DNA from: an uncultured Planctomycetia bacterium
GTDB taxonomy: Bacteria > Omnitrophota > Gorgyraeia > CAYWPX01
Assembly (NCBI GenBank): GCA_964460615.1
Contig: CAYWPX010000007.1
Coordinates: 4,313-68,312, forward strand
Direction of reading: 5' to 3'
Length of the DNA stretch: 64,000 bases
Under the pieces are notes generated by a model. It had not been told where the DNA came from, searched no databases, and was given only the letters and a program-made list of their open reading frames with translations. Both the position numbers and the translations under genes were made by a program. This document shows positions 1 through 64,000 of this stretch, in pieces (positions within the stretch are counted from its first letter, which is position 1; each line of letters begins with the position of its first letter).

Positions 1-1797
1 TTCTAAAGCCTCTTTGGCGAGATTATTTGCTGGATCTATTTCAATTGCCCTCTTAAAAGATTCCCTGGCCTTAGTTATGTCCTTACTCGTTTCATAAACA
101 TAGCCCAAATTATAGAAGGCATTCGAATTGTTAGTTGACTCAGCAATAGATCTAAATCTTTTTATTGCCTCATCAAGCCTATCGGACTTAAAATAAAGAT
201 TGGCGAGATTATTTTCTGCCTCAAGAAAACCACTTTTAATTTCCAAAGATCTTTTATAACAATCTTCGGCTTCCTTAATATCGCCTTTTTCCTGGTAGGC
301 AAGCCCTAAGGCATTATATGCAAAGGCATCCTTTGGGTTATATTTTATTGAGTCCTTAAGTAAGTCGATCGCCCTATCAAAGTCCTTTGTCTTAAGGTAA
401 ATTGCCCCCAGGTTCATAAGAGCATTTGAAAACTCAGGTTTAAGCTCTATGGCCTTTTTGTAATTATAAATTGCCCCTTCAAAATCATGTTTTGCCCCCA
501 ATACGGTCGCCAGATTAAAATACGTCCTTGGGTCATCCTTTACATATTTTAGGGTAGACCTATAAATAGACTCATCATTTTTCCAGTCCGAATTGCGCGA
601 AAAAGTCAAAAAACATAATCCTAAAACAACAAATGTGGCTACACCCAAAAATATGCCTTTAGAATTCCTTCTATCGGTAATCATGAGCCTTGAGGCCCAT
701 AATACGATAAAAGAGATCAAGCCCATACTGGGTATATACAACCAATGCTCAGCCATAGAGGCATTTATGGGAAATATATTTAATTGCGGCAAAAGTGTCA
801 GAAGGAACCAAAGGATAAAAAATCTTCCAAGTTTATCTTTTCTTGTAATTCTCATAACCAAAATCATAAGAAGCGCAATAAATATCATCGGAACATAGAA
901 ATTAGCATCAAATACCGAAGATACTCTTACAAACGCCCTTTGCATATGAAGACCGACCGGAAAGAAAAAAACCTTAAGATATTGAATAAAAACATACGGG
1001 ACCGAAAGAATTCTTTCTAGAATTGTTGCCTTGATCCTGAATATATCATCGGCTGTCTTAAAATTAAAAACAACCAATCTTAAAAAAACATAACTAAAAA
1101 ATATTGCCAGATAATAGATATAAGGCTTGAATAATGTTACATTATCTTTAACAATTTTTTCTTTTTGGAAATTAATGTCATAAAGAAATATCAATAGCAA
1201 AGCTACTAAAGCCATCTCTTTGGATAAAAGCGCCGCTATAAAGGCAAAGGCGCTCACCAGGACAAATTTATTCGTTTTGGTCAACCTGTATTTTATATGA
1301 GCGATAACCATCAAAAGGATAAAAATAGCCGCTAATATCTCTGCCCTTCCGGAAATATAGGATACCGATTCGGTCTGAATAGGATGTACTGAAAAAATAA
1401 GGCTTATCAAAAATGCCAGGCCAAGACCCACCCCAAGTATTCTTAATAATAATAGTAATAAGACCGCTGACAAAAAATGAAGGATCAAATTCGTAAGATG
1501 ATATCCGAATGAATTTAATTTCCAAATCTGAAAATCAATAAGATATGTAAGCGACTGGATCGGCCTATAAAAGTCGGAATGGCGGATGGAAAATTTGTCA
1601 GCGCAATAAGAAAAAAGATCCGTTGAGAAGATCTTCGGTATATTAGAAAATGACTTAACATGATCATTATGAACAACCAGATAATGGTCATCCCAGACAA
1701 AATTATTGGTTAAAGAGGCGCAGTAAAGACCAAGGAGTATTAAAAATAATAAAAATATAAAAAATCTTGGTTTAGTCAATTTTATCCTGTTCAGCAA
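1..1797 (-). CDS. Partial membrane protein with N-terminal PMT_2/DUF1736-like multi-TM domain and C-terminal TPR repeats. The 3' end lies beyond the window edge. Putative TTG start near 1797.
   Basis: Manual translation of the minus strand gives one continuous open frame from position 3 to ~1797. The N-terminus reads VWDDHYLVVHNDHVKSFSNIPKIFST...FYRPIQSLTYLIDFQIWKLNSFGYHLTNLILH, then multiple hydrophobic TM segments, then TPR repeats (...AIYNYKKAIELKPEF...NALGLAYQEKGDIKEAEDCYKRSLEIK...AIEIDPANNLAKEALE). An in-frame stop sits at 1801-1803. There is no ATG. It is absent from the ORF track because it has no stop within the window. The track ORFs 1268..1525 and 1515..1700 are out-of-frame artefacts inside it. 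Confidence 0.6.
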   Translation of the reverse strand, partial: MLNRIKLTKPRFFIFLLFLILLGLYCASLTNNFVWDDHYLVVHNDHVKSFSNIPKIFSTDLFSYCADKFSIRHSDFYRPIQSLTYLIDFQIWKLNSFGYHLTNLILHFLSAVLLLLLLRILGVGLGLAFLISLIFSVHPIQTESVSYISGRAEILAAIFILLMVIAHIKYRLTKTNKFVLVSAFAFIAALLSKEMALVALLLIFLYDINFQKEKIVKDNVTLFKPYIYYLAIFFSYVFLRLVVFNFKTADDIFRIKATILERILSVPYVFIQYLKVFFFPVGLHMQRAFVRVSSVFDANFYVPMIFIALLMILVMRITRKDKLGRFFILWFLLTLLPQLNIFPINASMAEHWLYIPSMGLISFIVLWASRLMITDRRNSKGIFLGVATFVVLGLCFLTFSRNSDWKNDESIYRSTLKYVKDDPRTYFNLATVLGAKHDFEGAIYNYKKAIELKPEFSNALMNLGAIYLKTKDFDRAIDLLKDSIKYNPKDAFAYNALGLAYQEKGDIKEAEDCYKRSLEIKSGFLEAENNLANLYFKSDRLDEAIKRFRSIAESTNNSNAFYNLGYVYETSKDITKARESFKRAIEIDPANNLAKEALE

Positions 1798-1821
1798 AAC
1801 TTAAGATTTTAAGCACACCGG

Positions 1822-4826
<3,005 letters not shown>

Positions 4827-4899
4827 ATAAAACTCTCGATTCTTAGGTTTTAAACCAATTAAAATCTTTGCTGCCTGAAGCCTGAGGCTTGCGGCGTTT

Positions 4900-5721
4900 T
4901 TATATTAAGTTCTTTTTTACAAACTCTATTCCATTTTGAAAAATTTTAAAACCATCCCCAAAAGGTTTTTTTTCAAGTCTTGTCCAACGAGGATGCTGCG
5001 TAAACTGAATATGCCTCTCAGGATGAGGCATCATACCAAGGATCCTTCCGGTCGGATCTGTAATACCGGCTATGTTGAATACAGAGCCGTTGGGATTATG
5101 GGGATATCCGGCCAAGGCCCCGGCTTCATCAACATACTGAAAAACTATCAAATTTCTCTCTTTTAACTTTCTGAGAGCAGATTCATTTTTGGGAATAAAC
5201 TTGCCTTCGCCGTGGGCAACCGGAAGATATATCCTGTCATCAAGATCTTTTGTCCAAACACATTTTGAGTGAAAATCCGTTTTGGGCCCGTTACAATTAA
5301 ATGAATTAAGATATACCCATCTATCTTCAAATTTTGCTGAATCATTCAAAGTTAAAGTGATTTCGGAGTTATCATCATCACCGTAAAAACTTGGAAGTAA
5401 GCCCGCCTTGACAAGTATCTGAAAACCATTACATACACCCAAAAGAAGATTCCCTTCATCGAGAAAGGTCTTAACTTTTGATTTAAGCTTATATCTAAGC
5501 TCGTTTGCAAAAATTTTCCCGCTGGCTATGTCATCGCCATAACTAAACCCTCCCGGCAAAGCAAGGATATGATAATCCATCAGATCAATTTTACCTTTGA
5601 TAATGGAATTGATATGGATATACTCGACTTCGCCCCCGGCCATCTCGAAAGCAAAACCCATCTCGTAGTCACAATTCGTTCCGGCGGTCTTTATAACTAA
5701 TATTTTTGGTTTATTTGACAT
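4900..5721 (-). CDS. purQ: Phosphoribosylformylglycinamidine synthase I (glutaminase subunit)
   Basis: Class I GATase with LLGVCNGFQIL and an HPE triad; sits in the purL-purQ-purF order. Confidence 0.9.
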   Translation of the reverse strand: MSNKPKILVIKTAGTNCDYEMGFAFEMAGGEVEYIHINSIIKGKIDLMDYHILALPGGFSYGDDIASGKIFANELRYKLKSKVKTFLDEGNLLLGVCNGFQILVKAGLLPSFYGDDDNSEITLTLNDSAKFEDRWVYLNSFNCNGPKTDFHSKCVWTKDLDDRIYLPVAHGEGKFIPKNESALRKLKERNLIVFQYVDEAGALAGYPHNPNGSVFNIAGITDPTGRILGMMPHPERHIQFTQHPRWTRLEKKPFGDGFKIFQNGIEFVKKNLI

Positions 5722-5728
5722 AAAATTT

Positions 5729-8635
5729 CTACATATTTCTAAACGGTTTCTGCCAGGCTTCTTTGAGTAAATCTATATCTATATCGATAGCCGGGCTCCC
5801 GTCTAAGCCTTTAATTTTTAACTTTTTATCTTCCTTAAGCTCTCCTAAAAACCCGAATGGCACTCCTTTGATCATCTTCTCAAAAGCCCTTTTATTCTCT
5901 TTTTTGATTTCAACTATAAATCTTGAGTTGGATTCCGAAAAAAGAAGCTTATAGGTCTTGTCAATACTCGTATCTTTGGGCGCATCTTTAAGATCTATAT
6001 CCATTCCTAGATCCCCGCTAAAAGCCATCTCGCTAAGCGCAACGGCCAATCCTCCCTCCGATAGGTCGTGGCAACTCCTTATAATTCCTTTTGAAATAAT
6101 ACCCGAAAGCTTTTCAAAGGTTTTCTTTGCGGTCTTTACATCAACTTTCGGCACATTATTCCCCAAACCGCCATTAAGTTTATTAAAATAAGATCCTCCT
6201 AATTCATCTTTTGTAAGCCCTATGATATAAATAAGATTGCCCGGGGACTTAGCGTCCATCGTTATGGCCTTTGACACATCGCTCATAACCGATACGCATG
6301 AAATTAGTAAAGTGGGAGGAATAGAGATCACTCTATCACCGGCATTATATTCATTATTCAGGCTATCCTTACCGGAAATGAACGGAACACCAAAACCTTT
6401 TGCTATATCATAGCAGGCAACTGACGCCCTGACGAGCTCGCCAAATGTCTCCGCCTTTTCGGTATTACCCCAGCAAAAATTATCAAGTATAGCAGCCTCT
6501 TTCAAATCCCCGCCGACGGATATTACCTGCCTTAAAGCCTCGTCAATGACAGATGCAGCCATCCAATATGGATCTACAAGCCCGAACCTCGGGTTGATCC
6601 CGCAAGAAATAACTACCCCTTTTTTCGAATCCAAAATCGGTTTTATGATTGCGGCATCGCTTGGCCCGTCATTCTTTGCGCCCACTAAAGGCTTAATAAC
6701 GCTTCCTCCCTGTACCTCGTGGTCATATTGGCGGATTATCCACTCTTTACTGGCTACGCTATAATCAGATAATATCCCTAAAAGAGATTTTTTAAGATCC
6801 TTATCATTAACCTTGGGTTCGTCAAACTTTTTTTCTTTCCAAAATGCGGACCTTGCTTTTTTTGGAATACCTTTATGGAGAAACTGCATATTAAGATCAC
6901 AAACCAAGGTATTTTTATAGAATAATTTTAATCTCAGATCATTGGTAAATTCGCCTATTACCACAGCTTCAACATCCTCTGTCTCGAATATCTCCATGAT
7001 CTCTTTTAATTTATCAGGAGGAACGGCTAAAACCATCCTCTCCTGAGCTTCAGAGATCCAGATCTCAGCATAACTGAGGCCTTCGTATTTAAGCGGGACC
7101 TTATCAATATCAACCCTTGCCCCAAGGTCCTCGCCCATCTCGCCGACTGCGCTAGAGAGGCCTCCAGCCCCGCAATCCGTGATAGCCCTGAATAAATTCT
7201 TATCCCGGGCTTTTAATATGGCCTCCGTTACCTTCTTTTCGGTGATGGGGTTCCCTATCTGAACGGACGAGCTTGATACTTTTTCGGAAAGTACAGTAAG
7301 TTCTCCCGAAGAGAACGTCGCCCCGTGTATGCCATCGCGGCCGGTCCTTCCGCCGACAACAACTACCAAGTCGCCGGTATTAACAACTTTTTTTGATTTA
7401 TTTTTCGGGATAATCCCTACTGTGCCGCAAAAAACTAAAGGGTTACCTAAATATCTTTCATCGAATAAAACGGCACCGTTCACCGTGGGGATACCCATCC
7501 TGTTCCCATAATCGCGCACACCGGAGACAACGCCTTTCATTATACGTTTTGGATGCAGAACTCCTTTTGGCAATTTATCAAAAGCGTGATCAGGCTCGGC
7601 GAAACAGAATATATCGGTATTCGCTATCGGCTTAGCCGTACAGCCTGTCCCAAGAATATCCCTTATTACCCCGCCAATGCCCGTTCCCGCTCCGCCATAA
7701 GGCTCAAGGGCTGAAGGATGGTTATGCGTCTCGACCTTAAAACAGATATTAAATTTATTATCAAATTTGATTATCCCGGCATTGTCCTTAAATACAGAAA
7801 CGCAATAGGGCTTACTGAGATCATCCGTAACCTTCATTATCGTCTCTTTCAGAAGATTATTGAAAATCCTTTTTGATTTCGTACCGTTAAAGAGCTCCTC
7901 TTCGTAAGCTACCTGCCCTCTCAATGTCTTATGCGAGCAATGCTCAGACCAGGTCTGGGCTATGGTTTCAAGTTCACAATCCGTAGGGTTCCTTTTAAGT
8001 TTCTTGAAATATTCTTTTATGACAAGCATCTCGTCCAGAGTAAGGTATAACTGGCCGTCTTTGGATATCTTTAGAAGCGCGTCATTAGAAGCATTGATCA
8101 TATCTACCGTGATCAATTTAAAATTATAGGAGATTTTTTCTTCTATATCTTCGTCTTCTTTCACTATGTGCTGGACGACTTTATTATAGAGGAGTTTTTC
8201 AGAAATAAGCTCAAGCTCATCTTTGGAGATCTTGCCTTTGAGGACGAATTTTCTTGAAGTTCTTACGCCGGATACATTCGTTATACCCATGTCTTTAATG
8301 GCCTTCATGGCGCTTTCTTCCACCGGATCCATAACGCCCGGGTTATGCTTTACCTCTATTACGTTGTGTCCCTCGATAGACCTGTCCTTGAATTCGCCAA
8401 AAATATCATAATCCTGCGTAACCTTATCCGTCAGAAGATTTTCCGAGATGAACCTGATATTACCCTCATCGAGGCTGCCAAAAATGTAGTAGATCTGATA
8501 AAAATCAACAGCTTCTATCGTCTTGACTCCAAGTTCTATTATATCTTTTTTTAAGCCTTCGCCCACAGCGTCAAAAAAGCCTTCTTTTTCAAAGACTTCG
8601 ATACGGTATCTTTTGTGATGATTTTTATTTTCCAT
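5729..8635 (-). CDS. purL: Phosphoribosylformylglycinamidine synthase II with two N-terminal PurS-like modules (PurS-PurS-PurL fusion)
   Basis: 968 aa. The AQTWSEHCSHK PurL motif sits at ~residue 235. About 190 extra N-terminal residues resemble two PurS folds (YRIEVFEKEGFFDAVGEGLKKDI... and HNVIEVKHNPGVMDPVEESAMKAIKDMG...). Confidence 0.88.
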   Translation of the reverse strand: MENKNHHKRYRIEVFEKEGFFDAVGEGLKKDIIELGVKTIEAVDFYQIYYIFGSLDEGNIRFISENLLTDKVTQDYDIFGEFKDRSIEGHNVIEVKHNPGVMDPVEESAMKAIKDMGITNVSGVRTSRKFVLKGKISKDELELISEKLLYNKVVQHIVKEDEDIEEKISYNFKLITVDMINASNDALLKISKDGQLYLTLDEMLVIKEYFKKLKRNPTDCELETIAQTWSEHCSHKTLRGQVAYEEELFNGTKSKRIFNNLLKETIMKVTDDLSKPYCVSVFKDNAGIIKFDNKFNICFKVETHNHPSALEPYGGAGTGIGGVIRDILGTGCTAKPIANTDIFCFAEPDHAFDKLPKGVLHPKRIMKGVVSGVRDYGNRMGIPTVNGAVLFDERYLGNPLVFCGTVGIIPKNKSKKVVNTGDLVVVVGGRTGRDGIHGATFSSGELTVLSEKVSSSSVQIGNPITEKKVTEAILKARDKNLFRAITDCGAGGLSSAVGEMGEDLGARVDIDKVPLKYEGLSYAEIWISEAQERMVLAVPPDKLKEIMEIFETEDVEAVVIGEFTNDLRLKLFYKNTLVCDLNMQFLHKGIPKKARSAFWKEKKFDEPKVNDKDLKKSLLGILSDYSVASKEWIIRQYDHEVQGGSVIKPLVGAKNDGPSDAAIIKPILDSKKGVVISCGINPRFGLVDPYWMAASVIDEALRQVISVGGDLKEAAILDNFCWGNTEKAETFGELVRASVACYDIAKGFGVPFISGKDSLNNEYNAGDRVISIPPTLLISCVSVMSDVSKAITMDAKSPGNLIYIIGLTKDELGGSYFNKLNGGLGNNVPKVDVKTAKKTFEKLSGIISKGIIRSCHDLSEGGLAVALSEMAFSGDLGMDIDLKDAPKDTSIDKTYKLLFSESNSRFIVEIKKENKRAFEKMIKGVPFGFLGELKEDKKLKIKGLDGSPAIDIDIDLLKEAWQKPFRNM

Positions 8636-8689
8636 AGTTTCTTTTTTTAACTTTTCCCATGAGCTATGAACTATAAGCTATGAGCTATT

Positions 8690-10270
8690 CTATTCCCACT
8701 CGATAGTACTGGGGGGTTTGGAGCTTATATCAAAAACAACTCTGTTAACGCCTTTGACTTCATTAATGACTCTATTTGAGATAATTCCCAATAATTCATA
8801 CGGAAGCTTTGCCCAATCCGCTGTCATGCCGTCAAGACTTGTAACAGAGCGAAGCGCAATGACATTTTCATAAGTCCTCTCATCGCCCATTATGCCTACT
8901 GATTTTACCGGCAACAGAACGCCAAAAGTCTGCCAGGTCTTTGTGTAATACCCGGCCTTTTTTATCTCATCCATGATTATATAATCGGCTTCTTTAAGGA
9001 TCTTCAGGCGGTCCTTTGTGATCTCGCCTATTATCCTTACTGCAAGCCCCGGCCCCGGAAAAGGCTGTCTATATACCACATCATCGGGAAGCCCGAGTTC
9101 TTTACCGACGATCCTTACCTCATCCTTAAAAAGCTCTCTAAAAGGTTCTATGAGCTTAAGATTCATATTCTTTGGTAACCCGCCGACATTATGATGCGTC
9201 TTGATAGTTACAGATGGACCGCCAAAGCTGGAAACACTTTCTATGACATCAGGATAAAGAGTGCCTTGAGCCAAAAACTTTGCATTTCCGATCTTTTTGG
9301 ATTCTTCTTCGAATATCTTTATGAATTCATTACCGATAATTTTTCGTTTTCTTTCGGGATCAGTAACGCCCTCTAATTTTTTTAAAAATCTCTTTTCAGC
9401 ATCAATATATTTTAGATTTATATCAAACTGCTTAAATGTCTTAACTACCCTCTCCGGTTCGTTAAGCCTTAATACGCCGTTATTTACAAATATGCAGTTT
9501 ACCTGCCTTCCGATGGCTTTAGACAATAATACTGCGAGTACCGAAGAATCTACCCCTCCGCTAAGAGCGCAGATGACCTTATCTTTCCCGACAATTTTCT
9601 TTATAAGCGCGGTGGATTTTTTTATGAAAGATTTCATATTCCATGTCGGATGGCATCCTGCGATCTTAAACAGGAAATTTGAAAGTATCTTTTTGCCTTC
9701 CAGCGTATGTACGACCTCGGGATGGAACTGCACTCCAAAAATATTTCTTTCAAAGTCTCCTATGGCAGCGATGTTTGAATTGGAAGTATGAGCTAAGAGC
9801 TTAAAGTTTTTTGGGAGCTTTGAGATCTTGTCCCCATGGCTCATCCAGACCTGAGTCTCTTTTTTAATCCCTTCGAATAATTTTTCATCTCTATTGATTT
9901 TTAATACCGCAAAACCGTATTCTCTTTTTAGAGATTTTTCAACTACTCCTCCGAGAAACTTTCCGATAAGCTGCATCCCGTAACAGACCCCAAGTACAGG
10001 AACTCCCAGATCAAACACTCTTTTGTCGCAAACCGGAGAGTTACTAGCAGTCAGGCTTGCCGGCCCTCCTGATAAAATAATAGCCTTGGGGCTTTTTGCT
10101 ATTATCTTTTCAAAATCGGTATGACATGGGAGTATTTCGCAGTATACCTTCTCTTCCCTCACGCGACGGGCAATAAGCTGGGTATATTGGGATCCGAAAT
10201 CCAGGATTATGACTTTTTCTGAGTGCTCGTCCTCAAAAATTGACTTAATTATTTTATGCTCTTGTTTCAT
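8690..10270 (-). CDS. guaA: GMP synthase (glutamine-hydrolysing)
   Basis: GATase ([10 protein letters not shown]) plus an ATP-PPase domain (SGGVDSSV). The track ORF extends to 10339 and would overlap carB by 86 nt. The internal ATG at 10270 (MKQEHKII...) leaves a 13-nt spacer after the carB stop and is preferred. Confidence 0.9.
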
Positions 10271-11915
10271 TTTCACTCTCATAGGTGGAATAATAGTATG
10301 GCGTATATGCCTCAAACTCCGCTGCGCAAGTATCCACAAGCTTAAATACAGGTTTTATGCCCATCTTTTTTCTTAAAGACCTTACCTTGTCCTCAGTAGT
10401 ATCGAATATCTTGGCTAACTGCATATCGCTAAAGCCATATACCTTTGCTTTTAGCAATGTTTCCTTCTTTATGGATTTAAATGTTTTTGTTTTAAGCTCT
10501 TCTTCAAAATCAACTATCTCTTTGATGTTGTAAATAAACCACTTATCTATCTTTGTAAGGCCTGCTATATCTTCAACGCTCATCCCAAGCTTAAAGGCCA
10601 TCTTTATATAAAATATCCTCATGTCATTCGGGGTTACAAGTTTTTGCTTTAAAGCTTCATAGTCAATATCCTTAATATTCTTAATATCTTCCAGGCCGGA
10701 TCTTTTGATCTCTAAACCCCTGAGTCCCTTTTGTAAGGCTTCCTTAAAAGTACGCCCTATAGACATGGTCTCTCCGACGGATTTCATAGAAGTAGTGAGC
10801 GTCGGATCGGCGTCTTTAAATTTCTCGAATGTGAATCTCGGTATTTTAACTACACAGTAATCTATTGTCGGCTCAAATGAGGCGGGAGTTTTTTTAGTGA
10901 TATCATTCGGGATTTCATCAAGCGTATAACCTACGGCAAGCTTTGCCGCGATCTTTGCTATAGGAAATCCCGTTGCCTTGGAAGCTAGGGCTGAACTTCT
11001 GGAGACCCTGGGATTCATCTCTATGACAACCATTCTTCCGTTATCAGGATTAAGCCCAAACTGGATATTTGACCCTCCGGTATCTACGCCTATCTCACGA
11101 ATAATCTTAATGGATGCATCGCGCATCTTCTGATATTCTTTATCGGTAAGCGTCTGCTGAGGGGCAACAGTTATAGAATCACCCGTATGCACTCCCATAG
11201 GATCAAAATTTTCTATTGAACAGATAATAACAACATTGTCTTTTTTATCGCGCATTACCTCAAGCTCAAATTCCTTCCATCCTACTACTGATTCTTCAAT
11301 AAGAATTTCACTTATCATGCTCGATTCAAGGCCATGTTTTGCTATTCTTTTGAATTCTTCCATATTGTAGGCTATGCCGCTTCCGGTACCGCCAAGGGTA
11401 AAACTAGGGCGGATAATAAGAGGGCAGCTTATCTCCTCGGCGATCTTTATTGCCTCGTCAAGATTATAGGCAAATGCGCTATTGGGCAGATCCATGCCTA
11501 TTTTTTTCATTGCCTCTTTAAAAAGTTTCCTATCTTCGCCTTTTTTTATCGCTTCTTCATTGGCGCCGATAAGCTCAACATTATGTTTTTTGAGAATTCC
11601 TTTTTCAGCTAGCTCTATAGTTACATTTAGCGCTGTCTGGCCTCCGAGCGTCGGTAATATCGCCTCGGGCTTTTCAACCTCAATAATCTTTTCGATTATT
11701 TCCCATTTTATAGGCTCAATATATATCTTATCAGCCGTATCGGGGTCTGTCATAATAGTGGCAGGATTTGAATTTATCAGCACTACTTCATATCCTTCGC
11801 TTCTAAGCGCCCGGCAGGCCTGCGTACCAGAATAATCAAACTCACAGGCTTGCCCTATAACGATCGGGCCTGAGCCTATTATCAAAATCTTTTTTATATC
11901 AGTTCTCTTTGGCAT
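10254..11915 (-). CDS. carB: Carbamoyl-phosphate synthase large subunit, N-terminal half only (split carB)
   Basis: 553 aa covering the first ATP-grasp and oligomerisation domains. It ends ...[27 protein letters not shown], exactly where full-length CarB continues into its second ATP-grasp half. The next gene downstream is guaA. Confidence 0.85.
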
Positions 11916-12001
11916 AATTTAAGTTCGGAGTTGGGAGTTAGGAGCGAAATTTATCTAAAAATAAATTTCAGGAGTTTTTTTGATTTTACTCCAAACTCCT
12001 T

Positions 12002-12023
12002 AAATCTATCTCTAGATAGATTT
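12002..12023. promoter_or_regulatory. Near-perfect 10-bp-arm palindrome AAATCTATCT-CT-AGATAGATTT in the carA-carB spacer
   Basis: Flanked by AGGAGTTTGGA direct repeats and a complementary CTCCTAACTCCCAACTCC tract immediately upstream of the carB start. Confidence 0.45.
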
Positions 12024-12038
12024 AATCCAAACTCCTAA

Positions 12039-13160
12039 CTATTTTGTCCTTTCCATCATTTCAATAAACTTACTAAATAAATGACATGCATCATGCGGAC
12101 CCGGCGAGGCCTCCGGATGATGCTGAACAGAAAAAATAGGCATCTTTTTGTGTGACATGCCCTCAAGCGTATTGTCATTTAGGTTCATGTGAGTAAGTTC
12201 AATATCATTTTTATCTAAAGTATCCAAATCCACGCAAAAACCGTGATTTTGGCTGGTTATATCTATCCTTCCTGATTTCAGGTCCTTTACAGGTTGGTTT
12301 GCTCCCCTATGTCCAAATTTCAATTTAAAGGTCTTGCCTCCCAAGGCAAGGCCCAGCAGCTGATGCCCCAAACATATTCCAAAAATCGGTTTTTTACCTA
12401 AAAGTTTTTTTATTTCGCTTATAGCATATTTAACGGCCTCGGGGTCCCCCGGGCCGTTTGAGAGAAATATCCCATCCGGATTAAGCTTGAATATCTCCTC
12501 TGCCTTGGTATCAGCGGGAACAACCGTTACATCGCATCCTTCAGCCTCAAGCATTCTAAGGATATTCAGCTTCATCCCAAAATCCATAGCTACTACTTTG
12601 AATCTCTTGGTGATGGGTTTCCCGTCTTTTGATTCCCACTTGTAATTTTTTTTGCAGGTAACCTCTTTCACCAGATCTATCCCCACAAGCCCCGGTGATT
12701 TAATAGCTTTTTTTATTAGGCTTTTTGGGTTCAGGTCCTTGGTGGATATACAAGCCTTCATAGCGCCCTTAATTCTGATAAGTTTTGTAATAGCCCTCGT
12801 GTCGACACCTTCGATACCTATGATGTTATTTTTCTTAAGATAATCACCCAAAGTCTGGCTCGAACGCCAATTGGACTTTATCTTCGAATATTCTTTAACA
12901 ACAAAACCCTCTACATGCGGTTTTGTTGACTCGACATCCTCATCATTCACGCCATAATTCCCTATCAACGGATATGTCATAGTAACGATCTGGCCTTTAT
13001 AGGAAGGATCCGTCAAGATCTCCTGATATCCGGTCATGCTCGTATTAAAGACTATCTCTCCGCACTTTTCGCCATCCGCGCCGAAAGATAAGCCCTCAAA
13101 TACCGAACCATCCTCCAGGGCAATGATCGCTTTCTTCTCTTCTTTTATTTTTTTCTTCAT
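12039..13160 (-). CDS. carA: Carbamoyl-phosphate synthase small (glutaminase) subunit
   Basis: CarA N-domain plus GATase (GICLGHQLL); 373 aa. Confidence 0.92.
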   Translation of the reverse strand: MKKKIKEEKKAIIALEDGSVFEGLSFGADGEKCGEIVFNTSMTGYQEILTDPSYKGQIVTMTYPLIGNYGVNDEDVESTKPHVEGFVVKEYSKIKSNWRSSQTLGDYLKKNNIIGIEGVDTRAITKLIRIKGAMKACISTKDLNPKSLIKKAIKSPGLVGIDLVKEVTCKKNYKWESKDGKPITKRFKVVAMDFGMKLNILRMLEAEGCDVTVVPADTKAEEIFKLNPDGIFLSNGPGDPEAVKYAISEIKKLLGKKPIFGICLGHQLLGLALGGKTFKLKFGHRGANQPVKDLKSGRIDITSQNHGFCVDLDTLDKNDIELTHMNLNDNTLEGMSHKKMPIFSVQHHPEASPGPHDACHLFSKFIEMMERTK

Positions 13161-13178
13161 AATTATAAAATTTATATG

Positions 13179-13227
13179 CTGTTTTCTATTTTCTGTTTTC
13201 TGTTATCTGTTTTCTGATTTCTGATTT
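13179..13227. repeat. Seven tandem heptamers CTG(T/A)TTT directly after the AEC-transporter stop, upstream of carA
   Basis: On the mRNA strand (AAAWCAG)x7. Confidence 0.6.
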
Positions 13228-14144
13228 TACCTCGGTACACTCATAAAAAATGGGATCGTAACAACGCTTACCAAAGTAGTTATAAACACCCCTGAACTGG
13301 CCAAATTAGGATCGCCTCCGAACCGATTAGTGAACATCGGCGTAGTAGAAGCTGACGGCATAGTCGCCTGAAGCATTATAACCGATTTAGTAATGGGGTC
13401 AAGGTCAAAAAATCTAAGTATGATCATTGCCGAAATTGGAGCTAATATAAGACGGCAAAATACAAGGCTAGCCATTACATTAAAATTACTTGATTCCTTA
13501 AACTTTTTCCAATCGCCTAAGATAGCGCCAACCACTAGCATCGCCAATGGGATGGTTATATCCCCCAATAATCTCGATGCTTCCAAAAAAGCTGATGGAA
13601 GTTTTATACAAAATACCCCTACAGCTAACCCTAATAATAGCGATATTGTTCCGCTATTTACCAAATTTTTGACGGGATGTTTATGCGTTTTCCCTGTCTG
13701 GAGCGTCCAGACTCCCAGTGTCCAATAAAGAACATTAAAGCCTATATTAAAAACCACGACCTCAACAACGGCAACTTTTCCAAAAAGCGCATAGGCTATC
13801 GGTATTGCTAAAAATCCGCAATTCGTAAAGCTGACCAGATATATAAAAGTACTTTTCTTATGCCCTTCTAACTTAAGTAATTTTGCCGCTATTGAACCTG
13901 TCAGATATGAGGTTAAAACAAAAAATATGGCAAAAAGCGGTAGCACATAAGCTGATTTTAGCAGTTCAAGGGAGCTTTCCGTAGCCAGAGTATAAAAGTA
14001 TAAAAATGGGAGGGTAATTAATATTACGATCTTGGATAAGCCGCCTACTAGATCATCCGAAATTATGCCCTTTAACTTTGAGAAAACCCCCACAAAAATC
14101 AGTACAAATAGGACGCTTATTCCAGCAAGAACCGATATGAACAT
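13227..14144 (-). CDS. Auxin-efflux-carrier (AEC/Mem_trans) family membrane transporter
   Basis: 305 aa with ~10 TM segments in two halves, typical of the AEC family. Confidence 0.65.
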   Translation of the reverse strand: MFISVLAGISVLFVLIFVGVFSKLKGIISDDLVGGLSKIVILITLPFLYFYTLATESSLELLKSAYVLPLFAIFFVLTSYLTGSIAAKLLKLEGHKKSTFIYLVSFTNCGFLAIPIAYALFGKVAVVEVVVFNIGFNVLYWTLGVWTLQTGKTHKHPVKNLVNSGTISLLLGLAVGVFCIKLPSAFLEASRLLGDITIPLAMLVVGAILGDWKKFKESSNFNVMASLVFCRLILAPISAMIILRFFDLDPITKSVIMLQATMPSASTTPMFTNRFGGDPNLASSGVFITTLVSVVTIPFFMSVPR

Positions 14145-14231
14145 TTTTATCTTATCTATGTTATTCCTTTTTATGGGTACTCTACCCGGAAAAAGGACTA
14201 TTTATATTGGCCGAAACATGACCTATAAATG

Positions 14232-14266
14232 AAAAAAGGTGCTTATTTATTAATAAGACACCTCTT
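14232..14266 (-). terminator. Rho-independent terminator downstream of phoU
   Basis: Minus strand AGGTGTCTTATTAATAAATAAGCACCT hairpin followed by TTTTTTCATTT. Confidence 0.6.
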
Positions 14267-14352
14267 TGTGAAAGTATCAATACGTCTTTGTATCATGAGC
14301 CTATTTTATTAGAAAAAAACGGTTTTGTCAAGTTCAATCATAGGCATGGTTT

Positions 14353-15048
14353 TTAATTTTTGCTGCCGTCTTTATTCTCATTTTTCAGCTCCTCAAGATG
14401 ATGCTTGATGACCCTTGCCTGCACCATATATATGACATCTTCGGCTATGTTTGTGGCATGATCGCATATTCTTTCAAGAAATCTGGCTATCAATAATAAC
14501 GGCACTGCCCTGGTAGCGGTCTTGGCATCTTTTTCCATATAATCATGAATAAGCTCGCTTTGGACCTTATCCCTCAAATTGTCCGCTTCGGGGTCGGTAA
14601 CAAGGACTTTTTTAGCCAGCTCAACATCCTTTCTAATAAAAGATTCTATGGATTCACTTACCATCCTTTGGGCTATCTCAGACAGCCTTGGTATATCTAT
14701 CAGCGGCTTTAGAGGCGGCTCCTTTAAAAGCTCTGCCACCCTTTGGGCAATATCAACTGCGAGATCCGCTATTCTTTCAAGCTCTGCGTTTATCTTCATT
14801 CCGGTAGTGATAAACCTGAGATCAGCCGCCAAAGGCTGCCTTAGAGCAAGATATGTGAGGGACTTCTCCTCAATGACATTTTCAAGCTCGTCAATAAGTT
14901 TGTCGGACTCAATAACATCATTCGCAAGCTTTGGATCCCTATTTTTTAAAGCCTCTACTGCCTTAAATATCGCCTCTTCGCTCAAAGACGCCATTTTAGA
15001 AAGATCTTTATTTATATCACTCAACTCTTCTTCAAAATGTCTTTCCAT
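14353..15048 (-). CDS. phoU: Phosphate signalling complex protein PhoU
   Basis: Two PhoU repeats (DLRFITTGMKINAELERIAD...); last gene of the pst1 operon. Confidence 0.9.
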   Translation of the reverse strand: MERHFEEELSDINKDLSKMASLSEEAIFKAVEALKNRDPKLANDVIESDKLIDELENVIEEKSLTYLALRQPLAADLRFITTGMKINAELERIADLAVDIAQRVAELLKEPPLKPLIDIPRLSEIAQRMVSESIESFIRKDVELAKKVLVTDPEADNLRDKVQSELIHDYMEKDAKTATRAVPLLLIARFLERICDHATNIAEDVIYMVQARVIKHHLEELKNENKDGSKN

Positions 15049-15127
15049 TTTTTTTCTCCCTCTTTAGTAATGAACCGATCTTGACAATTTTTATATATTT
15101 TTTTACAAATCATAAGTTTTTGTTTTT

Positions 15128-15152
15128 CCCCTAACCCCTTAACCCTATCCCC
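15128..15152 (-). repeat. G-quadruplex-forming motif on the coding strand (GGGG-ATA-GGG-TTAA-GGGG-TTA-GGGG) in the pstB1-phoU spacer
   Basis: Four G3-4 tracts with 3-4-nt loops; contains CCCTAA/TTAGGG telomere-like units. Rare in this AT-rich genome. Confidence 0.55.
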
Positions 15153-15161
15153 TACACCTCT

Positions 15162-15914
15162 TTATCCAAATCTTCCCGTAATATACTCCTCGGTCCTCTT
15201 GTCTCGGGGACCTTTAAATATCTCGTCTGTCTTTCCGAATTCAATAAGCTCTCCCATAAGCATAAAACCCGTGTCGTCAGAAACTCTCGCGGCCTGCTGC
15301 ATATTATGGGTAACTATTACTATGGTATAATCCTTTTTTAATTCTCTCATCAATTCTTCGATCCTTCCGGTTGCAATAGGATCGAGAGCCGAACAAGGTT
15401 CATCCATCAGAAGTATATCGGGCTTTACCGCAAGAAGCCTCGCGATACAGAGCCTCTGCTGTTGCTCCAAGGAGAGATTTAGCGCAAAATTATTTAGTTT
15501 ATCTTTAAGGTCATCCCACAAAAGAACGTCTTTTAGGCATTTTTCAACTATTTCGTCATATTCAGATCTTTTATTAATTCTGTGGATCTTCGAAGAAAAG
15601 ATTATATTTTCATATACGGAAATCGGAAAAGGATTCGGCCTCTGAAAAACCATGCCCACCTTTTTTCTTAAATTTATCATGTCTATTGCGGGTCTATATA
15701 TGTCCTCACCCTCAACCAATACTTTTCCATCTATATTTATACCTTCAATAAGGTCATTCATACGGTTAAATACCCGAAGAAGCGTGGACTTCCCGCACCC
15801 GGATGGGCCTATTATAGCGCTGATCCTATTCTTTTCAAAAGCGATATCAACGTCTATAAGCGCGTGGAATTTACCGTAATGAAGATTTAATTTTCTTGTT
15901 TCTATAATTGGCAT
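15162..15914 (-). CDS. pstB: Phosphate ABC transporter ATP-binding protein (copy 1 of a tandem pair)
   Basis: [20 protein letters not shown] Walker A and a PstB signature. Start placed at the internal Met (MPIIETRK); the track N-terminus overlaps upstream pstB. Confidence 0.9.
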   Translation of the reverse strand: MPIIETRKLNLHYGKFHALIDVDIAFEKNRISAIIGPSGCGKSTLLRVFNRMNDLIEGINIDGKVLVEGEDIYRPAIDMINLRKKVGMVFQRPNPFPISVYENIIFSSKIHRINKRSEYDEIVEKCLKDVLLWDDLKDKLNNFALNLSLEQQQRLCIARLLAVKPDILLMDEPCSALDPIATGRIEELMRELKKDYTIVIVTHNMQQAARVSDDTGFMLMGELIEFGKTDEIFKGPRDKRTEEYITGRFG

Positions 15915-15915
15915 T

Positions 15916-16671
15916 TTATCCGAATCTCCCAGATACATAATCTTCAGTCCTCTTATCGGATGGGCTTGTAAAGATCTTGTCCGTCTTATCTATCTCTATA
16001 AGTTCCCCCATCAGAAAAAATGCGGTTCTATCACTTACTCTTGCCGCTTGCTTTACATTATTCGTTACAAGAACTATCGTATAATCTTTTTTAAGCTTTA
16101 TCATCGCCTCTTCAACTTTGGCAGTTGATATCGGATCGAGTCCCGAGCACGGTTCATCAAAAAGTATGACCTCGGGATTTACAGCTAAGGTTCTAGCGAT
16201 GCAGAGCCTCTGCTGCTGGCCGCCCGATAACTGCAGAGCGGATGAATCAAGCCTCTTATTGACCTCTTCCCATAAATACGCTTCTTTAAGGCTTTTTTCA
16301 ACTATCTCCTCAAGCTTATTTATATTTGAAATGCCATGCATCCTCGGCCCGTAAGAAATATTATCAAAAATAGACATAGGAAGCGGAGCCGGTAAAGCAA
16401 AAACCATGCCTATCCTTTTTCTTAAAATATTAGGTTTTATACTGGAAAAAATATCTTCGTTATCAAGATACACCTTGCCGTTAATTCTAAAATTAGGCAC
16501 AAGGTCGTTAAGGCGGTTCAGCGTTCTTAGGAATGTGGTTTTTCCGCTATTCGCAGGGCCAATAACCCCGAGAATCTCATTTTTTTGTATATCGATATTA
16601 ACATTCTTTACGGCCTCGGCCTTGCCAAACCATATATTTAAAGATTCTGTTTTTATTTTAATATTATCCAT
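15916..16671 (-). CDS. pstB: Phosphate ABC transporter ATP-binding protein (copy 2 of a tandem pair)
   Basis: GPANSGKTTFLRTLNRLNDL; [13 protein letters not shown]. Confidence 0.9.
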   Translation of the reverse strand: MDNIKIKTESLNIWFGKAEAVKNVNIDIQKNEILGVIGPANSGKTTFLRTLNRLNDLVPNFRINGKVYLDNEDIFSSIKPNILRKRIGMVFALPAPLPMSIFDNISYGPRMHGISNINKLEEIVEKSLKEAYLWEEVNKRLDSSALQLSGGQQQRLCIARTLAVNPEVILFDEPCSGLDPISTAKVEEAMIKLKKDYTIVLVTNNVKQAARVSDRTAFFLMGELIEIDKTDKIFTSPSDKRTEDYVSGRFG

Positions 16672-16674
16672 ATT

Positions 16675-17523
16675 TTACCACTTCTTTTTCTTTCTGAAAT
16701 GTGACCTTATAACAATTGCGACTATATTCATAATAAGCACCATCGCCACCAGTACCAAAGCTGTCCCATAACGCATCTCAAGTTTGATATTAGGAATCTG
16801 CGTCGAAATAGCATAAAGGTGATACGGCAAAGCCATTGCCTGGTCAAAAATAGATTTCGGCAGGCTCGGAAGATAAAATGCAGCGACCGTAAAAAGTATA
16901 GGCGCAGCCTCACCGGCGATCCTGGCAACGCTTAAAATAGTCCCTGTTAAGATCCCGGGGACCGCATAGGGCAAAACCGCAAATCTGACGGTCTGCCATT
17001 TTGTCGCACCCAATGACAAGCTGACTTCTCTGAAAGACTGCGGTACAGTTTTCAGGGCTTCCCTGGAAGTTGTTATTATGACAGGAAGCGCCATTATAGC
17101 AAGCGTCAATGACCCAGAAAGTATTGAAGCGCCGAACTTAAAAAATATTACAAATATACCCAGACCAAAAAGTCCATAGACGACAGATGGAACACCAGCA
17201 AGGTTTATTATGGCAAGCTTTATAACTCTTGTAAAAAGATTCTCTTTTCCATACTCCGATAAATATACGGCCGCCAATAACCCCAATGGAAGCGCCACAA
17301 GAAGTGACCCGGTAACGAGATAAATAGTACCTAAAATTGCCGGGAAAATTCCGCCCGATCGCATGCCATCTTTTGGCATAGCGGTCAAGAACTCCCAGCT
17401 TATCGCGGGAAGCCCTTTATCAACAATAATATAAAGAATCAATATGACAGGTAATATAACGATTATCGCCGACAAAAATAAAAACACAAATGCTATGCGC
17501 TGGGTATATCTTTGGTTTAACAT
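16675..17523 (-). CDS. pstA: Phosphate ABC transporter permease PstA
   Basis: 6-TM permease with an EAA-type loop; position in the operon. Confidence 0.88.
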   Translation of the reverse strand: MLNQRYTQRIAFVFLFLSAIIVILPVILILYIIVDKGLPAISWEFLTAMPKDGMRSGGIFPAILGTIYLVTGSLLVALPLGLLAAVYLSEYGKENLFTRVIKLAIINLAGVPSVVYGLFGLGIFVIFFKFGASILSGSLTLAIMALPVIITTSREALKTVPQSFREVSLSLGATKWQTVRFAVLPYAVPGILTGTILSVARIAGEAAPILFTVAAFYLPSLPKSIFDQAMALPYHLYAISTQIPNIKLEMRYGTALVLVAMVLIMNIVAIVIRSHFRKKKKW

Positions 17524-18401
17524 TATTGTCTTGTCCTATGCAAAAATAGATCCGCTAAAAAATTTATTACAAAGGTTATTATAAATAACACTATTCCTAT
17601 AGCAAATAGCGACATATAATGGTCGCTTCCCAACACCGTCTCACCCATTTCAGAAGCAATTGTCGCGGTCATGGTCCTCACGGGCTCCAAAAAAGTCTGT
17701 GGTATAAGCGCAGCGTTACCGGTAACCATCATTACAGCCATAGTCTCACCGATAACCCTACCGATCCCAAGCATACTAGCCGCAATTATTCCGGGAAACG
17801 CCGCATGGAGGATTACCCTATGCATCATCTGCCACTTTGTAGCACCCAATGCGATAGCGCCTTCCCTGAAGTTTTTTGGAACAGCGGTTATAGCATCCTC
17901 GGCAATACTTACAATTGTGGGCATAGCCATAAAAGCAAGAAGTATGGATCCGGAAAGAGCCGTTAGGCCTGTGGGGATATCAAATACTTTTTTTATAAAA
18001 GGCACGAGTGTTATCATGCCTACAAACCCGATTACTACACTTGGTATGGCAGCCAATAGTTCTACTAATGATTTTAATATGTCTCTTATTCCTTTTGGGC
18101 AGACTTCAGCCAGATAAAAAGCGCACAAAACACCTATGGGGACTGAGATGATACTCGCTCCGAGAGTAACAATAAGAGATCCTAAAATTAATGGTAAAAT
18201 ACCGAACTTTGGAGGATCAGAGATGGGATACCAGTATTTTCCCCCCAAAAAATCCATAACATTATTATGCTTAAAAAATCCAAGCCCGTCTTTCAGAAGA
18301 AAGATAAATATCAGAATAACAAAAAATATCGTTATGCCGCCTGAGACAAAGATAAGCTTTTCTATAACAAATTCTTTAAATGTCTTTATCTTTTCATTCA
18401 T
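17523..18401 (-). CDS. pstC: Phosphate ABC transporter permease PstC
   Basis: PstC-type permease; 1-nt ATGA overlap with pstA. Confidence 0.88.
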   Translation of the reverse strand: MNEKIKTFKEFVIEKLIFVSGGITIFFVILIFIFLLKDGLGFFKHNNVMDFLGGKYWYPISDPPKFGILPLILGSLIVTLGASIISVPIGVLCAFYLAEVCPKGIRDILKSLVELLAAIPSVVIGFVGMITLVPFIKKVFDIPTGLTALSGSILLAFMAMPTIVSIAEDAITAVPKNFREGAIALGATKWQMMHRVILHAAFPGIIAASMLGIGRVIGETMAVMMVTGNAALIPQTFLEPVRTMTATIASEMGETVLGSDHYMSLFAIGIVLFIITFVINFLADLFLHRTRQ

Positions 18402-18467
18402 CTTATAAATGTTTTGTTTCCCTGCTAATTATTAACCATCTACTATTATAAAAATCTTTAGCTTTTA

Positions 18468-18497
18468 ACTTGTGACCTGTGACTTGCGACCTGTGAC
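18468..18497. repeat. Four tandem heptamers (ACTTGTG ACCTGTG ACTTGCG ACCTGTG) in the pstS1-pstC1 spacer
   Basis: Same AC(T/C)TG(T/C)(G/A) x4 motif recurs at 54012-54039. Confidence 0.6.
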
Positions 18498-18510
18498 AAT
18501 ATTCTATAAT

Positions 18511-19368
18511 CTATTTCACCGGTACAAAATCAATCTTTTTTACAATCTCCTGGCCTTCTTTGGAAAATATAAAATCCATAAAACTTTTTATTACCCCTTT
18601 AGGCTCACCATTCGTATACATAAATAGAGGCCTTGAAATAGGATAGTCTCCGCTTATAATATTTTCCGCCGTAGGTTCGTAATAATCTGAGTTTGTATCC
18701 TTAGCGACCGCTATAGTCTTTTCATTTGGGTTTGTGTACCCCATTCCAAAATATCCTATTGCATTAGAATTTTGAGAAACCTCATCGGCTATTGCCTGAG
18801 ACGACGGCATGAGAAGCGCTCCGGGATAAAATTCTTCGGGGTTCTTTGGGTTACCCTGCCTTAGAACATGTTCTTTAAAGAATAGATGCGTCCCTGAGTT
18901 TACTTCTCTGGATAATATTACAATTCCTTTTTTATCCCCTCCAAGACCTTTCCAGTTCCTTATGTTACCCATAAAAATATCCCTAAGCTGGCCAATGGTA
19001 AGCTTTGAGATAGGGTTTTCCTGGTTGACCACTATTGCTATTCCATCTAAAGCAACCTTAAACTCTTTAGGTTCGACGCCATTTTTTTTAGCGCTTTCAA
19101 TTTCTTTATCTGTCATAGCTCTTGAAGTTGTAGCAATATCGCAAGTTCCGTTAATTAAAGAAGCTATTCCGGTGCCGGAGCCGCCACCTGTTACAGCGAC
19201 ATTGATCCCCGGATTTAACCTTGTAAACTCCTCAGCCCACGCCTGACCCAGGTTCACTATCGTATCGGAGCCTTTTATCTGTATTGAATTATTATTTTCG
19301 GCGTACGAATTCCCGGATATAAAAAAAACAGAAAAGATGACGACGCACACTAATAACTTCTTTATCAT
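18511..19368 (-). CDS. pstS: Phosphate-binding protein PstS
   Basis: Signal peptide plus a PBP fold (TGGGSGTGIASLINGTCDIATTSRAM). Start at the internal Met (MIKKLL), which has a strong AAAGGAGA RBS. Confidence 0.88.
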   Translation of the reverse strand: MIKKLLVCVVIFSVFFISGNSYAENNNSIQIKGSDTIVNLGQAWAEEFTRLNPGINVAVTGGGSGTGIASLINGTCDIATTSRAMTDKEIESAKKNGVEPKEFKVALDGIAIVVNQENPISKLTIGQLRDIFMGNIRNWKGLGGDKKGIVILSREVNSGTHLFFKEHVLRQGNPKNPEEFYPGALLMPSSQAIADEVSQNSNAIGYFGMGYTNPNEKTIAVAKDTNSDYYEPTAENIISGDYPISRPLFMYTNGEPKGVIKSFMDFIFSKEGQEIVKKIDFVPVK

Positions 19369-19392
19369 TATATCTCCTTTAACGGGTAACAA

Positions 19393-19812
19393 TTATTTAA
19401 TTTGTTTCAATATGAAGTTAATTTTTCGAGGCAAAGGAAAATTGCCGCTAAGTAACTGGGTTTCCGTTCTAAATCTTGCATCAGGCGGGATAGCAACAAC
19501 GGATACAAGATCATCCTTCGCTAATCTGCCGCTATAAGTATAGGTAATAGGGGTTAACCCAATAGATTTATCCCCCCACTTAACCTCAACATCAGAAGGT
19601 ACTGAAGTAATCTCTACATTATACCGATTATATTCATAGATCATATCGTTATCTACTGAGAAACTATTCACCGGAGTTTTGGATATTTGCAATTTTTCAA
19701 TGCCTTCAAATGAATGGGAAACGGTCTGAAGAATGTTTGAATCCCTCCTTGAATAAGGATCGGCACACCCGGCAATTAATAAAAGAAGGGTTAATACAAA
19801 AAATATTCTCAT
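19393..19812 (-). CDS. Hypothetical lipoprotein
   Basis: Lipobox LLIAGC; 139 aa; directly upstream of pstS in the same transcription unit. Confidence 0.5.
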   Translation of the reverse strand: MRIFFVLTLLLLIAGCADPYSRRDSNILQTVSHSFEGIEKLQISKTPVNSFSVDNDMIYEYNRYNVEITSVPSDVEVKWGDKSIGLTPITYTYSGRLAKDDLVSVVAIPPDARFRTETQLLSGNFPLPRKINFILKQIK

Positions 19813-19835
19813 GAATGCCTCTTAATATTGAGTCT

Positions 19836-19864
19836 TTTATATCACAGCTATTTTAAAAAGTCAA
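19836..19864 (-). promoter_or_regulatory. Sigma-70-like promoter for the lipoprotein-pstS1 operon
   Basis: Minus strand -35 TTGACT, 17-nt spacer, -10 TATAAA, then AAGAGG RBS. An adjacent TTAACC-N5-TTGACT arrangement loosely resembles PhoP-type TTHACA direct repeats. Confidence 0.55.
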
Positions 19865-19902
19865 CTTATGGTTAAAGCAAAGAGATCTTCCTTCTACCTA
19901 TG

Positions 19903-20295
19903 CTAACTTTTGAGTTTTTTCAAAAATTCTTTTATTTGCTTTTTTATGTCATCTCTGACTTTTCTAAAAAAATCGATATCCTTGCCTTTTGGATCAGCTA
20001 TCTTCCAATCAATGTATTCTTTTGCCGGAAAAAACGGACAGACATCACTGCAGCCAAGTGTAATAACATAATCAAACTCTTTTATCTTTAAATCATTAAA
20101 ACTTTTTGATGTATTTGATGCAATGTCCAAACCAAGTTCTTTCATAACTGTTATCGCATTGGGATTTACCATTCCGGAAGGTTTCGATCCGGCGCTAAAT
20201 GCTTCTACTCGCCATTTTCCATAAAAATTCGCCAAAGATTCAGCCATTTGGCTCCTACATGAATTTTCAACGCACACAAACAATACTCTTTTCAT
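19903..20295 (-). CDS. arsC: Arsenate reductase, thioredoxin-coupled LMW-PTP type (ArsC)
   Basis: CVENSCRSQMAE P-loop (CX5R), downstream ITLGCSDVCP cysteine pair, and ...FFRKVRDDIKKQIKEF. Alignable along its length to Bacillus/Staphylococcus ArsC. Confidence 0.8.
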   Translation of the reverse strand: MKRVLFVCVENSCRSQMAESLANFYGKWRVEAFSAGSKPSGMVNPNAITVMKELGLDIASNTSKSFNDLKIKEFDYVITLGCSDVCPFFPAKEYIDWKIADPKGKDIDFFRKVRDDIKKQIKEFLKKLKS

Positions 20296-20318
20296 AAAAC
20301 TTCCTTTGTATAATAGTT

Positions 20319-21080
20319 TTATCCAAACCTGCCTGTAATATAGTCTTCAGTCCTTTTGTCGCAGGGAGCAGTAAAAATCTGCTGGGTTTTCCCGAACTCT
20401 AACAATTCTCCCAAAAAGAAAAAACCGGTATAGTCCGAAACCCTTGTCGCCTGTTGCATATTGTGAGTAACGATAACTATAGTATAATCGCTCTTCAACT
20501 CCATTATCAGCTCTTCGATCCTACTGGTAGAGATCGGATCCAAGCTCGCGCAAGGTTCATCAAAAAGAATTACTTCTGGTTCTACCGCCAGGCACCTTGC
20601 AATACAAAGTCTCTGTTGCTGGCCTCCTGAAAGCTTAAGAGCACTATCCTTGAGCCTGTCTTTTACTTCTTCCCATAAAGCGGCTTTTTTTAAAGAACTT
20701 ATTACTTTTTCTTCAATAATTTTCCTATCTTTGATCCCATTAACTTCAAGCCCATAAGCGACATTTTCAAAGATATTCTTCGGAAATGGATTAGGCTTCT
20801 GAAAAACCATCCCTACTCTACGCCTTAAGTCAACTACATCTAAAGACGCATCAAATATATCTTTTCCATCCAGATAAATATTTCCTTTTAAGTATGTATG
20901 CGGTACCATGTCGTTCATCCTGTTAAGAATCCTGATGAAAGTCGATTTGCCGCACCCTGAAGGCCCAATTATAGCAGTGACACAATTTTCAAAAATATTA
21001 ACGTTAATATTTTTTAAAGCATGCGCTTTACCATAATAAAAATCGAGATTTTCAGCCTTAATTTTAACTACTCTAATCAT
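20319..21080 (-). CDS. pstB: Phosphate ABC transporter ATP-binding protein (second operon)
   Basis: [20 protein letters not shown]. Start at the internal Met (MIRVVKIK); the track N-terminus overlaps pstA2. Confidence 0.9.
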
Positions 21081-21987
21081 TTTGACTCCTATTTCTTTGA
21101 CGTAAAAATATCGCCAAACCACTGATACACAATACCAGCACCAATAACACCAATGCGCAACCATATGCAATAGCAATCTGCTTATCCGGATGAGTACCTT
21201 CCGTCATAAGCGCATATATGTGATAAGGTAACGCCATAGCCTCTGAAAAAATAGAATCCGGATATCCTTTCATATAAAATGCTGCTGCCGTAAAAATAAT
21301 AGGTGCTGTCTCTCCTGCGATTCTTCCTATGCTTAATATTACTCCTGTCAATATTCCTGGAAGGGCCGCAGGGATTACGATCCTTTTAATGGTAGTCCAA
21401 TGAGATGCTCCGAGTGATAACGATGCCTCTCTTAAAGAATGAGGTACAAGCGTAAGGGCTTCCTGGGAACTTGCAATAATCATTGGAAGAGCCATAATCC
21501 CAAGCGTTAAACTTCCGGATAAGATACTTACTCCGAATTTAAAAAATTTTACAAACACCGCTAAGCCAAAAAGGCCGAATACTACCGAAGGCACCCCTGC
21601 AAGATTGGTTATGGACATCCTTAAAATATTAACAACATGGCCTTTTGGGCTGTATTCCGAGAGGTATATAGCGCACGCTAAACCTAAAGGAAGCGCAAAT
21701 AAAATTGCTCCCATTGTAAGATAGATTGTCCCTACGATTGCCGGGGCAATACCTCCGGCTGTCATGCCTTTTCTTGGAACTTCCAAAAGAAAATCAAGCG
21801 AAATAACACTCACTCCTTTAAAAGAGATGAAATATATGATAGTCCCAAGAAAAAAAAGCGTGGTTACCATACTTAGAAATAAAAGCAAAAAACCTAGGTT
21901 TTGTGAAATATGTCTCTTCTTCATAAGGCTACCCGTGCATTCCAAGTTTGATCCTAAAATTCCTGGAGATAAGTTCTGCGACCACAT
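21073..21987 (-). CDS. pstA: Phosphate ABC transporter permease PstA (second operon)
   Basis: Paralogue of 16675..17523. The true start may be the internal MKKRHIS (~21924). Confidence 0.85.
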
Positions 21988-22819
21988 TAAAAAGAAACGT
22001 CATTAAAAATAGGATCAGCGCTATGGCAAATAAGGCATTATAGTGAAGGCTGCCCATTACAGCCTCCCCCATTTCCGCCGCAATTGTTGAAGTCATAGGC
22101 CTAACCGGCTCAAAAAAAGTTGTTGGAATTACTGCCGCTCCTCCCGATACCATCAATACTGTCATGGTTTCACCTATGGCCCTACTCATACCCAAAATAA
22201 TTGCAGTCGATATCCCGGATCCCGCAGCGGGAATAACTACCTTAACAAGTGTTTTCCATCTGTTGGCTCCAAGCGCAAAAGATGCTTCACGAAAACTTCT
22301 CGGAACGCAATTAAGCGCATCTTCGGCGATACTACATACAGTTGGAGTAGCCATTATGCCAAGAACTAAACTTGCTGTAAAAGCGCATAATCCCGTAGAA
22401 AGATGGAGCGCCTTCTGCAGAAAGGGAGCCGCTATGACCATCCCAAAAAAACCATAGACAACCGATGGTATGCTTGCTAAAAGCTCAATAAGCGGCTTTA
22501 GTATCATTTTTTGCTTAATTCCCGCTAGCTCATTTAAATATAATGCGCTTCCAACCCCCAAAGGCACACACACAAAAAGCGCCCCACTTGTAACCCAGAT
22601 AGATGCCCATATGATCGGTAAAATGCCGAACTCTGCATCTTCATGCGTAGGATACCAGGTCTTTCCAAAAAGAAAATCAGTCATTTTGACTGCCTTAAAT
22701 AAAGGAAAGCTTTCTCGAAAAAGAAGGACCATTATACCTACCAAGAATAATAAAGATGCAAAAGCCAAACATGCAAATATCCACTCATATATCTTTTCTT
22801 TAATTTTAACTTTTTTCAT
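21929..22819 (-). CDS. pstC: Phosphate ABC transporter permease PstC (second operon)
   Basis: Paralogue of pstC. Start at the internal MKKVKIK (22819), just downstream of a terminator-like hairpin. Confidence 0.85.
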   Translation of the reverse strand: MKKVKIKEKIYEWIFACLAFASLLFLVGIMVLLFRESFPLFKAVKMTDFLFGKTWYPTHEDAEFGILPIIWASIWVTSGALFVCVPLGVGSALYLNELAGIKQKMILKPLIELLASIPSVVYGFFGMVIAAPFLQKALHLSTGLCAFTASLVLGIMATPTVCSIAEDALNCVPRSFREASFALGANRWKTLVKVVIPAAGSGISTAIILGMSRAIGETMTVLMVSGGAAVIPTTFFEPVRPMTSTIAAEMGEAVMGSLHYNALFAIALILFLMTFLFNVVAELISRNFRIKLGMHG

Positions 22820-22833
22820 AATTTTTAAATTTG

Positions 22834-22868
22834 AAAAGGGAGGGTGAAAATGATTGCTTCCCTCCCCC
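22834..22868 (-). terminator. Intercistronic attenuator hairpin between pstS2 and pstC2
   Basis: Minus strand GGGGGAGGG-N15-CCCTCCC followed by TTTTCAAATTT, immediately upstream of the preferred pstC2 start. Confidence 0.6.
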
Positions 22869-22905
22869 GGCAATCCTTATATATCAAAATATTGTCAATA
22901 GTGCT

Positions 22906-23721
22906 TTATTTTGCTAAACCGACATAACCTTCTTCATCTGCTATTTTCTGGCCTTCTTTACTCAAAATATAGTCAATGAATTCCTTTGCAAGGTTTTTTG
23001 GCTGACCGTTAGTATACATAAAAAGCGGCCTTGCAAGAGGGTATGTTCCGTTAAGAACAGTATCTTTTGAAGGAGAAATGCCATTTAGCGTTACAGACTT
23101 GACCGAACCTGACATAAAACCCAGCCCAACATAACCTATCGCTCCTGGGGTCTTTGATACAATTGAAGCAACGGCTTGATTAGAAGCCGCCAAGAGGGCA
23201 TCCGGACGGACTTTCTCTTTGTCCATAGCTAATTCACCAAAGGCTTCAAATGTACCACTAGCGCTATCGCGCGATATGACAACTATCTTCTCGTTGACTC
23301 CGCCTATTTGAGACCAGTTCGAATATTTACCTGTATATATACCCTTTACTTGAGATTTGTCTAAAGCGCTTATTTTGTTTCCAGGGTTCACTATTACAGC
23401 AATACCATCCATAGCAACAACAAATGCCTTAGGGTCTTTCCCTTTTCTTATAGCTTCATCAAGCTCCTTTTCTTTCATGGATCTTGAGGCAGTAGCAATA
23501 GCGCATCCGCCATCTATTAAGGATGTGATACCAACTCCTGAACCACCGCCCTTTACTGATATATCGGCGTCTTTATTTTTATCCATAAACTCCTCTGCCG
23601 CTCTTTGCGCTATCGGCAGAACTGTTGTTGAACCTTCTACGATTATTTTTTCAGCATATGAAATCCCGCTAAACACGAGCGCAAACATCACTAGTATCAA
23701 TACACTCTTTAACGACTTCAT
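22906..23721 (-). CDS. pstS: Phosphate-binding protein PstS (second operon)
   Basis: Signal peptide plus a PBP fold. The track start ATGGAGGATAAGATG contains a GGAGGA RBS, so the start is taken as the second ATG (MKSLKS). Confidence 0.85.
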   Translation of the reverse strand: MKSLKSVLILVMFALVFSGISYAEKIIVEGSTTVLPIAQRAAEEFMDKNKDADISVKGGGSGVGITSLIDGGCAIATASRSMKEKELDEAIRKGKDPKAFVVAMDGIAVIVNPGNKISALDKSQVKGIYTGKYSNWSQIGGVNEKIVVISRDSASGTFEAFGELAMDKEKVRPDALLAASNQAVASIVSKTPGAIGYVGLGFMSGSVKSVTLNGISPSKDTVLNGTYPLARPLFMYTNGQPKNLAKEFIDYILSKEGQKIADEEGYVGLAK

Positions 23722-23771
23722 CTTATCCTCCATTAGTCTATTGCTATTTAAATTCCATTGTTCAGATAATA

Positions 23772-25106
23772 CTAAAATTTAACTAGTATATCGCCCATGG
23801 CAAGTGAATGCGGTTTTTTGCTCATGGTTGTCTTTATCGGCTGAGACCAATAGTATCTTAGGCCCAGCTCTGTATTTTTGAATATCAGATAGGAAAGTCC
23901 CGTCACGCATCCCCTTCCATTAGTTCCTCCGCCAACCGATGTCCCGGTGGTAGTAAAACCATAAAAATCTGAATCGGGAAGAATATCGGGAATGCTATCC
24001 CTTCCTATATACCTCAATTCGGCATAATACTTCCAATTACCCACATCTTTCAGGCTTTTATTGCCTACATATGCGCCAGCTGTTGCGGCCATTTTACCGC
24101 CTGTTCCGGATTTAATAGCAGTATTTGTCATAACTTCCCCGTATAATCCATGAGGGACCTCAATATTGAATATCCTCTGATTATCAAGTCTTGCGATTAC
24201 GCCAACATCAATGAACGGATATCTGATACCACCTATATAGGCAGCATTCACGCTTTTAGTAAAACGGGTATTCGTGCTTGTGCTTTCTGAGGGGCTTTTT
24301 GTCTGATAATGCGAAAAATCATAACAAGTCGCGGCAAGATTTAACGTAGTGCCCCAAGGTTGATAAAGATCTGACTTTAAACCTGCCTGCCACCCCCATA
24401 ACATCGCATCGGCCTTTGTAGAAGACACCTCCATAACCCATAGCATCGCAGCATTTCCGTACAAAGTAGTTGCAGGTAAAAATCCATACTTCAAAGTCGG
24501 TGATTCATACTGAATAGCCATACCTTCGGGGCATATATCAGAATCCCAAACCATCTCGGTGGTTTCAAAAGGATTCTGGAATTTACCCATCCATAGTTTT
24601 GATTTATCCACATACTTCAAGGTGGGCTCTATTCTTATATAATACTGGTCAAATGTAACATATTTTTTCTGAAAGCTTCCGCTTAGAGTAATGTTTGTTG
24701 ACCTTGCGTCTGTAGGATTATCGTTCTGGGCCGTTACGAGCCTTCCGCCGCCGTAGATCATATCATTAATTTTAGCCTCTATCCCGAGTCTAAGCCTTAC
24801 CCTTTCTCTGAAACGGTTCTCAATTACCCCCTGGCCCCAGTCAACCTGATTCCTGAAACGCACATCTCCTTTTACCTTAAGCCTTTGAACCCATTCAGGC
24901 ACACCATCCTTGGTCCCTTTCGCAAGCTCTTTTCTAGTCTCTTCTTTTGTCTCAACTGAAATCTGCTTTGCCTCACCGGCAGTCAAAACACCTTTATCGA
25001 CAAGCTTATTCAATAAAATATCTACATCTGTAGCACCAGATACTCTTAACGGCGAAGCTAAGAAAATAAGCGCCGTTAATACTATCACACCCCTTATCTT
25101 TCTCAT
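23772..25106 (-). CDS. Outer-membrane beta-barrel porin, possibly phosphate-selective (OprO/OprP-like)
   Basis: Signal peptide, alternating amphipathic beta-strand pattern, C-terminal ...LVKF ending in Phe; immediately upstream of pstS2. Same ATGGAGGATAAGATG start arrangement as pstS2. Confidence 0.6.
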   Translation of the reverse strand: MRKIRGVIVLTALIFLASPLRVSGATDVDILLNKLVDKGVLTAGEAKQISVETKEETRKELAKGTKDGVPEWVQRLKVKGDVRFRNQVDWGQGVIENRFRERVRLRLGIEAKINDMIYGGGRLVTAQNDNPTDARSTNITLSGSFQKKYVTFDQYYIRIEPTLKYVDKSKLWMGKFQNPFETTEMVWDSDICPEGMAIQYESPTLKYGFLPATTLYGNAAMLWVMEVSSTKADAMLWGWQAGLKSDLYQPWGTTLNLAATCYDFSHYQTKSPSESTSTNTRFTKSVNAAYIGGIRYPFIDVGVIARLDNQRIFNIEVPHGLYGEVMTNTAIKSGTGGKMAATAGAYVGNKSLKDVGNWKYYAELRYIGRDSIPDILPDSDFYGFTTTGTSVGGGTNGRGCVTGLSYLIFKNTELGLRYYWSQPIKTTMSKKPHSLAMGDILVKF

Positions 25107-25143
25107 CTTATCCTCCATTCAATTTTCTATTACATTTCTATAC

Positions 25144-25368
25144 TTAATACAATCCGCCATCATTAAAACAATAGGCGCCAAAAAAACTAACAGGCTCCAA
25201 ATTGCTTTCACGGATCTCTTTCAAGCTTTTTTCAATATCGTTCAGCGCTTTTCCATAATAATCTTTATTGAATTCCCAAAGCGTATCAGACTCTAAGCTT
25301 CCTAATAATGAACTCAATCTTTCTTGCTGGGCCCTGATTCCCGAGATCAAAATATCGTTTTCAGTCAT
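25144..25368 (-). CDS. Small hypothetical protein (74 aa)
   Basis: Strong RBS AGGAGGTG 4 nt upstream of the ATG; lies between the Pho-box promoter and the porin. Confidence 0.45.
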   Translation of the reverse strand: MTENDILISGIRAQQERLSSLLGSLESDTLWEFNKDYYGKALNDIEKSLKEIRESNLEPVSFFGAYCFNDGGLY

Positions 25369-25471
25369 TCTGCACCTCCTTTCTACAACCCAGCTGAATG
25401 TACTAAAATTATTTTGGATGTTTTCATCAAAAAAATTTTAGTATATGCGATGGGGCTGGGCTCTTTGATAA

Positions 25472-25576
25472 TTAAGCGCATCTATAAAAATTGTTCATGT
25501 TCTTCTTTTCTTCTTCAATAATTCTCTTAAGGTAACCATTAATTTTATTTAAAGCCCTGTTTATCTTTTTTTTCAT
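25472..25576 (-). CDS. Candidate small basic peptide (34 aa, MKKKINRALNKINGYLKRIIEEEKKNMNNFYRCA)
   Basis: Found manually; below the track size cut-off. AAGGAGA RBS 6 nt upstream of the ATG; first ORF after the Pho-box-like promoter. Confidence 0.3.
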   Translation of the reverse strand: MKKKINRALNKINGYLKRIIEEEKKNMNNFYRCA

Positions 25577-25638
25577 ATCGCTTTCTCCTTTTTTTTCTTA
25601 ATCTATTTTTGCTTAGAGTATACAAATAATCTGTAAGA

Positions 25639-25672
25639 AATATATGAAGCCTGTGTTAAATCTGTGTAAAAT
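25639..25672 (-). promoter_or_regulatory. Pho-box-like direct repeat with downstream -10 (candidate PhoB/PhoP-dependent promoter of the small-ORF/porin/pst2 unit)
   Basis: Plus strand CTGTGTTAAAT CTGTGTAAAAT, two 11-bp direct repeats resembling E. coli CTGTCATAAAACTGTCATA. On the coding (minus) strand they read TTTACA-N5-TTAACA, i.e. TTHACA repeats 9 nt upstream of TATATT; no sigma-70 -35. Confidence 0.5.
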
Positions 25673-25728
25673 GATATTTTTATGGTTTAAGCAGTTTGGG
25701 GGACGATTGGGGGGAATTATGTGGAAAT

Positions 25729-25768
25729 AAAAAAGCCGGGATATATATTCGATATCCCGGCTTAAAAT
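25729..25768 (-). terminator. Strong (bidirectional) rho-independent terminator after the zinc-ribbon membrane protein gene
   Basis: AGCCGGGATAT-ATATTCG-ATATCCCGGCT stem (11 bp) followed on the minus strand by TTTTTTATTT. Confidence 0.8.
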
Positions 25769-25788
25769 CTTATAAATATAGACTTAAA

Positions 25789-26160
25789 TTATACCTTAAT
25801 GCCTCTTTTTTTCAGTTCTTTAATTTTCTTGTCTGAGCATACCTTACATAAAAAAACAGGTTTTGCATCAGTCTTATCATAATTTTTGGCTTTGACAAGT
25901 CTCCTGAGCTCCGTAACGACACCGCAGTTATCGCATTTACCCGTCTCTTTTATATGCCATACCTCAAAAGCACGGCTCGTAAAAATAAACTTGTCGACCC
26001 AGAAAAATATCGCCCCTCCGATAAGGTTGGCTATCACTGTCTGCCAAATACCTGCTCCCAATTCATGTACAACAATATACAATATCGGTGTTGACAACTG
26101 CCATCTGAATAAATACGTTATAAACCTGACCACAGCTATTCCTTTCTTAATGTAAACCAA
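25789..26160 (-). CDS. Small membrane protein (GtrA-like 2-3 TM N-terminus) with C-terminal C4 zinc ribbon
   Basis: Hydrophobic helices followed by CDNCG...CKVCSDKK; followed by a strong terminator. Confidence 0.45.
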   Translation of the reverse strand: MVYIKKGIAVVRFITYLFRWQLSTPILYIVVHELGAGIWQTVIANLIGGAIFFWVDKFIFTSRAFEVWHIKETGKCDNCGVVTELRRLVKAKNYDKTDAKPVFLCKVCSDKKIKELKKRGIKV

Positions 26161-27482
26161 AAATTAGATCCTTTACCTTCTTCGCTTTCAACGCCTATTT
26201 TCCCGCCATGCAGTTCTACAATATGCTTTGCTATAGATAGCCCCAACCCCGTACCTCCCAATTCACGCGAACGGGCCTTGTCAACTCTATAGAATCTTTC
26301 AAAAATCCTTGATAGATGATCTCTTGAGATACCGATCCCTGTGTCACTAACGGAGATCTTATGCTCGTTATCATTTTCAGATGTTGCAATAGAAATCATT
26401 CCATTTATTTTATTGAATTTTATAGCATTGTCAATAAGATTTATCATTACCTCCGTTATTTTTTCAGAATCGGCTTTAATGATAGCTTCGGAAGTTAGAT
26501 CAAATCTTACTTTGATGTTCTTTTTTTCTATGCATAATTTAAAAGATTCAACAACTTCTTTTATAATAGAATTTAATTCAACCTCTTTGATGTTCAGCCC
26601 GGCTGCCTTTGATTCAATCTTTGAAAGTTCGAGTATATTGCCTATTAGATTTTCCAATCGCACTGATTCTTTTTTTATAATTTCTAAAAAATTTCTATTA
26701 TTCTTCGGATCATCCAATGCCCCATCCAAAAGAGTCTCCACAAAACCTTTTATCGATGTTAGCGGAGTTTTAAGTTCATGAGAAACGTTGGCTACGAAAT
26801 CTTTTCTCATATTTTCAAATTTTTTGATCTCGGTAATATCATATAAAACTAAAAGCGCGCCTCTATTATTTTTATTTGAAACCAGGTCTTTTGTAATAAT
26901 CTTAAGGATCCTGTTTTCCGGATAAAAAATATTGACTTCTTTTTCTATAAAAGATTTTTGCTTTGTCAATACATTGTCTATTGAATCAATTATCTCACTA
27001 TTCCTTAAGCTCTCAAAATAGGGCCTTCCGAGAAAATCGCTTTTTTTAAAACCTAATATCTCACCAAATCTATCATTGGCAAACACTATCTTCTTTTCTG
27101 AATCTACCGCCAAAACTCCCTCAATGAGCGTTTCCAATATAGACGCATTATGCAGCTTTCCCATCTCGAGGCTTGAAATTTTATTTGAGACATTAATAGA
27201 CAGCAAATTGATAGCTTTAAAAAGCGGATCTTTGCCATTTTTGCCTTTAATAAAAATACTTTTTGAATAATTTCCTTCTTCGAATGATTTGAGTGCTTTC
27301 GTCACTTTTTCATAGTCTCTTCTGACTAAAAATTCAATGGAGCACCCGGCTAAAAAACTCAAAAATAAGACTATTGCCCATAAAAAAAGAGGCAAAGCCC
27401 CGTTAAAATTACTTATTGTAAACAAAACCAATAAGGTCATTATTAAAATTATCAGCAAAAATTTGAACTTTATCAAGATCAC
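26136..27482 (-). CDS. phoR: Sensor histidine kinase, PhoR-like (TM-PAS-HisKA-HATPase)
   Basis: H-box FVANVSHELKTPLTSIKG, a PAS domain, and N/G1/G2 boxes; adjacent to phoB and the pst operons. Confidence 0.82.
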   Translation of the reverse strand: MILIKFKFLLIILIMTLLVLFTISNFNGALPLFLWAIVLFLSFLAGCSIEFLVRRDYEKVTKALKSFEEGNYSKSIFIKGKNGKDPLFKAINLLSINVSNKISSLEMGKLHNASILETLIEGVLAVDSEKKIVFANDRFGEILGFKKSDFLGRPYFESLRNSEIIDSIDNVLTKQKSFIEKEVNIFYPENRILKIITKDLVSNKNNRGALLVLYDITEIKKFENMRKDFVANVSHELKTPLTSIKGFVETLLDGALDDPKNNRNFLEIIKKESVRLENLIGNILELSKIESKAAGLNIKEVELNSIIKEVVESFKLCIEKKNIKVRFDLTSEAIIKADSEKITEVMINLIDNAIKFNKINGMISIATSENDNEHKISVSDTGIGISRDHLSRIFERFYRVDKARSRELGGTGLGLSIAKHIVELHGGKIGVESEEGKGSNFWFTLRKE

Positions 27483-28171
27483 TCCATCTCGAATCTGTAG
27501 CCAACATTTTTTATTGTTATTATCTTTTTACCTACATCCTTCAACTTTTTCCTCAGGCTGGCAACATGCACATCAACGGTCCTGGTTTCGAGTTCTATAG
27601 ACTTATCAAGACCCCATACTGCATTCAAAAGAAAATCACTTGAAAGAGCCCTTCCTTTTGAATCGATAAGGACTTTCAAAAGCTCAAATTCTTTGGAAGT
27701 AAGTATCACATTTTTATCTTTGATCTTAACAATATATTTTGAAAAATCTATAAAGAGATCCCCTCTCTTAACCAAACCATTGTGAGTCTTTTTATCTTCA
27801 AACCTTCTCAGTATCGCCTTTACTCTGGCCATTAACTCCTTTGGGCTAAAAGGTTTTGTTACATAATCATCCGCTCCAAGCTCAAGGCCGATTATCTTGT
27901 CAGACTCTTCTGATTTGGCGGTAAGAATTATTATCGGGGATTTTGATAGGGAACTTTGATTTTTAAGATACTTGCAAACTTCGAGCCCATCGATCTTAGG
28001 CAGCATCAGATCTAAGATAATGAGGTCCGGGACTTCTTTCAGGGCAATCTTAATAGCAGAGTCTCCGTCAAAAGCTTTTATAACCTCATACCCTTCTTTT
28101 TCGAGATTATACTCAAGCATTTTTACAATATTTTTGTCGTCTTCTACTATTAATATTCTCTTGCTGCTCAA
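27479..28171 (-). CDS. phoB: OmpR/PhoB-family response regulator
   Basis: REC domain (IVEDDKNIVKML...DLMLP) plus a winged-helix trans_reg_C domain; 4-nt overlap with phoR. Confidence 0.85.
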   Translation of the reverse strand: MSSKRILIVEDDKNIVKMLEYNLEKEGYEVIKAFDGDSAIKIALKEVPDLIILDLMLPKIDGLEVCKYLKNQSSLSKSPIIILTAKSEESDKIIGLELGADDYVTKPFSPKELMARVKAILRRFEDKKTHNGLVKRGDLFIDFSKYIVKIKDKNVILTSKEFELLKVLIDSKGRALSSDFLLNAVWGLDKSIELETRTVDVHVASLRKKLKDVGKKIITIKNVGYRFEME

Positions 28172-28194
28172 TTTTTGTACCGCCTAGCGATTCT

Positions 28195-28995
28195 TTATTT
28201 TCCGTCAGGTGATGAAAAAATTATACCCTTGCTGTATATAGGCCTGCCGAGTTCGTTATCATAGACTGTATGCTCAAAATCATCATTCCAATAGAACGGG
28301 CCCTTAACGTGCCCATCCACGAAAAGCACCATTACCGGTATCTTAGGATAATCGGATTCGCCGCTGCCGCCATGCCCGGGTTTATTCATTGAGATACAGG
28401 CCTCGAGAAAAACTTTATTACGCGGTCTTGTTATTGTAGTTAAAGGCCTTGGCACCTGAACAACACTGCCATCCTGAGATCCGATTGAATAATTAAGTAT
28501 GCTTGCGTTAGCTATATAAGATGTCCCCGCAAAATCAAAGAAAGTATAACCCATCCAATTCGGCGCCCTATCCGCAGGACAATGAAACAACTCTATATTC
28601 GGACTCGACTCATCATTTATGTTCAAATATTTATTCAATACGCGGTTTTTTGCATTAAACTCTTCCGTGTTGTTTACTCCTTTTTTTCCGCCATAAGAGA
28701 AATCCGTAGTCTCGCCTTTTTGAGGCAAATAGCCCCATTTAGGAAATAAATTCCCATGCTCTTCAAGATAAAGGCGCCATGCAATACCATGTTGCCTTAA
28801 ATTGTTTAAACATTGTATGCTTATCGCTTCACCCTTCAACGAAGACAAAACCGGTATGAATAACAAAAAAATAAAGCCGATAATAAGAAGCGTCATTACC
28901 AGCTCAATAGCCGAAAACCCCTTAACGGAAAAAACAAGATAATCCGGTTCAGAGTTCTTGTTTTTTAATAGATATTTTTTTAAAACATGGGTCAT
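28195..28995 (-). CDS. Prepilin-type N-terminal cleavage/methylation domain protein with H-X9-DG motif (DUF1559 family)
   Basis: GFSAIELVMTLLIIG prepilin helix and C-terminal LFVDGHVKG. Confidence 0.7.
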   Translation of the reverse strand: MTHVLKKYLLKNKNSEPDYLVFSVKGFSAIELVMTLLIIGFIFLLFIPVLSSLKGEAISIQCLNNLRQHGIAWRLYLEEHGNLFPKWGYLPQKGETTDFSYGGKKGVNNTEEFNAKNRVLNKYLNINDESSPNIELFHCPADRAPNWMGYTFFDFAGTSYIANASILNYSIGSQDGSVVQVPRPLTTITRPRNKVFLEACISMNKPGHGGSGESDYPKIPVMVLFVDGHVKGPFYWNDDFEHTVYDNELGRPIYSKGIIFSSPDGK

Positions 28996-29044
28996 ATTTA
29001 TATAATACTATAAAATTAAAAGTAGTCCAACAAAAAGTGATTTA

Positions 29045-29725
29045 TTATTTTTTAATAAGTTTTCCCCTGCACGCTTTTACGCACACGCCGCATATAAACT
29101 GATCCGTGAATCTTCTTGCCCTGAAATCCTTCAATTTTTCAAAACATTTCATATAATCAAAATCTTCTTTATTTTCTTTAATGGACCCTGAAGGACAGGT
29201 CTCGATACATATCCTGCAACCTCCGCAACCTTTACCAGAAGGCTTATCGACTTTTAATGGTATATCGGTAAATACCGTTACAAGCCTTATACGCGAGCCA
29301 AATTTCTCAGTAACCAGAAGATTGTTCCTTCCTATCCAGCCAAGCCCTCCCAGATACGCTATTTCCCTGTGAGAAGCCATGCCAAACTGCTTTTCCCAAT
29401 CGATGATTTGTGAGGCAGGTATCGGTAAAGCGCTGTACCCGTCTGATTCTATTTTACTTGCCACAATAAGCGCTATCTGATCGAGCATCTGATTTAATGC
29501 CCTGTAATGGTGAAAATACAACTTTGTAGGATGATCAACTATCTCCTCCAAAACCACCCCAGAAACCTTTACTGCCATGGTTATAGCATAAGGAAGTTTT
29601 TTTATAATATCCTTGTCCATATATATCGTGGATTTTATCTTACTGACTTCTGCCACACCAAAAAGTACTGCGCCATTAGCAAGCGCCAGTTTCTTTAGTT
29701 TGTTATAATTCTCAATTTTTCCCAT
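29045..29725 (-). CDS. Epoxyqueuosine reductase QueG-like protein (DUF1730 plus 4Fe-4S ferredoxin domain), short form
   Basis: LGGLGWIGRNNLLVT motif and a CGGCRICIETCP cluster; 226 aa is shorter than canonical QueG. Confidence 0.5.
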   Translation of the reverse strand: MGKIENYNKLKKLALANGAVLFGVAEVSKIKSTIYMDKDIIKKLPYAITMAVKVSGVVLEEIVDHPTKLYFHHYRALNQMLDQIALIVASKIESDGYSALPIPASQIIDWEKQFGMASHREIAYLGGLGWIGRNNLLVTEKFGSRIRLVTVFTDIPLKVDKPSGKGCGGCRICIETCPSGSIKENKEDFDYMKCFEKLKDFRARRFTDQFICGVCVKACRGKLIKK

Positions 29726-29742
29726 TTTATAGTCTTTCTTTT

Positions 29743-29767
29743 CCCCTATACCCTATACCCTTAACCC
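29743..29767 (-). repeat. G-quadruplex-forming motif on the coding strand (GGG-TTAA-GGG-TATA-GGG-TATA-GGGG) in the mnmG-queG-like spacer
   Basis: Tandem CCCTATA x2 and CCCTTAA x2 on the plus strand. Confidence 0.55.
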
Positions 29768-31624
29768 TTAACGGTTTTTTAGATGCACCATCAATAAGCT
29801 TATAGCGGCGGGAGTGATCCCCGATATTCTCGAAGCCTGACCGAGGTTAAGCGGCTTTACAAAACTAAGTTTTTCCTTGATTTCACTGGATATCCCTTTA
29901 ATGTTTTGATATTCGAAATCCGAGGGTATTTTAATTTTTTCCAGCTTATCAAAACTAGCTATCCTTGAAACTTCTCTTGATATATATCCAGAATATTTTA
30001 CCTCAATCTCAAGCTGAAGCAACAAATCTTTTTCCAAATCTTTTTTATAAAACCCCAATCTCAGAAGATCATCAATATATACACCCGGCCTTTTAAGGAA
30101 TTTGTCTACGCTTGTTGGATTATCAATAGGCGTGAAACCTTTTGACTTTAACAAATCATTGGTGTCTTTCTTTGGATATATAAATTCTTTTTTCAGATTC
30201 TTTAATTCTATGTCTATGATCTTCTTTTTCTCAAGCATATTTCCGTAATCTTTTTTTGAAACAAGGCCGATATTATAACCTTTCTCAGTTAATCTTAGGC
30301 CCACATTATCTTCCCTTAGGATAAGCCTGCTTTCAGCCCTTGAAGTGAACATCCTGTAAGGTTCATTGGTGCCTTTGGTAACAAGATCGTCGATGAGAAC
30401 CCCGATATAAGCATCTGTCCGCTTTAAAATAAAAGGCTCCAAACCCTTAATTTTAAATGCCGCATTCACCCCTGCCATAAAGCCTAAACTTGCCGCTTCT
30501 TCGTAGCCGGTGGTCCCGTTTATCTGGCCGGCTAGATAAAGATTCTGAACTCTCTTTGTTTCAAGCGTCAAATATAACTCTCTTGGGTCAACTACATCAT
30601 GCTCAATACCATATCCAGGAACTACTATTTTAGCATTTTCTAGGCCTTCTATGGAATGGATCAGATCTAGCTGGACATCCAGAGGCAGGCTTGTGGAGAT
30701 ACCATTTGGATAATACTGATCGGAATTTAAACCTTCAGGCTCCAAAAAAATCTGATGCCTTGTCCTGTCGGAGAATCTTACAACCTTATCTTCTATGGAA
30801 GGGCAGTATCTGACACCCTGTGATTTTATTATACCGCTATACAGAGGAGACCTGTCTAAATTCTTTTTAATGATCTCGTGCGTTTTAACATTTGTATAAG
30901 TTATATAACAAGGAACGTTTCTCCCTGAAGATTTTTTGTTCGATAGTGAGAAGGGCTTTGGGTCATCATCGCCGAATTGTTTTTTTAACTTAGTGAAATC
31001 TATTGAATCTTTATGGATCCTTGCGCATGTGCCTGTTTTAAAACGCAGAACCTTAAAACCTTGATGCCTTAAAGATTTTGACAAGCCTACCGCTGATTCA
31101 TCACCCATTCTTCCCCCGGAATGGTGGTCAAGGCCGATATGTATAAGCCCGTTCAAAAATGTACCCGGAGTTATAATGACACACTTGCCGAAAATCTCCG
31201 AACCGTCCTTTAATATTATTCCTTTAACTTTGTCTTTTTCTATAATAATGTCGTCTACAAGTCCTTCTAATATCGAGAGATTATCCTGTGAAAAGAGCGT
31301 TTTCTTCATGTACTCTTCATACAAATCCCTGTCTACCTGGGCCCTCGAAGATCTTACTGCCGGGCCTTTGCTCTGATTTAATATCCTCATCTGTATAGAG
31401 GCATAGTCTGTAGCCTTAGCTATTTCTCCTCCCAAGGCATCAACCTCTTTTACCAGCTGCCCTTTAGCCAGGCCTCCTACGGCAGGATTACAGGAGAGGT
31501 ATCCGATCCTATTCTTCCTTATCGTTACACCAAGGGTCTTAAGCCCTAAGCGCGCGCCTACTAACGCGGCTTCAGAACCGGCATGGCCTAAACCTACAAC
31601 TATTATATCGTAATTTTTTTTCAT
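29768..31624 (-). CDS. mnmG: tRNA uridine 5-carboxymethylaminomethyl modification enzyme MnmG (GidA)
   Basis: N-terminal FAD motif [16 protein letters not shown] and full-length similarity; 618 aa. Confidence 0.93.
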
Positions 31625-31675
31625 AAGTTTTTTTGTATTTTCATTAGGATTTTAAAAAGAAGGGGCGTTAACGAG

Positions 31676-31700
31676 ATACGCCGTACTTAATACGCCGTAC
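31676..31700. repeat. Two 11-bp direct repeats ATACGCCGTAC with 14-bp period, between the GAF-ANTAR stop and the mnmG start
   Basis: ATACGCCGTAC-tta-ATACGCCGTAC; each contains GTAC; overlaps a GGCGT/ACGCC hairpin. Confidence 0.6.
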
Positions 31701-31704
31701 AAAA

Positions 31705-32433
31705 CTATTTCTTTAATTCGCTTGCCAGAATTATTGCTTCAGCGATTTCGCGCATAGACTTTCTGGAGTTCATACTGCTCTTTTGTATCTTGCGAAATGC
31801 CTCTTCCTCGCTAAGGCTCTGTTCCTTCATAAGAATACCCTTAGCTTTCTCGAGGAGTTTTCTACTAGCAAGCTCTTCCTGGATTATTTTGGACCTGACT
31901 ATAAGGAGGGCGTTTTCTATAGCAACTGCCGCCTGATTGGCAACCGTTGTCAAAACATCTATTTCTGTCTGAGTAAACACGTGAGGCTCAGATGTATAAT
32001 TATTAAGCACACCTATAACCTTGCCTTTATACACCAGCGGAACGGCTAAAAGGGACTTTAATCCTTCCTTCTTGGCGATATTTTTATATACATATTCGCT
32101 GCCTTGCTGTGTAACGTCCAGAATCGCTATCGGCTTATTGCTCTCAACTACCTTTCCGGCTATCCCTTCGCCGACCTTAAGCGGCGGCTTTTTTATATAA
32201 GCCTCGCTAACCGACTGAGTGGCCCTGATCGTGAGCTCTTTTTTATCTTCATCAAGAAGCATTAAAGAGCATATCTTCGAATTCATAACTTCAGCCGTAA
32301 CGGTAACTATAAGCTTAAGTATATCCTCCAGATAAAGATCGGAAGTTATTGTATCGCTGACTTTTTTTAAGGCCTCAAGCTGTTTAGTATAAAAATTTTT
32401 GTCCTGCTGTGATTTTGATTCTTTTTTTACCAT
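31705..32433 (-). CDS. GAF-ANTAR domain RNA-binding antiterminator-type regulator
   Basis: GAF domain followed by a C-terminal ANTAR helix bundle (EKAKGILMKEQSLSEEEAFRKIQKSSMNSRKSMREIAEAII). Confidence 0.75.
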   Translation of the reverse strand: MVKKESKSQQDKNFYTKQLEALKKVSDTITSDLYLEDILKLIVTVTAEVMNSKICSLMLLDEDKKELTIRATQSVSEAYIKKPPLKVGEGIAGKVVESNKPIAILDVTQQGSEYVYKNIAKKEGLKSLLAVPLVYKGKVIGVLNNYTSEPHVFTQTEIDVLTTVANQAAVAIENALLIVRSKIIQEELASRKLLEKAKGILMKEQSLSEEEAFRKIQKSSMNSRKSMREIAEAIILASELKK

Positions 32434-33036
32434 TTAAATTCCCTTTTGGAGAGGGTCGAATACTATACTGACGACCCCTTTTCTTATCATCATTACTGCG
32501 ATCGCTGCCAATAGAAGACTGGCTACTTTTGAGAGGCCTTTCAAACCTCCGACGCCTAACAACTTGCTGATATTATTAGAAAAAATAAATATCACCCATA
32601 CCAAAAATAAATTCAAGACTAGAGATATAATGGTAGGCAGATACCCGTAAGTCCCTAAGAGCATTATGATCGTTGTCAAAACCGCAGGACCCACTATTAG
32701 CGGCGTTCCTATGGGCACCACCCCCGTTGTCGATGTCGGTTTACGCCTTGACTTATCCGGCCAAAGAAGGTCCGATAATGATATAACTAATAGGACAGTC
32801 CCGCCAGCAACCTGAAAATCAGGTACCGTAACGCCAAGCGCTTTAAAAATAGCCTTCCCAACCAGCATAAATACAAAAGCTATTATACTGGCCGTCAGGA
32901 CGGACTGCGAAATAAGCTTTTTTTTATCTATTTTTGAGAGGCTTTGGGTAAAAGACATGAATATTGGAAGAATACCAAGCGCATCAACCGCGACAAAGAT
33001 AGGAATAAACGTCAATAAAAATACACTTATATCCAT
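32434..33036 (-). CDS. MarC-family (UPF0056) integral membrane protein
   Basis: FIPIFVAVDALGILPIFMS signature; 6 TM. Confidence 0.8.
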   Translation of the reverse strand: MDISVFLLTFIPIFVAVDALGILPIFMSFTQSLSKIDKKKLISQSVLTASIIAFVFMLVGKAIFKALGVTVPDFQVAGGTVLLVISLSDLLWPDKSRRKPTSTTGVVPIGTPLIVGPAVLTTIIMLLGTYGYLPTIISLVLNLFLVWVIFIFSNNISKLLGVGGLKGLSKVASLLLAAIAVMMIRKGVVSIVFDPLQKGI

Positions 33037-33161
33037 ATTTTAGAAAATATTCAATTATAGAGTTTGTTGGTAGCTTTTTTAGATCAGGTCCATTACTCTT
33101 AAATAAAAAAAGCTATTAATATAGCTTATGTAATAGAACGAAAAAATATTATATTACGGAA

Positions 33162-33362
33162 CTACCTGCGCAATGACACCTTGAAGTCATCTCCTTCTTT
33201 TTCAAGAACAACATGGCCTTCTCTGGCCAGCCAACCCACGCTCATAAGTATAACATCCTTAGGATGTTGCAACGTTGAGGCAATATTACTTAAGGTAGTC
33301 GGACCTTTTTCATCCAACAAATGCCATATATCCCCTGCAGCTATACCGATTCTAATTATCAT
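33162..33362 (-). CDS. Small (66 aa) putative winged-helix protein
   Basis: Short helix-turn-helix-like pattern; no confident family assignment. Confidence 0.35.
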   Translation of the reverse strand: MIIRIGIAAGDIWHLLDEKGPTTLSNIASTLQHPKDVILMSVGWLAREGHVVLEKEGDDFKVSLRR

Positions 33363-33440
33363 ATTGGGTTATCCTTAATTTTATACGATAGTATAGCATT
33401 GATTTCACATTTAATCAAGAAAAAATTAAATTCTTCCAGA

Positions 33441-33470
33441 ATAAATTAAAAACCCATCTCATTAGATGGG
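33441..33470 (-). terminator. Rho-independent terminator after cbiO
   Basis: CCCATCT-AATG-AGATGGG stem followed by TTTTTAATTTATT on the minus strand. Confidence 0.65.
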
Positions 33471-33571
33471 CGCAGCTGATCAAGCTTGATTTAGAAATAT
33501 GCAAGAAATTAGGATATAAAAGTTATATAATATATTGTAAGTACCTGGTAATTAAAAAGATAGATTAATAC

Positions 33572-34267
33572 CTAAATTCTAGCAAATATGTCTTCTTTAA
33601 GCACTTCTTCTGTCGGCCCTGACATAACGACCCTGCCTTTATCGAGTACAAAAACTTTGGTCGTAAGCTGCCTGATAAAATCAAGATCATGTGAAGATAT
33701 GATCTTAGTACTTGTTATTCCCTTCAAGAGTTCTATTAAAACGCGCCTCCCTTTTGGGTCCAAATTGCCCGTGGGTTCATCCATAATTAGAATCTCAGGG
33801 TTCATCGACAGAACCGTTGCTATGGATACCCTCTTTTTTTCGCCAATACTCAAATGATAAGCAGAGCGCTCCCCAGAATTATTCATTCCAACCTCTTTAA
33901 GGGCCAGGTCTACTCTCTGGCGTATCTCTTCATCGGGAAGCTTCATATTAACAGGGCCGAACGCCACATCATCAAAGATGGTAGGCATAAAAAGCTGGTC
34001 TTCCGGATCCTGGAATACAAGCCCGACTTTCTCGCGGATCTCTCTTAAATTATTTCCGCTTACATCGAGCCCAAAAACCTTCACAACATGCTTATTATGT
34101 AAAATCCCGTTTATATGCAATAGTAAAGTCGTTTTGCCTGCTCCGTTCGACCCTATAATGCCTACAGATTCATTTCTCTCAACAGTCATATTAATATCCC
34201 TAAGAGCCTCGGTACCATCGGGATAGTTAAAATAAAGATTTTTTATTTCTATTATATTATCAGCCAT
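33572..34267 (-). CDS. cbiO: ECF/cobalt-nickel transporter ATPase (CbiO/EcfA-like)
   Basis: Walker A GSNGAGKTTLL, Q-loop and signature; follows cbiQ. Confidence 0.82.
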   Translation of the reverse strand: MADNIIEIKNLYFNYPDGTEALRDINMTVERNESVGIIGSNGAGKTTLLLHINGILHNKHVVKVFGLDVSGNNLREIREKVGLVFQDPEDQLFMPTIFDDVAFGPVNMKLPDEEIRQRVDLALKEVGMNNSGERSAYHLSIGEKKRVSIATVLSMNPEILIMDEPTGNLDPKGRRVLIELLKGITSTKIISSHDLDFIRQLTTKVFVLDKGRVVMSGPTEEVLKEDIFARI

Positions 34268-35036
34268 TTATCCTCCAGATATTTATAGCAGCTATTACTG
34301 CTATTAATAATACTCCAAAAATAAAATCGCTTTTAGAAAATCTCAAATCATCGATAAGTTTAACATGGCCGTCAAAACCCCGAGAAACCATTACCATATA
34401 TATTCTTTCGGCTCTTTCGTATGTCCTCAAAAAAAGCGACCCCACAATATTACCCAAAACCCTCAGCCGCCTTATATGATCCAGCCGGGCATTTCTAGCA
34501 TGCATAGCATTATTCATTTTCAAGGTTTCATCAACCAATACAAAAATATATCGATACATAAAAGATAATATCATAACAAAAATCAAAGGTAACCCCAGCC
34601 TTTCAAAACCCTTTAAGAGTTTTGAAAAAGGAGTGGTGCTGGAGAGAAGCACTAGAACCATTGATGACAAATAAGATTTAATTGCAACATTCCATACTAT
34701 AAGCAGCCCTTCTTTTGTAATGTTAAGATCAAAAAAATATAAATTTACCGAACCTATTACCGTCCCATGTTTCATAAAAGGCATGAAGATTGTGACCAAA
34801 AAAACAAAAGGAAGGACTATCGCTGCGCGTTGCATAATATAAGTGATTTTTATTTTTGACAGGATAGTGATTATGAATATTACTACAAAATATAATAGGA
34901 AAACTGAATATTGAGTAGGATCCATAAGAACTATGGATAATACCATTAAAATCATTGAAAGGATTTTTGTGCGTGGGTCAAGATTATGTATTATTGAATG
35001 AAAATCACTGTACTTATCAATAAAAGAATGCTTCAT
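34260..35036 (-). CDS. cbiQ: ECF transporter transmembrane component (CbiQ/EcfT)
   Basis: 5-TM T-component between cbiM and cbiO. Confidence 0.75.
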   Translation of the reverse strand: MKHSFIDKYSDFHSIIHNLDPRTKILSMILMVLSIVLMDPTQYSVFLLYFVVIFIITILSKIKITYIMQRAAIVLPFVFLVTIFMPFMKHGTVIGSVNLYFFDLNITKEGLLIVWNVAIKSYLSSMVLVLLSSTTPFSKLLKGFERLGLPLIFVMILSFMYRYIFVLVDETLKMNNAMHARNARLDHIRRLRVLGNIVGSLFLRTYERAERIYMVMVSRGFDGHVKLIDDLRFSKSDFIFGVLLIAVIAAINIWRING

Positions 35037-35039
35037 GAT

Positions 35040-35693
35040 TTAACCGATCCGTTCTGACTCTAAACTAGCGAATTTTATAAGATCAGGCCTGGACTGCAAA
35101 ACAAGTTTAACAACTATGGCCGTTATAAACGCCTCTCCCAATCCTATTATAGTATAAACTCCGACTAAAAATGGCAGAATAAAATGAATGGGCGCAACAC
35201 CTGAGATCGAAAGTACCAAAGCGCATCCTGCGCTTGCCAGTATTACGGACAACCATGCGGAAACAAAAGCTCCGACATAAATACCCCTGTCCCCTCCGAC
35301 CATTTTTTTGACAATACAAAATATCGGGAAACCAAAAAGCGATGAAAGAATGCCCATATTAAAAATATTGGCACCCAAAGCCGTAAAACCCCCTTCTTGG
35401 AACAGAAGGCACTGTATCAAAGATACCGTTGCCATTACTAAAATACTTGCCCAAGGCCCTAAAAGTATCGCTGATAAAGCCCCGCCGATAAGATGGCCGC
35501 TTGCCCCTCCTATCAAAGGAAAATTCAAAAGTTGAGCGGCAAATATAAAAGAAGCAATTACTCCCAATAAAGGTATTTTTTTTTCGCCCAGGTTGTTCCT
35601 CACTCTTTCAAGACTCAAAACAACAAATGCAGCACTTAAAAAATCCAGGAGCAACCAAGTTCTTGTATCTAAAAAACCATCCGGTATATGCAT
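35040..35693 (-). CDS. cbiM: Ni/Co ECF transporter substrate-capture component CbiM/NikM
   Basis: Conserved N-terminus MHIPDGFL and a 7-TM CbiM pattern. Confidence 0.85.
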   Translation of the reverse strand: MHIPDGFLDTRTWLLLDFLSAAFVVLSLERVRNNLGEKKIPLLGVIASFIFAAQLLNFPLIGGASGHLIGGALSAILLGPWASILVMATVSLIQCLLFQEGGFTALGANIFNMGILSSLFGFPIFCIVKKMVGGDRGIYVGAFVSAWLSVILASAGCALVLSISGVAPIHFILPFLVGVYTIIGLGEAFITAIVVKLVLQSRPDLIKFASLESERIG

Positions 35694-35843
35694 TATCCGC
35701 CAATATAAAATTACTTTACAATATGTAAAAAGATAACTTTATCTTTTGCTTACTATCCCATAACCTCTTAAGGACCGCTGATACGAATGCTTATTATAAA
35801 ACATTTTATGAAATTCTAAAAGCAAAATAAATAAATTCTTGAA

Positions 35844-36332
35844 TTATATAAATGCAAAGATCTTTATTAAAATCTCCTCAAGATCAACAATGGCATTCTG
35901 GACTTCTTTGCTCATTTCGACATGGGTCAGAGTCAAATTAGGCTGTATAGCCAAAAGCGCGATATTTGCCTGAGTCTTCCTTGTAAGCGTATCAATGAAT
36001 GTCCTTGTAATAAGAGCATTATCCACAAATTTATTAAAGGCCATTTCCCCGAACTGAGCCATCTTAACAGCTCCGGGACTCTCCTTAAAATCAAAGCAAT
36101 CAATAATTAAAACCGCGTTTGGCCTAGCGTTTAGAATAGGGTCTATGAAATTATCGGCTCTCGTCCCGCCCTCAAATATTTCAGCAGATATTTTATTTCT
36201 CAGCCTTCTGGCGAGCTCTATCCCGGAGCTGTCATCTCCGCGCATCGAATTGCCTATCCCTAAAATAACCACCCTGCCTCTAAGAAAATCCTTAAGCTGG
36301 TTTTCCAGACCTAATTGGTCAGTTTTTTTCAT
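35844..36332 (-). CDS. Hydrogenase maturation protease (HyaD/HybD/HycI family)
   Basis: VVILGIGNSMRGDDSSGIELA motif. Confidence 0.8.
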   Translation of the reverse strand: MKKTDQLGLENQLKDFLRGRVVILGIGNSMRGDDSSGIELARRLRNKISAEIFEGGTRADNFIDPILNARPNAVLIIDCFDFKESPGAVKMAQFGEMAFNKFVDNALITRTFIDTLTRKTQANIALLAIQPNLTLTHVEMSKEVQNAIVDLEEILIKIFAFI

Positions 36333-36472
36333 AAATCTCTCAAATTTAAATAACTTAAGATCAAATTCAGTTTAATAGAATATTCCGGGGAAATTAAAAG
36401 CTCTTGGAATGTCCATCAAGGGGTAAATTAATATAGGCAGGCAATTAATCATTATTAATAAAAGCTTCTAGC

Positions 36473-37630
36473 CTAATTTTTTCTAATTTTTTTGAGAAAT
36501 TTTTCTATTCTCAAAACTGCTTCCTTCAAATTTTCCATGCTTGAAGCATAAGAGATCCTTACATATCCCTCCTGCCCAAAAGCAACCCCTGGCACAACTG
36601 CAACACGCTCCTCATCAAGAAGCTTTTTTGCAAAAGTCAATGCATCTAATCCGGTATTTTCTATCGAAGGAAAAAGATAAAACGTGCCTTGCGGCATTTT
36701 GTTCTTTAACCCTATCTTATTAAGGCTTGCCGATATGAACCTTCTTCGCCTGTCGTACTCTAATTTCATAGCCCTTACATCATCATCGCCGTTCTCTAAG
36801 GCCTCTACAGCAGCCATCTGTGACATTATGGGAACGCACATTATAACGTACTGGTGGATCTTTGTCATAGTATCGATAACATCCTTTGGCCCGCAAGCAT
36901 AACCAACCCGCCAACCGGTCATTGCATAAGACTTAGAGAATCCGTTAAGATATATGGTATTATTTTTGGCATTCTTAAGGCTGGGAAAAGCCGTGTGATC
37001 AAAATCATATGTAAGATCGCCGTATATTTCATCGCTTATAACAGCGATGTTCTTTTTTAAACAAACTTCATTTATTTTCTCAAGTTCCTTTTTGGTATAA
37101 GAAACCCCTGTAGGGTTCGTAGGATAATTCAGTATTATGCCTTTTGTCCTAGGGTTAGAGTGTTTAAGTATATCTTCCGGGTCCAGCTTGAAACCGTTCT
37201 TAGGGTTAGTAGCTACAAGGATCGCCTCGCCCTCTGCCAGGACCACAGTCGGTTCATAAGAAACATAGGATGGTACCGGTACCAGGATATTATCCCCGGG
37301 CTCTACCAAAGCTCTTATTGCCAGATCCATCCCTTCGCTGACGCCTACTGTGATCAAAATTTCCGTCTCCGGATCGTAGTTAAGATTATATTTTCTCTTT
37401 AAAAAATGCGATACCTCTTTCCTAAGCTCAATCAAGCCCTTGTTGGAGGTATAGGATGTATAGCCTTTTTCTATAGAACTTATAGCAAACTCTGATATTG
37501 ACCATGGAGTGACAAAATCCGGCTCGCCAACGCCCAAAGATATTACATCTTCCATTCCAAGCACCAGGTCAAAAAATGCCCTTATGCCGGAAGGTTTAAG
37601 GTCTTTTGCTTTTTTCGATATTCTTATCAT
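36473..37630 (-). CDS. PLP-dependent aminotransferase class I/II (aspartate aminotransferase-like)
   Basis: GEPDF motif and NGFSKSYAMTGWRVGY (PLP lysine region). Confidence 0.88.
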   Translation of the reverse strand: MIRISKKAKDLKPSGIRAFFDLVLGMEDVISLGVGEPDFVTPWSISEFAISSIEKGYTSYTSNKGLIELRKEVSHFLKRKYNLNYDPETEILITVGVSEGMDLAIRALVEPGDNILVPVPSYVSYEPTVVLAEGEAILVATNPKNGFKLDPEDILKHSNPRTKGIILNYPTNPTGVSYTKKELEKINEVCLKKNIAVISDEIYGDLTYDFDHTAFPSLKNAKNNTIYLNGFSKSYAMTGWRVGYACGPKDVIDTMTKIHQYVIMCVPIMSQMAAVEALENGDDDVRAMKLEYDRRRRFISASLNKIGLKNKMPQGTFYLFPSIENTGLDALTFAKKLLDEERVAVVPGVAFGQEGYVRISYASSMENLKEAVLRIEKFLKKIRKN

Positions 37631-37729
37631 ATTTCACTCTTCTAATAATGAATTTGAGGCTTTTGGTTTTTAGATTTTCCCTTAGAGCCATGCCCACCGG
37701 AAGCGGACCGGCCCGGAGCCATTTATCTT

Positions 37730-38215
37730 TTAAAACGAAATCTTCATTCTTTTGTCTTTTTCAGGTACCCTTAACATGTCGCCATCTTCTTTATATTTTT
37801 TTAATAAAAAATGCGTAACAGTGCTACGGACATTCTCTAAAGGCGAGAGCTTCTCAGAAACAAAATTTGAAACGGTATGTATGCTCTTTCCTTCTACGAT
37901 CAAAAGCAGGTCATAACTGCCTGATAAAAGATAGCAGCTTATAACTTCGGGAAATTTATATATTCTCTCGGCTACCGATTCAAAACCAACATTCTTCTGG
38001 GGAGCTACTCTTACTTCTATAAGCGCGGTTACTTTTGGTTCATCAGCTTTTATCAGGTCTCTGTTTATTACTGCTTTATATCTTAAAATTACGCCATTTT
38101 TTTCATATTTAGTTATGGCATCCGCGACTTTTTTGGCATTTTTTTTGGTCATAGACGCGATCTGCTTAGGAGTAAGCTTTGCGTCTTTTTCTAAAAGCTC
38201 CAGTATCTCATCCAT
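37730..38215 (-). CDS. lrp: Lrp/AsnC-family transcriptional regulator
   Basis: N-terminal HTH plus a C-terminal RAM domain (ALIEVRVAPQ...DLLLIV). Confidence 0.85.
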   Translation of the reverse strand: MDEILELLEKDAKLTPKQIASMTKKNAKKVADAITKYEKNGVILRYKAVINRDLIKADEPKVTALIEVRVAPQKNVGFESVAERIYKFPEVISCYLLSGSYDLLLIVEGKSIHTVSNFVSEKLSPLENVRSTVTHFLLKKYKEDGDMLRVPEKDKRMKISF

Positions 38216-38233
38216 GTAAAATCCTCCGAATAT

Positions 38234-38261
38234 AGTACAGCGTACATAGTACCGCGTACAT
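38234..38261. repeat. Two 14-bp tandem repeats AGTACAGCGTACAT / AGTACCGCGTACAT abutting the lrp RBS
   Basis: Related to the 31676-31700 motif (GTACNGCGTA core) with the same 14-bp period; ends ~10 nt upstream of the GGAGGA RBS of lrp. Confidence 0.6.
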
Positions 38262-38359
38262 CGTTAAAACTAAATAAACAAAAAACAACCTTCACTTGAA
38301 TAATAATTCTATCAAGTATTACCTTAAAGGTCAATATGAATTTCTCGTGGTAATAACCC

Positions 38360-38400
38360 TAAAATAACATAGGCGCAGAAAGCCAACTTTACTGCGCCTA
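38360..38400 (-). terminator. Terminator-like hairpin after the radical SAM gene
   Basis: GGCGCAG-N13-CTGCGCC stem, followed by U-rich sequence on both strands. Confidence 0.5.
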
Positions 38401-38521
38401 TTAAATCATTTTAATAAAAACTTTGATTTTTTTATTTTTTAGGTTTTTTAGGTTTTTTTGGCCCGCATGATCCGCATCCCATTTGAATCACCCCCCTTTT
38501 TGTTCTTAAGCTGGTAAAGAA

Positions 38522-39535
38522 TTAAAATATACCCTCGATCGTAGCTTTGCAAAAAGAGCATTTTGGACCTATTAGATTATTCTGCAGTATCGAATAGCCA
38601 CTCCTCTCTATCAAAGTGTTTTTGCAACTATGGCAAATCGTATCTTCCCATCCCTGATGCGGCAAATTACCGACATATACATATTTAAGACCTTTATTTA
38701 TCCCTATGAGCCTTGCTATTTCAAGTGCCTTTGTTGAAGTAGCAGGCAGATCCATCATATCATAATCGGGATGAAACCTTGAGATATGCCAGGGAATATC
38801 TCTTCCGCAGGAAAAAATAAAATCGGCAATCTCATTAAGCTCCGGCTCCGAATCATTCATCCCCGGAACAAGTAATGTGGTGATTTCAATCCACATACCG
38901 AGTTTTTTCATCAATTTTATGGAATCCAAGACCGGTTCAAGCCTCCCGCCGCAGACCTTTTTGTAGTATTCATCCCTAAAAGATTTCAGGTCAACGTTGG
39001 CAGCATCTATTATACCCTTTGACATCTCAAGCATTTCTCTTGTCATAAAGCCGTTTGTCACAAATATGTTATAAATCCCTTTTTCCTTTGCCTGCTTTGC
39101 AATTTCATATGCATATTCAAAAAAAATGGTGGGCTCTGTGTATGTGTAAGAAATGCTTCTGGTATGATATTCCTGGGCAAGCCTTATGATCTTCTCCGGC
39201 GTAACGTATTCGCCTGGTAATTCTCCGGTACCGTCTTTCGATGCCTGGGATATCTGCCAATTCTGGCAGAAGCTGCATCTAAAATTACATCCCATAGTTG
39301 CTATAGATAAACTTGAACTTCCAGGCAATAGATGAAAGATCGGTTTTTTTTCAATAGGGTCAACATTACAGGCGATCAGCTTTCCATATGAAAGAGAAAA
39401 AAGCGTTCCATTGATATTCTTTCTGACCCTGCATATGCCGAGTTTTCCATCGCCGATCTTGCAATGATGGCTGCATAAATAGCAATGTACTAGATTTGAA
39501 TCAAGTTTTTCATAAAGCATGGCTTCTTTTAACAT
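38522..39535 (-). CDS. AmmeMemoRadiSam-system radical SAM enzyme
   Basis: CNFRCSFCQNW radical-SAM motif plus N-terminal and C-terminal auxiliary cysteines. Confidence 0.85.
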   Translation of the reverse strand: MLKEAMLYEKLDSNLVHCYLCSHHCKIGDGKLGICRVRKNINGTLFSLSYGKLIACNVDPIEKKPIFHLLPGSSSLSIATMGCNFRCSFCQNWQISQASKDGTGELPGEYVTPEKIIRLAQEYHTRSISYTYTEPTIFFEYAYEIAKQAKEKGIYNIFVTNGFMTREMLEMSKGIIDAANVDLKSFRDEYYKKVCGGRLEPVLDSIKLMKKLGMWIEITTLLVPGMNDSEPELNEIADFIFSCGRDIPWHISRFHPDYDMMDLPATSTKALEIARLIGINKGLKYVYVGNLPHQGWEDTICHSCKNTLIERSGYSILQNNLIGPKCSFCKATIEGIF

Positions 39536-39631
39536 AAATTATCCCATAAAATCTATTAGCAATTAAGCGATTAGGCAACTTTGTAATTAGGTAAAGCAAA
39601 CACTCAATAACTTAATCGCCCAATAACTTAA

Positions 39632-40300
39632 TCACTTGGTTTTATTAAGCCAATAAAGAACATCCTTATCTGTCATTTCAGGAAAAGCGCCATAGTAGGA
39701 AGCAACGGCAAAAAACGATCCTTTTGAAATATGAAGTACTACGACCTCGTCTACGTTCTTTTTTATAAGTTCATATGCTTTTGAGTGCGCAACAGGAACG
39801 GCGGTTATGATTTCTCTAGCGCCTTTACTTCTTACAAATTTTACTGCGGCAAGCATTGTGTAGCCGGTGGCCAACCCATCATCTACAATAACAACTGTTC
39901 GGCTTTTTAACTGGGGGAAGTCTTTACCTTGTGCAAAAATCTGAGACCTTCGTAGAACCTCTTTATAGACATCGTCAATTATGTTATCTATCTCGGACTG
40001 CCCTAGCCCCACCCTCGAGATTAATTCCTGATTTAAGATCACCGTTCTATCCAGAGTCACGGCCCCAAAACCGGCTTCGGGGTCGCTTGGTATCGGCAAT
40101 TTCCGAAGGGCTATGGCTTCCAGATTAGACCCCAATGTCTTTGCAACAAAATATCCTACCGGTATACCTCCCCGAGGTATGCCAAGCACTATAGGGCTCC
40201 CGAGAACTCTTGTAATTCGAGCGCTGAATTTGGATGCCAATTTTATTCCGGCATCAGACCTATTCTTAAAATATGCTTCATCGGACATTTTCGGCCACAA
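39632..40300 (-). CDS. Phosphoribosyltransferase-domain protein (type I PRTase)
   Basis: PRPP-binding loop VVIVDDGLATGYTM. Confidence 0.7.
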   Translation of the reverse strand: MWPKMSDEAYFKNRSDAGIKLASKFSARITRVLGSPIVLGIPRGGIPVGYFVAKTLGSNLEAIALRKLPIPSDPEAGFGAVTLDRTVILNQELISRVGLGQSEIDNIIDDVYKEVLRRSQIFAQGKDFPQLKSRTVVIVDDGLATGYTMLAAVKFVRSKGAREIITAVPVAHSKAYELIKKNVDEVVVLHISKGSFFAVASYYGAFPEMTDKDVLYWLNKTK

Positions 40301-40311
40301 TCAAAGTAAGA

Positions 40312-40794
40312 TTATTTTATAAGCTTGCCCGTTTCAATTTTAGCATCCTCAATATCATACCCGTAGTATTTGATGCTCTTATCTATGTCTATTACAATTA
40401 TAGTCGGGACACCTTTAACGCCATAAAGTGAGGCAACCGAGCTTTTTTCATCTAAAAGCACGGGGTAGACTACGGATTTCTTTTCAACAAAAGATGAAAC
40501 CTTTGCTTTGCTTTCTCCGACTGATATGGCATACAAAGACAATTTATCCTTGAAGGCCTCATAAAAACTGTTTAATACGGGGACCTCTTCGTTGCATGAC
40601 GGGCACCATGTAGTGAAAAAATTGAGAACTACTACTTGCTTTCCTAAATAATCATCCAGGTTTACCTGTATACCTGATAGATCGTTAAGCGTAAAGGCCT
40701 TACCGGCTTCATTAGCACCATTTGATATGCCGCAGGAGGTCAAAAACAATACGCCGATAACAAGCAAGAGCTTAATAAAATTATTTGTTTTCAT
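40312..40794 (-). CDS. TlpA/ResA-like thiol-disulfide oxidoreductase lipoprotein
   Basis: Lipobox LTSC; thioredoxin fold with WCPSC. Confidence 0.8.
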   Translation of the reverse strand: MKTNNFIKLLLVIGVLFLTSCGISNGANEAGKAFTLNDLSGIQVNLDDYLGKQVVVLNFFTTWCPSCNEEVPVLNSFYEAFKDKLSLYAISVGESKAKVSSFVEKKSVVYPVLLDEKSSVASLYGVKGVPTIIVIDIDKSIKYYGYDIEDAKIETGKLIK

Positions 40795-40830
40795 GCCTTC
40801 TTCTCCCTAATTTTGTCTCTTTTTAAACAA

Positions 40831-41526
40831 TCATATTGCAAGCATCCCGGCTTTAAAAATAAAATATTCACCCAGAAGTATCATAAAATACCCGAATAGT
40901 TTTTCCATTATTAAAGAAAACTTAGCGAATTTAGGAAGAGCTAAAAATTTACCGCCGGCTAAGCCGACAATAAATAAAATTGTTGAGATACCGAGGCCGA
41001 AGAAAAATAAAAGTAAAAATCCCATTAAAATATTCTGCTTGGACCCTACATACGCTAACATCGCTCCCAATACTGCGGATGTGCATGGAGCGGCTATGAG
41101 CCCCGAGGCAAACCCCATACTAAATGCGCCGAATAATCCGCTTTTTTTTCCTTGTGAAGCTTTGAATGAAGGTATCGATACGGTAAATATCCCCAGAAGC
41201 GACAACCCAAAAAAGATTATTATGTTTCCGACTACTAAATACGCTACCGGGTTTGACTGAATCTGGCCGAATAATTTACCGGTCAGAGAAGCTACCATAC
41301 CCAATATTGAAAAGTTAAGCGCCAGTCCCAGGCAATAAAAAAGGAGCAGTAAAAACACTCTGCCCTTATTCTCTATGCTCTTTGAGCCTATATAACCGAT
41401 AATAATAGGTATAATCGGATAGACACACGGAGTAAAACCGGTTATAACGCCGGCTACAAAAGAAATTAATACTGAAAATACCGAAGGATTATTAAGGCTA
41501 GTATTGAGAGCATCCAAGAGATCCAT
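40831..41526 (-). CDS. ccdA: Cytochrome c-type biogenesis / disulfide-bond reductant transporter CcdA (DsbD TM-domain family)
   Basis: GFTPCVYPIIP and a second conserved Cys (AAPCTSAVLG). Confidence 0.85.
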   Translation of the reverse strand: MDLLDALNTSLNNPSVFSVLISFVAGVITGFTPCVYPIIPIIIGYIGSKSIENKGRVFLLLLFYCLGLALNFSILGMVASLTGKLFGQIQSNPVAYLVVGNIIIFFGLSLLGIFTVSIPSFKASQGKKSGLFGAFSMGFASGLIAAPCTSAVLGAMLAYVGSKQNILMGFLLLFFFGLGISTILFIVGLAGGKFLALPKFAKFSLIMEKLFGYFMILLGEYFIFKAGMLAI

Positions 41527-41569
41527 TTAGCTCTCCTTTCATATAGGAATAGTTTTAATGTGCTAATGA

Positions 41570-41881
41570 TTATATGAGCGCTTTAACTTTGTCTTTTGCC
41601 TGAAAACCGATGACGGTTTCTTTAACTTTTCCGTTTTCAAAAATAACTGTGGTAGGTACGCCTGTTATACCGTATTCAACGGCCAAATCCGCATCCTGCG
41701 TCACATCAACATAAAAAAAATTATATTGATCGCCAAGTTCTTTGGCAAGCTCCTCAATTACCGGGGTCATCTTTCTGCAATGCGGGCAAAATTCGCTTTT
41801 AAACATTAGAACGGTCTTTTTCTTGCTTTCAAGAACTTTCTCTTTCATTGTATCTTTAGCAATTCTTTCAAGCATAAACAC
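41570..41881 (-). CDS. trxA: Thioredoxin
   Basis: CPHC active site within a canonical thioredoxin fold; 103 aa. Confidence 0.88.
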   Translation of the reverse strand: MFMLERIAKDTMKEKVLESKKKTVLMFKSEFCPHCRKMTPVIEELAKELGDQYNFFYVDVTQDADLAVEYGITGVPTTVIFENGKVKETVIGFQAKDKVKALI

Positions 41882-41932
41882 ACTCCAATATCCTAAGGGC
41901 TGAAAAAAAATTCAGCCCTTATTTTTGATTTA

Positions 41933-42121
41933 CTACTTTTTAATTTCTATGCAAGTCACCGGGCAATTGTCTGCGGCTTCCTGTACAGTTGCTTCTAATT
42001 GAGCTGGAACAGCATCTAAAATTGCTTTTGCCTTATCGCCGTCCATGGTGAAAACCTCCGGCGATATAGTGGTGCATAATCCGCATCCGATACAAACCGA
42101 CTGGTCTACTACTGCTTTCAT
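41933..42121 (-). CDS. Small single-cluster 4Fe-4S ferredoxin
   Basis: CIGCGLC...CPVTCI; GGAGG RBS. Confidence 0.75.
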   Translation of the reverse strand: MKAVVDQSVCIGCGLCTTISPEVFTMDGDKAKAILDAVPAQLEATVQEAADNCPVTCIEIKK

Positions 42122-42223
42122 TTTATCCTCCTAAGTGAGCCCCAAGCTTTAGCTGGGGCGAACCACCCCAACGAGTGTGCTAAAATTATCTTAGCTTTAG
42201 CTAAGGGAATTTTGGCACATGTT

Positions 42224-42300
42224 TCCCTCTGCAATTCGAAGAATTGCGAGGACTTAGTCCCGGAAATTATTTTATAATTTCTCGGGGCGAGTTGGGATAT
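42224..42300. repeat. Inverted-repeat copy A (palindromic core CCCTCTGCAATTCGAAGAATTGCGAGG plus ~50 nt flank), downstream of rubredoxin
   Basis: ~75 nt similar to the reverse complement of 42880-42958. Core 27/27 identical apart from a 1-nt indel; flanks share ACTTAGTCCCGGAAATT...AATTTCTCGGGGCGA. Confidence 0.7.
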
Positions 42301-42460
42301 ATACATTATTGATTCCCGACGTCAGTCGGGATGAACTATCCCCACAAGCTACGAGTAAATTTTAGAAGCAAAGCGTATAAAATTTGCGAAGTGCTTTGCT
42401 GTGGGGATTACCATTATTCAATTATTCCCAGCCTTAGTTGAGCTGAACCATCCCAGGGAG

Positions 42461-42505
42461 TATATCAAAATTATTAACACAGAGTGTTGGAAATTTTGAT
42501 ATATA
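42461..42505. repeat. Long AT-rich imperfect hairpin with nested mini-hairpin
   Basis: TATATCAAAATT...AACAC-AGAG-GTGTT...AATTTTGATATA; 12-bp outer arms plus a 5-bp inner stem. Confidence 0.5.
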
Positions 42506-42609
42506 TCACGAACTGGGGTCGTATTTATTAAATTGAGCGCTCTTCTTGAGTCGCTTTCGTTTTAGTTCAGTATAATATACTCTAAAAAATAGTAAAACTC
42601 AAATAATAA

Positions 42610-42771
42610 TTAGACTACTTTCTCAAACTGGTCTTTTGGTGCTCCGCATTCAGGGCATACCCAGTCTTCCGGCAGTGATTCAAATTTGATCCCCGGCTTT
42701 ATCCCGTTTGCCGGATCCCCTATGGCAGGATCATAGATATAACCACAAATAATACAACGCCATTTTTCCAT
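42610..42771 (-). CDS. Rubredoxin
   Basis: [15 protein letters not shown]...[10 protein letters not shown] (two CxxCG knuckles); GGAGGTG RBS 5 nt upstream of the ATG. The track's 27-aa N-terminal extension is taken as non-coding. Confidence 0.85.
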
Positions 42772-42849
42772 CAACGCACCTCCATGTTTTTCTTTTACTA
42801 ATATACCACACCGAAGTAATATTTCATAACTTATTACTGAACGTGACGA

Positions 42850-42868
42850 CATTATGCTTTAGCATAGC
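42850..42868. repeat. Palindromic hairpin CATTATGCTTTAGCATAGC (direct-repeat partner of 43032-43051)
   Basis: 17-nt direct repeat CATTATGCT-NN-AGCATA at both ends of the ~180-bp copy-B segment. Member of a GCTTNAGC hairpin family also present at ~42143-42154 and ~42192-42205. Confidence 0.55.
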
Positions 42869-42874
42869 TTGTTA

Positions 42875-42958
42875 CCCCGCTTCGCCCCTAGAAATTGGGC
42901 TACAATTTCAGGGACTAAAGCCCTCGCAATTCTTCGAATTGCAGAGGGTATAATATCA
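42875..42958. repeat. Inverted-repeat copy B (reverse orientation), upstream of rubredoxin
   Basis: Plus strand CCCTCGCAATTCTTCGAATTGCAGAGGG with the GCTTTAGTCCCTGAAATTGTAGCCCAATTTCTAGGGGCGAAG flank in reverse complement. Confidence 0.7.
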
Positions 42959-43031
42959 CAAAAATCTCTACCCCACAGGGAGTTAAAAGATTTTCTGGGA
43001 GTAATATTTTTGCGACACTGCGCGGGGTTAA

Positions 43032-43051
43032 CATTATGCTGAAGCATAATG
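43032..43051. repeat. Palindromic hairpin CATTATGCTGAAGCATAATG immediately after the nrdJ stop
   Basis: 8-bp stem CATTATGC/GCATAATG with a 4-nt loop; direct-repeat partner of 42850-42868. Confidence 0.55.
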
Positions 43052-45169
43052 TTAAAAATTACACACACCGCTTGCGCAACCTCCTGAATATTCACTGGCG
43101 GCCTTAACGAAATAATCCTTTGGCAGTGTATCTGAAAAACTTAAAACCTGATCTTTCCTTGTTAAATACCTGTATACCGTAATACCTTTACAGCCGAGTT
43201 CATGGGCCCTTAGATAAATACGCCTCACGTCTTCGACTGTCGCTTCTTTCGGCAAATTTATAGTCTTTGATACGGAATTGTCCGTATATTTCTGGAACGC
43301 TGCCTGGATCCTCAAGTGATCCATAGGTTTAATATCAAAACTTGTTACAAATATTTTTTTGACTTTATCAGGTATACTTGGTATCTCCTTTAAAGAGCCA
43401 TGCTCCGCAATTTTCATTAATATCTCTGATCTAAAAAAGTTGTTAGAGCGCGCGACCTTTTCAAATAAAGGATTATATTCTATCAACCGGGTCCCGTCCA
43501 TAACATTTCTTACAAAACTTATCGCAAATATAGGCTCTATTCCGCTTGACGATCCGGAGATTATACTTATTGTTCCTGTCGGAGCTATGGTATTAACTGT
43601 AGCATTCCTGAGTTTGGAGAAACCTTTTTTCGGATAAATAGAGTTTTTAAAATTAGCAAAAGACCCTCTCTCTTTCGCTAATTCTACCGATGCCCTTAGA
43701 GATTCCTGGCGTATAAACTTCATGATTTTCTCTGCCAGAATAACCGCCTTATTTGAATTATAGGGAATATTCAAGGCTATAAGCATATCGGCAAACCCCA
43801 TTACCCCTAAGCCTACTTTGCGATTTTTTTGAGTGATCTCTTTTATTTCGGGCAAAGGAAATTTATTGACCTCAATACAATTATCCAAAAATCTTATACC
43901 AAGATGCACCCTCTCTTTCAGCAATCCCCAGTCAAATCCATCCTTTTTCACAAGCTTAGAAAGATTGATAGATCCGAGATTGCAGCTTTCGTAGGGCAAT
44001 AACGGGAGCTCGCCGCATGGATTTGTCGCTTCGATCTTTCCTAAGGCTGGGGTTGGGTTGTGGCGGTTTACCTCGTCAATAAATATTAGCCCCGGGTCTC
44101 CCGAATGCCAGGCAGCATTGACTATCATATCAAATAAATTTCTGGCGTTTATGGATCTTGTAACTTTATTTGTTCGCGGGTTAATAAGCTCAAAATGCCT
44201 GTTGAACCTTACCGCATCCATGAATTTATCAGTAATAGCAATGGAAAGATTAAAATTTTCAAACTCTTTGGGCAATATTTTTGCCTCAATGAAATCTATG
44301 ATATCCGGATGATCGCATCTAAGGATACCCATGTTGGCTCCGCGCCTCCTGCCTCCCTGAATAATAACTCCCGTAGCGGCATTGAATATCTTCATAAAAG
44401 ACACCGGCCCTGACGCAAGGCCGTTTGTAGAATGGACCAGGTCATTTTTCGGCCTTAGGTTTGAAAAAGAGAAGCCTGTTCCTCCGCCGGTCTGATGGAT
44501 CTTTGCCATACTTTTAAGCGCAGTGAATATATCATCTATGGAATCGCCGACCGGAAGGACAAAGCAAGCCGATAATTGCCCCATTTTCGTTCCGGCATTC
44601 ATAAGCGTTGGGGAATTCGGAAGGAATTCCAATTTCATAAGGGCATCCAGGAACTTGCCTTCATAAAAACTTTTTTTGGATCTTGATTTAAAATTTAATT
44701 CTGCTTTTGATATGGAATTTGCGACCCTTTCCAAAAGCTCTTTGGGGGTTTCGATAACTTTCTGAGAATTATCTTTTAGGAGATATCTTCTTTCGAGGAC
44801 CCTGATAGTATTAATAGGAAGCTTGAGTTCGTCTTTAATTCCTGCGACAGTTTTTGAGAGCCTTAATTCCGCCCTGCGATTTCTATAAAGTATGTAGGCT
44901 CTCGCGATATCAGTATAATGAGACCACATAAGGGCCTCTTCTACTATATCCTGAATATTCTCCACCGATACCGATAAATCTTTCTTTAAGCGCCTCCTGA
45001 TTATATCTAAAACCAGATTTGCAATCTTGCCAGATACAAAACCCGCTTCTTTTTCATCCTGCAAAACTTCAAATGCCGAGCGGAATACAGCGCTTTTAAT
45101 TTTTTCAATATCAAAATCTACTATTGAGCTGTCCCTTTTTTTGACCCTGATGCGCTTATCCACTGTCAA
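43052..45169 (-). CDS. nrdJ: Adenosylcobalamin-dependent (class II) ribonucleotide reductase with N-terminal ATP-cone
   Basis: ATP-cone (VKKRDSSIVDFDIEKI), active site EATNPCGELPLLPYESCNLGSINL, C-terminal Cys pair. Confidence 0.85.
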   Translation of the reverse strand: MTVDKRIRVKKRDSSIVDFDIEKIKSAVFRSAFEVLQDEKEAGFVSGKIANLVLDIIRRRLKKDLSVSVENIQDIVEEALMWSHYTDIARAYILYRNRRAELRLSKTVAGIKDELKLPINTIRVLERRYLLKDNSQKVIETPKELLERVANSISKAELNFKSRSKKSFYEGKFLDALMKLEFLPNSPTLMNAGTKMGQLSACFVLPVGDSIDDIFTALKSMAKIHQTGGGTGFSFSNLRPKNDLVHSTNGLASGPVSFMKIFNAATGVIIQGGRRRGANMGILRCDHPDIIDFIEAKILPKEFENFNLSIAITDKFMDAVRFNRHFELINPRTNKVTRSINARNLFDMIVNAAWHSGDPGLIFIDEVNRHNPTPALGKIEATNPCGELPLLPYESCNLGSINLSKLVKKDGFDWGLLKERVHLGIRFLDNCIEVNKFPLPEIKEITQKNRKVGLGVMGFADMLIALNIPYNSNKAVILAEKIMKFIRQESLRASVELAKERGSFANFKNSIYPKKGFSKLRNATVNTIAPTGTISIISGSSSGIEPIFAISFVRNVMDGTRLIEYNPLFEKVARSNNFFRSEILMKIAEHGSLKEIPSIPDKVKKIFVTSFDIKPMDHLRIQAAFQKYTDNSVSKTINLPKEATVEDVRRIYLRAHELGCKGITVYRYLTRKDQVLSFSDTLPKDYFVKAASEYSGGCASGVCNF

Positions 45170-46131
45170 TATCCCCCCTCCTGGTCTTTCGGCTCAATCA
45201 ATTTATTTGTAAGCAGGTACTTATAAGCTGACAAAGCTGCTTTGGCACCTTCGCCAGCGGCAATAATTATCTGTTTTTCAGGCACTGTCGTGACATCCCC
45301 TGCCGCAAATACTCCCTCCACCGATGTTTTACAATGATCATCTACCGCTATCTCATGCCATTTATTCAGCTCCAGAAACCCTTCTACAAATTCTGAGTTT
45401 GGAATAAGCCCTATCTCAATAAAAACACCGTCAACCGGCAGAACTTCGGACTCTTTAGTCTTAAGGGATTCTATTTTTATTTTTTCAAGCCTCTTATCCC
45501 CGATAAGCTCAATTACCTTAAAGGAAATTTTGGGTATAAATTTATTTGACTGGCTTACACTCTCAACCAATACCGAGTCCGCCTGCCACTTATCCGCATT
45601 ATTTATCACATAAAACTTTTCTGCAATATTAATAAGATCGTTTGCCGCAGTAAAAGCGGAATTTCCCCCTCCTATTACAGCAACAGTCTTTCCTTTAAAT
45701 AATGGCGCGTCGCAAATAGAGCAATAACTCACACCTTTCCCGACAAAGTCTTTCTCCTTGGGCACATTTAGCGGCCTCGAGCGCTTGCCTGTTGCTACGA
45801 TAATGGTTCTTGATTTAAATTTCTTATTATCTTTTGATGTTATTTCAAAAATTTCTCCATCCTTTTTTATTGATTTTGCTTCATTATCAGTAACAACATC
45901 GACCGGAAATTGCTTTACCTGGTCTTCGAATTTTTTTGTTAGTTCATCGCCTGTAATAAGCTGATATCCTGAATAATTTTCTATCTCGGATGTCCATGCT
46001 ACCTGGCCCCCGATATCCATACTCAATAAAAGTGTACTAAGCTGCTTGCGCGCTGAATAGATAGTAGCAGTTAATCCTGCAGGCCCAGCTCCTATTATCG
46101 CTATATCATAAACCACGGTCTCTTTTTCCAT
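45166..46131 (-). CDS. Thioredoxin-disulfide-reductase-like FAD/NAD(P) flavoprotein
   Basis: DIAIIGAGPAGLTA FAD motif, CSICDA redox-active pair, second Rossmann GGGNSA. Confidence 0.72.
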   Translation of the reverse strand: MEKETVVYDIAIIGAGPAGLTATIYSARKQLSTLLLSMDIGGQVAWTSEIENYSGYQLITGDELTKKFEDQVKQFPVDVVTDNEAKSIKKDGEIFEITSKDNKKFKSRTIIVATGKRSRPLNVPKEKDFVGKGVSYCSICDAPLFKGKTVAVIGGGNSAFTAANDLINIAEKFYVINNADKWQADSVLVESVSQSNKFIPKISFKVIELIGDKRLEKIKIESLKTKESEVLPVDGVFIEIGLIPNSEFVEGFLELNKWHEIAVDDHCKTSVEGVFAAGDVTTVPEKQIIIAAGEGAKAALSAYKYLLTNKLIEPKDQEGGY

Positions 46132-46139
46132 GATATCCC

Positions 46140-49100
46140 CTATTTACAAATTTTCGCCCTAAATATGTTGGTCCCGGTAGTCATATTCCTGGTATTGACA
46201 TACATAAAACCCTTAAAAGGATGCAAATCCCCAACTAATGAATTGGCTGAATTATTATTTATATAAGAGTTACTTACAGGAGTCCATGTTATTCCATCGG
46301 GTGATGAATAAACTCTTCCGCCCCAATTATAAGTAGTGAGGTATAGTCTTCCCATATAGCTAGTAATATCACCTATGTATGGTTCATTATTCATTCCCTG
46401 GTAAGCCAGTTCCCAGTTTACACCATCTTTGGTCCTATAGATGTAGTTTGGCCCAAAAGCTTCAGCTGTGGTAGCATATAGATAACCACCAAATACTGTC
46501 ATATGAGAAATACTGGATCTATTGGTACTGCCAAAGCCATCCCCTACTACTTTTTCCCATGTTGTTCCATCATTAGTTCTCCAAATCTGGGCTCCGGTTG
46601 TTGTTCTTCCGAAATACCCATAGTTATAGGTACCTATATAAAGATATCCCCTAAACACACATGATGCATCAGAATCCATATTTGCGTACTGTTTATTTGA
46701 AGAATCTTTACCAAAAGCAGGCTGCGACACATTTAACCAGCTAGTAGCTACACTTGAGTTCATAGGGTCACTTGACCTACGCATTGTAAACCACAAATTC
46801 CAGTCATTATAAAATGCTGCATAAGCATAGTTATTAAAAGCTATTATGTCTTTTGTCCACCAGTCTCTATTGCCAAGTCTTAAAGTAGTAAATGTATTGT
46901 CAGGATTAAGTTTGGTCAGATAGCATGTTCCGTACCAGTCATCAGATACAGCATAGAGGCCAGAGTTTAAGCCAAGATTTAGGTATTTTAGATCAAGAGT
47001 CCTGTACATGTAATAGCCATTCCCATATGGAGTCTTAAGCTCATAAACCCTTTTAAAGTTTATACCATCATATGATTTGAAGATAGCGGGATGGAGATTG
47101 GAGTTTGAAGTTGATACATAAAGGCTTCCATTAGCATCCATCATTTTCGCTTCATGGTTTTTGGGATCGCCGAAGCCATCAGTAACTATATTTTCCCAGC
47201 TTGTTTCTAAAACATCAGGAGGTACATCAGGCGGTATATAGTCTAGGTTATCAGTAAGTATCACTGAATCAAGCATTGTATCCATCTCCCAAAATACCAT
47301 AGAAATAGTGTGTTTGCCGGAGGCAAGATGAATAATAACTCTATCGCTGTAATCATTATAATGCCTATTTATCCATTCAAATTTATATGAATCACTATTG
47401 TACCCGATGGTATGAACAGTTTCATCATCTATGCTGATATCCATAGCATAATTGGTATTATGGTCTAATCTTATTCTGAACCAGAAAGTATAATCCCCTT
47501 CTTCGCCTACAAAAAATGAGTGAGTGTTGGTACCACAGTGCTGGCTTGTGATGCACATCTTTGCCCAGGCAACGTTATTGGGATCAATAGATACAGTAGC
47601 AAGATTGTCCATATCTTCGGCTTCAAAAGAGATGTAACTATTACTTTTAGTAAGCGTAGTAGAAAATAAGACTTCTTGGGCATTACTTAAAGCAATTTCT
47701 TTAAAGAAACTTTCATATCCCCTTTTACTTACTTCTAATAAATATAACCCATCACTAATATCTGTACTCCAAACTTCAAATTTGCCATTTAAATCTGTTT
47801 GAGCAATAGATAAAATTTCAAGACCATCAAGATTTTTAATAATTATATCTACAAAATTTAATGGTTCATCCCCTATAGCAGTCTCATCAAAAATAGTACC
47901 TTTTAGTAAAAGATTGTTCACTTTGATTAAAATTCCGCTGCTTTCTCCTTTTGATGTTACTACTTTTAAAAAATCTGTTATAGCACCATGAGGAATTCTA
48001 CAATTGATATTTGTATCAGACCATGTCTCAACAGGACACAATAACCCATTTTCAAATATAACTTTAGAATCATCTTGTAAATTGCCAAAATTAGTTCCTA
48101 GAATAATAAGAAGGTTATTCTGAACAACAATTTCCGGATTAACTGAAATAATTTCAGGGAGAGAATTATCTACATTAATCTCAAAATGAGCAGGCCCAGA
48201 CCAGTTACCAGCTCCATCTTGCGCTATTATGTGAAAATAATAAGTACCTGTGCTAAGGTTTGAGTAGGCTTGCTCAGTAATATTTCCTTCTGAAATCAAA
48301 TCTGGCATGGTGTTGGGTAGCTGATCAAGAATAAAAGAATACCCTATTATCCCACTTGGGTCAACAGCATCCCATTTAAAATTAACATTTCCTCCGACTA
48401 TATTATTACTAGTTGGTAAAATCAAAATTGGGGATAAAGGCGGAGTTACATCCGTTTTATCTAAAATTGCCACATTACCGGCTTCATCTTCTGCTACTAC
48501 CCTATAAATAGTGCTGGGGGGATATAGATCGCGAACTACAATATCTATATTATAAAACTTTAGACCTCCTGCATCTAAAACCCATGAAGTCCCATAAGGG
48601 CTAGATGTCATTTCTAAGGTATTTATACCTGAATAAGCGCCATTAGGGCCTTCAGGGTCATCCGCGGATATTTTATATATCTTACAAGTGCCTTGCACTT
48701 GCCCTGTATCTGGATTTATATAAGGAACAGGTCCTATTACACTCATAGAGATATTTGGGGAAATTTCTTCTATCTTAAAATTAATATTATAACCATAACC
48801 ATTAATTTTACTTATTGGATAACAATTTGAAGAAGAAGTATATAGCCTCAATAAAAAAGGCCCCATAATACTTTCCTTACTCATTTGCTGAACTGAAAAT
48901 TTTACTTCAAAATTTTGAGTTGAACCAGCCGGCATATTAACTGGTGTTTGAGGGCTAATTGAACTTACTGTTATTCCACTCGGCGGAAAAGCCCTTAAAT
49001 ATGCATTTTCAATAGGGCCTGTGCTCCCAGAAATATTCTCTGCTTCAAATATTATTGTATTATCAAATGAATTAGCGCCGATTTCATAAACAGGATTATT

Positions 49101-49175
49101 GGCATATGAATAAGAATTTATAGTAAATACTATTATAAAAAAATTTAATATTTTAAATATTTTTTTATACCACAT
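46140..49175 (-). CDS. Large secreted multidomain protein (IPT/TIG, carboxypeptidase-regulatory-like domain, C-terminal BNR/Asp-box beta-propeller)
   Basis: Start at the internal MWYKKIF... with a signal peptide. IPT/TIG segment (ISVNPEIV...LILGTNFG). At least four SxDGxxW-type repeats (RTNDGTTWEKV, RTKDGVNWELA, SSPDGITWTPV, KSYDGINFKRV). Confidence 0.65.
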   Translation of the reverse strand: MWYKKIFKILNFFIIVFTINSYSYANNPVYEIGANSFDNTIIFEAENISGSTGPIENAYLRAFPPSGITVSSISPQTPVNMPAGSTQNFEVKFSVQQMSKESIMGPFLLRLYTSSSNCYPISKINGYGYNINFKIEEISPNISMSVIGPVPYINPDTGQVQGTCKIYKISADDPEGPNGAYSGINTLEMTSSPYGTSWVLDAGGLKFYNIDIVVRDLYPPSTIYRVVAEDEAGNVAILDKTDVTPPLSPILILPTSNNIVGGNVNFKWDAVDPSGIIGYSFILDQLPNTMPDLISEGNITEQAYSNLSTGTYYFHIIAQDGAGNWSGPAHFEINVDNSLPEIISVNPEIVVQNNLLIILGTNFGNLQDDSKVIFENGLLCPVETWSDTNINCRIPHGAITDFLKVVTSKGESSGILIKVNNLLLKGTIFDETAIGDEPLNFVDIIIKNLDGLEILSIAQTDLNGKFEVWSTDISDGLYLLEVSKRGYESFFKEIALSNAQEVLFSTTLTKSNSYISFEAEDMDNLATVSIDPNNVAWAKMCITSQHCGTNTHSFFVGEEGDYTFWFRIRLDHNTNYAMDISIDDETVHTIGYNSDSYKFEWINRHYNDYSDRVIIHLASGKHTISMVFWEMDTMLDSVILTDNLDYIPPDVPPDVLETSWENIVTDGFGDPKNHEAKMMDANGSLYVSTSNSNLHPAIFKSYDGINFKRVYELKTPYGNGYYMYRTLDLKYLNLGLNSGLYAVSDDWYGTCYLTKLNPDNTFTTLRLGNRDWWTKDIIAFNNYAYAAFYNDWNLWFTMRRSSDPMNSSVATSWLNVSQPAFGKDSSNKQYANMDSDASCVFRGYLYIGTYNYGYFGRTTTGAQIWRTNDGTTWEKVVGDGFGSTNRSSISHMTVFGGYLYATTAEAFGPNYIYRTKDGVNWELAYQGMNNEPYIGDITSYMGRLYLTTYNWGGRVYSSPDGITWTPVSNSYINNNSANSLVGDLHPFKGFMYVNTRNMTTGTNIFRAKICK

Positions 49176-49212
49176 TTGTTTTTTGTCTCTTCTAATTTTC
49201 AAAATATCAGTT

Positions 49213-49893
49213 TCATTGCGGTAATGTCCATTTTTCTTTATTTCTTTCCCACCACTTAACACATTCTTGCGGCTTGGCGTTGCTATTTACTTCACCATTA
49301 GATAAATATTCAAGAGCAGAGATTAAATCGCTATCACCTTTTTTAATTTTTTCAATAAAATTTGGTATCGCTACTATTCCAAGACCCTTCATGCGTTGAA
49401 ATTTTTCATCAGCTTCTTTTTGTCTACCTTGTTTTTTTAAATCTTTCCAATCGCTATAAAGTTTTTCAAACTGTTTAGGGGTTTGAAATCGACCATAATG
49501 ATACCAGTAAACATATGGGCTTTCTCCCTGCTTTAAATTGGGGAGATCAACATAAATAACTTTACGATTTTTTTCATCCCAATATGTGTCAAATTTTACT
49601 TTTGTAATATTTTGTAAGGCTACACTAAGCAACCAAGAATCCTCAGAGCCAGATTTCATCTTATCCACAATAAAAGGTACGGCTTTCGGCCCAAGATTAA
49701 CAATTTCTTTAAATTCATTACATTCTGTTCGGGAAGAGGTAGTTGAAGAAATCATGATTTTAAATTGTGAAATATAATTTTTCCATGTTTTATATTTTTG
49801 TTCAAATTGTTCTTTAAAATTTTCTTCTCCCCAAACATTATTTATAAGATTTGCTATAGCAACAATTATGCACATAATAAATATTTTTTTCAT
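49213..49893 (-). CDS. Hypothetical secreted protein
   Basis: Signal peptide MKKIFIMCIIVAIANLINNVWG at the internal Met; no recognisable family. Confidence 0.45.
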   Translation of the reverse strand: MKKIFIMCIIVAIANLINNVWGEENFKEQFEQKYKTWKNYISQFKIMISSTTSSRTECNEFKEIVNLGPKAVPFIVDKMKSGSEDSWLLSVALQNITKVKFDTYWDEKNRKVIYVDLPNLKQGESPYVYWYHYGRFQTPKQFEKLYSDWKDLKKQGRQKEADEKFQRMKGLGIVAIPNFIEKIKKGDSDLISALEYLSNGEVNSNAKPQECVKWWERNKEKWTLPQ

Positions 49894-49906
49894 TACATTC
49901 CTCCAT

Positions 49907-51022
49907 CTATTTGAACTTATAATAACAAATTGGGTTTCCATAATCGCCATCGTTTAATTGATCCCACAAGTGTTCAATTTTGAACCATTCTCCGCATTTA
50001 CTCTCAAAAATAGCCCATTTTCCCATACCACAATTACAATTCTTTTTTTTAGAAGCGTGAAAACCAGAATAATATACAACATCTGCATCAGCAAAGCTGG
50101 TAGCGGTTGGCAAATAGCCTTTTACATCATAAAATGCATCCATGTCGCTAATTTCTAAAATACCATTCTTGTTTCCATATGCCATATCAATCCCAACAAT
50201 GGGATGATTTGGATCGCTAAAATTACTATAAATGTCATTATACCAAACATTTGTCTCGCCTACAGACCAGGCTATGCAATTATATAAAGTTGTAGCTTCT
50301 CCTGTTATACTCCATTCACAATTTTCTAATTTAGGCCAAGCATTTTTTGCAACAATTCTTTCGTCTGGCTTCGGCTGCCTCCCACAAGTTGCAGCAATTA
50401 GATTATAGTAAGCAACATCTGAGTAACTAAATTTTCCTTCGCTATCTTTATAAGTTACGCTAAGCTGAATTTTAGTATTATAATTTGAATTTCCTTCCAC
50501 CCAAAGATTGTCTTTAGTATTTATAAAATCCGTTCTTTGTAAACTATCAGAAAGGTCCCAAAGCTTTTCGCGATAATCATAACCTATAATTTTATTATCT
50601 GCACCTTTATTTATGCTTTTCCATACTAACAAACTCCCCGATCTCGTTCTTAACGAAACCAGGCCAATTTTAGGAATGGGTTCTAAATTAATCACTAATT
50701 TTTTAAGATCGTTTTCATTTGCTATATAATCCGTTATATCTTTATCAGGAATTGGCATACCTGTATCCGGAATAACGCTGCCGTTGTCATTATCAATATT
50801 GCAATGAATATACGCTCCTGGCGTTAATTTTTTATCTGGAGATAGCTCTCCATCAAGATCAAAAATAGATAAATTTAAATTAAAAACTGTAAATTCCTGT
50901 TTTGGCGTGCAAAAAGTTATTCCTTGATTAGGGGTAGAATGGGAATTTGATGGCATAAAAAGACTTACCACCAGCATATTAATCAAAATTAAACAAAATA
51001 TTTTACATCTATATATTGGCAT
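49907..51022 (-). CDS. Hypothetical secreted Cys-rich protein
   Basis: N-terminal hydrophobic signal; C-terminal CNCGMGKW...CGEW...PICYY. Confidence 0.45.
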   Translation of the reverse strand: MPIYRCKIFCLILINMLVVSLFMPSNSHSTPNQGITFCTPKQEFTVFNLNLSIFDLDGELSPDKKLTPGAYIHCNIDNDNGSVIPDTGMPIPDKDITDYIANENDLKKLVINLEPIPKIGLVSLRTRSGSLLVWKSINKGADNKIIGYDYREKLWDLSDSLQRTDFINTKDNLWVEGNSNYNTKIQLSVTYKDSEGKFSYSDVAYYNLIAATCGRQPKPDERIVAKNAWPKLENCEWSITGEATTLYNCIAWSVGETNVWYNDIYSNFSDPNHPIVGIDMAYGNKNGILEISDMDAFYDVKGYLPTATSFADADVVYYSGFHASKKKNCNCGMGKWAIFESKCGEWFKIEHLWDQLNDGDYGNPICYYKFK

Positions 51023-51088
51023 AATTCTGGTTTTGACCCAATCAATAATCTTATTTTAAAACAAATATTACTTTTACTTGTTTCAAAA

Positions 51089-52264
51089 TCACTCTCTTAA
51101 AAAAATCAAAAGTATTACCGCTGATATTAGCGCTAAACTCCCTCCCAATAAAAAAGCCACCTCAGCTCCTATATATTGCCAAATTAGCCCAAAGAAGAAA
51201 CTGGCAAAAAATATGCTTATCCCTACGGCAGTATGGTATATCCCATAGGCAGTCCCTAATTTGGTTTTATCATTCACCAGGTCCGCGACATATGCCCTTC
51301 CCACTCCTTCGGTAAGCCCGAAAAATACTCCATAAAGCGCCATCAATACCCATATCCCAAATGCACTCTTCCAGAAAGCAAAACCCAAATATACGATCGC
51401 ATACATGATGAACCCAAGCACCATAACATTGCGCCTGCCCATCTTATCCGAAAACACTCCTGCAGGAACTGCAGATACCGAGCTGACGCCGTTATAAAGC
51501 ACCCATGTTAAAGGTATCATGTATACAGGCACGCCAAAATCCTGCGCCCTTAAAAATAAAAATGCGTTACTGGAATTTCCGAGGCTAAAAATCACCGTTA
51601 CAAAAATAAATATCCCGAATTCCTTGGTAAATGCATTTTCAAATATAATCTTTTCATGAGGAGCCTTGCCGTCCTTTTTATCGCTTACAAATAAAACCAG
51701 TATCGCGACCGCGATCGCTGCAGGAATAAATGAAAGCAAAAATATCAATCTATAATTAGCGCTGAATAGATACAAAAGTCCAAAACACAATAACGGCCCG
51801 AATACTGCCCCTGCGTCATCCATAGCCCTTTGTAGGCCAAAAGCCTTCCCCCGTTCGCTCTTATCAATAGAATGGGCAACTATGGCATCCCTTGGCGGAT
51901 TACGCAGCGCCTTGCCGGTCCTGTCAATGATCCTTACTATTAAAACTGCCAAACCGGAATTAGCAACGGCTAAAAAAGGTTTGGTTATGGTAGATAAGCT
52001 ATAACCAAATATTACTATCTCTTTACGTTTATTTATCTTGTCTGATAACCACCCCGAAACCACTCTAAGTATGCTTCCTGCCCCCTCAGCTATGCCTTCA
52101 ATAAGTCCGATTACCGACTTGGGCACGCCTAAAACAGAGGAAAGAAAAAGGGGCAATATCGGATATATCATTTCGCTTGATATATCCGTAAAGAAACTTA
52201 CTAAACCCAGATTAAAAATATTTTTATGAAAACCGAATATCTTCTTTTCTTTTTTATCTTCCAC
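51089..52264 (-). CDS. MFS transporter
   Basis: 12-TM MFS topology with a GxLaDrxGrR-like loop (SGWLSDKINKRK). Confidence 0.82.
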   Translation of the reverse strand: MEDKKEKKIFGFHKNIFNLGLVSFFTDISSEMIYPILPLFLSSVLGVPKSVIGLIEGIAEGAGSILRVVSGWLSDKINKRKEIVIFGYSLSTITKPFLAVANSGLAVLIVRIIDRTGKALRNPPRDAIVAHSIDKSERGKAFGLQRAMDDAGAVFGPLLCFGLLYLFSANYRLIFLLSFIPAAIAVAILVLFVSDKKDGKAPHEKIIFENAFTKEFGIFIFVTVIFSLGNSSNAFLFLRAQDFGVPVYMIPLTWVLYNGVSSVSAVPAGVFSDKMGRRNVMVLGFIMYAIVYLGFAFWKSAFGIWVLMALYGVFFGLTEGVGRAYVADLVNDKTKLGTAYGIYHTAVGISIFFASFFFGLIWQYIGAEVAFLLGGSLALISAVILLIFLRE

Positions 52265-52268
52265 TCGA

Positions 52269-53954
52269 TTACTCTCTATATCTATTAATTATAGGCATTC
52301 TTCTGTCGCGCCCAAATGCCTTTGGGGTTATCTTTACTCCTGGCGGACCCTGCCTGCGTTTATACTCACTATTATCCACGAGGCTAATAACTTTTTTTAC
52401 AAGTTCTTTGTCAAACCCTCTTCTCACGATTTTCTGAAACGGCACATCATCCTCGACATATAATTTCAATATCTTATCCAAAATATCATATGGCGGAAGG
52501 CTATCCGTATCTTTCTGGTTTGGCCTAAGCTCGGCCGTCGGCGCCTTTATCAGAACATTCGAAGGGATTACCACAGAAATTGCGTTTCTGTACTCTGAAA
52601 GCCTGTAAACTAAAGTCTTAGGAACATCCTTAAGAACAGCAAAACCTCCGGCAGTATCTCCGTACAACGTACAGTAACCGCAAGAGACCTCACTTTTGTT
52701 GCCTGTGGTAAGCACCATATACCCAAATTTATTTGAAATCGCCATAAGAACATTGCCGCGGATCCTTGCCTGCAGATTCTCCTCGGCAATATTTTTTGGC
52801 AGATCCTCAAAAGCGGTTTTTAGAAGCCCCAGATAATGATCGTAGATATCACCTATCGGGATCTCCATGAATTGTATCCCGAGATTATCGGCCAGCGCTT
52901 TGGCATCAACAAAACTTTCATTTGAAGTGATTTCCGTAGGCATAAAAACACCTATAACATTCTCTTTTCCCAGGGCATCTACTGAAATAGCCGCAGTTAT
53001 ACTGGAATCTATCCCGCCGCTTAGCCCAAGAATAACTTTTTTAAAATTATTCTTTTTTACATAATCGCGAAGCCCGACTAAAAGCGCTGAATAAATCTCG
53101 TTAAGCTCCCCGGGCTTTTTGGCAAACCTTTTTTCCAAAACAACTTTATCTGATTTAAATACGTGGTCTATAAGGACCAGATTTTTTGATCTATTGACTT
53201 TGCCGATCTCAAAAGGCATATCAATAATTATGAGGTCCTCTTTAAAGGCTTCACCTCTGGCAATAATTGAGCCTTTCGCGTCGACAAAGAGGGACTGGCC
53301 GTCAAAGACCAGTTCATCCTGCCCGCCCACAAGATTATTATAAGAGACTACGATCTTATTATTTTTTGCGACTTTTTTTACAATATCTTCCCTGAGGTTG
53401 ATCTTACCGGCGTAATACGGAGAGGCATTGATATTCAAAAGAAGTTTTGCCTTAAGCTTATTGTATAACCCGAGAGTATCCTCGGAATGCCAGATATCCT
53501 CACAAATATTAACTCCGAAAATTAGCCCGTTTGCATTAAATGCCATCTCATCCATTTTACTCTGGGCAAAATACCTTTTTTCGTCAAATACCCCGTAATT
53601 AGGAAGAAGCATCTTGTTGTATGTACCTCTGATCTTCCCATTATGAAGGACTGCCGCGCTGTTAAATATTTTACCTTTGGAAGAATTCGCAAAACCGACA
53701 ACAGCCACTATATCCCTGGTATACTTGGCGATATTTTTCAGCTCTTTGATGTTATCTTCTATAAATTGTTTTTTTAACAAAAGATCTTCGGGGGGATAGC
53801 CTGTTATGGATAATTCGGGGAAAGTGATAATGTCTACGTCTTTTTTTACGGCGCCGTCAATGGCATAAATTATTTTTTCGGCATTACCCCTAAGGTCTCC
53901 TACGGTAAAATTAACCTGCGCCATGGCAATTCTTGCAATAATTTTATTTTTCAT
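52269..53954 (-). CDS. nadE: Glutamine-dependent NAD+ synthetase (CN-hydrolase plus NAD synthase domains)
   Basis: N-terminal nitrilase-type domain (FPELSITGYPPEDL) and C-terminal SGGIDSS PP-loop. Confidence 0.9.
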   Translation of the reverse strand: MKNKIIARIAMAQVNFTVGDLRGNAEKIIYAIDGAVKKDVDIITFPELSITGYPPEDLLLKKQFIEDNIKELKNIAKYTRDIVAVVGFANSSKGKIFNSAAVLHNGKIRGTYNKMLLPNYGVFDEKRYFAQSKMDEMAFNANGLIFGVNICEDIWHSEDTLGLYNKLKAKLLLNINASPYYAGKINLREDIVKKVAKNNKIVVSYNNLVGGQDELVFDGQSLFVDAKGSIIARGEAFKEDLIIIDMPFEIGKVNRSKNLVLIDHVFKSDKVVLEKRFAKKPGELNEIYSALLVGLRDYVKKNNFKKVILGLSGGIDSSITAAISVDALGKENVIGVFMPTEITSNESFVDAKALADNLGIQFMEIPIGDIYDHYLGLLKTAFEDLPKNIAEENLQARIRGNVLMAISNKFGYMVLTTGNKSEVSCGYCTLYGDTAGGFAVLKDVPKTLVYRLSEYRNAISVVIPSNVLIKAPTAELRPNQKDTDSLPPYDILDKILKLYVEDDVPFQKIVRRGFDKELVKKVISLVDNSEYKRRQGPPGVKITPKAFGRDRRMPIINRYRE

Positions 53955-54011
53955 ATTTATATTTAGATTTTGCTTTAAGTTATTATTTTTAATCTATTGT
54001 TTATTGTCTTA

Positions 54012-54039
54012 AACTTGCAACTTGCGTCCTGTGACTTGA
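54012..54039. repeat. Four tandem heptamers (ACTTGCA ACTTGCG TCCTGTG ACTTGAA) upstream of nadE
   Basis: Related to the 18468-18497 repeat; followed by an AAGCTG-ATAG-CAGCTT hairpin at the stop of the redoxin gene. Confidence 0.55.
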
Positions 54040-54060
54040 AACAAGCTGATAGCAGCTTCT

Positions 54061-54546
54061 TTAGTGTCCGCATTCCTCGCATTGGCTTTCAATAAACGAA
54101 AGTTCATCGATACATTCTCTTAAATCAAATTCCCTCTTGTCTTCATCTATAAAATACTGAGAAAACAAGATCCCGTACTTATCAACGACAAAAACTGATG
54201 CAACCAACTTTGATCTTTCGTCAATGTAAGTAAATTTTTCTATGTATCTCTTATTTACATCCGAAATAATGGGGAAAGGAATACCTAATAAATTTTTAAT
54301 GCCTGAAAGCTCTTCTAAAATGGCATTTGAAATTGCCAATACTTCACAATTCAGGTTCCTGAGCTCATTGTAACTAGCTGCGAGATTTTTGAGGATCCCT
54401 AAACAAAATTTGCAGGAAGCCCCATGGAAAAAGAAGATAAGAAGATTTTTTTTCTGGTCATAATCCCAGAGACTGATCTCCTTTAGGCTGGTAGAGGGTA
54501 GAAAAAAGGCCGGAATTTTTTCTCTGAGAATTAATTTCGCTTCCAT
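54061..54546 (-). CDS. Thioredoxin-fold redoxin (AhpC/TSA-like) protein
   Basis: FFFHGASCKFC CxxC motif within a redoxin-like fold; C-terminal CEECGH. Confidence 0.5.
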   Translation of the reverse strand: MEAKLILREKIPAFFLPSTSLKEISLWDYDQKKNLLIFFFHGASCKFCLGILKNLAASYNELRNLNCEVLAISNAILEELSGIKNLLGIPFPIISDVNKRYIEKFTYIDERSKLVASVFVVDKYGILFSQYFIDEDKREFDLRECIDELSFIESQCEECGH

Positions 54547-54569
54547 AGAAGCTCTCGCAAGTAGTTGTG

Positions 54570-55697
54570 TTATGATTTTCTTTTTATAGCTTCAATTAAA
54601 TTGTCGAATGATTTCTGGAAAGCATCAAGGCCTTCAATTTGCAGTTCTTCACAAATTTTTGCAATATCAATGCCGAACTTTCCTAAATCATTCATTACTT
54701 TTTTTGCCACATCGGTATTGGCCTCTATTGCCTGCTTGACATTCCCATGGTCCAAAAAAGCCATAACCGTACTATGAGGTATGGTGTTGATCGAATACGG
54801 CCCGATAAGTTCTTCAACATATTTCACGTCCCTGTAGCTCGGGTTTTTTGTGCTCGTGGACGCCCAGAGGACTCTCTGCATTTTTGCCCCTCTTTCCTTT
54901 AAGGCATCAAAAGCCTTTAAAAGAAAAAGATTCTTATAGCTTTCATATATCAACTTCATATTTGAGACTGCGCTTTTGCCAACCAAAAAACGTAACTCGG
55001 AATTAACCTGAGGGTCTTTATTGGTTTTTAATAATTCGCCCAGCATCGCATCAATTTTTGAATCAATCCTGCTTACAAAGAGGCTGGCTACTGAGGCTAC
55101 ATTATAAACCGGCATGTCTTTTTTTAGCCTCTGCCTTATGCCCTCAATATAAGCATAAGCAACGTCCTCGTAATGGGACTTTGAAAAAAGAAGCGTAGCG
55201 TTAACGCTCACCCCGGCTGTCACAAGCTCTCTAATAGCCTCACAACCTCTTTTTGTACCCGGGATCTTGATCATAACGTTTGGCTTACCTATCTTCATAA
55301 GTATCTTTTTGGCATATTCAATGGTCTTTTTTGGATTATAGGCATATTCCGGCAAAACCTCTATAGAGACATAGCCGTCGAGATTATTGGAATTATTATA
55401 TATATCTTTGAGTTTACTAGAGGCAAGCCCGACATCAAAAGTCGTCAATTCATCATAAATTTCCTGTGGCCCTAAACCTTTTTTTGAGAACTCTTTTATA
55501 GATTCATCATATACGTTTGAAGAACTTATAGCTTTTTCAAATATGGAAGGGTTTGTAGTAACGCCTCTGATGCCGTCCTCTAAAAGTTTATCAAAAGAAC
55601 CATTTAAAAGCATGCTTTTCTCTATATTATCATACCAAGGGCTTTGTCCTTCTTGATAAAGTTTCGTTAAGGTTGTTACTTTGGTACTGGTTATCAT
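54570..55697 (-). CDS. tal: Transaldolase
   Basis: GVTTNPSIF motif and a Schiff-base lysine region; 375 aa. Confidence 0.85.
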   Translation of the reverse strand: MITSTKVTTLTKLYQEGQSPWYDNIEKSMLLNGSFDKLLEDGIRGVTTNPSIFEKAISSSNVYDESIKEFSKKGLGPQEIYDELTTFDVGLASSKLKDIYNNSNNLDGYVSIEVLPEYAYNPKKTIEYAKKILMKIGKPNVMIKIPGTKRGCEAIRELVTAGVSVNATLLFSKSHYEDVAYAYIEGIRQRLKKDMPVYNVASVASLFVSRIDSKIDAMLGELLKTNKDPQVNSELRFLVGKSAVSNMKLIYESYKNLFLLKAFDALKERGAKMQRVLWASTSTKNPSYRDVKYVEELIGPYSINTIPHSTVMAFLDHGNVKQAIEANTDVAKKVMNDLGKFGIDIAKICEELQIEGLDAFQKSFDNLIEAIKRKS

Positions 55698-55748
55698 AAA
55701 TATCCTCCATATTTTTATTCAGGATATAAATACTTTGATACAAAAAAC

Positions 55749-56456
55749 CTATTTAATACCTTTTAATGTTTCGACGGCTTTTTTTGGATCAGCCGATGAA
55801 AAAAAGTAGCTGGCTGTCACGAGTATATTGGCGCCGCTCTTTATTGCTTTTGGCGCCGTAAGGTCATTTATTCCGCCATCTACGGATATGTCTTTATTAA
55901 AGATTTTTTTAAGCTCTTCTATCTTAACTAAAGACCCTTCAATGAATTTTTGTCCGGCAAAGCCGGGGTTAACAGACATGATAAGTACTTCATCAATGAA
56001 ACCCAGCGCATCAACTATGCATAAAGGGGTATCAGGATTAAGGGTCACCGCTGGTTTTGCGCCGAGGGCTTTAATTCTCTTTAAGTCTTTTATAAGTTTC
56101 TCAGCGTCTATAGAAGAAACAACTTTGGGAAATTTCATTTGGTCTTCACTACCGTTTATTCTCTTGCCGTAACATTCTACGTGGAGCGTAATAATATCCG
56201 ATCCGGCCTTTACAAAATCCTCTATGTAAAACCAGGGGTTCTCTATCATTAAATGCGCATCTATACTGAGCTTTGTTTTAGCGCGGAGAGATTTTATTAT
56301 TACAGGGCCTATTGTTATATTTGGAACAAAATGTCCGTCCATAACATCAATATGCAAACGGTCAATGCCTGCCAATTCGCACTTTCTCACTTCATCTTCA
56401 AGATTAGCAAAATCGGCTGAAAGTATGCTTGCGGCGATATTTATATTTGGATTCAT
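55749..56456 (-). CDS. rpe: Ribulose-phosphate 3-epimerase
   Basis: LHIDVMDGHFVPN and the downstream conserved GAD...VDGG motif. Confidence 0.92.
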   Translation of the reverse strand: MNPNINIAASILSADFANLEDEVRKCELAGIDRLHIDVMDGHFVPNITIGPVIIKSLRAKTKLSIDAHLMIENPWFYIEDFVKAGSDIITLHVECYGKRINGSEDQMKFPKVVSSIDAEKLIKDLKRIKALGAKPAVTLNPDTPLCIVDALGFIDEVLIMSVNPGFAGQKFIEGSLVKIEELKKIFNKDISVDGGINDLTAPKAIKSGANILVTASYFFSSADPKKAVETLKGIK

Positions 56457-56538
56457 TATTTTCCTCTAAAATCATACATTTTGGCGGGTTTTAGTAATAT
56501 AATTATACCATATAATATATATTTAGCAAATAATATAT

Positions 56539-56594
56539 GGAGCTTCCAGCTCCAAGCTTCCAGCTCCAAGCTTCTGGCTCCGGGCTCCAAGCTT
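56539..56594. repeat. Tandem ~14-bp repeat CCAGCTCCAAGCTT (x2 perfect plus degenerate copies) upstream of rpe
   Basis: GGAGCTTCCAGCTCCAAGCTTCCAGCTCCAAGCTTCTGGCTCCGGGCTCCAAGCTT; rich in AGCT/AAGCTT palindromes; locally GC-rich. Confidence 0.6.
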
Positions 56595-56655
56595 AACAAT
56601 TAGCAAACTGGATATTTTTTTGGCATTTTTAAAGCCAGAGGCAAGAAGCAATATT

Positions 56656-57834
56656 TTAATTATTCTCTACTATAAACGAAATACTGGCTGGATAGATCGA
56701 CCATTCTCCGAATTTATCATTGATAAAATCCATATTTTTAAAGATGCGGCCCTTTTTTGCGTCATTTTCAAATAAATATGAATCAAGATGGGCATTTAAG
56801 CCCGAAACACTTAATCCAAGGGCTCTTATGGAAATTCTTTCTGGTAAGATCATTTTGAGTATCAAAAGCGCCCTTTCAAAAATAAGGCCGCCATCAGAAG
56901 TTGCCTCTTCAAACGACTTTTGTTTTGATAAAAACCCGAAATCAGGCTTTCTTATAAACAGATGAACTGTCTTTGCCTCCAAAGACTCGCGCCTAAGCCT
57001 GGTAGCGACCATCTCAGAAAGCATCCTTATCCAAGCTCTTATAACATTTAGTTCATAGATATTGTGAGGCAGCGTATATGAGTGGCCTATTGATTTTGGT
57101 TGACCCGTTCTCTCTCCCCAAAAACTTACCCAATCGGCATCCTCGCCTCTCGAGATATCATGTATCCATAAACCAACCTTGCCAAATCGATCATAATATA
57201 AATGTCTTTTATGCCTTGAAAGATCTGAAAATTTGAAAACATTGAGTTCATTGAGTTTTTTTTGAAGCGCTTTACCTATGCCTGGTATTTTTTGTATGGG
57301 CAGATCCCTGAGGGCGTCTTTTATATCTTTTTTCCACATAATGTATAAACCATCGGGTTTTTTAAGCTTAGAGGCAATTTTAGAAAATAATCTTGTTTCG
57401 GAAATACCGACTGAACCTGTTATCCCAAGTGAATTTTTTATCTCATCTTTTATGAGTATCCCTATCTTTTCATATGAGCCGAAACGCGTTTCAAGCCCCG
57501 TAATATCCAGATAAAATTCATCCACAGACGCCGCCTCGACATTCGGGCTATAATTTTTTAAAAGGCCAAATATAAAGTCGGAAGCATAAAGATATTTGGA
57601 TGAATCTGCTACTACAAATTCTGCCCTCGGGCAAAGCCTGAAGGCTTCAACACAACTCATGCCGGATTCTATCCCGTATGCCTTGGCTTCATAAGAACAA
57701 GCAGTAACAACTGTCCTCTCTTTTTGTCCTCTTCCTCCTACAATAAGAGGCTTTCCCTTAAGCTTAGGATTACTCGCCTGCTCCACAGATGCAAAAAAAG
57801 CATCCATGTCAATATGAAGTATAACCTTATTCAA
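56656..57834 (-). CDS. dinB: Y-family DNA polymerase IV (DinB/UmuC-like), catalytic residues intact
   Basis: HIDMDAFFASVE and SVDEFYLD motifs; preceded by lexA and a small ORF. Confidence 0.88.
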   Translation of the reverse strand: MNKVILHIDMDAFFASVEQASNPKLKGKPLIVGGRGQKERTVVTACSYEAKAYGIESGMSCVEAFRLCPRAEFVVADSSKYLYASDFIFGLLKNYSPNVEAASVDEFYLDITGLETRFGSYEKIGILIKDEIKNSLGITGSVGISETRLFSKIASKLKKPDGLYIMWKKDIKDALRDLPIQKIPGIGKALQKKLNELNVFKFSDLSRHKRHLYYDRFGKVGLWIHDISRGEDADWVSFWGERTGQPKSIGHSYTLPHNIYELNVIRAWIRMLSEMVATRLRRESLEAKTVHLFIRKPDFGFLSKQKSFEEATSDGGLIFERALLILKMILPERISIRALGLSVSGLNAHLDSYLFENDAKKGRIFKNMDFINDKFGEWSIYPASISFIVENN

Positions 57835-58075
57835 GGCTTTTTATCCTCCACAAAAATGATCTATTATCAAAATATATATGATAGATGTCATCCCCGGATG
57901 AAACGCTAAAATGATGCAAAACCGACTCGCCGTTTCTTTCTTTCCAGTAAAAATTAATTTTTTCTATGCCTACCTTACAACCTTTCAGTATAAAAAATCT
58001 GGGATCTATTGTTCCTTTTTTAAATACTGCCGCCACCTCTATAAAATCACCCTCAAGGCTATCCTCCCGGGGCAT
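57827..58075 (-). CDS. Small hypothetical protein, translationally coupled to dinB (8-nt overlap)
   Basis: ORF between lexA and dinB; start placed at the internal MPREDSL. No family recognised. Confidence 0.45.
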   Translation of the reverse strand: MPREDSLEGDFIEVAAVFKKGTIDPRFFILKGCKVGIEKINFYWKERNGESVLHHFSVSSGDDIYHIYFDNRSFLWRIKSLE

Positions 58076-58100
58076 TTTCCTGTCCCATCTGGCATTCGAA

Positions 58101-58706
58101 TTAAACATATCTTCTTATCACCATTAAAACCTTTCCTATAACAGACGAGTCATTATCCAAGAGAATAGGTTTATATCTTTTATTGGCCGGTTTAAAACAG
58201 ATCCTTCCGGATTTATCTTTGGCAAAGTATTTGACCGTTGCCTCTTTCCCGATCATCCCTACGACAATATCGCCTATAGCCGCCTCGCTGGCCTTTTTCA
58301 CAAGTACATAGTCTTGGTCAAATATACCGGCATCAATCATGCTATCGCCTTTAACGCGAAGCAAAAACTTATCCTTTTCGTCTTTTATCCATTCTCTATC
58401 AATAGAAAGATAACCTTCTATATTATCCTCTGCAAAAACTGGCTCTCCTGCAGCGACCTCGCCAACGATCGGGATACTCAGGGAGCCGGATTTTTTAAAC
58501 CCAAGCACTTCTATAGATCGGGCTTTTTTTGTCTTTTTAATATAGCCCTTTTCTTTAAGAGCTTCGAGATGGTCCTGGACCGTCCCGACTGCTTTAAACT
58601 GAAAATGGTCCCTTATCTCTATAATTGTAGGCGGAGTACCATTTTTGGATACCACATCTTTTATGAATCGAAGTATATTATCCTGTTTTTTTGTAAGGAC
58701 TTTCAT
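58101..58706 (-). CDS. lexA: LexA repressor (S24 peptidase)
   Basis: N-terminal wHTH; cleavage site VAAGEP; Ser/Lys dyad region (GDSMIDAGI...VLVKK). Confidence 0.9.
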   Translation of the reverse strand: MKVLTKKQDNILRFIKDVVSKNGTPPTIIEIRDHFQFKAVGTVQDHLEALKEKGYIKKTKKARSIEVLGFKKSGSLSIPIVGEVAAGEPVFAEDNIEGYLSIDREWIKDEKDKFLLRVKGDSMIDAGIFDQDYVLVKKASEAAIGDIVVGMIGKEATVKYFAKDKSGRICFKPANKRYKPILLDNDSSVIGKVLMVIRRYV

Positions 58707-58747
58707 ATAATCCCCCTAATCCCTCCACCAAAGTGGCTGCGGAAGAA

Positions 58748-58763
58748 TTGTTTTGCCGTACAT
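58748..58763 (-). promoter_or_regulatory. Candidate SOS/LexA box upstream of lexA
   Basis: Minus strand ATGT-ACGGCAAA-ACAA, i.e. a TGT-N8-ACA dyad, ~45-60 nt upstream of the lexA start; degenerate relative to CTGT-N8-ACAG. Confidence 0.3.
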
Positions 58764-58933
58764 ACCAAAATTAATAACTAATAAAATAAAACCAACTTTA
58801 CATCTAATTAGATATTACCATAAAAATTTATGGTATTCAAGCTAAAAAAAATAATTCTATCTATTGCGCTTAAAGATAAAACCCTATTCGGTATTATTGG
58901 TAATGCTAGAATAGGGCCTATCTTTAATAAATT

Positions 58934-59356
58934 CTATTCTCCGATTATCTTGACGAGGACTCTTTTCAGGCGCTGGCCGTCAAACTCGCCGTAAAATATT
59001 TGCTCCCATGGGCCAAAATCAAGTTTTCCCTTTGTAATAGCTGCTACGATCTCCCTGCCCATTACCTGTCTTTTAAGATGCGCATCGGCATTAAGGCTCT
59101 GGCCGGTAAGGTTGTGATCATACTGTGAAGTAGGTTCATGCGGGGCAAGTTTTTCCAGCCACTTATCATAATCCTTCAAAAGCCCCGGCTCATTATCGTT
59201 TATATAAACACTTGAAGTAATATGCATGGCATTAACCAAACATAGCCCTTCTTTTATCCCGCTCTTCTTTACTATCTCATCTATCTTAGGAGTGATATTA
59301 ATGAATGCTTTTTTCGTCGTGGTATTAAAAACTATGTATTCCGTATGTGATTTCAT
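58934..59356 (-). CDS. YjbQ/UPF0047 family protein
   Basis: Length (140 aa) and conserved core typical of the secondary thiamine-phosphate synthase family. Confidence 0.8.
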
Positions 59357-59440
59357 ATTAACCCTTTTTTAGTTATCAGCCCTGGGCTATCAGTCAAAAA
59401 AATTTAAAGTTTTGCTGAAAGCTGATAGCTGAAAGCTTAA

Positions 59441-60604
59441 TTACTTTTTATTAACAAAATATTCTTTTACAAGTTTTTTCATCAATTCGTCTTTTTTAAA
59501 ATAAAGCCTCTTTTGCGGCCTCTTTTTATGACGGCTTAAAGCAGTATGAGTAATAATAGGTAGCGCTACTGTCGAATCAATATAAGAGACCACAGCATCA
59601 GGAAGCCTCATTGGGTCTACTTTGCCCCAGGAAACTGCTTCGCTTGGCGTTGCCCCTGAAAGCCCTCCTGTGTCGGGCCGGGCATCGGTAACCTGAAAGA
59701 AATAGTCATGGCCGACCTCTTTAATCTTAAGAACTTCTTGTATCTGCGGCTCCGTCTGAAGCACAAAATTCTTAGGGCTGCCGCCGCCTATCAAAAGAAC
59801 TCCTGATTTCCCCTTAGCCCTTTTTGCATCAAGTACAATAGATGTCGTCTCATTGACATCTATCGAAGGATTTATCATTAGTTTGTTGCCCTGCAGTTCA
59901 ACTGCTGCGATATTCATCCCTATAGTCGAATCTCCGGGAGAACTGGTATATACCGGAACGCCATTCCTATAGGCTGCCGCGAGTATTGACACTCCCATAT
60001 TTTTAGTCTTCTCTTCGAACTGGGCGGCATATTTACCTATTAGATGATGCAATTCGGATGTACCCATCTCTTTTTGGAATTCAGGCTTAGTAATTATTGA
60101 GTACAAGATTTTATCAGTAGACATAAGACAATCCGAATATCCAAGAAAGATATCATAGATCCTTACAATATCATTTTCTCTTAGATCTATGTCATCTGCC
60201 ATATGAGATCCCGCATAAAGGGGGAAATTGAAAGCATAATGAAGATCGTGATAAAGGTTAGCCCCGGTTGAAACTATCCAATCCACAAAACCGGCATTTA
60301 TCAGAGGGACCACTGAAGATGCCCCCAGGCCCGCCGGAGTAAGAGCGCCCGCTAAACTCATGCCCACAGTAACATCGGGCTTCAGCATTTTATCGATAAA
60401 AAGATTGCACCCTTCTTTGAGCCTGGCCCCGTTATAAGCCAAAAAAGTCTCTTCCATGAGATCGCTAAGTTTCTCTTTACCTGTAATAGGTTTAGGAAGG
60501 ATCCTCTTACCGGATAAATATTTCTTTTTATTAGGACAATGATGTTTTTTGACCCAATCGGGCAATGCTGTGAGGTCTACTTTTTTCATTTTAGGATTTT
60601 TCAT
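59441..60604 (-). CDS. Deoxyhypusine synthase family protein (homospermidine-synthase-like)
   Basis: [11 protein letters not shown] matches the DHS LAGAMTSAGL motif; [11 protein letters not shown] matches RPDEAVSWGKI. Confidence 0.72.
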
Positions 60605-60686
60605 AAAATTAACATGCCTGCTTAATTAAATTTCGGATATATTATACTATTTATTTGCAAATTATAAAATAGAATTTTACCCCGGG

Positions 60687-61340
60687 TTACAAAGTAACGT
60701 ATTTAGGAAAAATGCCCGTACGTTTTTTAGTATGGATCCCGGAAACCGGCTTCAATTTATTTAACGAATTTTTAACAAAAAAATTATCCTTAAAATTCTT
60801 CTTATAATTCGCAGGCATCGGCGCCAGATCTATTTTATCCTTTACCCCTGCGGCGTGGCCATCAAGAAAAAGGACATTAAACGAACCATTATGAGGAGGA
60901 GGTATTTTGGAATCCGCCACAGTCATCTCGGTTACCAGCCACTTAGTTCCCTTGGATTCCACGATATCAGAAAAACTGTTATTATACGAATCGTTCCATA
61001 TATAGGTCAGTTTTTTCTTTTGGATCTCTAAGGGCATTGAAGGGCATAAAAACGCTTTTTTGTCATCTATGTACCGCCCAAGGACATTGTTCAGGCTATT
61101 TGGGTCGCTTTCGGGGTTCTCAGGATAAAACTTTATATTGGGAAGCCTTTCATAGTCACTCTCGTATAACTGCAAAGCAACGTAGATATTCCTGAGGTTT
61201 GAAATACAGTCTACGGCTCTTGCCTCTTTTTCAGCGGCCATATATACGCTTACAGGGATTGCCCCGACTAAAGACGCGACAATAAGCACTTCTATCATTG
61301 TGTAGCCCAGATTATTAAAAAAATATTTTTTCATAGGCAT
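60687..61340 (-). CDS. Prepilin-type N-terminal domain protein with H-X9-DG motif (DUF1559 family)
   Basis: GYTMIEVLIVASLVG N-terminal helix; C-terminal VLFLDGHAAG. Confidence 0.65.
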   Translation of the reverse strand: MPMKKYFFNNLGYTMIEVLIVASLVGAIPVSVYMAAEKEARAVDCISNLRNIYVALQLYESDYERLPNIKFYPENPESDPNSLNNVLGRYIDDKKAFLCPSMPLEIQKKKLTYIWNDSYNNSFSDIVESKGTKWLVTEMTVADSKIPPPHNGSFNVLFLDGHAAGVKDKIDLAPMPANYKKNFKDNFFVKNSLNKLKPVSGIHTKKRTGIFPKYVTL

Positions 61341-61356
61341 TTTATTCTTTTTCTGA

Positions 61357-62391
61357 TCAGCTATTATTTTTATTAATATAATTTATCATTTCGCAAAGAT
61401 GCCCGAAATTGCGTTTATTGAAATTCATTATTATCCTGGGAAGCTCGGTAAAATCGTTTGTTTCCAGCTCTTCCGGCAAAGGAGACGACCTTTCGATTTT
61501 TCCGCCGGTTAAAATATTCTTGAATTTTGAATTAATGTCCTTCAGGACTTTTTCATCCAGAGGCTTATTTAGCCGTATTACGGTAACATTTTTAAAATAT
61601 CTCAGAGAATGGTATATTCTGTAGTAATTTGTAACTATATTAACTGCCTCTTTGACCGTAGAAGCCATTTCAAAAAGATGCAGGTCTTCCTCCAAAATAT
61701 ATTTTCTCTTAAGCAGCACCTTTACGAATTTCATCCACTCTTTCCAGTAATCGTCGCCTTTGGGCGCGACAAACACGACCGGCCTCGGCCTGCATTTGCC
61801 GGTCTGGAGGAGAGTGATCGTCTCAAAACCTTCATCATGGGTCCCGAAACCCCCGGGGAAAAGAACAGTTGCATCGGATTCTTTTATAAAAATTAGCTTT
61901 CTAGAAAAGAAATATTTGAAATTAATAAGCTTAAAATCATCTTTTATATAACGGTTTGGTATCTGCTCAAACGGCAGCCTGATATTTACCCCGAAGCTCA
62001 TGTGATGCCCGGCACCTTTATTGGCAGCCTCCATAACTCCCGGGCCGCTTCCGGATATCACCATATAACCTTTTTTCACTATCTCTTTCGAAAACTCTTC
62101 AGCCATCTTAAAAGTCTTTGTATTCTCGGGTATTCTCGCGGAACCGAATATAGCTACTTTCCTGATATTACGGAATGGCGTAAATATCTTAAAAGCGTAT
62201 CTCATCTCTTTAAGAGAATTATTGATCAGTTTAAGATCGCCTTTTTCGGTATTCTCCAAACCCAGCTTTGCCACGGTAGTAAATATCTCGTCCAGGAGTT
62301 CCTTATTCTGGCAACCCTTGCATAAACCCGAAAGCTCCCCTATCCTTAGATCTATATTCTCATTTCTGACTTTATACTCTTTTTTCATCAT
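61357..62391 (-). CDS. LOG-family nucleotide 5'-monophosphate nucleosidase-like protein with C-terminal extension
   Basis: PGGFGTHDEGFE LOG motif and GSGPGVMEAANKGA; 344 aa. Confidence 0.72.
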   Translation of the reverse strand: MMKKEYKVRNENIDLRIGELSGLCKGCQNKELLDEIFTTVAKLGLENTEKGDLKLINNSLKEMRYAFKIFTPFRNIRKVAIFGSARIPENTKTFKMAEEFSKEIVKKGYMVISGSGPGVMEAANKGAGHHMSFGVNIRLPFEQIPNRYIKDDFKLINFKYFFSRKLIFIKESDATVLFPGGFGTHDEGFETITLLQTGKCRPRPVVFVAPKGDDYWKEWMKFVKVLLKRKYILEEDLHLFEMASTVKEAVNIVTNYYRIYHSLRYFKNVTVIRLNKPLDEKVLKDINSKFKNILTGGKIERSSPLPEELETNDFTELPRIIMNFNKRNFGHLCEMINYINKNNS

Positions 62392-62414
62392 TATCCTCTT
62401 TCATAACAGATCAA

Positions 62415-63662
62415 TTATACCACAAACCTGAATTTAATCTTATCAAAATGCCATTTTTTTATATTTATATAAAAAATTATGGATATCCATATAAGTGCGG
62501 CAAGCTCCGTGAACAGGTATGTCACTGCAGCGCCCATCATACCAAATCTAGGTATAAAAAACAGATTCATCATTACGCTGAAAATTGATACCACCATAAC
62601 CTGTTTGAACACTTTTCTTTCAAAACCGGCTGCAATAAGCGAAGTGGAAAATGGTATATTGAAAAATACAAAAATAGACGCAATTGCCAGAATTTTTATC
62701 GGCAAGGATGCCGGGAGATAGCTTTTCCCGACCGCAAAAGAGACGATTTCACTTGAAAATATCAATAGCGGCACAAGCGTCAAAAATCCCAAGAATATAA
62801 GCGCCTTTAATAGATGAACTCTTGCACTGCTGAACTCTCTGTATTTTTTCCCGAATGAAGAAGCAAGTTTCGGTAAAGCAGCGTTGGATAAAAAAATTGC
62901 AAATATCACAACCCCCCCTATTATCTGCCTGGCAACAGTAAAGTATCCTACTTCCTGAGGAGACCTTACGAGACCCAAAAGTATTATATCAAAACCGTTA
63001 TATAGCTGCGCGAATATTGAAATAGACCATATAACCAAAGAAGTAGTTAAATGTCCTTTGATCCTATTAAAATCTATCATCTTAACTTCAGGCCTGAATT
63101 TTAGTATGGCTAAAAAGATCAGCGCTATAGGAATATTTCCTATAACAAAAATAAGAGGCGTTATTAATAGTCCCTGAGGGGATTTGACATAAGTAAGGAG
63201 AAGGAGAAACTGCAAGACTGAGGTGGTTAGATAAGAGATAAAGACCATATGCATTTTTTCTTTACCCTGAAAGGCCCACTCAGTAGCAGAAGCTGCAATA
63301 AAAAGGATAAGTCCCGTTCCCAAATTCAAAAGTTTGGTTTCCCATTCAAATTTGCTTAAGAGTATCAAAAAGGCAAAAAGCCCGTATAAACATATCGCCA
63401 CCAAAAACCTAAAAGAAACTATATCAGAAACATATTTATAGGTTCGCGCCTTGTGCTTAGCTATCTCTCTTATCCCGTAGGTCGAAAGCCCCAGATCAAT
63501 AAAGTTCATAAGATACAGCACTATCGTAAAAGCATATGAAAAAAGCCCGTATGCCTTGACCGATAAGGTCCTGGCCAGATAAATAAAGATCAGGAATTGC
63601 AAAATAGAACGCACAGCATTGGCTGCAAAAAGCCAGATAAAATTCTTGGATAATTTCTTCAA
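62415..63662 (-). CDS. wzx: Polysaccharide biosynthesis flippase (Wzx / MOP superfamily)
   Basis: ~12 TM with a Wzx-type N-terminus. Confidence 0.78.
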   Translation of the reverse strand: MKKLSKNFIWLFAANAVRSILQFLIFIYLARTLSVKAYGLFSYAFTIVLYLMNFIDLGLSTYGIREIAKHKARTYKYVSDIVSFRFLVAICLYGLFAFLILLSKFEWETKLLNLGTGLILFIAASATEWAFQGKEKMHMVFISYLTTSVLQFLLLLTYVKSPQGLLITPLIFVIGNIPIALIFLAILKFRPEVKMIDFNRIKGHLTTSLVIWSISIFAQLYNGFDIILLGLVRSPQEVGYFTVARQIIGGVVIFAIFLSNAALPKLASSFGKKYREFSSARVHLLKALIFLGFLTLVPLLIFSSEIVSFAVGKSYLPASLPIKILAIASIFVFFNIPFSTSLIAAGFERKVFKQVMVVSIFSVMMNLFFIPRFGMMGAAVTYLFTELAALIWISIIFYINIKKWHFDKIKFRFVV

Positions 63663-63762
63663 GGGTTTACCCTTCTCATTTTGATAAATTATACCACAAA
63701 AAATCGCCCTAAGCCATAAACTATAAACCTTATAAAAATATAAATATGCTAACCTTAATGAT

Positions 63763-63791
63763 TTGACATTCTTAACAATATGCTATATATT
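63763..63791 (+). promoter_or_regulatory. Sigma-70 promoter of the GH1 gene with a very short leader
   Basis: TTGACA, 17-nt spacer, TATATT; the ATG lies only ~11 nt downstream of the -10, so the mRNA is near-leaderless and has no SD. Confidence 0.5.
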
Positions 63792-63801
63792 TATTTTATA
63801 T

Positions 63802-64000
63802 ATGAAAAAAATTGCTGATCAATTCTTGTGGGGAGCCGCAACCTCAAGCCATCAGGTAGAGGGAAATAATTATCTTAATGACTGGTGGCAATGGGAAGCG
63901 GCATTGAAGACTACGGATAAATCGTGCCTTGCATGTGACCAATACACAAGATTTCGCGAGGATTTCAAGATCGCCAAAGAACTCGGGCATAATGCCCATA
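63802..64000 (+). CDS. Glycoside hydrolase family 1 (beta-glucosidase), 5' fragment
   Basis: Manual translation MKKIADQFLWGAATSSHQVEGNNYLNDWWQWEAA... matches the GH1 N-terminal signature FxWGxAT(A/S)xxQxEG. Only + strand gene in the window; continues beyond the window. Confidence 0.75.
   Translation, partial: MKKIADQFLWGAATSSHQVEGNNYLNDWWQWEAALKTTDKSCLACDQYTRFREDFKIAKELGHNAH

Follow-up and report, generated by a model that had tools for sequence, protein, structure and literature searches.

Arsenate reductases of the thioredoxin-coupled type (ArsC of S. aureus pI258 and of B. subtilis, and Cg_ArsC1' of C. glutamicum) share the PF01451 fold, a CX5R(S) P-loop with the nucleophilic cysteine, an Asp as general acid and, further along the chain, two cysteines that form a disulfide relay. 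Their genes belong to arsR-regulated ars operons. In Sinorhizobium meliloti the ArsR-regulated operon arsR-aqpS-arsC-arsH, which includes a channel gene, reportedly provides ArsC without an energy-driven exporter, and internal As(III) is said to leave down its gradient. Phosphate uptake by the E. coli-type pstSCAB-phoU operon of the Pho regulon involves five genes in a set order; a two-component system of the phoBR type lies next to them, and Pho boxes, direct repeats in 11-bp phase, stand just 5' of the -10 element. The linkage of arsenic and phosphate genes is already known. Arsenic islands of arsenite oxidisers (Li et al., 2013; PMC3834237) and of Halomonas GFAJ-1 (PMC5930303) join arsenic-resistance and phosphate-uptake genes, which has been explained by the arsenate/phosphate analogy; these islands are large, often horizontally acquired, under ArsR control and equipped with aio/ars/acr3 genes, and carry an additional pst operon as a passenger (PMC3834237; PMC5930303). 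Arsenate enters cells via phosphate transporters, and in marine cyanobacteria (e.g., Crocosphaera arsB) phosphate limitation induces arsenic-detoxification genes, which form separate loci including an exporter (PMC11665274). Our literature search found no paper on an arsC embedded in pstSCAB-phoU.

The locus described here lies in a window of 64 kb (the whole stretch of DNA analyzed) and contains the five classical genes in the classical order next to a phoBR-type pair, with Pho-box-like repeats of the same phase and position. Compared with the classical operon, it additionally carries arsC between pstB and phoU, a porin gene and two small ORFs, and an entire further pst cluster, whose PstB is heterodimeric, precedes phoU. 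In contrast to the arsenic islands, a single arsC is here the passenger in a core, putatively Pho-controlled phosphate operon with a housekeeping neighbourhood, and in contrast to the cyanobacterial loci the coupling is by operon membership and concerns the reductase only. Unlike the thioredoxin-coupled ArsCs mentioned above, this one is encoded in a pst-phoU operon, with no linked pump; a channel gene such as that of S. meliloti was not found at the locus either. The porin recalls OprP/OprO and PhoE, which are co-regulated with Pst under phosphate starvation, but belongs to Porin_5 (PF16930) and not to Porin_O_P, and a PDB search gave no sequence relative for it.

On the minus strand, phoB-phoR is followed by a terminator, the Pho-box-like array, the two small ORFs, the porin gene, pstS2-C2-A2-B3 and the ArsC-like gene and then, after a gap of 90 nt, by lipoprotein-pstS1-C1-A1-B1-B2-phoU and a terminator (Table 1). 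All genes listed in the first-pass annotation were recovered at their positions on this strand. Two Pst systems divergent in sequence do stand head-to-tail, the pst2 operon does have its own porin, and the distance of 23 nt between the pstB3 stop and the arsC ATG is exact.

Table 1. Features of the phosphate locus, in order of minus-strand reading (bits are given against the model cut-off where two values are shown)
Feature	Position	Strand	Evidence or remark
phoB-like OmpR-family response regulator	27479..28171	-	best NCBIfam model TIGR02154 (PhoB), 243 bits, under its equivalog threshold (296)
Phosphate-sensor histidine kinase, PnpS/PhoR type	26136..27482	-	NF046044 (PnpS) 433 vs 400 bits; TIGR02966 (PhoR) 315 bits
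123-aa membrane protein, C-terminal CxxC...CxxC, last gene of phoBR unit	25789..26160	-	ORF
Intrinsic terminator closing phoB-phoR unit	25733..25763	-	12-bp G+C-rich stem, then T-run; -20.1 kcal/mol, z -4.1
Pho-box-like array	25616..25670	-	five hexamers in 11-bp phase: TTTACA, TTAACA, TTCATA, CTTACA, TTTGTA
orf34, small basic peptide, first ORF of unit	25472..25576	-	ribosome-binding site; ATG at 25576, the operon start of the first-pass annotation
orf74, conserved small protein	25144..25368	-	ORF; gene called in public assemblies
Porin_5-family outer-membrane porin, signal peptide	23772..25118 (likely start 25106)	-	PF16930, E 4.9e-43
pstS2, periplasmic phosphate-binding protein, type 2, GSTT loop	22906..23733	-	TIGR02136 284 vs 206.6 bits; PDB 4Q8R 7.6e-39
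pstC2, permease	21929..22873	-	TIGR02138 291 vs 196 bits
pstA2, permease	21073..21987	-	TIGR00974 289 vs 193 bits
pstB3, canonical single ATPase	~20319..21080	-	TIGR00972 400 vs 343 bits; LSGGQ signature, VTHN H-loop
ArsC-like, LMW-phosphatase-type arsenate reductase (predicted)	19903..20295	-	PF01451, E 4.7e-25
Candidate internal promoter	19835..19875	-	TTAACC-N5-TTGACT (degenerate Pho box), 17 nt, TATAAA
139-aa pst-associated lipoprotein	19393..19812	-	lipobox LIAGC
pstS1, type 1, GSDT loop	18511..19392 (likely ATG 19368)	-	TIGR02136 264 vs 206.6 bits
pstC1	17523..18401	-	TIGR02138 288 vs 196 bits
pstA1	16675..17523	-	TIGR00974 294 vs 193 bits
pstB1	15916..16671	-	TIGR00972 362 vs 343 bits
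pstB2	15162..15938	-	TIGR00972 379 vs 343 bits
phoU, sole copy, end of whole unit	14353..15048	-	TIGR02135 192 vs 130 bits
Terminator-like hairpin and U-run 3' of phoU	14228..14267	-	fold of 14352-14200: -33 kcal/mol, z -3.55

The pst and phoU genes of operon 1 all exceed their NCBIfam cut-offs. Its two ATPases differ in their motifs: PstB1 has Asn in place of the H-loop His (VTNN), with Walker A GPANSGKT and an intact LSGGQ, while PstB2 has LSLEQ in place of the LSGGQ signature and keeps Walker A and the H-loop. The 139-aa lipoprotein had no match in Pfam, and its homologues occur between pstB and arsC in three relatives (L019, L021, L069). The 123-aa membrane protein, without a match in Pfam or NCBIfam, has homologues with 66-67% identity in L046 and L055. 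Positional homologues of orf34 and orf74 were found in 8 and 13 relatives, respectively; the porin gene in relatives always lies directly 5' of pstS2, and the phoB-like gene also keeps its position.

The claim that operon 2 ends in arsC holds only in part. The gene, preceded by the ribosome-binding site AAGGAAG, is packed into the operon, but termination there is not borne out by the fold of the 90-nt gap to the lipoprotein gene, in which no hairpin or terminator was detected (z -0.27); terminators are located at the two outer ends of the unit only. At its 5' end, the last hexamer of the Pho-box-like array (TTTGTA) overlaps a -10-like TATACT at 25622-25617. The repeat TTNACA-N5-TTNACA is about 6-fold enriched 5' of the porin gene in relatives (0.53 vs 0.09 per kb), and one of them (L006) contains a 17-mer identical to the repeat of the window. 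A consensus Pho box is present in the arsC-pstS1 gap of L016, L034 and L037, where the window has only the degenerate candidate. It should be mentioned that promoter-like matches across the whole region are at chance level (50 vs 47 in shuffled sequence), which counts against a Pho-controlled unit.

To compare gene orders, we surveyed 81 related loci, mostly from Omnitrophota. About 61 of them are linked to pst/pho genes, and the order pstB-arsC-phoU was found in 43 of the 81. Therefore, arsC is no replacement for phoU, and the earlier description of an operon with arsC instead of phoU was a misreading. The order pstSCAB-arsC-phoU is the ancestral and commonest one, and in the window arsC and phoU are separated by the second pst cluster (pstB-arsC-pstS1...phoU), as they are in four loci (L016, L028, L034, L037); three others have pstB-lipoprotein-arsC-phoU. 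The adjacency of pstB and arsC is far beyond chance; 48 other genomes share it, at a median gap of 2.5 nt and with some overlaps. Between arsC and phoU the median gap is 8 nt (n = 49), with several overlaps. In most loci it is the porin-type pst that precedes arsC. Differing arrangements were revealed in MAGs labelled as other phyla, namely Elusimicrobia (L038), Saganbacteria (L050), Chloroflexi (L065, L083), Firestonebacteria (L079) and Margulisiibacteriota (L078); arsC lies 3' of the tandem-pstB type in L038 (and in L010), after phoU in L050 and between pstS and pstC in L065. Almost the entire group has the gene; it is no special adaptation of the window genome. Its recurrence in dozens of related genomes suggests that phosphate import routinely includes arsenate handling in these bacteria.

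The ArsC-like protein (~130 aa) has the P-loop C8-X5-R14 followed by S15, and C82, C86 and D101, and is of the LMW-phosphatase type. C8, R14, C82, C86 and D101 are invariant in 25/25 homologues, and the same catalytic residues are invariant in 61 pst-linked, 10 ars-linked and the other family members examined. In PDB profile searches arsenate reductases scored from 3e-35 to 1e-27 (2L17, 3e-35; 3T38, 3e-32; pI258 ArsC, ~1e-30), compared with 1e-11 for YwlE-type phosphatases. The second resolving cysteine is four residues past the first, as against seven in pI258 ArsC. The spacing of C8/C82/C86 equals that of C88/C162/C166 in Cg_ArsC1', whose GCGDVCP aligns with GCxDxCP here, although the N-terminal extension of Cg_ArsC1' is missing; these three cysteines of Cg_ArsC1' are catalytic and thioredoxin-dependent (PMC6514093). 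D101, too, has its match in Cg_ArsC1'. The best-scoring solved relative (2L17) is the glutathione/glutaredoxin-coupled hybrid ArsC of Synechocystis, with the same P-loop, and the corresponding TIGR02689 is the best NCBIfam model (107 bits). Synechocystis ArsC uses Cys80 and Cys82, whereas position 80 here is Leu/Met and Cys86 has no Synechocystis counterpart in the alignment, so a glutaredoxin mechanism is not expected. The proposed coupling to thioredoxin agrees with the cysteine pattern but is an inference, and the protein falls below the cut-offs of all three NCBIfam arsenate-reductase equivalog models (107 vs 157.6, 102 vs 215 and 94 vs 174).

Ten family members are encoded in arsR-acr3-arsC or arsC-arsP operons (L036, L048, L054, L056, L058, L040, L076, L082, L035, L081) and are interspersed with pst-linked ones in the family tree. 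Because homologues with 53-63% identity sit in such arsR/acr3/arsP operons with identical catalytic residues, arsenate reduction is the most likely activity. Two further members (L063, L067) lie in a sulfate-assimilation cluster; the family context is therefore not solely arsenic or phosphate, which counts against this reading.

We detected no arsenite exporter gene (acr3 or arsP) and no arsR within the 64-kb window; the flanking genes of the unit are housekeeping genes and the composition of the neighbourhood is even. Thus, the locus is not an arsenic island. Likewise, about 57 of 60 pst-linked loci have no arsenite exporter or arsR within 10 kb; in the remaining three, an ArsP-like permease is encoded at a distance of 7-10 kb.

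Taken together, these data suggest, with a probability of about 0.6 for the explanation as a whole, that the region from ~25670 to ~14230 is a single terminator-bracketed phosphate-starvation unit of an Omnitrophota-like bacterium, whose ArsC reduces arsenate leaking in through Pst. The PhoR/PhoB pair encoded just 5' would activate the promoter with the phased array, which would drive the two small proteins, the porin, the canonical PstS2-C2-A2-B3 importer and ArsC; probable read-through and/or a restart at the internal promoter would give the lipoprotein, PstS1-C1-A1-B1/B2 and PhoU. ArsC would act as a three-cysteine enzyme, with Cys8 as nucleophile and Cys82 and Cys86 as disulfide relay, probably recycled by thioredoxin, on arsenate admitted by the high-affinity importer under phosphate scarcity. 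The As(III) product could exit by a route encoded elsewhere, i.e. a pump, a channel or As(OH)3 diffusion. The idea of a co-expressed ArsC acting on Pst-imported arsenate, already put forward in the first-pass annotation, is thereby kept as the best reading. Against it stand the lack of an exporter gene in the window and the equivalog scores under the cut-offs; moreover, many Omnitrophota inhabit anoxic water, where As(III) dominates over As(V).

The same annotation also considered pst2 to be a variant tuned for arsenate stress, that is, a specialised importer for arsenate-rich conditions with an arsenate-discriminating PstS2 and ArsC, apart from a housekeeping pst1-phoU. PstS1 and PstS2, being 42% identical, are indeed old paralogues and no recent duplicate, and the two PstS types differ at 13 near-fixed positions including the predicted anion-binding loops (GSTT in 32/32 type-2 and GSDT in 17/17 type-1 proteins; SRD vs SRE); the preference of arsC for the 3' side of porin-type pst points the same way. 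We nevertheless regard this specialisation as unlikely. The varied positions of arsC listed above, on either pst type, mean that it tracks pst/phoU generally and not one PstS type. Moreover, relatives have one and the same Pho box at both operon types, neither PstS type departs from ordinary PstS in its core motifs, and no ArsR or other arsenic-responsive element was found in the window. In Halomonas GFAJ-1 both Pst systems are phosphate-specific and deletion of either has no effect on arsenic resistance (PMC5930303).

About as improbable is a co-option of the ArsC-like protein into the PstB-PhoU-PhoR signalling complex, where its partner role would be regulatory or that of a phosphatase, and not mainly that of a detoxifying reductase; it could, for instance, be a sensor of arsenate or of the redox state, or act on a phospho-intermediate by hydrolysis. 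Its most conserved neighbour, in 49 loci, is the signalling gene phoU, a linked arsenite exporter was not found at the locus, the equivalog scores are low, and the fold and P-loop are common to true phosphatases such as the arginine phosphatase YwlE. However, a phosphatase does not need the resolving C82 and C86, which are invariant in 61/61 pst-linked members, the catalytic positions do not separate these from the ars-operon members interleaved with them, and in the profile searches the PDB arsenate reductases score better than the YwlE-type phosphatases. Finally, a weak promoter-like ATTACA-18-TATTAT (9/12) overlapping the pstB3 3' end would be compatible with an independently transcribed arsC whose place beside pst is functionally meaningless. 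This is very improbable given the chance level of such matches in the region and the short or overlapping junctions with pstB here and in relatives; the linkage has also been retained across lineages whose porins are only ~30% identical, and has arisen anew, with other gene orders, in further phyla.

The arrangement described in the first-pass annotation, in which a porin-type cluster with its own pst genes (pst2) and an ArsC-like gene precede a second cluster (pst1) that ends in phoU, proved to be correct, and all of the gene families were confirmed at their coordinates. The interpretation offered with it finds partial support. The subunits of both importers exceed the NCBIfam cut-offs, with scores in the order S-C-A-B of 284, 291, 289 and 400 bits for pst2 and 264, 288, 294 and 362/379 bits for pst1. 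The ATG of the ArsC-like gene lies 23 nt from the pstB3 stop codon, with an AAGGAAG ribosome-binding site present, and a gap of 90 nt separates the gene from that of the lipoprotein. The phoB/phoR-type genes adjoin the pst/arsC stretch.

Features of the pst/arsC stretch and the adjoining regulatory genes (window positions)
Feature	Position	Strand	Remarks
PhoB-like response regulator	28171-27479	-	opens the listed gene series
PnpS/PhoR-type kinase	27482-26136	-	NF046044, 433 bits vs cut-off 400
123-aa membrane protein	26160-25789	-	C-terminal CxxC...CxxC; follows phoR
Strong intrinsic terminator	25763-25733	-	after the gene of the 123-aa membrane protein
orf34 (34 aa)	25576-25472	-	between the putative Pho boxes and the porin gene
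orf74 (74 aa)	25368-25144	-	between the putative Pho boxes and the porin gene
Porin_5 outer-membrane porin	25118/25106-23772	-	PF16930, E 4.9e-43
LMWPc (ArsC-like) protein (130 aa)	20295-19903	-	PF01451
Lipoprotein (139 aa)	19812-19393	-	opens the pst1 cluster, before pstS1
phoU	15048-14353	-	after two pstB genes
Hairpin + U-run	~14267-14228	-	3' of phoU, z -3.55

The porin matched Porin_5 only; it does not belong to Porin_O_P (PF07396), the phosphate-selective OprO/OprP family, and a search against solved structures (PDB) revealed no sequence relative. Several small proteins of the region gave no match in Pfam and NCBIfam scans, namely the products of orf34 and orf74, the 123-aa membrane protein and a 266-aa protein at 28195-28995, whose N-terminal GFSAIELVMTLLIIG resembles, by eye, a prepilin-type cleavage/methylation motif. 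Positional homologues of orf34 occur in 8 related loci and those of orf74 in 13. Homologues of the 123-aa protein (66-67% identity) occur at L046 (13608-13943) and L055 (2021-2359), where L-numbers denote loci of related genomes carrying ArsC-family homologues. It occupies the slot between phoR and the porin gene in which many relatives (L003, L006, L008, L011, L013-L018 and others) have a stand-alone receiver-domain protein of ~120-135 aa. The 139-aa lipoprotein has no family match, and its homologues recur within pst operons of relatives (L019, L021, L064, L069), either in the pstB-arsC interval or before phoU. A short run resembling a tandem repeat, CACAGGTCGCAAGTCACAGGTCACAAG, lies in the pstS1-pstC1 gap (18402-18510). 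All plausible-looking ORFs of at least 110 aa in the 64-kb window are on the minus strand; this bias is unusually strong, with practically all plausible genes of positions 1-64000 on that strand and a GC skew that is negative throughout.

The ArsC-like protein has a low-molecular-weight phosphatase fold (E 4.7e-25; score 88.9 bits, cut-off 23.2) and contains the P-loop CX5R(S/T) in the form C8-VENSC-R14-S15, with Cys8 as the presumed nucleophile. C82 and C86 would be the two additional cysteines of an intramolecular disulfide relay. Residues C8, R14, C82 and C86 are invariant across 82 family members, and the general-acid Asp of the DP motif (D101-P102) is replaced by Asn in only two of them (Asp in 80/82). 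The family motif GCxDxCP aligns with GCGDVCP of Cg_ArsC1' (3T38), the thioredoxin-dependent arsenate reductase of C. glutamicum with catalytic cysteines C88, C162 and C166 (PMC6514093). Since the spacing of C8, C82 and C86 (74 + 4 residues) is exactly that of these cysteines, it is reasonable to label the window protein a putative thioredoxin-coupled arsenate reductase. The first matches of the family profile among solved structures were also arsenate reductases, Synechocystis ArsC (2L17, 3e-35) and Cg_ArsC1' (3e-32); the values for the pI258 and B. subtilis ArsC proteins ranged from 1e-27 to 1e-30, and those of true phosphatases, e.g., YwlE, were about 1e-11. Synechocystis ArsC differs in its Cys80, which has no counterpart in the alignment of the window ArsC family. 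Because the scores are below the NCBIfam arsenate-reductase equivalog cut-offs of TIGR02691 (93.6 vs 174.3), NF010053 (101.8 vs 215) and TIGR02689 (107.1 vs 157.6), the protein represents a distinct subfamily outside the existing equivalog models.

To read gene order in relatives, one genome per species was scanned, which gave at least 593 ArsC relatives; the best 80 loci and one more were retrieved, and the window's proteins were mapped onto these 81 loci. The closest homologues (60-70% identity) came mostly from Omnitrophota MAGs (taxon labels of the related MAGs are those of the submitters). The first-pass annotation had pst2 ending in arsC instead of phoU. This does not hold for the relatives: the order pstB-arsC-phoU was found in 43 of the 81 loci (the best 80 of at least 593 relatives plus one), pstB-lipoprotein-arsC-phoU in three, and about 61 loci are pst- or pho-linked overall. 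The genes are tightly packed: arsC starts at a median of 2.5 nt after the pstB stop (n = 48), phoU at a median of 8 nt after the arsC stop (n = 49), and several of these pairs overlap. MAGs assigned to other phyla have other orders, namely pstSCAB-phoU-arsC in Saganbacteria (L050), pstS-arsC-pstCAB-phoU in Chloroflexi (L065) and arsC after the tandem-pstB cluster in Elusimicrobia (L038); the last order is also that of L010. Divergence among the lineages is deep, with porins only ~30% and PhoR ~40% identical to those of the window. In this part of the tree the pst-phoU operon thus regularly includes arsC, which does not take the place of phoU.

The ancestral unit is pstSCAB-arsC-phoU, which corrects the idea of an operon without phoU. 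The exact order of the window, pstB-arsC-pstS1-C-A-B-B-phoU, was revealed in four loci of the 81 (L016, L028, L034, L037), and many relatives (L026, L051, L055, L071, L073, L079) contain two complete units in tandem, porin-pstS2CAB-arsC-phoU and pstS1CABB-phoU. The simplest origin of the window order would be a tandem of this kind in which the first phoU was lost.

Classical arsenic operons are the setting of ten of the 81 family members, which share 53-63% identity with the window protein; Pfam identified ArsR (HTH_5), Acr3 (SBF, 205 bits) and ArsP permeases among their neighbours. In a star-like neighbour-joining tree the ars-linked and pst-linked proteins interleave, and no catalytic position separates the two groups. 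A separate pst-linked clade was therefore rejected, as the contexts are mixed and no catalytic residue is class-specific. The interleaving and the identical catalytic positions argue, more strongly than any other evidence available, that the chemistry of the ars-operon members would be shared by those linked to pst. In two loci (L063, L067) the ArsC member follows a PHO4-family (PiT-family) permease. This was considered as a second link to phosphate and rejected, since the neighbours (L063, 6763-10378; L067, 6652-10387) look by eye like a sulfate-assimilation cluster with ATP sulfurylase, PAPS reductase and a JAMM-domain protein. The ArsC members are at the cluster end, possibly fused to, or overlapping, the JAMM-domain ORF, which hints that the thiol reductase family of ArsC may have a role in a sulfur context.

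Candidate signals of phosphate control were found upstream of orf34. A non-coding stretch of ~155 nt between this gene and the terminator region at 25763-25733 contains five hexamers in 11-bp phase (25670-25616; TTTACA, TTAACA, TTCATA, CTTACA, TTTGTA), the last of which overlaps a -10-like TATACT. Pho promoters of E. coli and B. subtilis have their PhoB/PhoP boxes in this layout. Taken over the whole window, the two-hexamer pattern does not exceed chance (10 found, 6.95 expected), so the argument for a Pho box rests on position and conservation. Across 37 relatives, the 600 nt that precede the porin gene show an enrichment of the pattern of about 6-fold (0.53 vs 0.09 per kb); 18 loci have at least one match there, and one relative has an identical 17-mer. 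The same box is located directly upstream of pstS1 in 9/17 relatives, including the arsC-pstS1 gap of L016, L034 and L037, and the window's own gap contains a degenerate box (TTAACC-N5-TTGACT) followed at 17 nt by TATAAA.

Terminators are present at both ends of the 11.4-kb stretch and none was found inside; in particular, the arsC-lipoprotein gap (19903/19812) has neither a terminator nor a structured RNA (z -0.27). We read the stretch as one presumptive Pho-controlled unit with a putative internal promoter, in which arsC would belong to the first transcript and read-through from this transcript into pst1-phoU is likely.

Pst proteins discriminate imperfectly against arsenate, which enters the cell when phosphate is scarce (PMC11665274; PMC3834237). 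It may be proposed that under phosphate limitation PhoR-PhoB would activate expression of the porin, the two importers and ArsC, that arsenate admitted through Pst would be reduced at once, and that As(III) would exit by a route encoded outside the window. We prefer this explanation, a Pho-induced ArsC reducing Pst-admitted arsenate, and give it a probability of roughly 0.6. Its weak point is the exit route, since tblastn of the window with the Acr3, ArsP, ArsR and PiT sequences of relatives gave no match at E 1e-6 and an ArsP-like permease is present within 10 kb at only three pst-linked loci. Downstream of phoU, the AEC-family transporter (PF03547; SBF match weak) was considered as a linked arsenite exporter and rejected, because it is not conserved beside phoU in relatives. 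Sinorhizobium meliloti is reportedly a pump-less precedent, in which an aquaglyceroporin lets out the As(III) that ArsC produces.

Other readings of the linkage were weighed against the same data. That the pstB-arsC adjacency is meaningless is hardly credible, being ruled out by its conservation. A regulatory or phosphatase role of the ArsC-like protein beside PhoU is unlikely, as both resolving cysteines are invariant and the family has no pst-specific sequence signature. A related possibility, on which we would place still little weight, is that the protein acts beyond detoxification as a partner of PhoU/PstB that senses arsenate or redox; it might then keep the cell from taking imported arsenate for a sign of sufficient phosphate, or gate the transporter. 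If so, phosphate signalling in Omnitrophota and a number of further uncultivated phyla would include a component not recognised before.

The first-pass annotation suggested, as one of two options, a pst2 module tuned to phosphate uptake under arsenate stress, and proposed a comparison of the two PstS proteins. Among the PstS of 47 related genes the types indeed diverge at 13 near-fixed positions, predicted anion-binding loops included (window 22906-23733 vs 18511-19392): GSTT in type 2 (32/32) corresponds to GSDT in type 1 (17/17), GGGSxVG to GGGSGTG, V67 to T67 and SRD to SRE. These fixed differences speak for an importer adapted to arsenate; however, arsC is not tied to one pst type and the same Pho box is common to both types, and we consider it improbable. 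The PstS2 of the window is without Asp78 and Asp81, which are common in type 2.

Arsenic and phosphate genes are known to be linked in the arsenic islands of arsenite oxidisers (PMC3834237) and Halomonas GFAJ-1 (PMC5930303), and in cyanobacteria arsenic genes are induced by phosphate stress (PMC11665274). In each of these systems the ars genes make up ArsR-type units of their own, exporter included, whereas the window shows the reverse direction, a lone arsC inside a core operon, with pstB before it and phoU after it. Nor is the window region an arsenic island, a type of locus that clusters several arsenic genes (aio/ars/acr3/arsR) and often has mobility genes or an atypical composition: arsC is its only arsenic gene, G+C is even (~0.37-0.41 across the region) and both flanks are housekeeping, with mnmG, a GAF-ANTAR regulator and marC upstream and the AEC-family transporter, carA/carB, guaA and purL/purQ downstream. 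The feature is real and conserved. The full-text literature searched, which leaves most subscription journals outside its scope, yielded the general arsenic-phosphate linkage and no description of arsC inside pstSCAB-phoU; the arrangement is thus apparently undescribed, and it is conceptually predictable from the mimicry of phosphate by arsenate.

If Pho-induced reduction of Pst-admitted arsenate is the true explanation, Omnitrophota and neighbouring candidate phyla would hard-wire arsenate reduction into the phosphate-starvation response and not into arsenic-sensing control. These phyla are abundant in groundwater and sediments, where metagenomic arsC counts would be as much a measure of phosphate stress as of exposure to arsenic. 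Under phosphate scarcity the organisms would also convert As(V) to As(III), the more mobile form, which is relevant to arsenic release in aquifers, and the pump-less arrangement would raise the question of how As(III) leaves the cell.

It should be mentioned that the tandem PstB pair of pst1 is asymmetric, and that this asymmetry is conserved in all 15 pairs compared (15/15; loci such as L010, L016, L026, L034 and L071). The first copy (window 16671-15916) has Asn in place of the H-loop His (VTNN) and a Walker A of the form GP[SA]NSGKT, with LSGGQ intact, and the second (15938-15162) has LSLEQ for LSGGQ, with Walker A and the H-loop intact. A head-to-tail dimer of the two proteins would bring both defects together in the same ATP site, so that one site would be degenerate and the other consensus. 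The single PstBs of the porin-type operon have canonical motifs.

Follow-up and report, generated by a model that had tools for sequence, protein, structure and literature searches.

Intergenic palindromic repeats such as REP, BIME, BOX, ERIC and Correia elements are known mainly from cultured Proteobacteria and Firmicutes. BOX of Streptococcus pneumoniae, ERIC and Correia (NEMIS) are modular (boxA-B-C-like) or long imperfect palindromes that lie between genes and are co-transcribed with them; they adopt stable RNA folds and can alter mRNA stability or neighbour expression in an orientation-dependent manner. ERIC and Correia have terminal inverted repeats, Correia also TA duplications, and the ends of IS608-type elements reach 10-20 nt beyond their hairpins. 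REPs are small palindromes of 20-40 bp, present in high copy number, that carry an unpaired GTAG or CGTC tag at one end and are mainly located shortly 3' of a coding region, with neighbouring ORFs unidirectional or convergent (PMC3733652). In REPINs, two inverted REPs form one hairpin, and the genome contains a cognate RAYT gene (PMC3116915). For IS200/IS605 elements, orientation bias could reflect lagging-strand targeting (PMC6006769).

The inverted arms that surround a rubredoxin gene in our window (the whole 64,000-nt stretch of DNA that was analysed) represent a dispersed structured intergenic repeat in two separate copies, each complete and opposite in orientation to the other. It is a previously undescribed, highly structured family that fills intergenic spacers in many Omnitrophota genomes; a literature search returned no paper with its junction sequence and no description of Omnitrophota repeats or ncRNAs. 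The full unit of about 135 nt is modelled as a four-way junction composed of a closing stem P1, two bulged hairpins P2 and P3, and a variable hairpin P4 with the pattern ..AAAATT..AATTTT... P2 and P3 are conserved, joined by ACTAAGT and in direct arrangement, each folding separately. Downstream of P1-P4 come the linker AUCAAUUC, hairpin P5 and the tail UCAUUGA. The tail is base-paired to the linker, and its end usually coincides exactly with the Shine-Dalgarno (SD) site or the start codon of the next gene. The order of P5 hairpin, tail and SD is common to most copies, the tail being 0-2 nt from the SD or ATG in most sense copies. Comparison of copies argues strongly for the predicted structure: across 47 pairs, 96.9% of the cells are paired and 17 pairs have changed on both sides, with 0 of 500 shuffles and 31-51% in slide controls. 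Both-side changes are found in 31 of the 44 pairs of the scaffold and, among diverse modules, in 8 of the 21 pairs of P2/P3; junctions and loops are conserved above the stems, and the stems covary. Short end repeats (CTTCAT, CTCATC, TCATT) occur in a few units only and not systematically. No conserved promoter was found upstream of P1, where stop codons and AT-rich stretches occur with no consistent -35/-10 elements. The features of the locus, in the direction in which its genes are read, and one further unit of the window are as follows.

43052..45169, minus strand: ribonucleotide reductase (RNR) gene, 705 aa; homologs are named adenosylcobalamin-dependent in their sources
43028..43055, no strand: perfect 13+13 palindrome TTAACATTATGCT-GA-AGCATAATGTTAA (inverted- and direct-repeat search), the P5-type hairpin of copy B and right copy of an 18-nt direct repeat; it overlaps the RNR stop codon (43052-43054)
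42872..43036, plus strand: copy B, full four-way-junction unit (model R1, 102.2 bits, E ~6e-27 to 6e-29), with P1, P2, P3 and P4, the P4 loop carrying a 36-nt insert
42885..42948, plus strand: P2-P3 double-hairpin module of copy B (module pattern and alignment); its P3 (42922-42948) is a 27-nt core shared with copy A
42849..42866, no strand: hairpin ACATTATGCTTTAGCATA, left copy of the direct repeat at copy B (repeat search)
42772..42848, minus strand: rubredoxin upstream region with a weak sigma-70-like site and an SD (consensus match)
42610..42771, minus strand: rubredoxin gene, 53 aa (Pfam PF00301, matched on an 80-aa call)
42435..42520, minus strand: unit A3, module-less scaffold (P1 + P4; model R2, 36.3 bits, E = 4e-6; 20.7 bits with R1; the MFE fold agrees), in sense with the genes and followed by GGTTC and a hairpin at about 42429-42445
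42306..42408, minus strand: unit A2, probable module-less scaffold (sequence reading and MFE fold; R2, 15.8 bits, E = 0.25), with P1 ATCCCCACA/TGTGGGGAT (42408-42400 paired with 42346-42338); next come the linker, AGTTC, a P5 hairpin at 42313-42332 and the tail, which reads TCAATAA
42157..42300, minus strand: copy A, full four-way-junction unit (model R1, 120.9 bits, E ~2e-32), in sense with the genes; it constitutes the leader of the ferredoxin gene
42225..42287, minus strand: P2-P3 module of copy A (core match, module pattern and alignment); its P3 (42225-42251) is the 27-nt core
42190..42205, no strand: small hairpin CTTAGCTTTAGCTAAG within copy A's P4 loop, an insert specific to this copy in the alignment
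42127..42159, minus strand: P5 hairpin (GCCCCAGCTAAAGCTTGGGGC, 42139-42159), tail (TCACTTA, 42132-42138) and SD (AGGAGG, 42127-42132) of copy A, from the sequence, the SD lying directly 5' of the ferredoxin ATG at 42121
41933..42121, minus strand: ferredoxin gene, 62 aa (Pfam Fer4_15 and Fer4_13 on an identical product)
25381..25462, minus strand: module-less P1+P4 unit elsewhere in the window (R2, 30.1 bits, E = 1e-4), flanked by the stop of a 34-aa ORF (25472-25576) on one side and by the SD of a 74-aa ORF (25144-25368) on the other

The inverted repeat is real. Near-identical segments in opposite orientation had been described here in the initial annotation, and the arms are indeed about 82% identical over some 95 nt with an identical core. 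The inverted-repeat search returns 42204-42255 against 42918-42969 (52 nt, 83% complementary) and 42254-42299 against 42873-42918 (46 nt, 74%); the MAFFT alignment of the arms gives 82% mean column identity, and blastn aligns a 45-nt stretch of them (93%, E = 2e-10). In the window the 27-nt core CCCTCTGCAATTCGAAGAATTGCGAGG has two exact occurrences, 42225-42251 (+) and 42922-42948 (-), whereas 100 shuffles gave 0 matches. What did not stand is the extent ascribed to the similarity, about 50 nt of flank: each arm is a full unit, of 144 and 165 nt. Copies A and B both cover all 133 positions of model R1 (1-133), the seed alignment of which included copy A and left out copy B. The arms are independent units, and their scaffolds differ. 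A direct repeat reported around copy B was recovered as ACATTATGCTTTAGCATA at 42849-42866 and ACATTATGCTGAAGCATA at 43031-43048, 18 nt with 2 mismatches against a shuffled maximum of 11. It is a peculiarity of copy B and not a trait of the family, in which flanking direct repeats exceed those of shuffles in only 2 of 21 units, so that target-site duplication is not a family trait. Two hairpins placed at 42143 and 42192 were likewise found, at 42139-42159 and 42190-42205. The hairpins with GCTTNAGC, seen as a family in their own right, are by themselves about as common in the window as chance predicts (10 against 8.95); their clustering at the rubredoxin locus, where 4 of the 10 lie, is notable, and there they belong to the repeat units as P5 hairpins plus one P4-loop insert.

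The 488-nt rubredoxin-ferredoxin spacer is taken up by a tandem array that ends with copy A, which abuts the ferredoxin SD, and copy B sits inverted between RNR and rubredoxin, antisense to both. The roughly 300 bp of dense structure noted between rubredoxin and copy A resolves into further module-less units. A3 is confirmed by model R2, which was built without window sequences and is independent of the window, and A2 is marginal as a family scaffold. A tRNA/tmRNA scan gave no hit. With Rfam 15, no match in the window reached the gathering score; at permissive E-values nothing relevant appeared, either in the region (E <= 10) or at three other loci (E <= 0.5).

The core is dispersed well beyond this locus, as the search of other genomes proposed with the initial annotation made clear: 25 exact matches were obtained in 24 reference-genome loci, 13 of them in one Omnitrophota MAG. 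The junction signature was found in 52 metagenome loci, a few of which are chance matches. Modules are nearly identical among copies, also across distant genomes. The genes downstream of the units are diverse and have no common function; those flanking them are housekeeping genes spread over many contigs. Among fully flanked copies, 42 of 45 lie between co-directional ORFs, and most canonical units begin 0-20 nt past the upstream stop. Viral contigs, searched with three patterns, gave no family member (two chance matches had no hairpins), and plasmid and phage BLAST gave no match. Searches around the copies turned up no transposase, RAYT or recombinase, and no transposase-like neighbour recurs among 270 ORFs near them.

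The family is modular and subject to turnover. P2-P3 constitutes a separable module of about 63 nt. In the window it lies between P1 and P4; elsewhere it may instead occupy the P4 loop, or both positions at once, and in other lineages, among them Ratteibacteria and AT-rich ones, it stands alone. It is present or absent at the orthologous site of 96%-identical genomes, with loop inversions. Depending on the lineage, a given gene junction carries one whole unit, none or several in tandem, and unit-bearing junctions stand against ATGA/TAAATG-type gene junctions or spacers of 2-14 nt in relatives that otherwise carry family members. Tandem arrays occur at the window locus and at one other (L087), and in a relative, L082 (9281-9545), an inverted pair of units has no gene between its members. 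Paralogous units of one genome differ in P1, P4 and P5, which is not how an actively spreading element would look; an identical unit at two loci of one MAG is the only such pair found. In one orthologous pair of units (L015/L016), the sequence between stop and start codon is 98% identical, against 69-78% for the flanking genes and 58% for third codon positions, which suggests that the unit is strongly constrained in place.

Set beside the described systems, the family resembles REP/BIME in being multi-copy imperfect palindromes of transcribed spacers, found in both orientations and in mosaics or tandem clusters of modules. Its location between co-directional ORFs, near the upstream stop, is that of REPs; plausible RNA structures once transcribed are a further shared trait (PMC3733652), the stems here being kept by paired changes. 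P2 and P3 measure about 25-35 nt each, but the repeated unit is much larger and multi-hairpin, a four-way junction with P5 and not a 20-40 bp hairpin. Of 56 modules, only 4 have GTAG, CTAC, CGTC or GACG within 8 nt of a hairpin foot, and the junction has none of these tags. The placement of the 3' end at the SD, the lack of a RAYT near copies and the occurrence in Omnitrophota and other uncultured lineages also set the family apart from REP/BIME. P2-P3 recalls a REPIN as a doublet of similar bulged hairpins with a short spacer, more conserved than its surroundings and polymorphic between close genomes like a replicative unit (PMC3116915). In contrast to a REPIN, however, the two hairpins are direct and no RAYT gene adjoins any copy. 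BOX, ERIC and Correia share with the family the modular or long imperfect palindromic build, the intergenic position and the co-transcription; they have no sequence similarity to it, and it lacks terminal inverted repeats and target duplications, with the nesting of a module in another's loop distinctive of the new family. Similarity to IS200/IS605 lies in imperfect hairpins with extrahelical bases, absence of terminal inverted repeats and target duplication, orientation bias and strand-symmetric Watson-Crick stems; yet no TnpA/TnpB was found nearby, no conserved target tetranucleotide was identified, and conservation stops at the hairpin feet, unlike in IS608-type ends. An attC site shares conserved structure and bulges, variable stem sequence, location right after the stop of co-oriented genes and orientation tied to the gene. 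The initial annotation had seen no attC-like core, and in agreement with it RYYYAAC and GTTRRRY each have one incidental match in 42100-43080, neither at a unit end; there is no integrase between 33.5 and 52 kb, and the neighbours are scattered housekeeping genes, not a cassette array. As regards MITEs, terminal inverted repeats with target-site duplication are not a feature of the units, and the module ends CCCC..GGGG are hairpin feet and not a TIR common to known IS; module and whole units are polymorphic, and near-identical whole-unit paralogs amount to one pair. A classical TIR-type MITE is seen, by contrast, at another locus (L012). Described cis-regulatory RNAs and riboswitches differ in that the family has no Rfam 15 match, diverse downstream genes and G-U pairs about as frequent as A-C.

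Based on the collective evidence, the family is understood, with a probability of about 0.6, as a modular intergenic DNA repeat of REP/BIME/BOX-like type, and the inverted arms around rubredoxin as a by-product of two insertions. The DNA would spread and expand in the short spacers of co-directional genes, probably by way of folded single-stranded DNA, and would be tolerated there because stop codon and SD stay intact. Once co-transcribed, it would fold in the mRNA and may affect the decay or translation of neighbouring genes; the layout around rubredoxin would then reflect two independent insertions. Pairing is strand-symmetric, with 13 G-U pairs in the sense and 14 in the antisense reading of the module at equal folding energies, and 30 G-U, 24 A-C and 31 other mismatches in the scaffold, 92% of which is Watson-Crick. 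This symmetry favours a co-transcribed DNA repeat like REP/BIME, and for want of any strand asymmetry in G-U against A-C counts or in folding energies the unit was dropped as a clear-cut 5'-leader RNA. Conservation of the L015/L016 unit, sense bias (35 sense, 7 antisense) and adjacency of tail and SD nevertheless fit a role at the RNA level at least as well. Hence a tentative possibility is a host-functional intercistronic four-way junction that would determine how the downstream gene is processed, stabilised or loaded with ribosomes, perhaps via a protein recognising the bulged P2-P3 hairpins or by self-cleavage. The conservation of junctions and loops above covarying stems and the divergence of paralogs speak for it, as does orientation, which at the one informative locus follows the flanking genes and not the local majority strand. 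It is weakened by the missing G-U excess on the sense strand, by downstream genes that share no function, by the lack of an Rfam family, by relatives that carry the family and have the same junction without the unit, by antisense copies (about 17%) that are in part intact (L020, 150 bits), and by one unit (L031) that is followed by a promoter-like site and no SD. According to a further proposal, which we consider rather unlikely, the unit is an 'operon punctuation' RNA: recognised by a dedicated protein or nuclease via the invariant bulged P2-P3 hairpins, or else self-cleaving, it would serve to process polycistronic mRNAs and pass the ribosome on to the SD or start codon adjoining its tail. 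If this were true, the 98% conservation of L015/L016 against saturated synonymous sites would reflect function, and copy B would be a 3'-end structure of RNR or a partner in a double-stranded processing stalk.

Explanations specific to rubredoxin fare less well. A long-range RNA clamp was among the options of the initial annotation. In the version considered here, the arms of a read-through RNR-rubredoxin-ferredoxin transcript would form a duplex of about 95 bp, for instance an RNase III stalk, with sequestration or excision of the rubredoxin cistron as the outcome. Folding of the transcript 43080-42100 makes it thermodynamically possible, as 65 A-B pairs appear in the MFE structure and the arm duplex is worth -113 kcal/mol against -26 and -35 (about -61 together) for the local folds. 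It finds no comparative support, though, and is improbable: each arm folds into local hairpins as it is transcribed, the two are about 670 nt apart with a translated ORF between them, and rubredoxin appears to have its own promoter-like site (ATGAAA, 16 nt, TG-extended TATATT, 42827-42800; 9 of 12 positions by consensus match only) downstream of copy B on the gene strand. Antisense copies are moreover a regular minority of the family, and an inverted pair is thus expected by chance. Comparison with the relative L082, the synteny of which was obtained via CcdA, adds to this. L082 has the same TrxB-rubredoxin-ferredoxin-thioredoxin-CcdA cluster with rubredoxin in the same slot and gene orientation, has neither copy B nor any module, and carries a strong TTGACA-17-TAGAAT upstream of rubredoxin; rubredoxin and ferredoxin are each 74% identical to its orthologs. 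Its ferredoxin leader resembles a reduced scaffold by eye only, and this candidate was set aside, R2 giving no match at E <= 1. RNR is missing from the equivalent position, and synteny via RNR was not found, the next-best homolog being 64% identical and the Omnitrophota homolog examined not syntenic. Rubredoxin has long been part of a conserved redox cluster, TrxB-Rd-Fd-Trx-CcdA-TlpA-rSAM. Because L082 keeps that cluster without copy B or modules, the repeats did not import rubredoxin. A composite mobile cassette or MITE with rubredoxin between its two ends, as first suggested by a small gene between inverted copies and the 18-nt direct repeat at copy B, is already contradicted by synteny and is the least credible of the readings: the scaffolds of the arms differ, copy A belongs to a tandem array serving as ferredoxin leader, attC core sites and integrase are lacking, and next to copy B it is RNR, not rubredoxin, that differs from L082. 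Of the MITE-like idea there survive a dispersed repeat family and a module that is mobile or indel-polymorphic, but not a single element bracketing rubredoxin. Hardly more probable is an invertible segment, whereby recombination of the inverted copies would flip 0.67 kb with rubredoxin and its promoter. The identical 27-nt core and the hairpin-loop inversions at DNA level in the family would suit it. The repeat is, however, a genome-wide family and no dedicated site, no invertase, recombinase or integrase family is present among the genes from about 33.5 to 52 kb (in line with the absence already annotated), gene orientation is the same in L082, and a second assembly of the same strain (run SRR12487046, maybe not an independent sample) has the orientation of the window all the way from copy B to copy A.

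Lastly, our study has practical importance in that the repeat breaks metagenome assemblies at the core and can create chimeric contigs; its recognition leads to better annotation of these genomes. Spurious gene calls are attracted by it as well, such as a 78-aa ORF over copy B in one assembly. The two-layer build is unusual, with an old, structure-conserved four-way-junction scaffold, sitting exactly between the stop codon and the next ribosome-binding site, and a smaller double-hairpin module that inserts at defined places of the scaffold. Should the family be selfish DNA, its mobilisation would point to a mechanism not yet recognised, no transposase, terminal repeats or duplications having been found; should it be a functional RNA, it would constitute a widespread intercistronic element.

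The two inverted arms around the rubredoxin gene, copy A (42157-42300, minus strand) and copy B (42872-43036, plus strand), are independent copies of a dispersed, modular and highly structured intergenic repeat family. The inverted repeat described in the initial annotation is real and far beyond chance, also on realignment: a repeat search of the window pairs 42204-42255 with 42918-42969 (52 nt, 83% complementary) and 42254-42299 with 42873-42918 (46 nt, 74%), blastn aligns the arms at 93% over 45 nt (E = 2e-10), and the 64-kb window contains the 27-nt core precisely two times, one copy per strand, as against none in 100 shuffles. An 18-nt direct repeat indeed flanks copy B. The probable genes of the window are tightly packed on the minus strand, in the local order TrxB, ribonucleotide reductase (RNR), 280 nt, rubredoxin, 488 nt, ferredoxin, thioredoxin, CcdA and TlpA-like; across 1-64000, about 60 real-looking ORFs (all ORFs are mechanical calls) follow in succession, every one on that strand.

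Similarity among aligned copies reaches well past the arms as first drawn and outlines a unit of the following elements, written 5' to 3' on the reverse complement of the annotated core.

P1 5' strand, then UCG
P2, CCCCUAGAAAUUGC..GCAAUUUCAGGG with a bulged A, then ACUAAGU
P3, CCUCGCAAUUC nnn GAAUUGCAGAGG with a bulged A (the annotated core), then UAAGAU
P4, variable, ..CAAAAUU loop AAUUUUG.., then CUC
P1 3' strand, then linker AUCAAUUC
Hairpin P5, then tail UCAUUGA, then GGAGG and ATG

The RNAalifold consensus of 17 copies is a four-way junction, and compensatory changes occur in 16 of its 47 pairs. In 22 copies aligned to a covariance model, a procedure biased towards the model's structure, 96.9% of cells are paired and 17 pairs are changed on both sides; none of 500 shuffles attains any of the measures, and shifting the partners by 1-3 columns leaves only 31-51% pairing. 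The covariance model of the full unit (R1), with copy A in its seed and copy B outside it, matches both at full length, with 120.9 and 102.2 bits, respectively. Copies were fetched by exact patterns, so that conservation of the pattern regions is built in. The family appears undescribed: the unit matches nothing in Rfam in any of its forms, and a literature search found the junction sequence in no paper. Plasmids, phages and viral contigs gave no match to the unit.

The annotated family of GCTTNAGC hairpins breaks down into parts of these units. The small hairpins do exist, while the motif GCTTNAGC alone is at chance in the window (10 versus 8.95 expected).

42139-42159, P5 hairpin of copy A
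42190-42205, insert in the P4 loop of copy A
42849-42866, P5-like hairpin on the opposite side of copy B
43028-43055, P5 hairpin of copy B

The core also occurs beyond this locus. Searching one genome per species with the loop left free returned 25 matches across 24 DNA stretches, 13 of them in a single Omnitrophota MAG (Hainich-H51-bin333-1) with others in additional Omnitrophota, in one MAG of Ratteibacteria and in one Planctomycetia bin. Judged by this distribution and by the source names of protein homologs, the window probably belongs to an Omnitrophota bacterium. In metagenomes, a scan keyed to the P2/P3 junction yielded 52 loci, a few being chance matches, and these loci reveal P2-P3 as a separable module of ~63 nt (CCCC[G/U]AG-hairpin-C[C/A]GGG ACUAAGU CCUCG-hairpin-CAGAGGG) whose distal stems covary, with both sides changed in 8 of 21 pairs. 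The module is found in four settings.

Between P1 and P4: both window copies
In the loop of P4 on the same scaffold, flanked by CUCU and UCGAY
In both positions at once: L074, L008, L010
Alone in AT-rich spacers: Ratteibacteria copies, Planctomycetia bin

In silico deletion of the module from the two unit types left scaffolds that align as a single family; of the 44 pairs in its consensus, which includes a linker-tail helix (UCAAU/AUUGA, UUAAU/AUUAA, UAAAU/AUUUA), 31 are changed on both sides. A covariance model of bare scaffolds (R2), built with the window sequences excluded, detects the following in the window.

42435-42520, module-less unit, E = 4e-6
3' half of copy A, E = 0.02
42306-42408, further unit, marginal, E = 0.25
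25381-25462, new unit elsewhere in the window, E = 1e-4

The gene-strand MFE fold of the rubredoxin-ferredoxin spacer contains three units in tandem, and in each a separate P1 forms the closing stem. The distant unit at 25381-25462 lies in a 670-nt "gap" (25119-25788) and separates two short ORFs with good SDs, of 34 aa (25472-25576) and 74 aa (25144-25368); a terminator-like hairpin, CCGGGATATCGAATATATATCCCGG plus a T-run, is seen at about 25730-25760.

Placement of 58 distinct modules follows, with counts to which one genome may contribute more than once and in which some copies are duplicates by orthology.

Sense, between co-directional ORFs: 35
Antisense, between co-directional ORFs: 7, window copy B included
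Divergent ORFs: 2
Convergent ORFs: 1
Single neighbour visible: 13, all consistent with sense

In canonical units, the start usually falls 0-20 nt past the upstream stop codon, and the tail is followed by an SD within 0-2 nt or by the start codon directly; in L031 a good promoter-like site takes the place of the SD. Downstream genes, judged from their translations, are functionally unrelated (GAPDH-like, ATPase c-subunit, response regulator, LptF-family permease, SMC, sigma factor, PPDK-like, RibH, ferredoxin), and none of the proteins neighbouring copies recurs. Flanking direct repeats, present at 2 of 21 units, are no family trait; GTAG/CGTC tags are absent from the family. Metagenome contigs often stop within the module or unit (L001, L002 and L080, at window 42238-42254 and 42309; also L005, L014, L019, L028, L030, L041, L049 and L063), and L077, with the left half of its unit matching L039 and the right half L003, looks like a chimera. 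The repeat breaks short-read assemblies and may mis-join them. ORFs of 57-78 aa crossing units (42118-42306 and 42859-43095, minus; 42869-43042, plus) are almost certainly artefacts that the repeat induces in gene calling; the 78-aa ORF over copy B was called as a gene in a Logan assembly (L080 1122-1358) and has no Pfam match.

That the repeats carried rubredoxin in is contradicted by synteny. The relative L082 (identity to the window 64% for CcdA, 74% each for rubredoxin and ferredoxin) has the cluster in identical gene order and orientation, TrxB, 102 nt, rubredoxin, 145 nt, ferredoxin, thioredoxin, CcdA, TlpA-like and radical SAM, with collinearity extending through AsnC, an aminotransferase, HycI, CbiM and CbiQ; rubredoxin occupies the same slot, and the cluster is without RNR, module or R1 match. 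The window's RNR (43052-45169) overlaps the TrxB stop and is missing between TrxB and rubredoxin in L082 (5086-6294), so that RNR and copy B, rather than rubredoxin, constitute the lineage-specific difference at this spot. Relative to L082, the window lineage has added RNR together with copy B at one flank of rubredoxin, and modules together with extra units at the other. L082 itself has an opposed scaffold pair between its radical-SAM and AsnC genes (9281-9401, plus, and 9463-9545, minus; R2 38.8 and 50.1 bits) with no credible gene in between, showing that inverted pairs are not special to rubredoxin; no match to a model lies in the orthologous gap of the window (38216-38521, 306 nt). A 63-aa ORF called across the L082 pair has no Pfam match. 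By eye, the ferredoxin leader of L082 looks like a linker-P5-tail-SD arrangement, but it went undetected by R2 and is kept as a resemblance only. Upstream of the L082 rubredoxin (6031-6132) is a strong promoter-like TTGACA-17-TAGAAT, and a palindrome AAATTTCAATTAGAAATT overlapping the -35 could be an operator; the rubredoxin upstream regions of window and L082 are not alignable by eye.

An inversion switch is also improbable, although an inverted minority form may exist. Contigs from run SRR12487046, 100% identical to the window and possibly from its own sample, show a single orientation: one passes from RNR through copy B, rubredoxin and reduced units to end in the P3 of copy A at 42238, and the next begins at 42254, which indicates the window's orientation and an assembly broken at the repeat. 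As initially stated, no recombinase or integrase gene is nearby (neither these families nor transposases among the genes at about 33.5-52 kb) and attC core sites are absent. An RNA clamp, in which the two arms would pair on a hypothetical read-through transcript, is energetically possible, given that the MFE fold of that transcript pairs them (65 pairs, -113 versus about -61 kcal/mol for local folds). Against it, the local hairpins form first as the transcript is made, the arms are separated by a translated ORF, a rubredoxin promoter-like site lies downstream of copy B, and selection on arm pairing lacks comparative support. What stands of the original proposal is repeat elements with a mobile or indel-polymorphic module, not a rubredoxin-specific cassette, switch or device.

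Turnover is seen at orthologous junctions. L025 and L074 represent one locus (96% identity) differing by a 67-nt module in the P4 loop; between L025:2349-2492 and L074:869-1078 the P2 loop is inverted (CCGAAGG versus CCTTCGG) and the P4 loop apparently too (GTCGCAGAG versus CTC..TGCGAC). The loop differences are small DNA-level hairpin-loop inversions, and the inner module is mobile or indel-polymorphic. The ribBA-ribH junction has a unit in L025/L074; in L031 (61% protein identity) it is a plain spacer of 14 nt. At another junction, where TAA and ATG abut directly in L043, L023 has an insert of 195 nt that includes a unit. The ComF-like/LptF junction has one unit each in L015 and L016, is empty in L085 (LptF identity 81%) and L088 (58%), and in L087 (74%) holds three tandem bare scaffolds as read, two scoring 75 and 67 bits with R2. 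An identical unit at non-orthologous loci was found for one pair only, L014/L019. Unrelated to these units, a ~190-nt insertion in an Omnitrophota genome (L012:7375-7575, compared with L069) has 15-nt terminal inverted repeats (CAAAAGTAATAGGAA / TTCCTATTACTTTTG) and is a classical TIR-type MITE.

The main rival is a host-functional intercistronic RNA. The sense bias of 35:7, the tail adjoining the SD and the divergence of paralogous units speak for it, as does the sole locus whose flanking genes oppose the local majority strand, where the unit follows the flanking genes. Its strongest point is L015/L016 (L015:3929-4110), a pair from two species: from stop to start codon they are 98% identical (121/123 and 56/57), with flanking genes at 69-78% and third codon positions of the downstream gene at 58%. 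This conservation conflicts, in a manner unexplained, with the ease of unit loss or gain at that junction across L085, L087 and L088. Evolved RNA folds usually carry a G-U-rich, strand-specific signature, from which the family's pairing differs. The first alignment has 22 G-U against 14 A-C (p = 0.24); in 50 distinct modules G-U pairs stand at 13 versus 14, with equal sense and antisense folding energies; and the scaffold alignment, 92% Watson-Crick, has 30 G-U, 24 A-C and 31 other mismatches. The pairing is strand-symmetric and resembles random noise on palindromes. This symmetry, the inverted loops and the precise indels together favour a REP/BIME-type repeat acting at the DNA level. REPs, with REPINs as a related comparison (PMC3116915), are likewise found 3' of coding regions, where neighbouring genes are unidirectional, and a role as RNA after transcription has been proposed for them (PMC3733652). 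We therefore consider, with moderate confidence, that the best mechanism is a REP/BIME-like palindromic repeat that would colonise intercistronic spacers, expand within them and be co-transcribed with the neighbouring genes.
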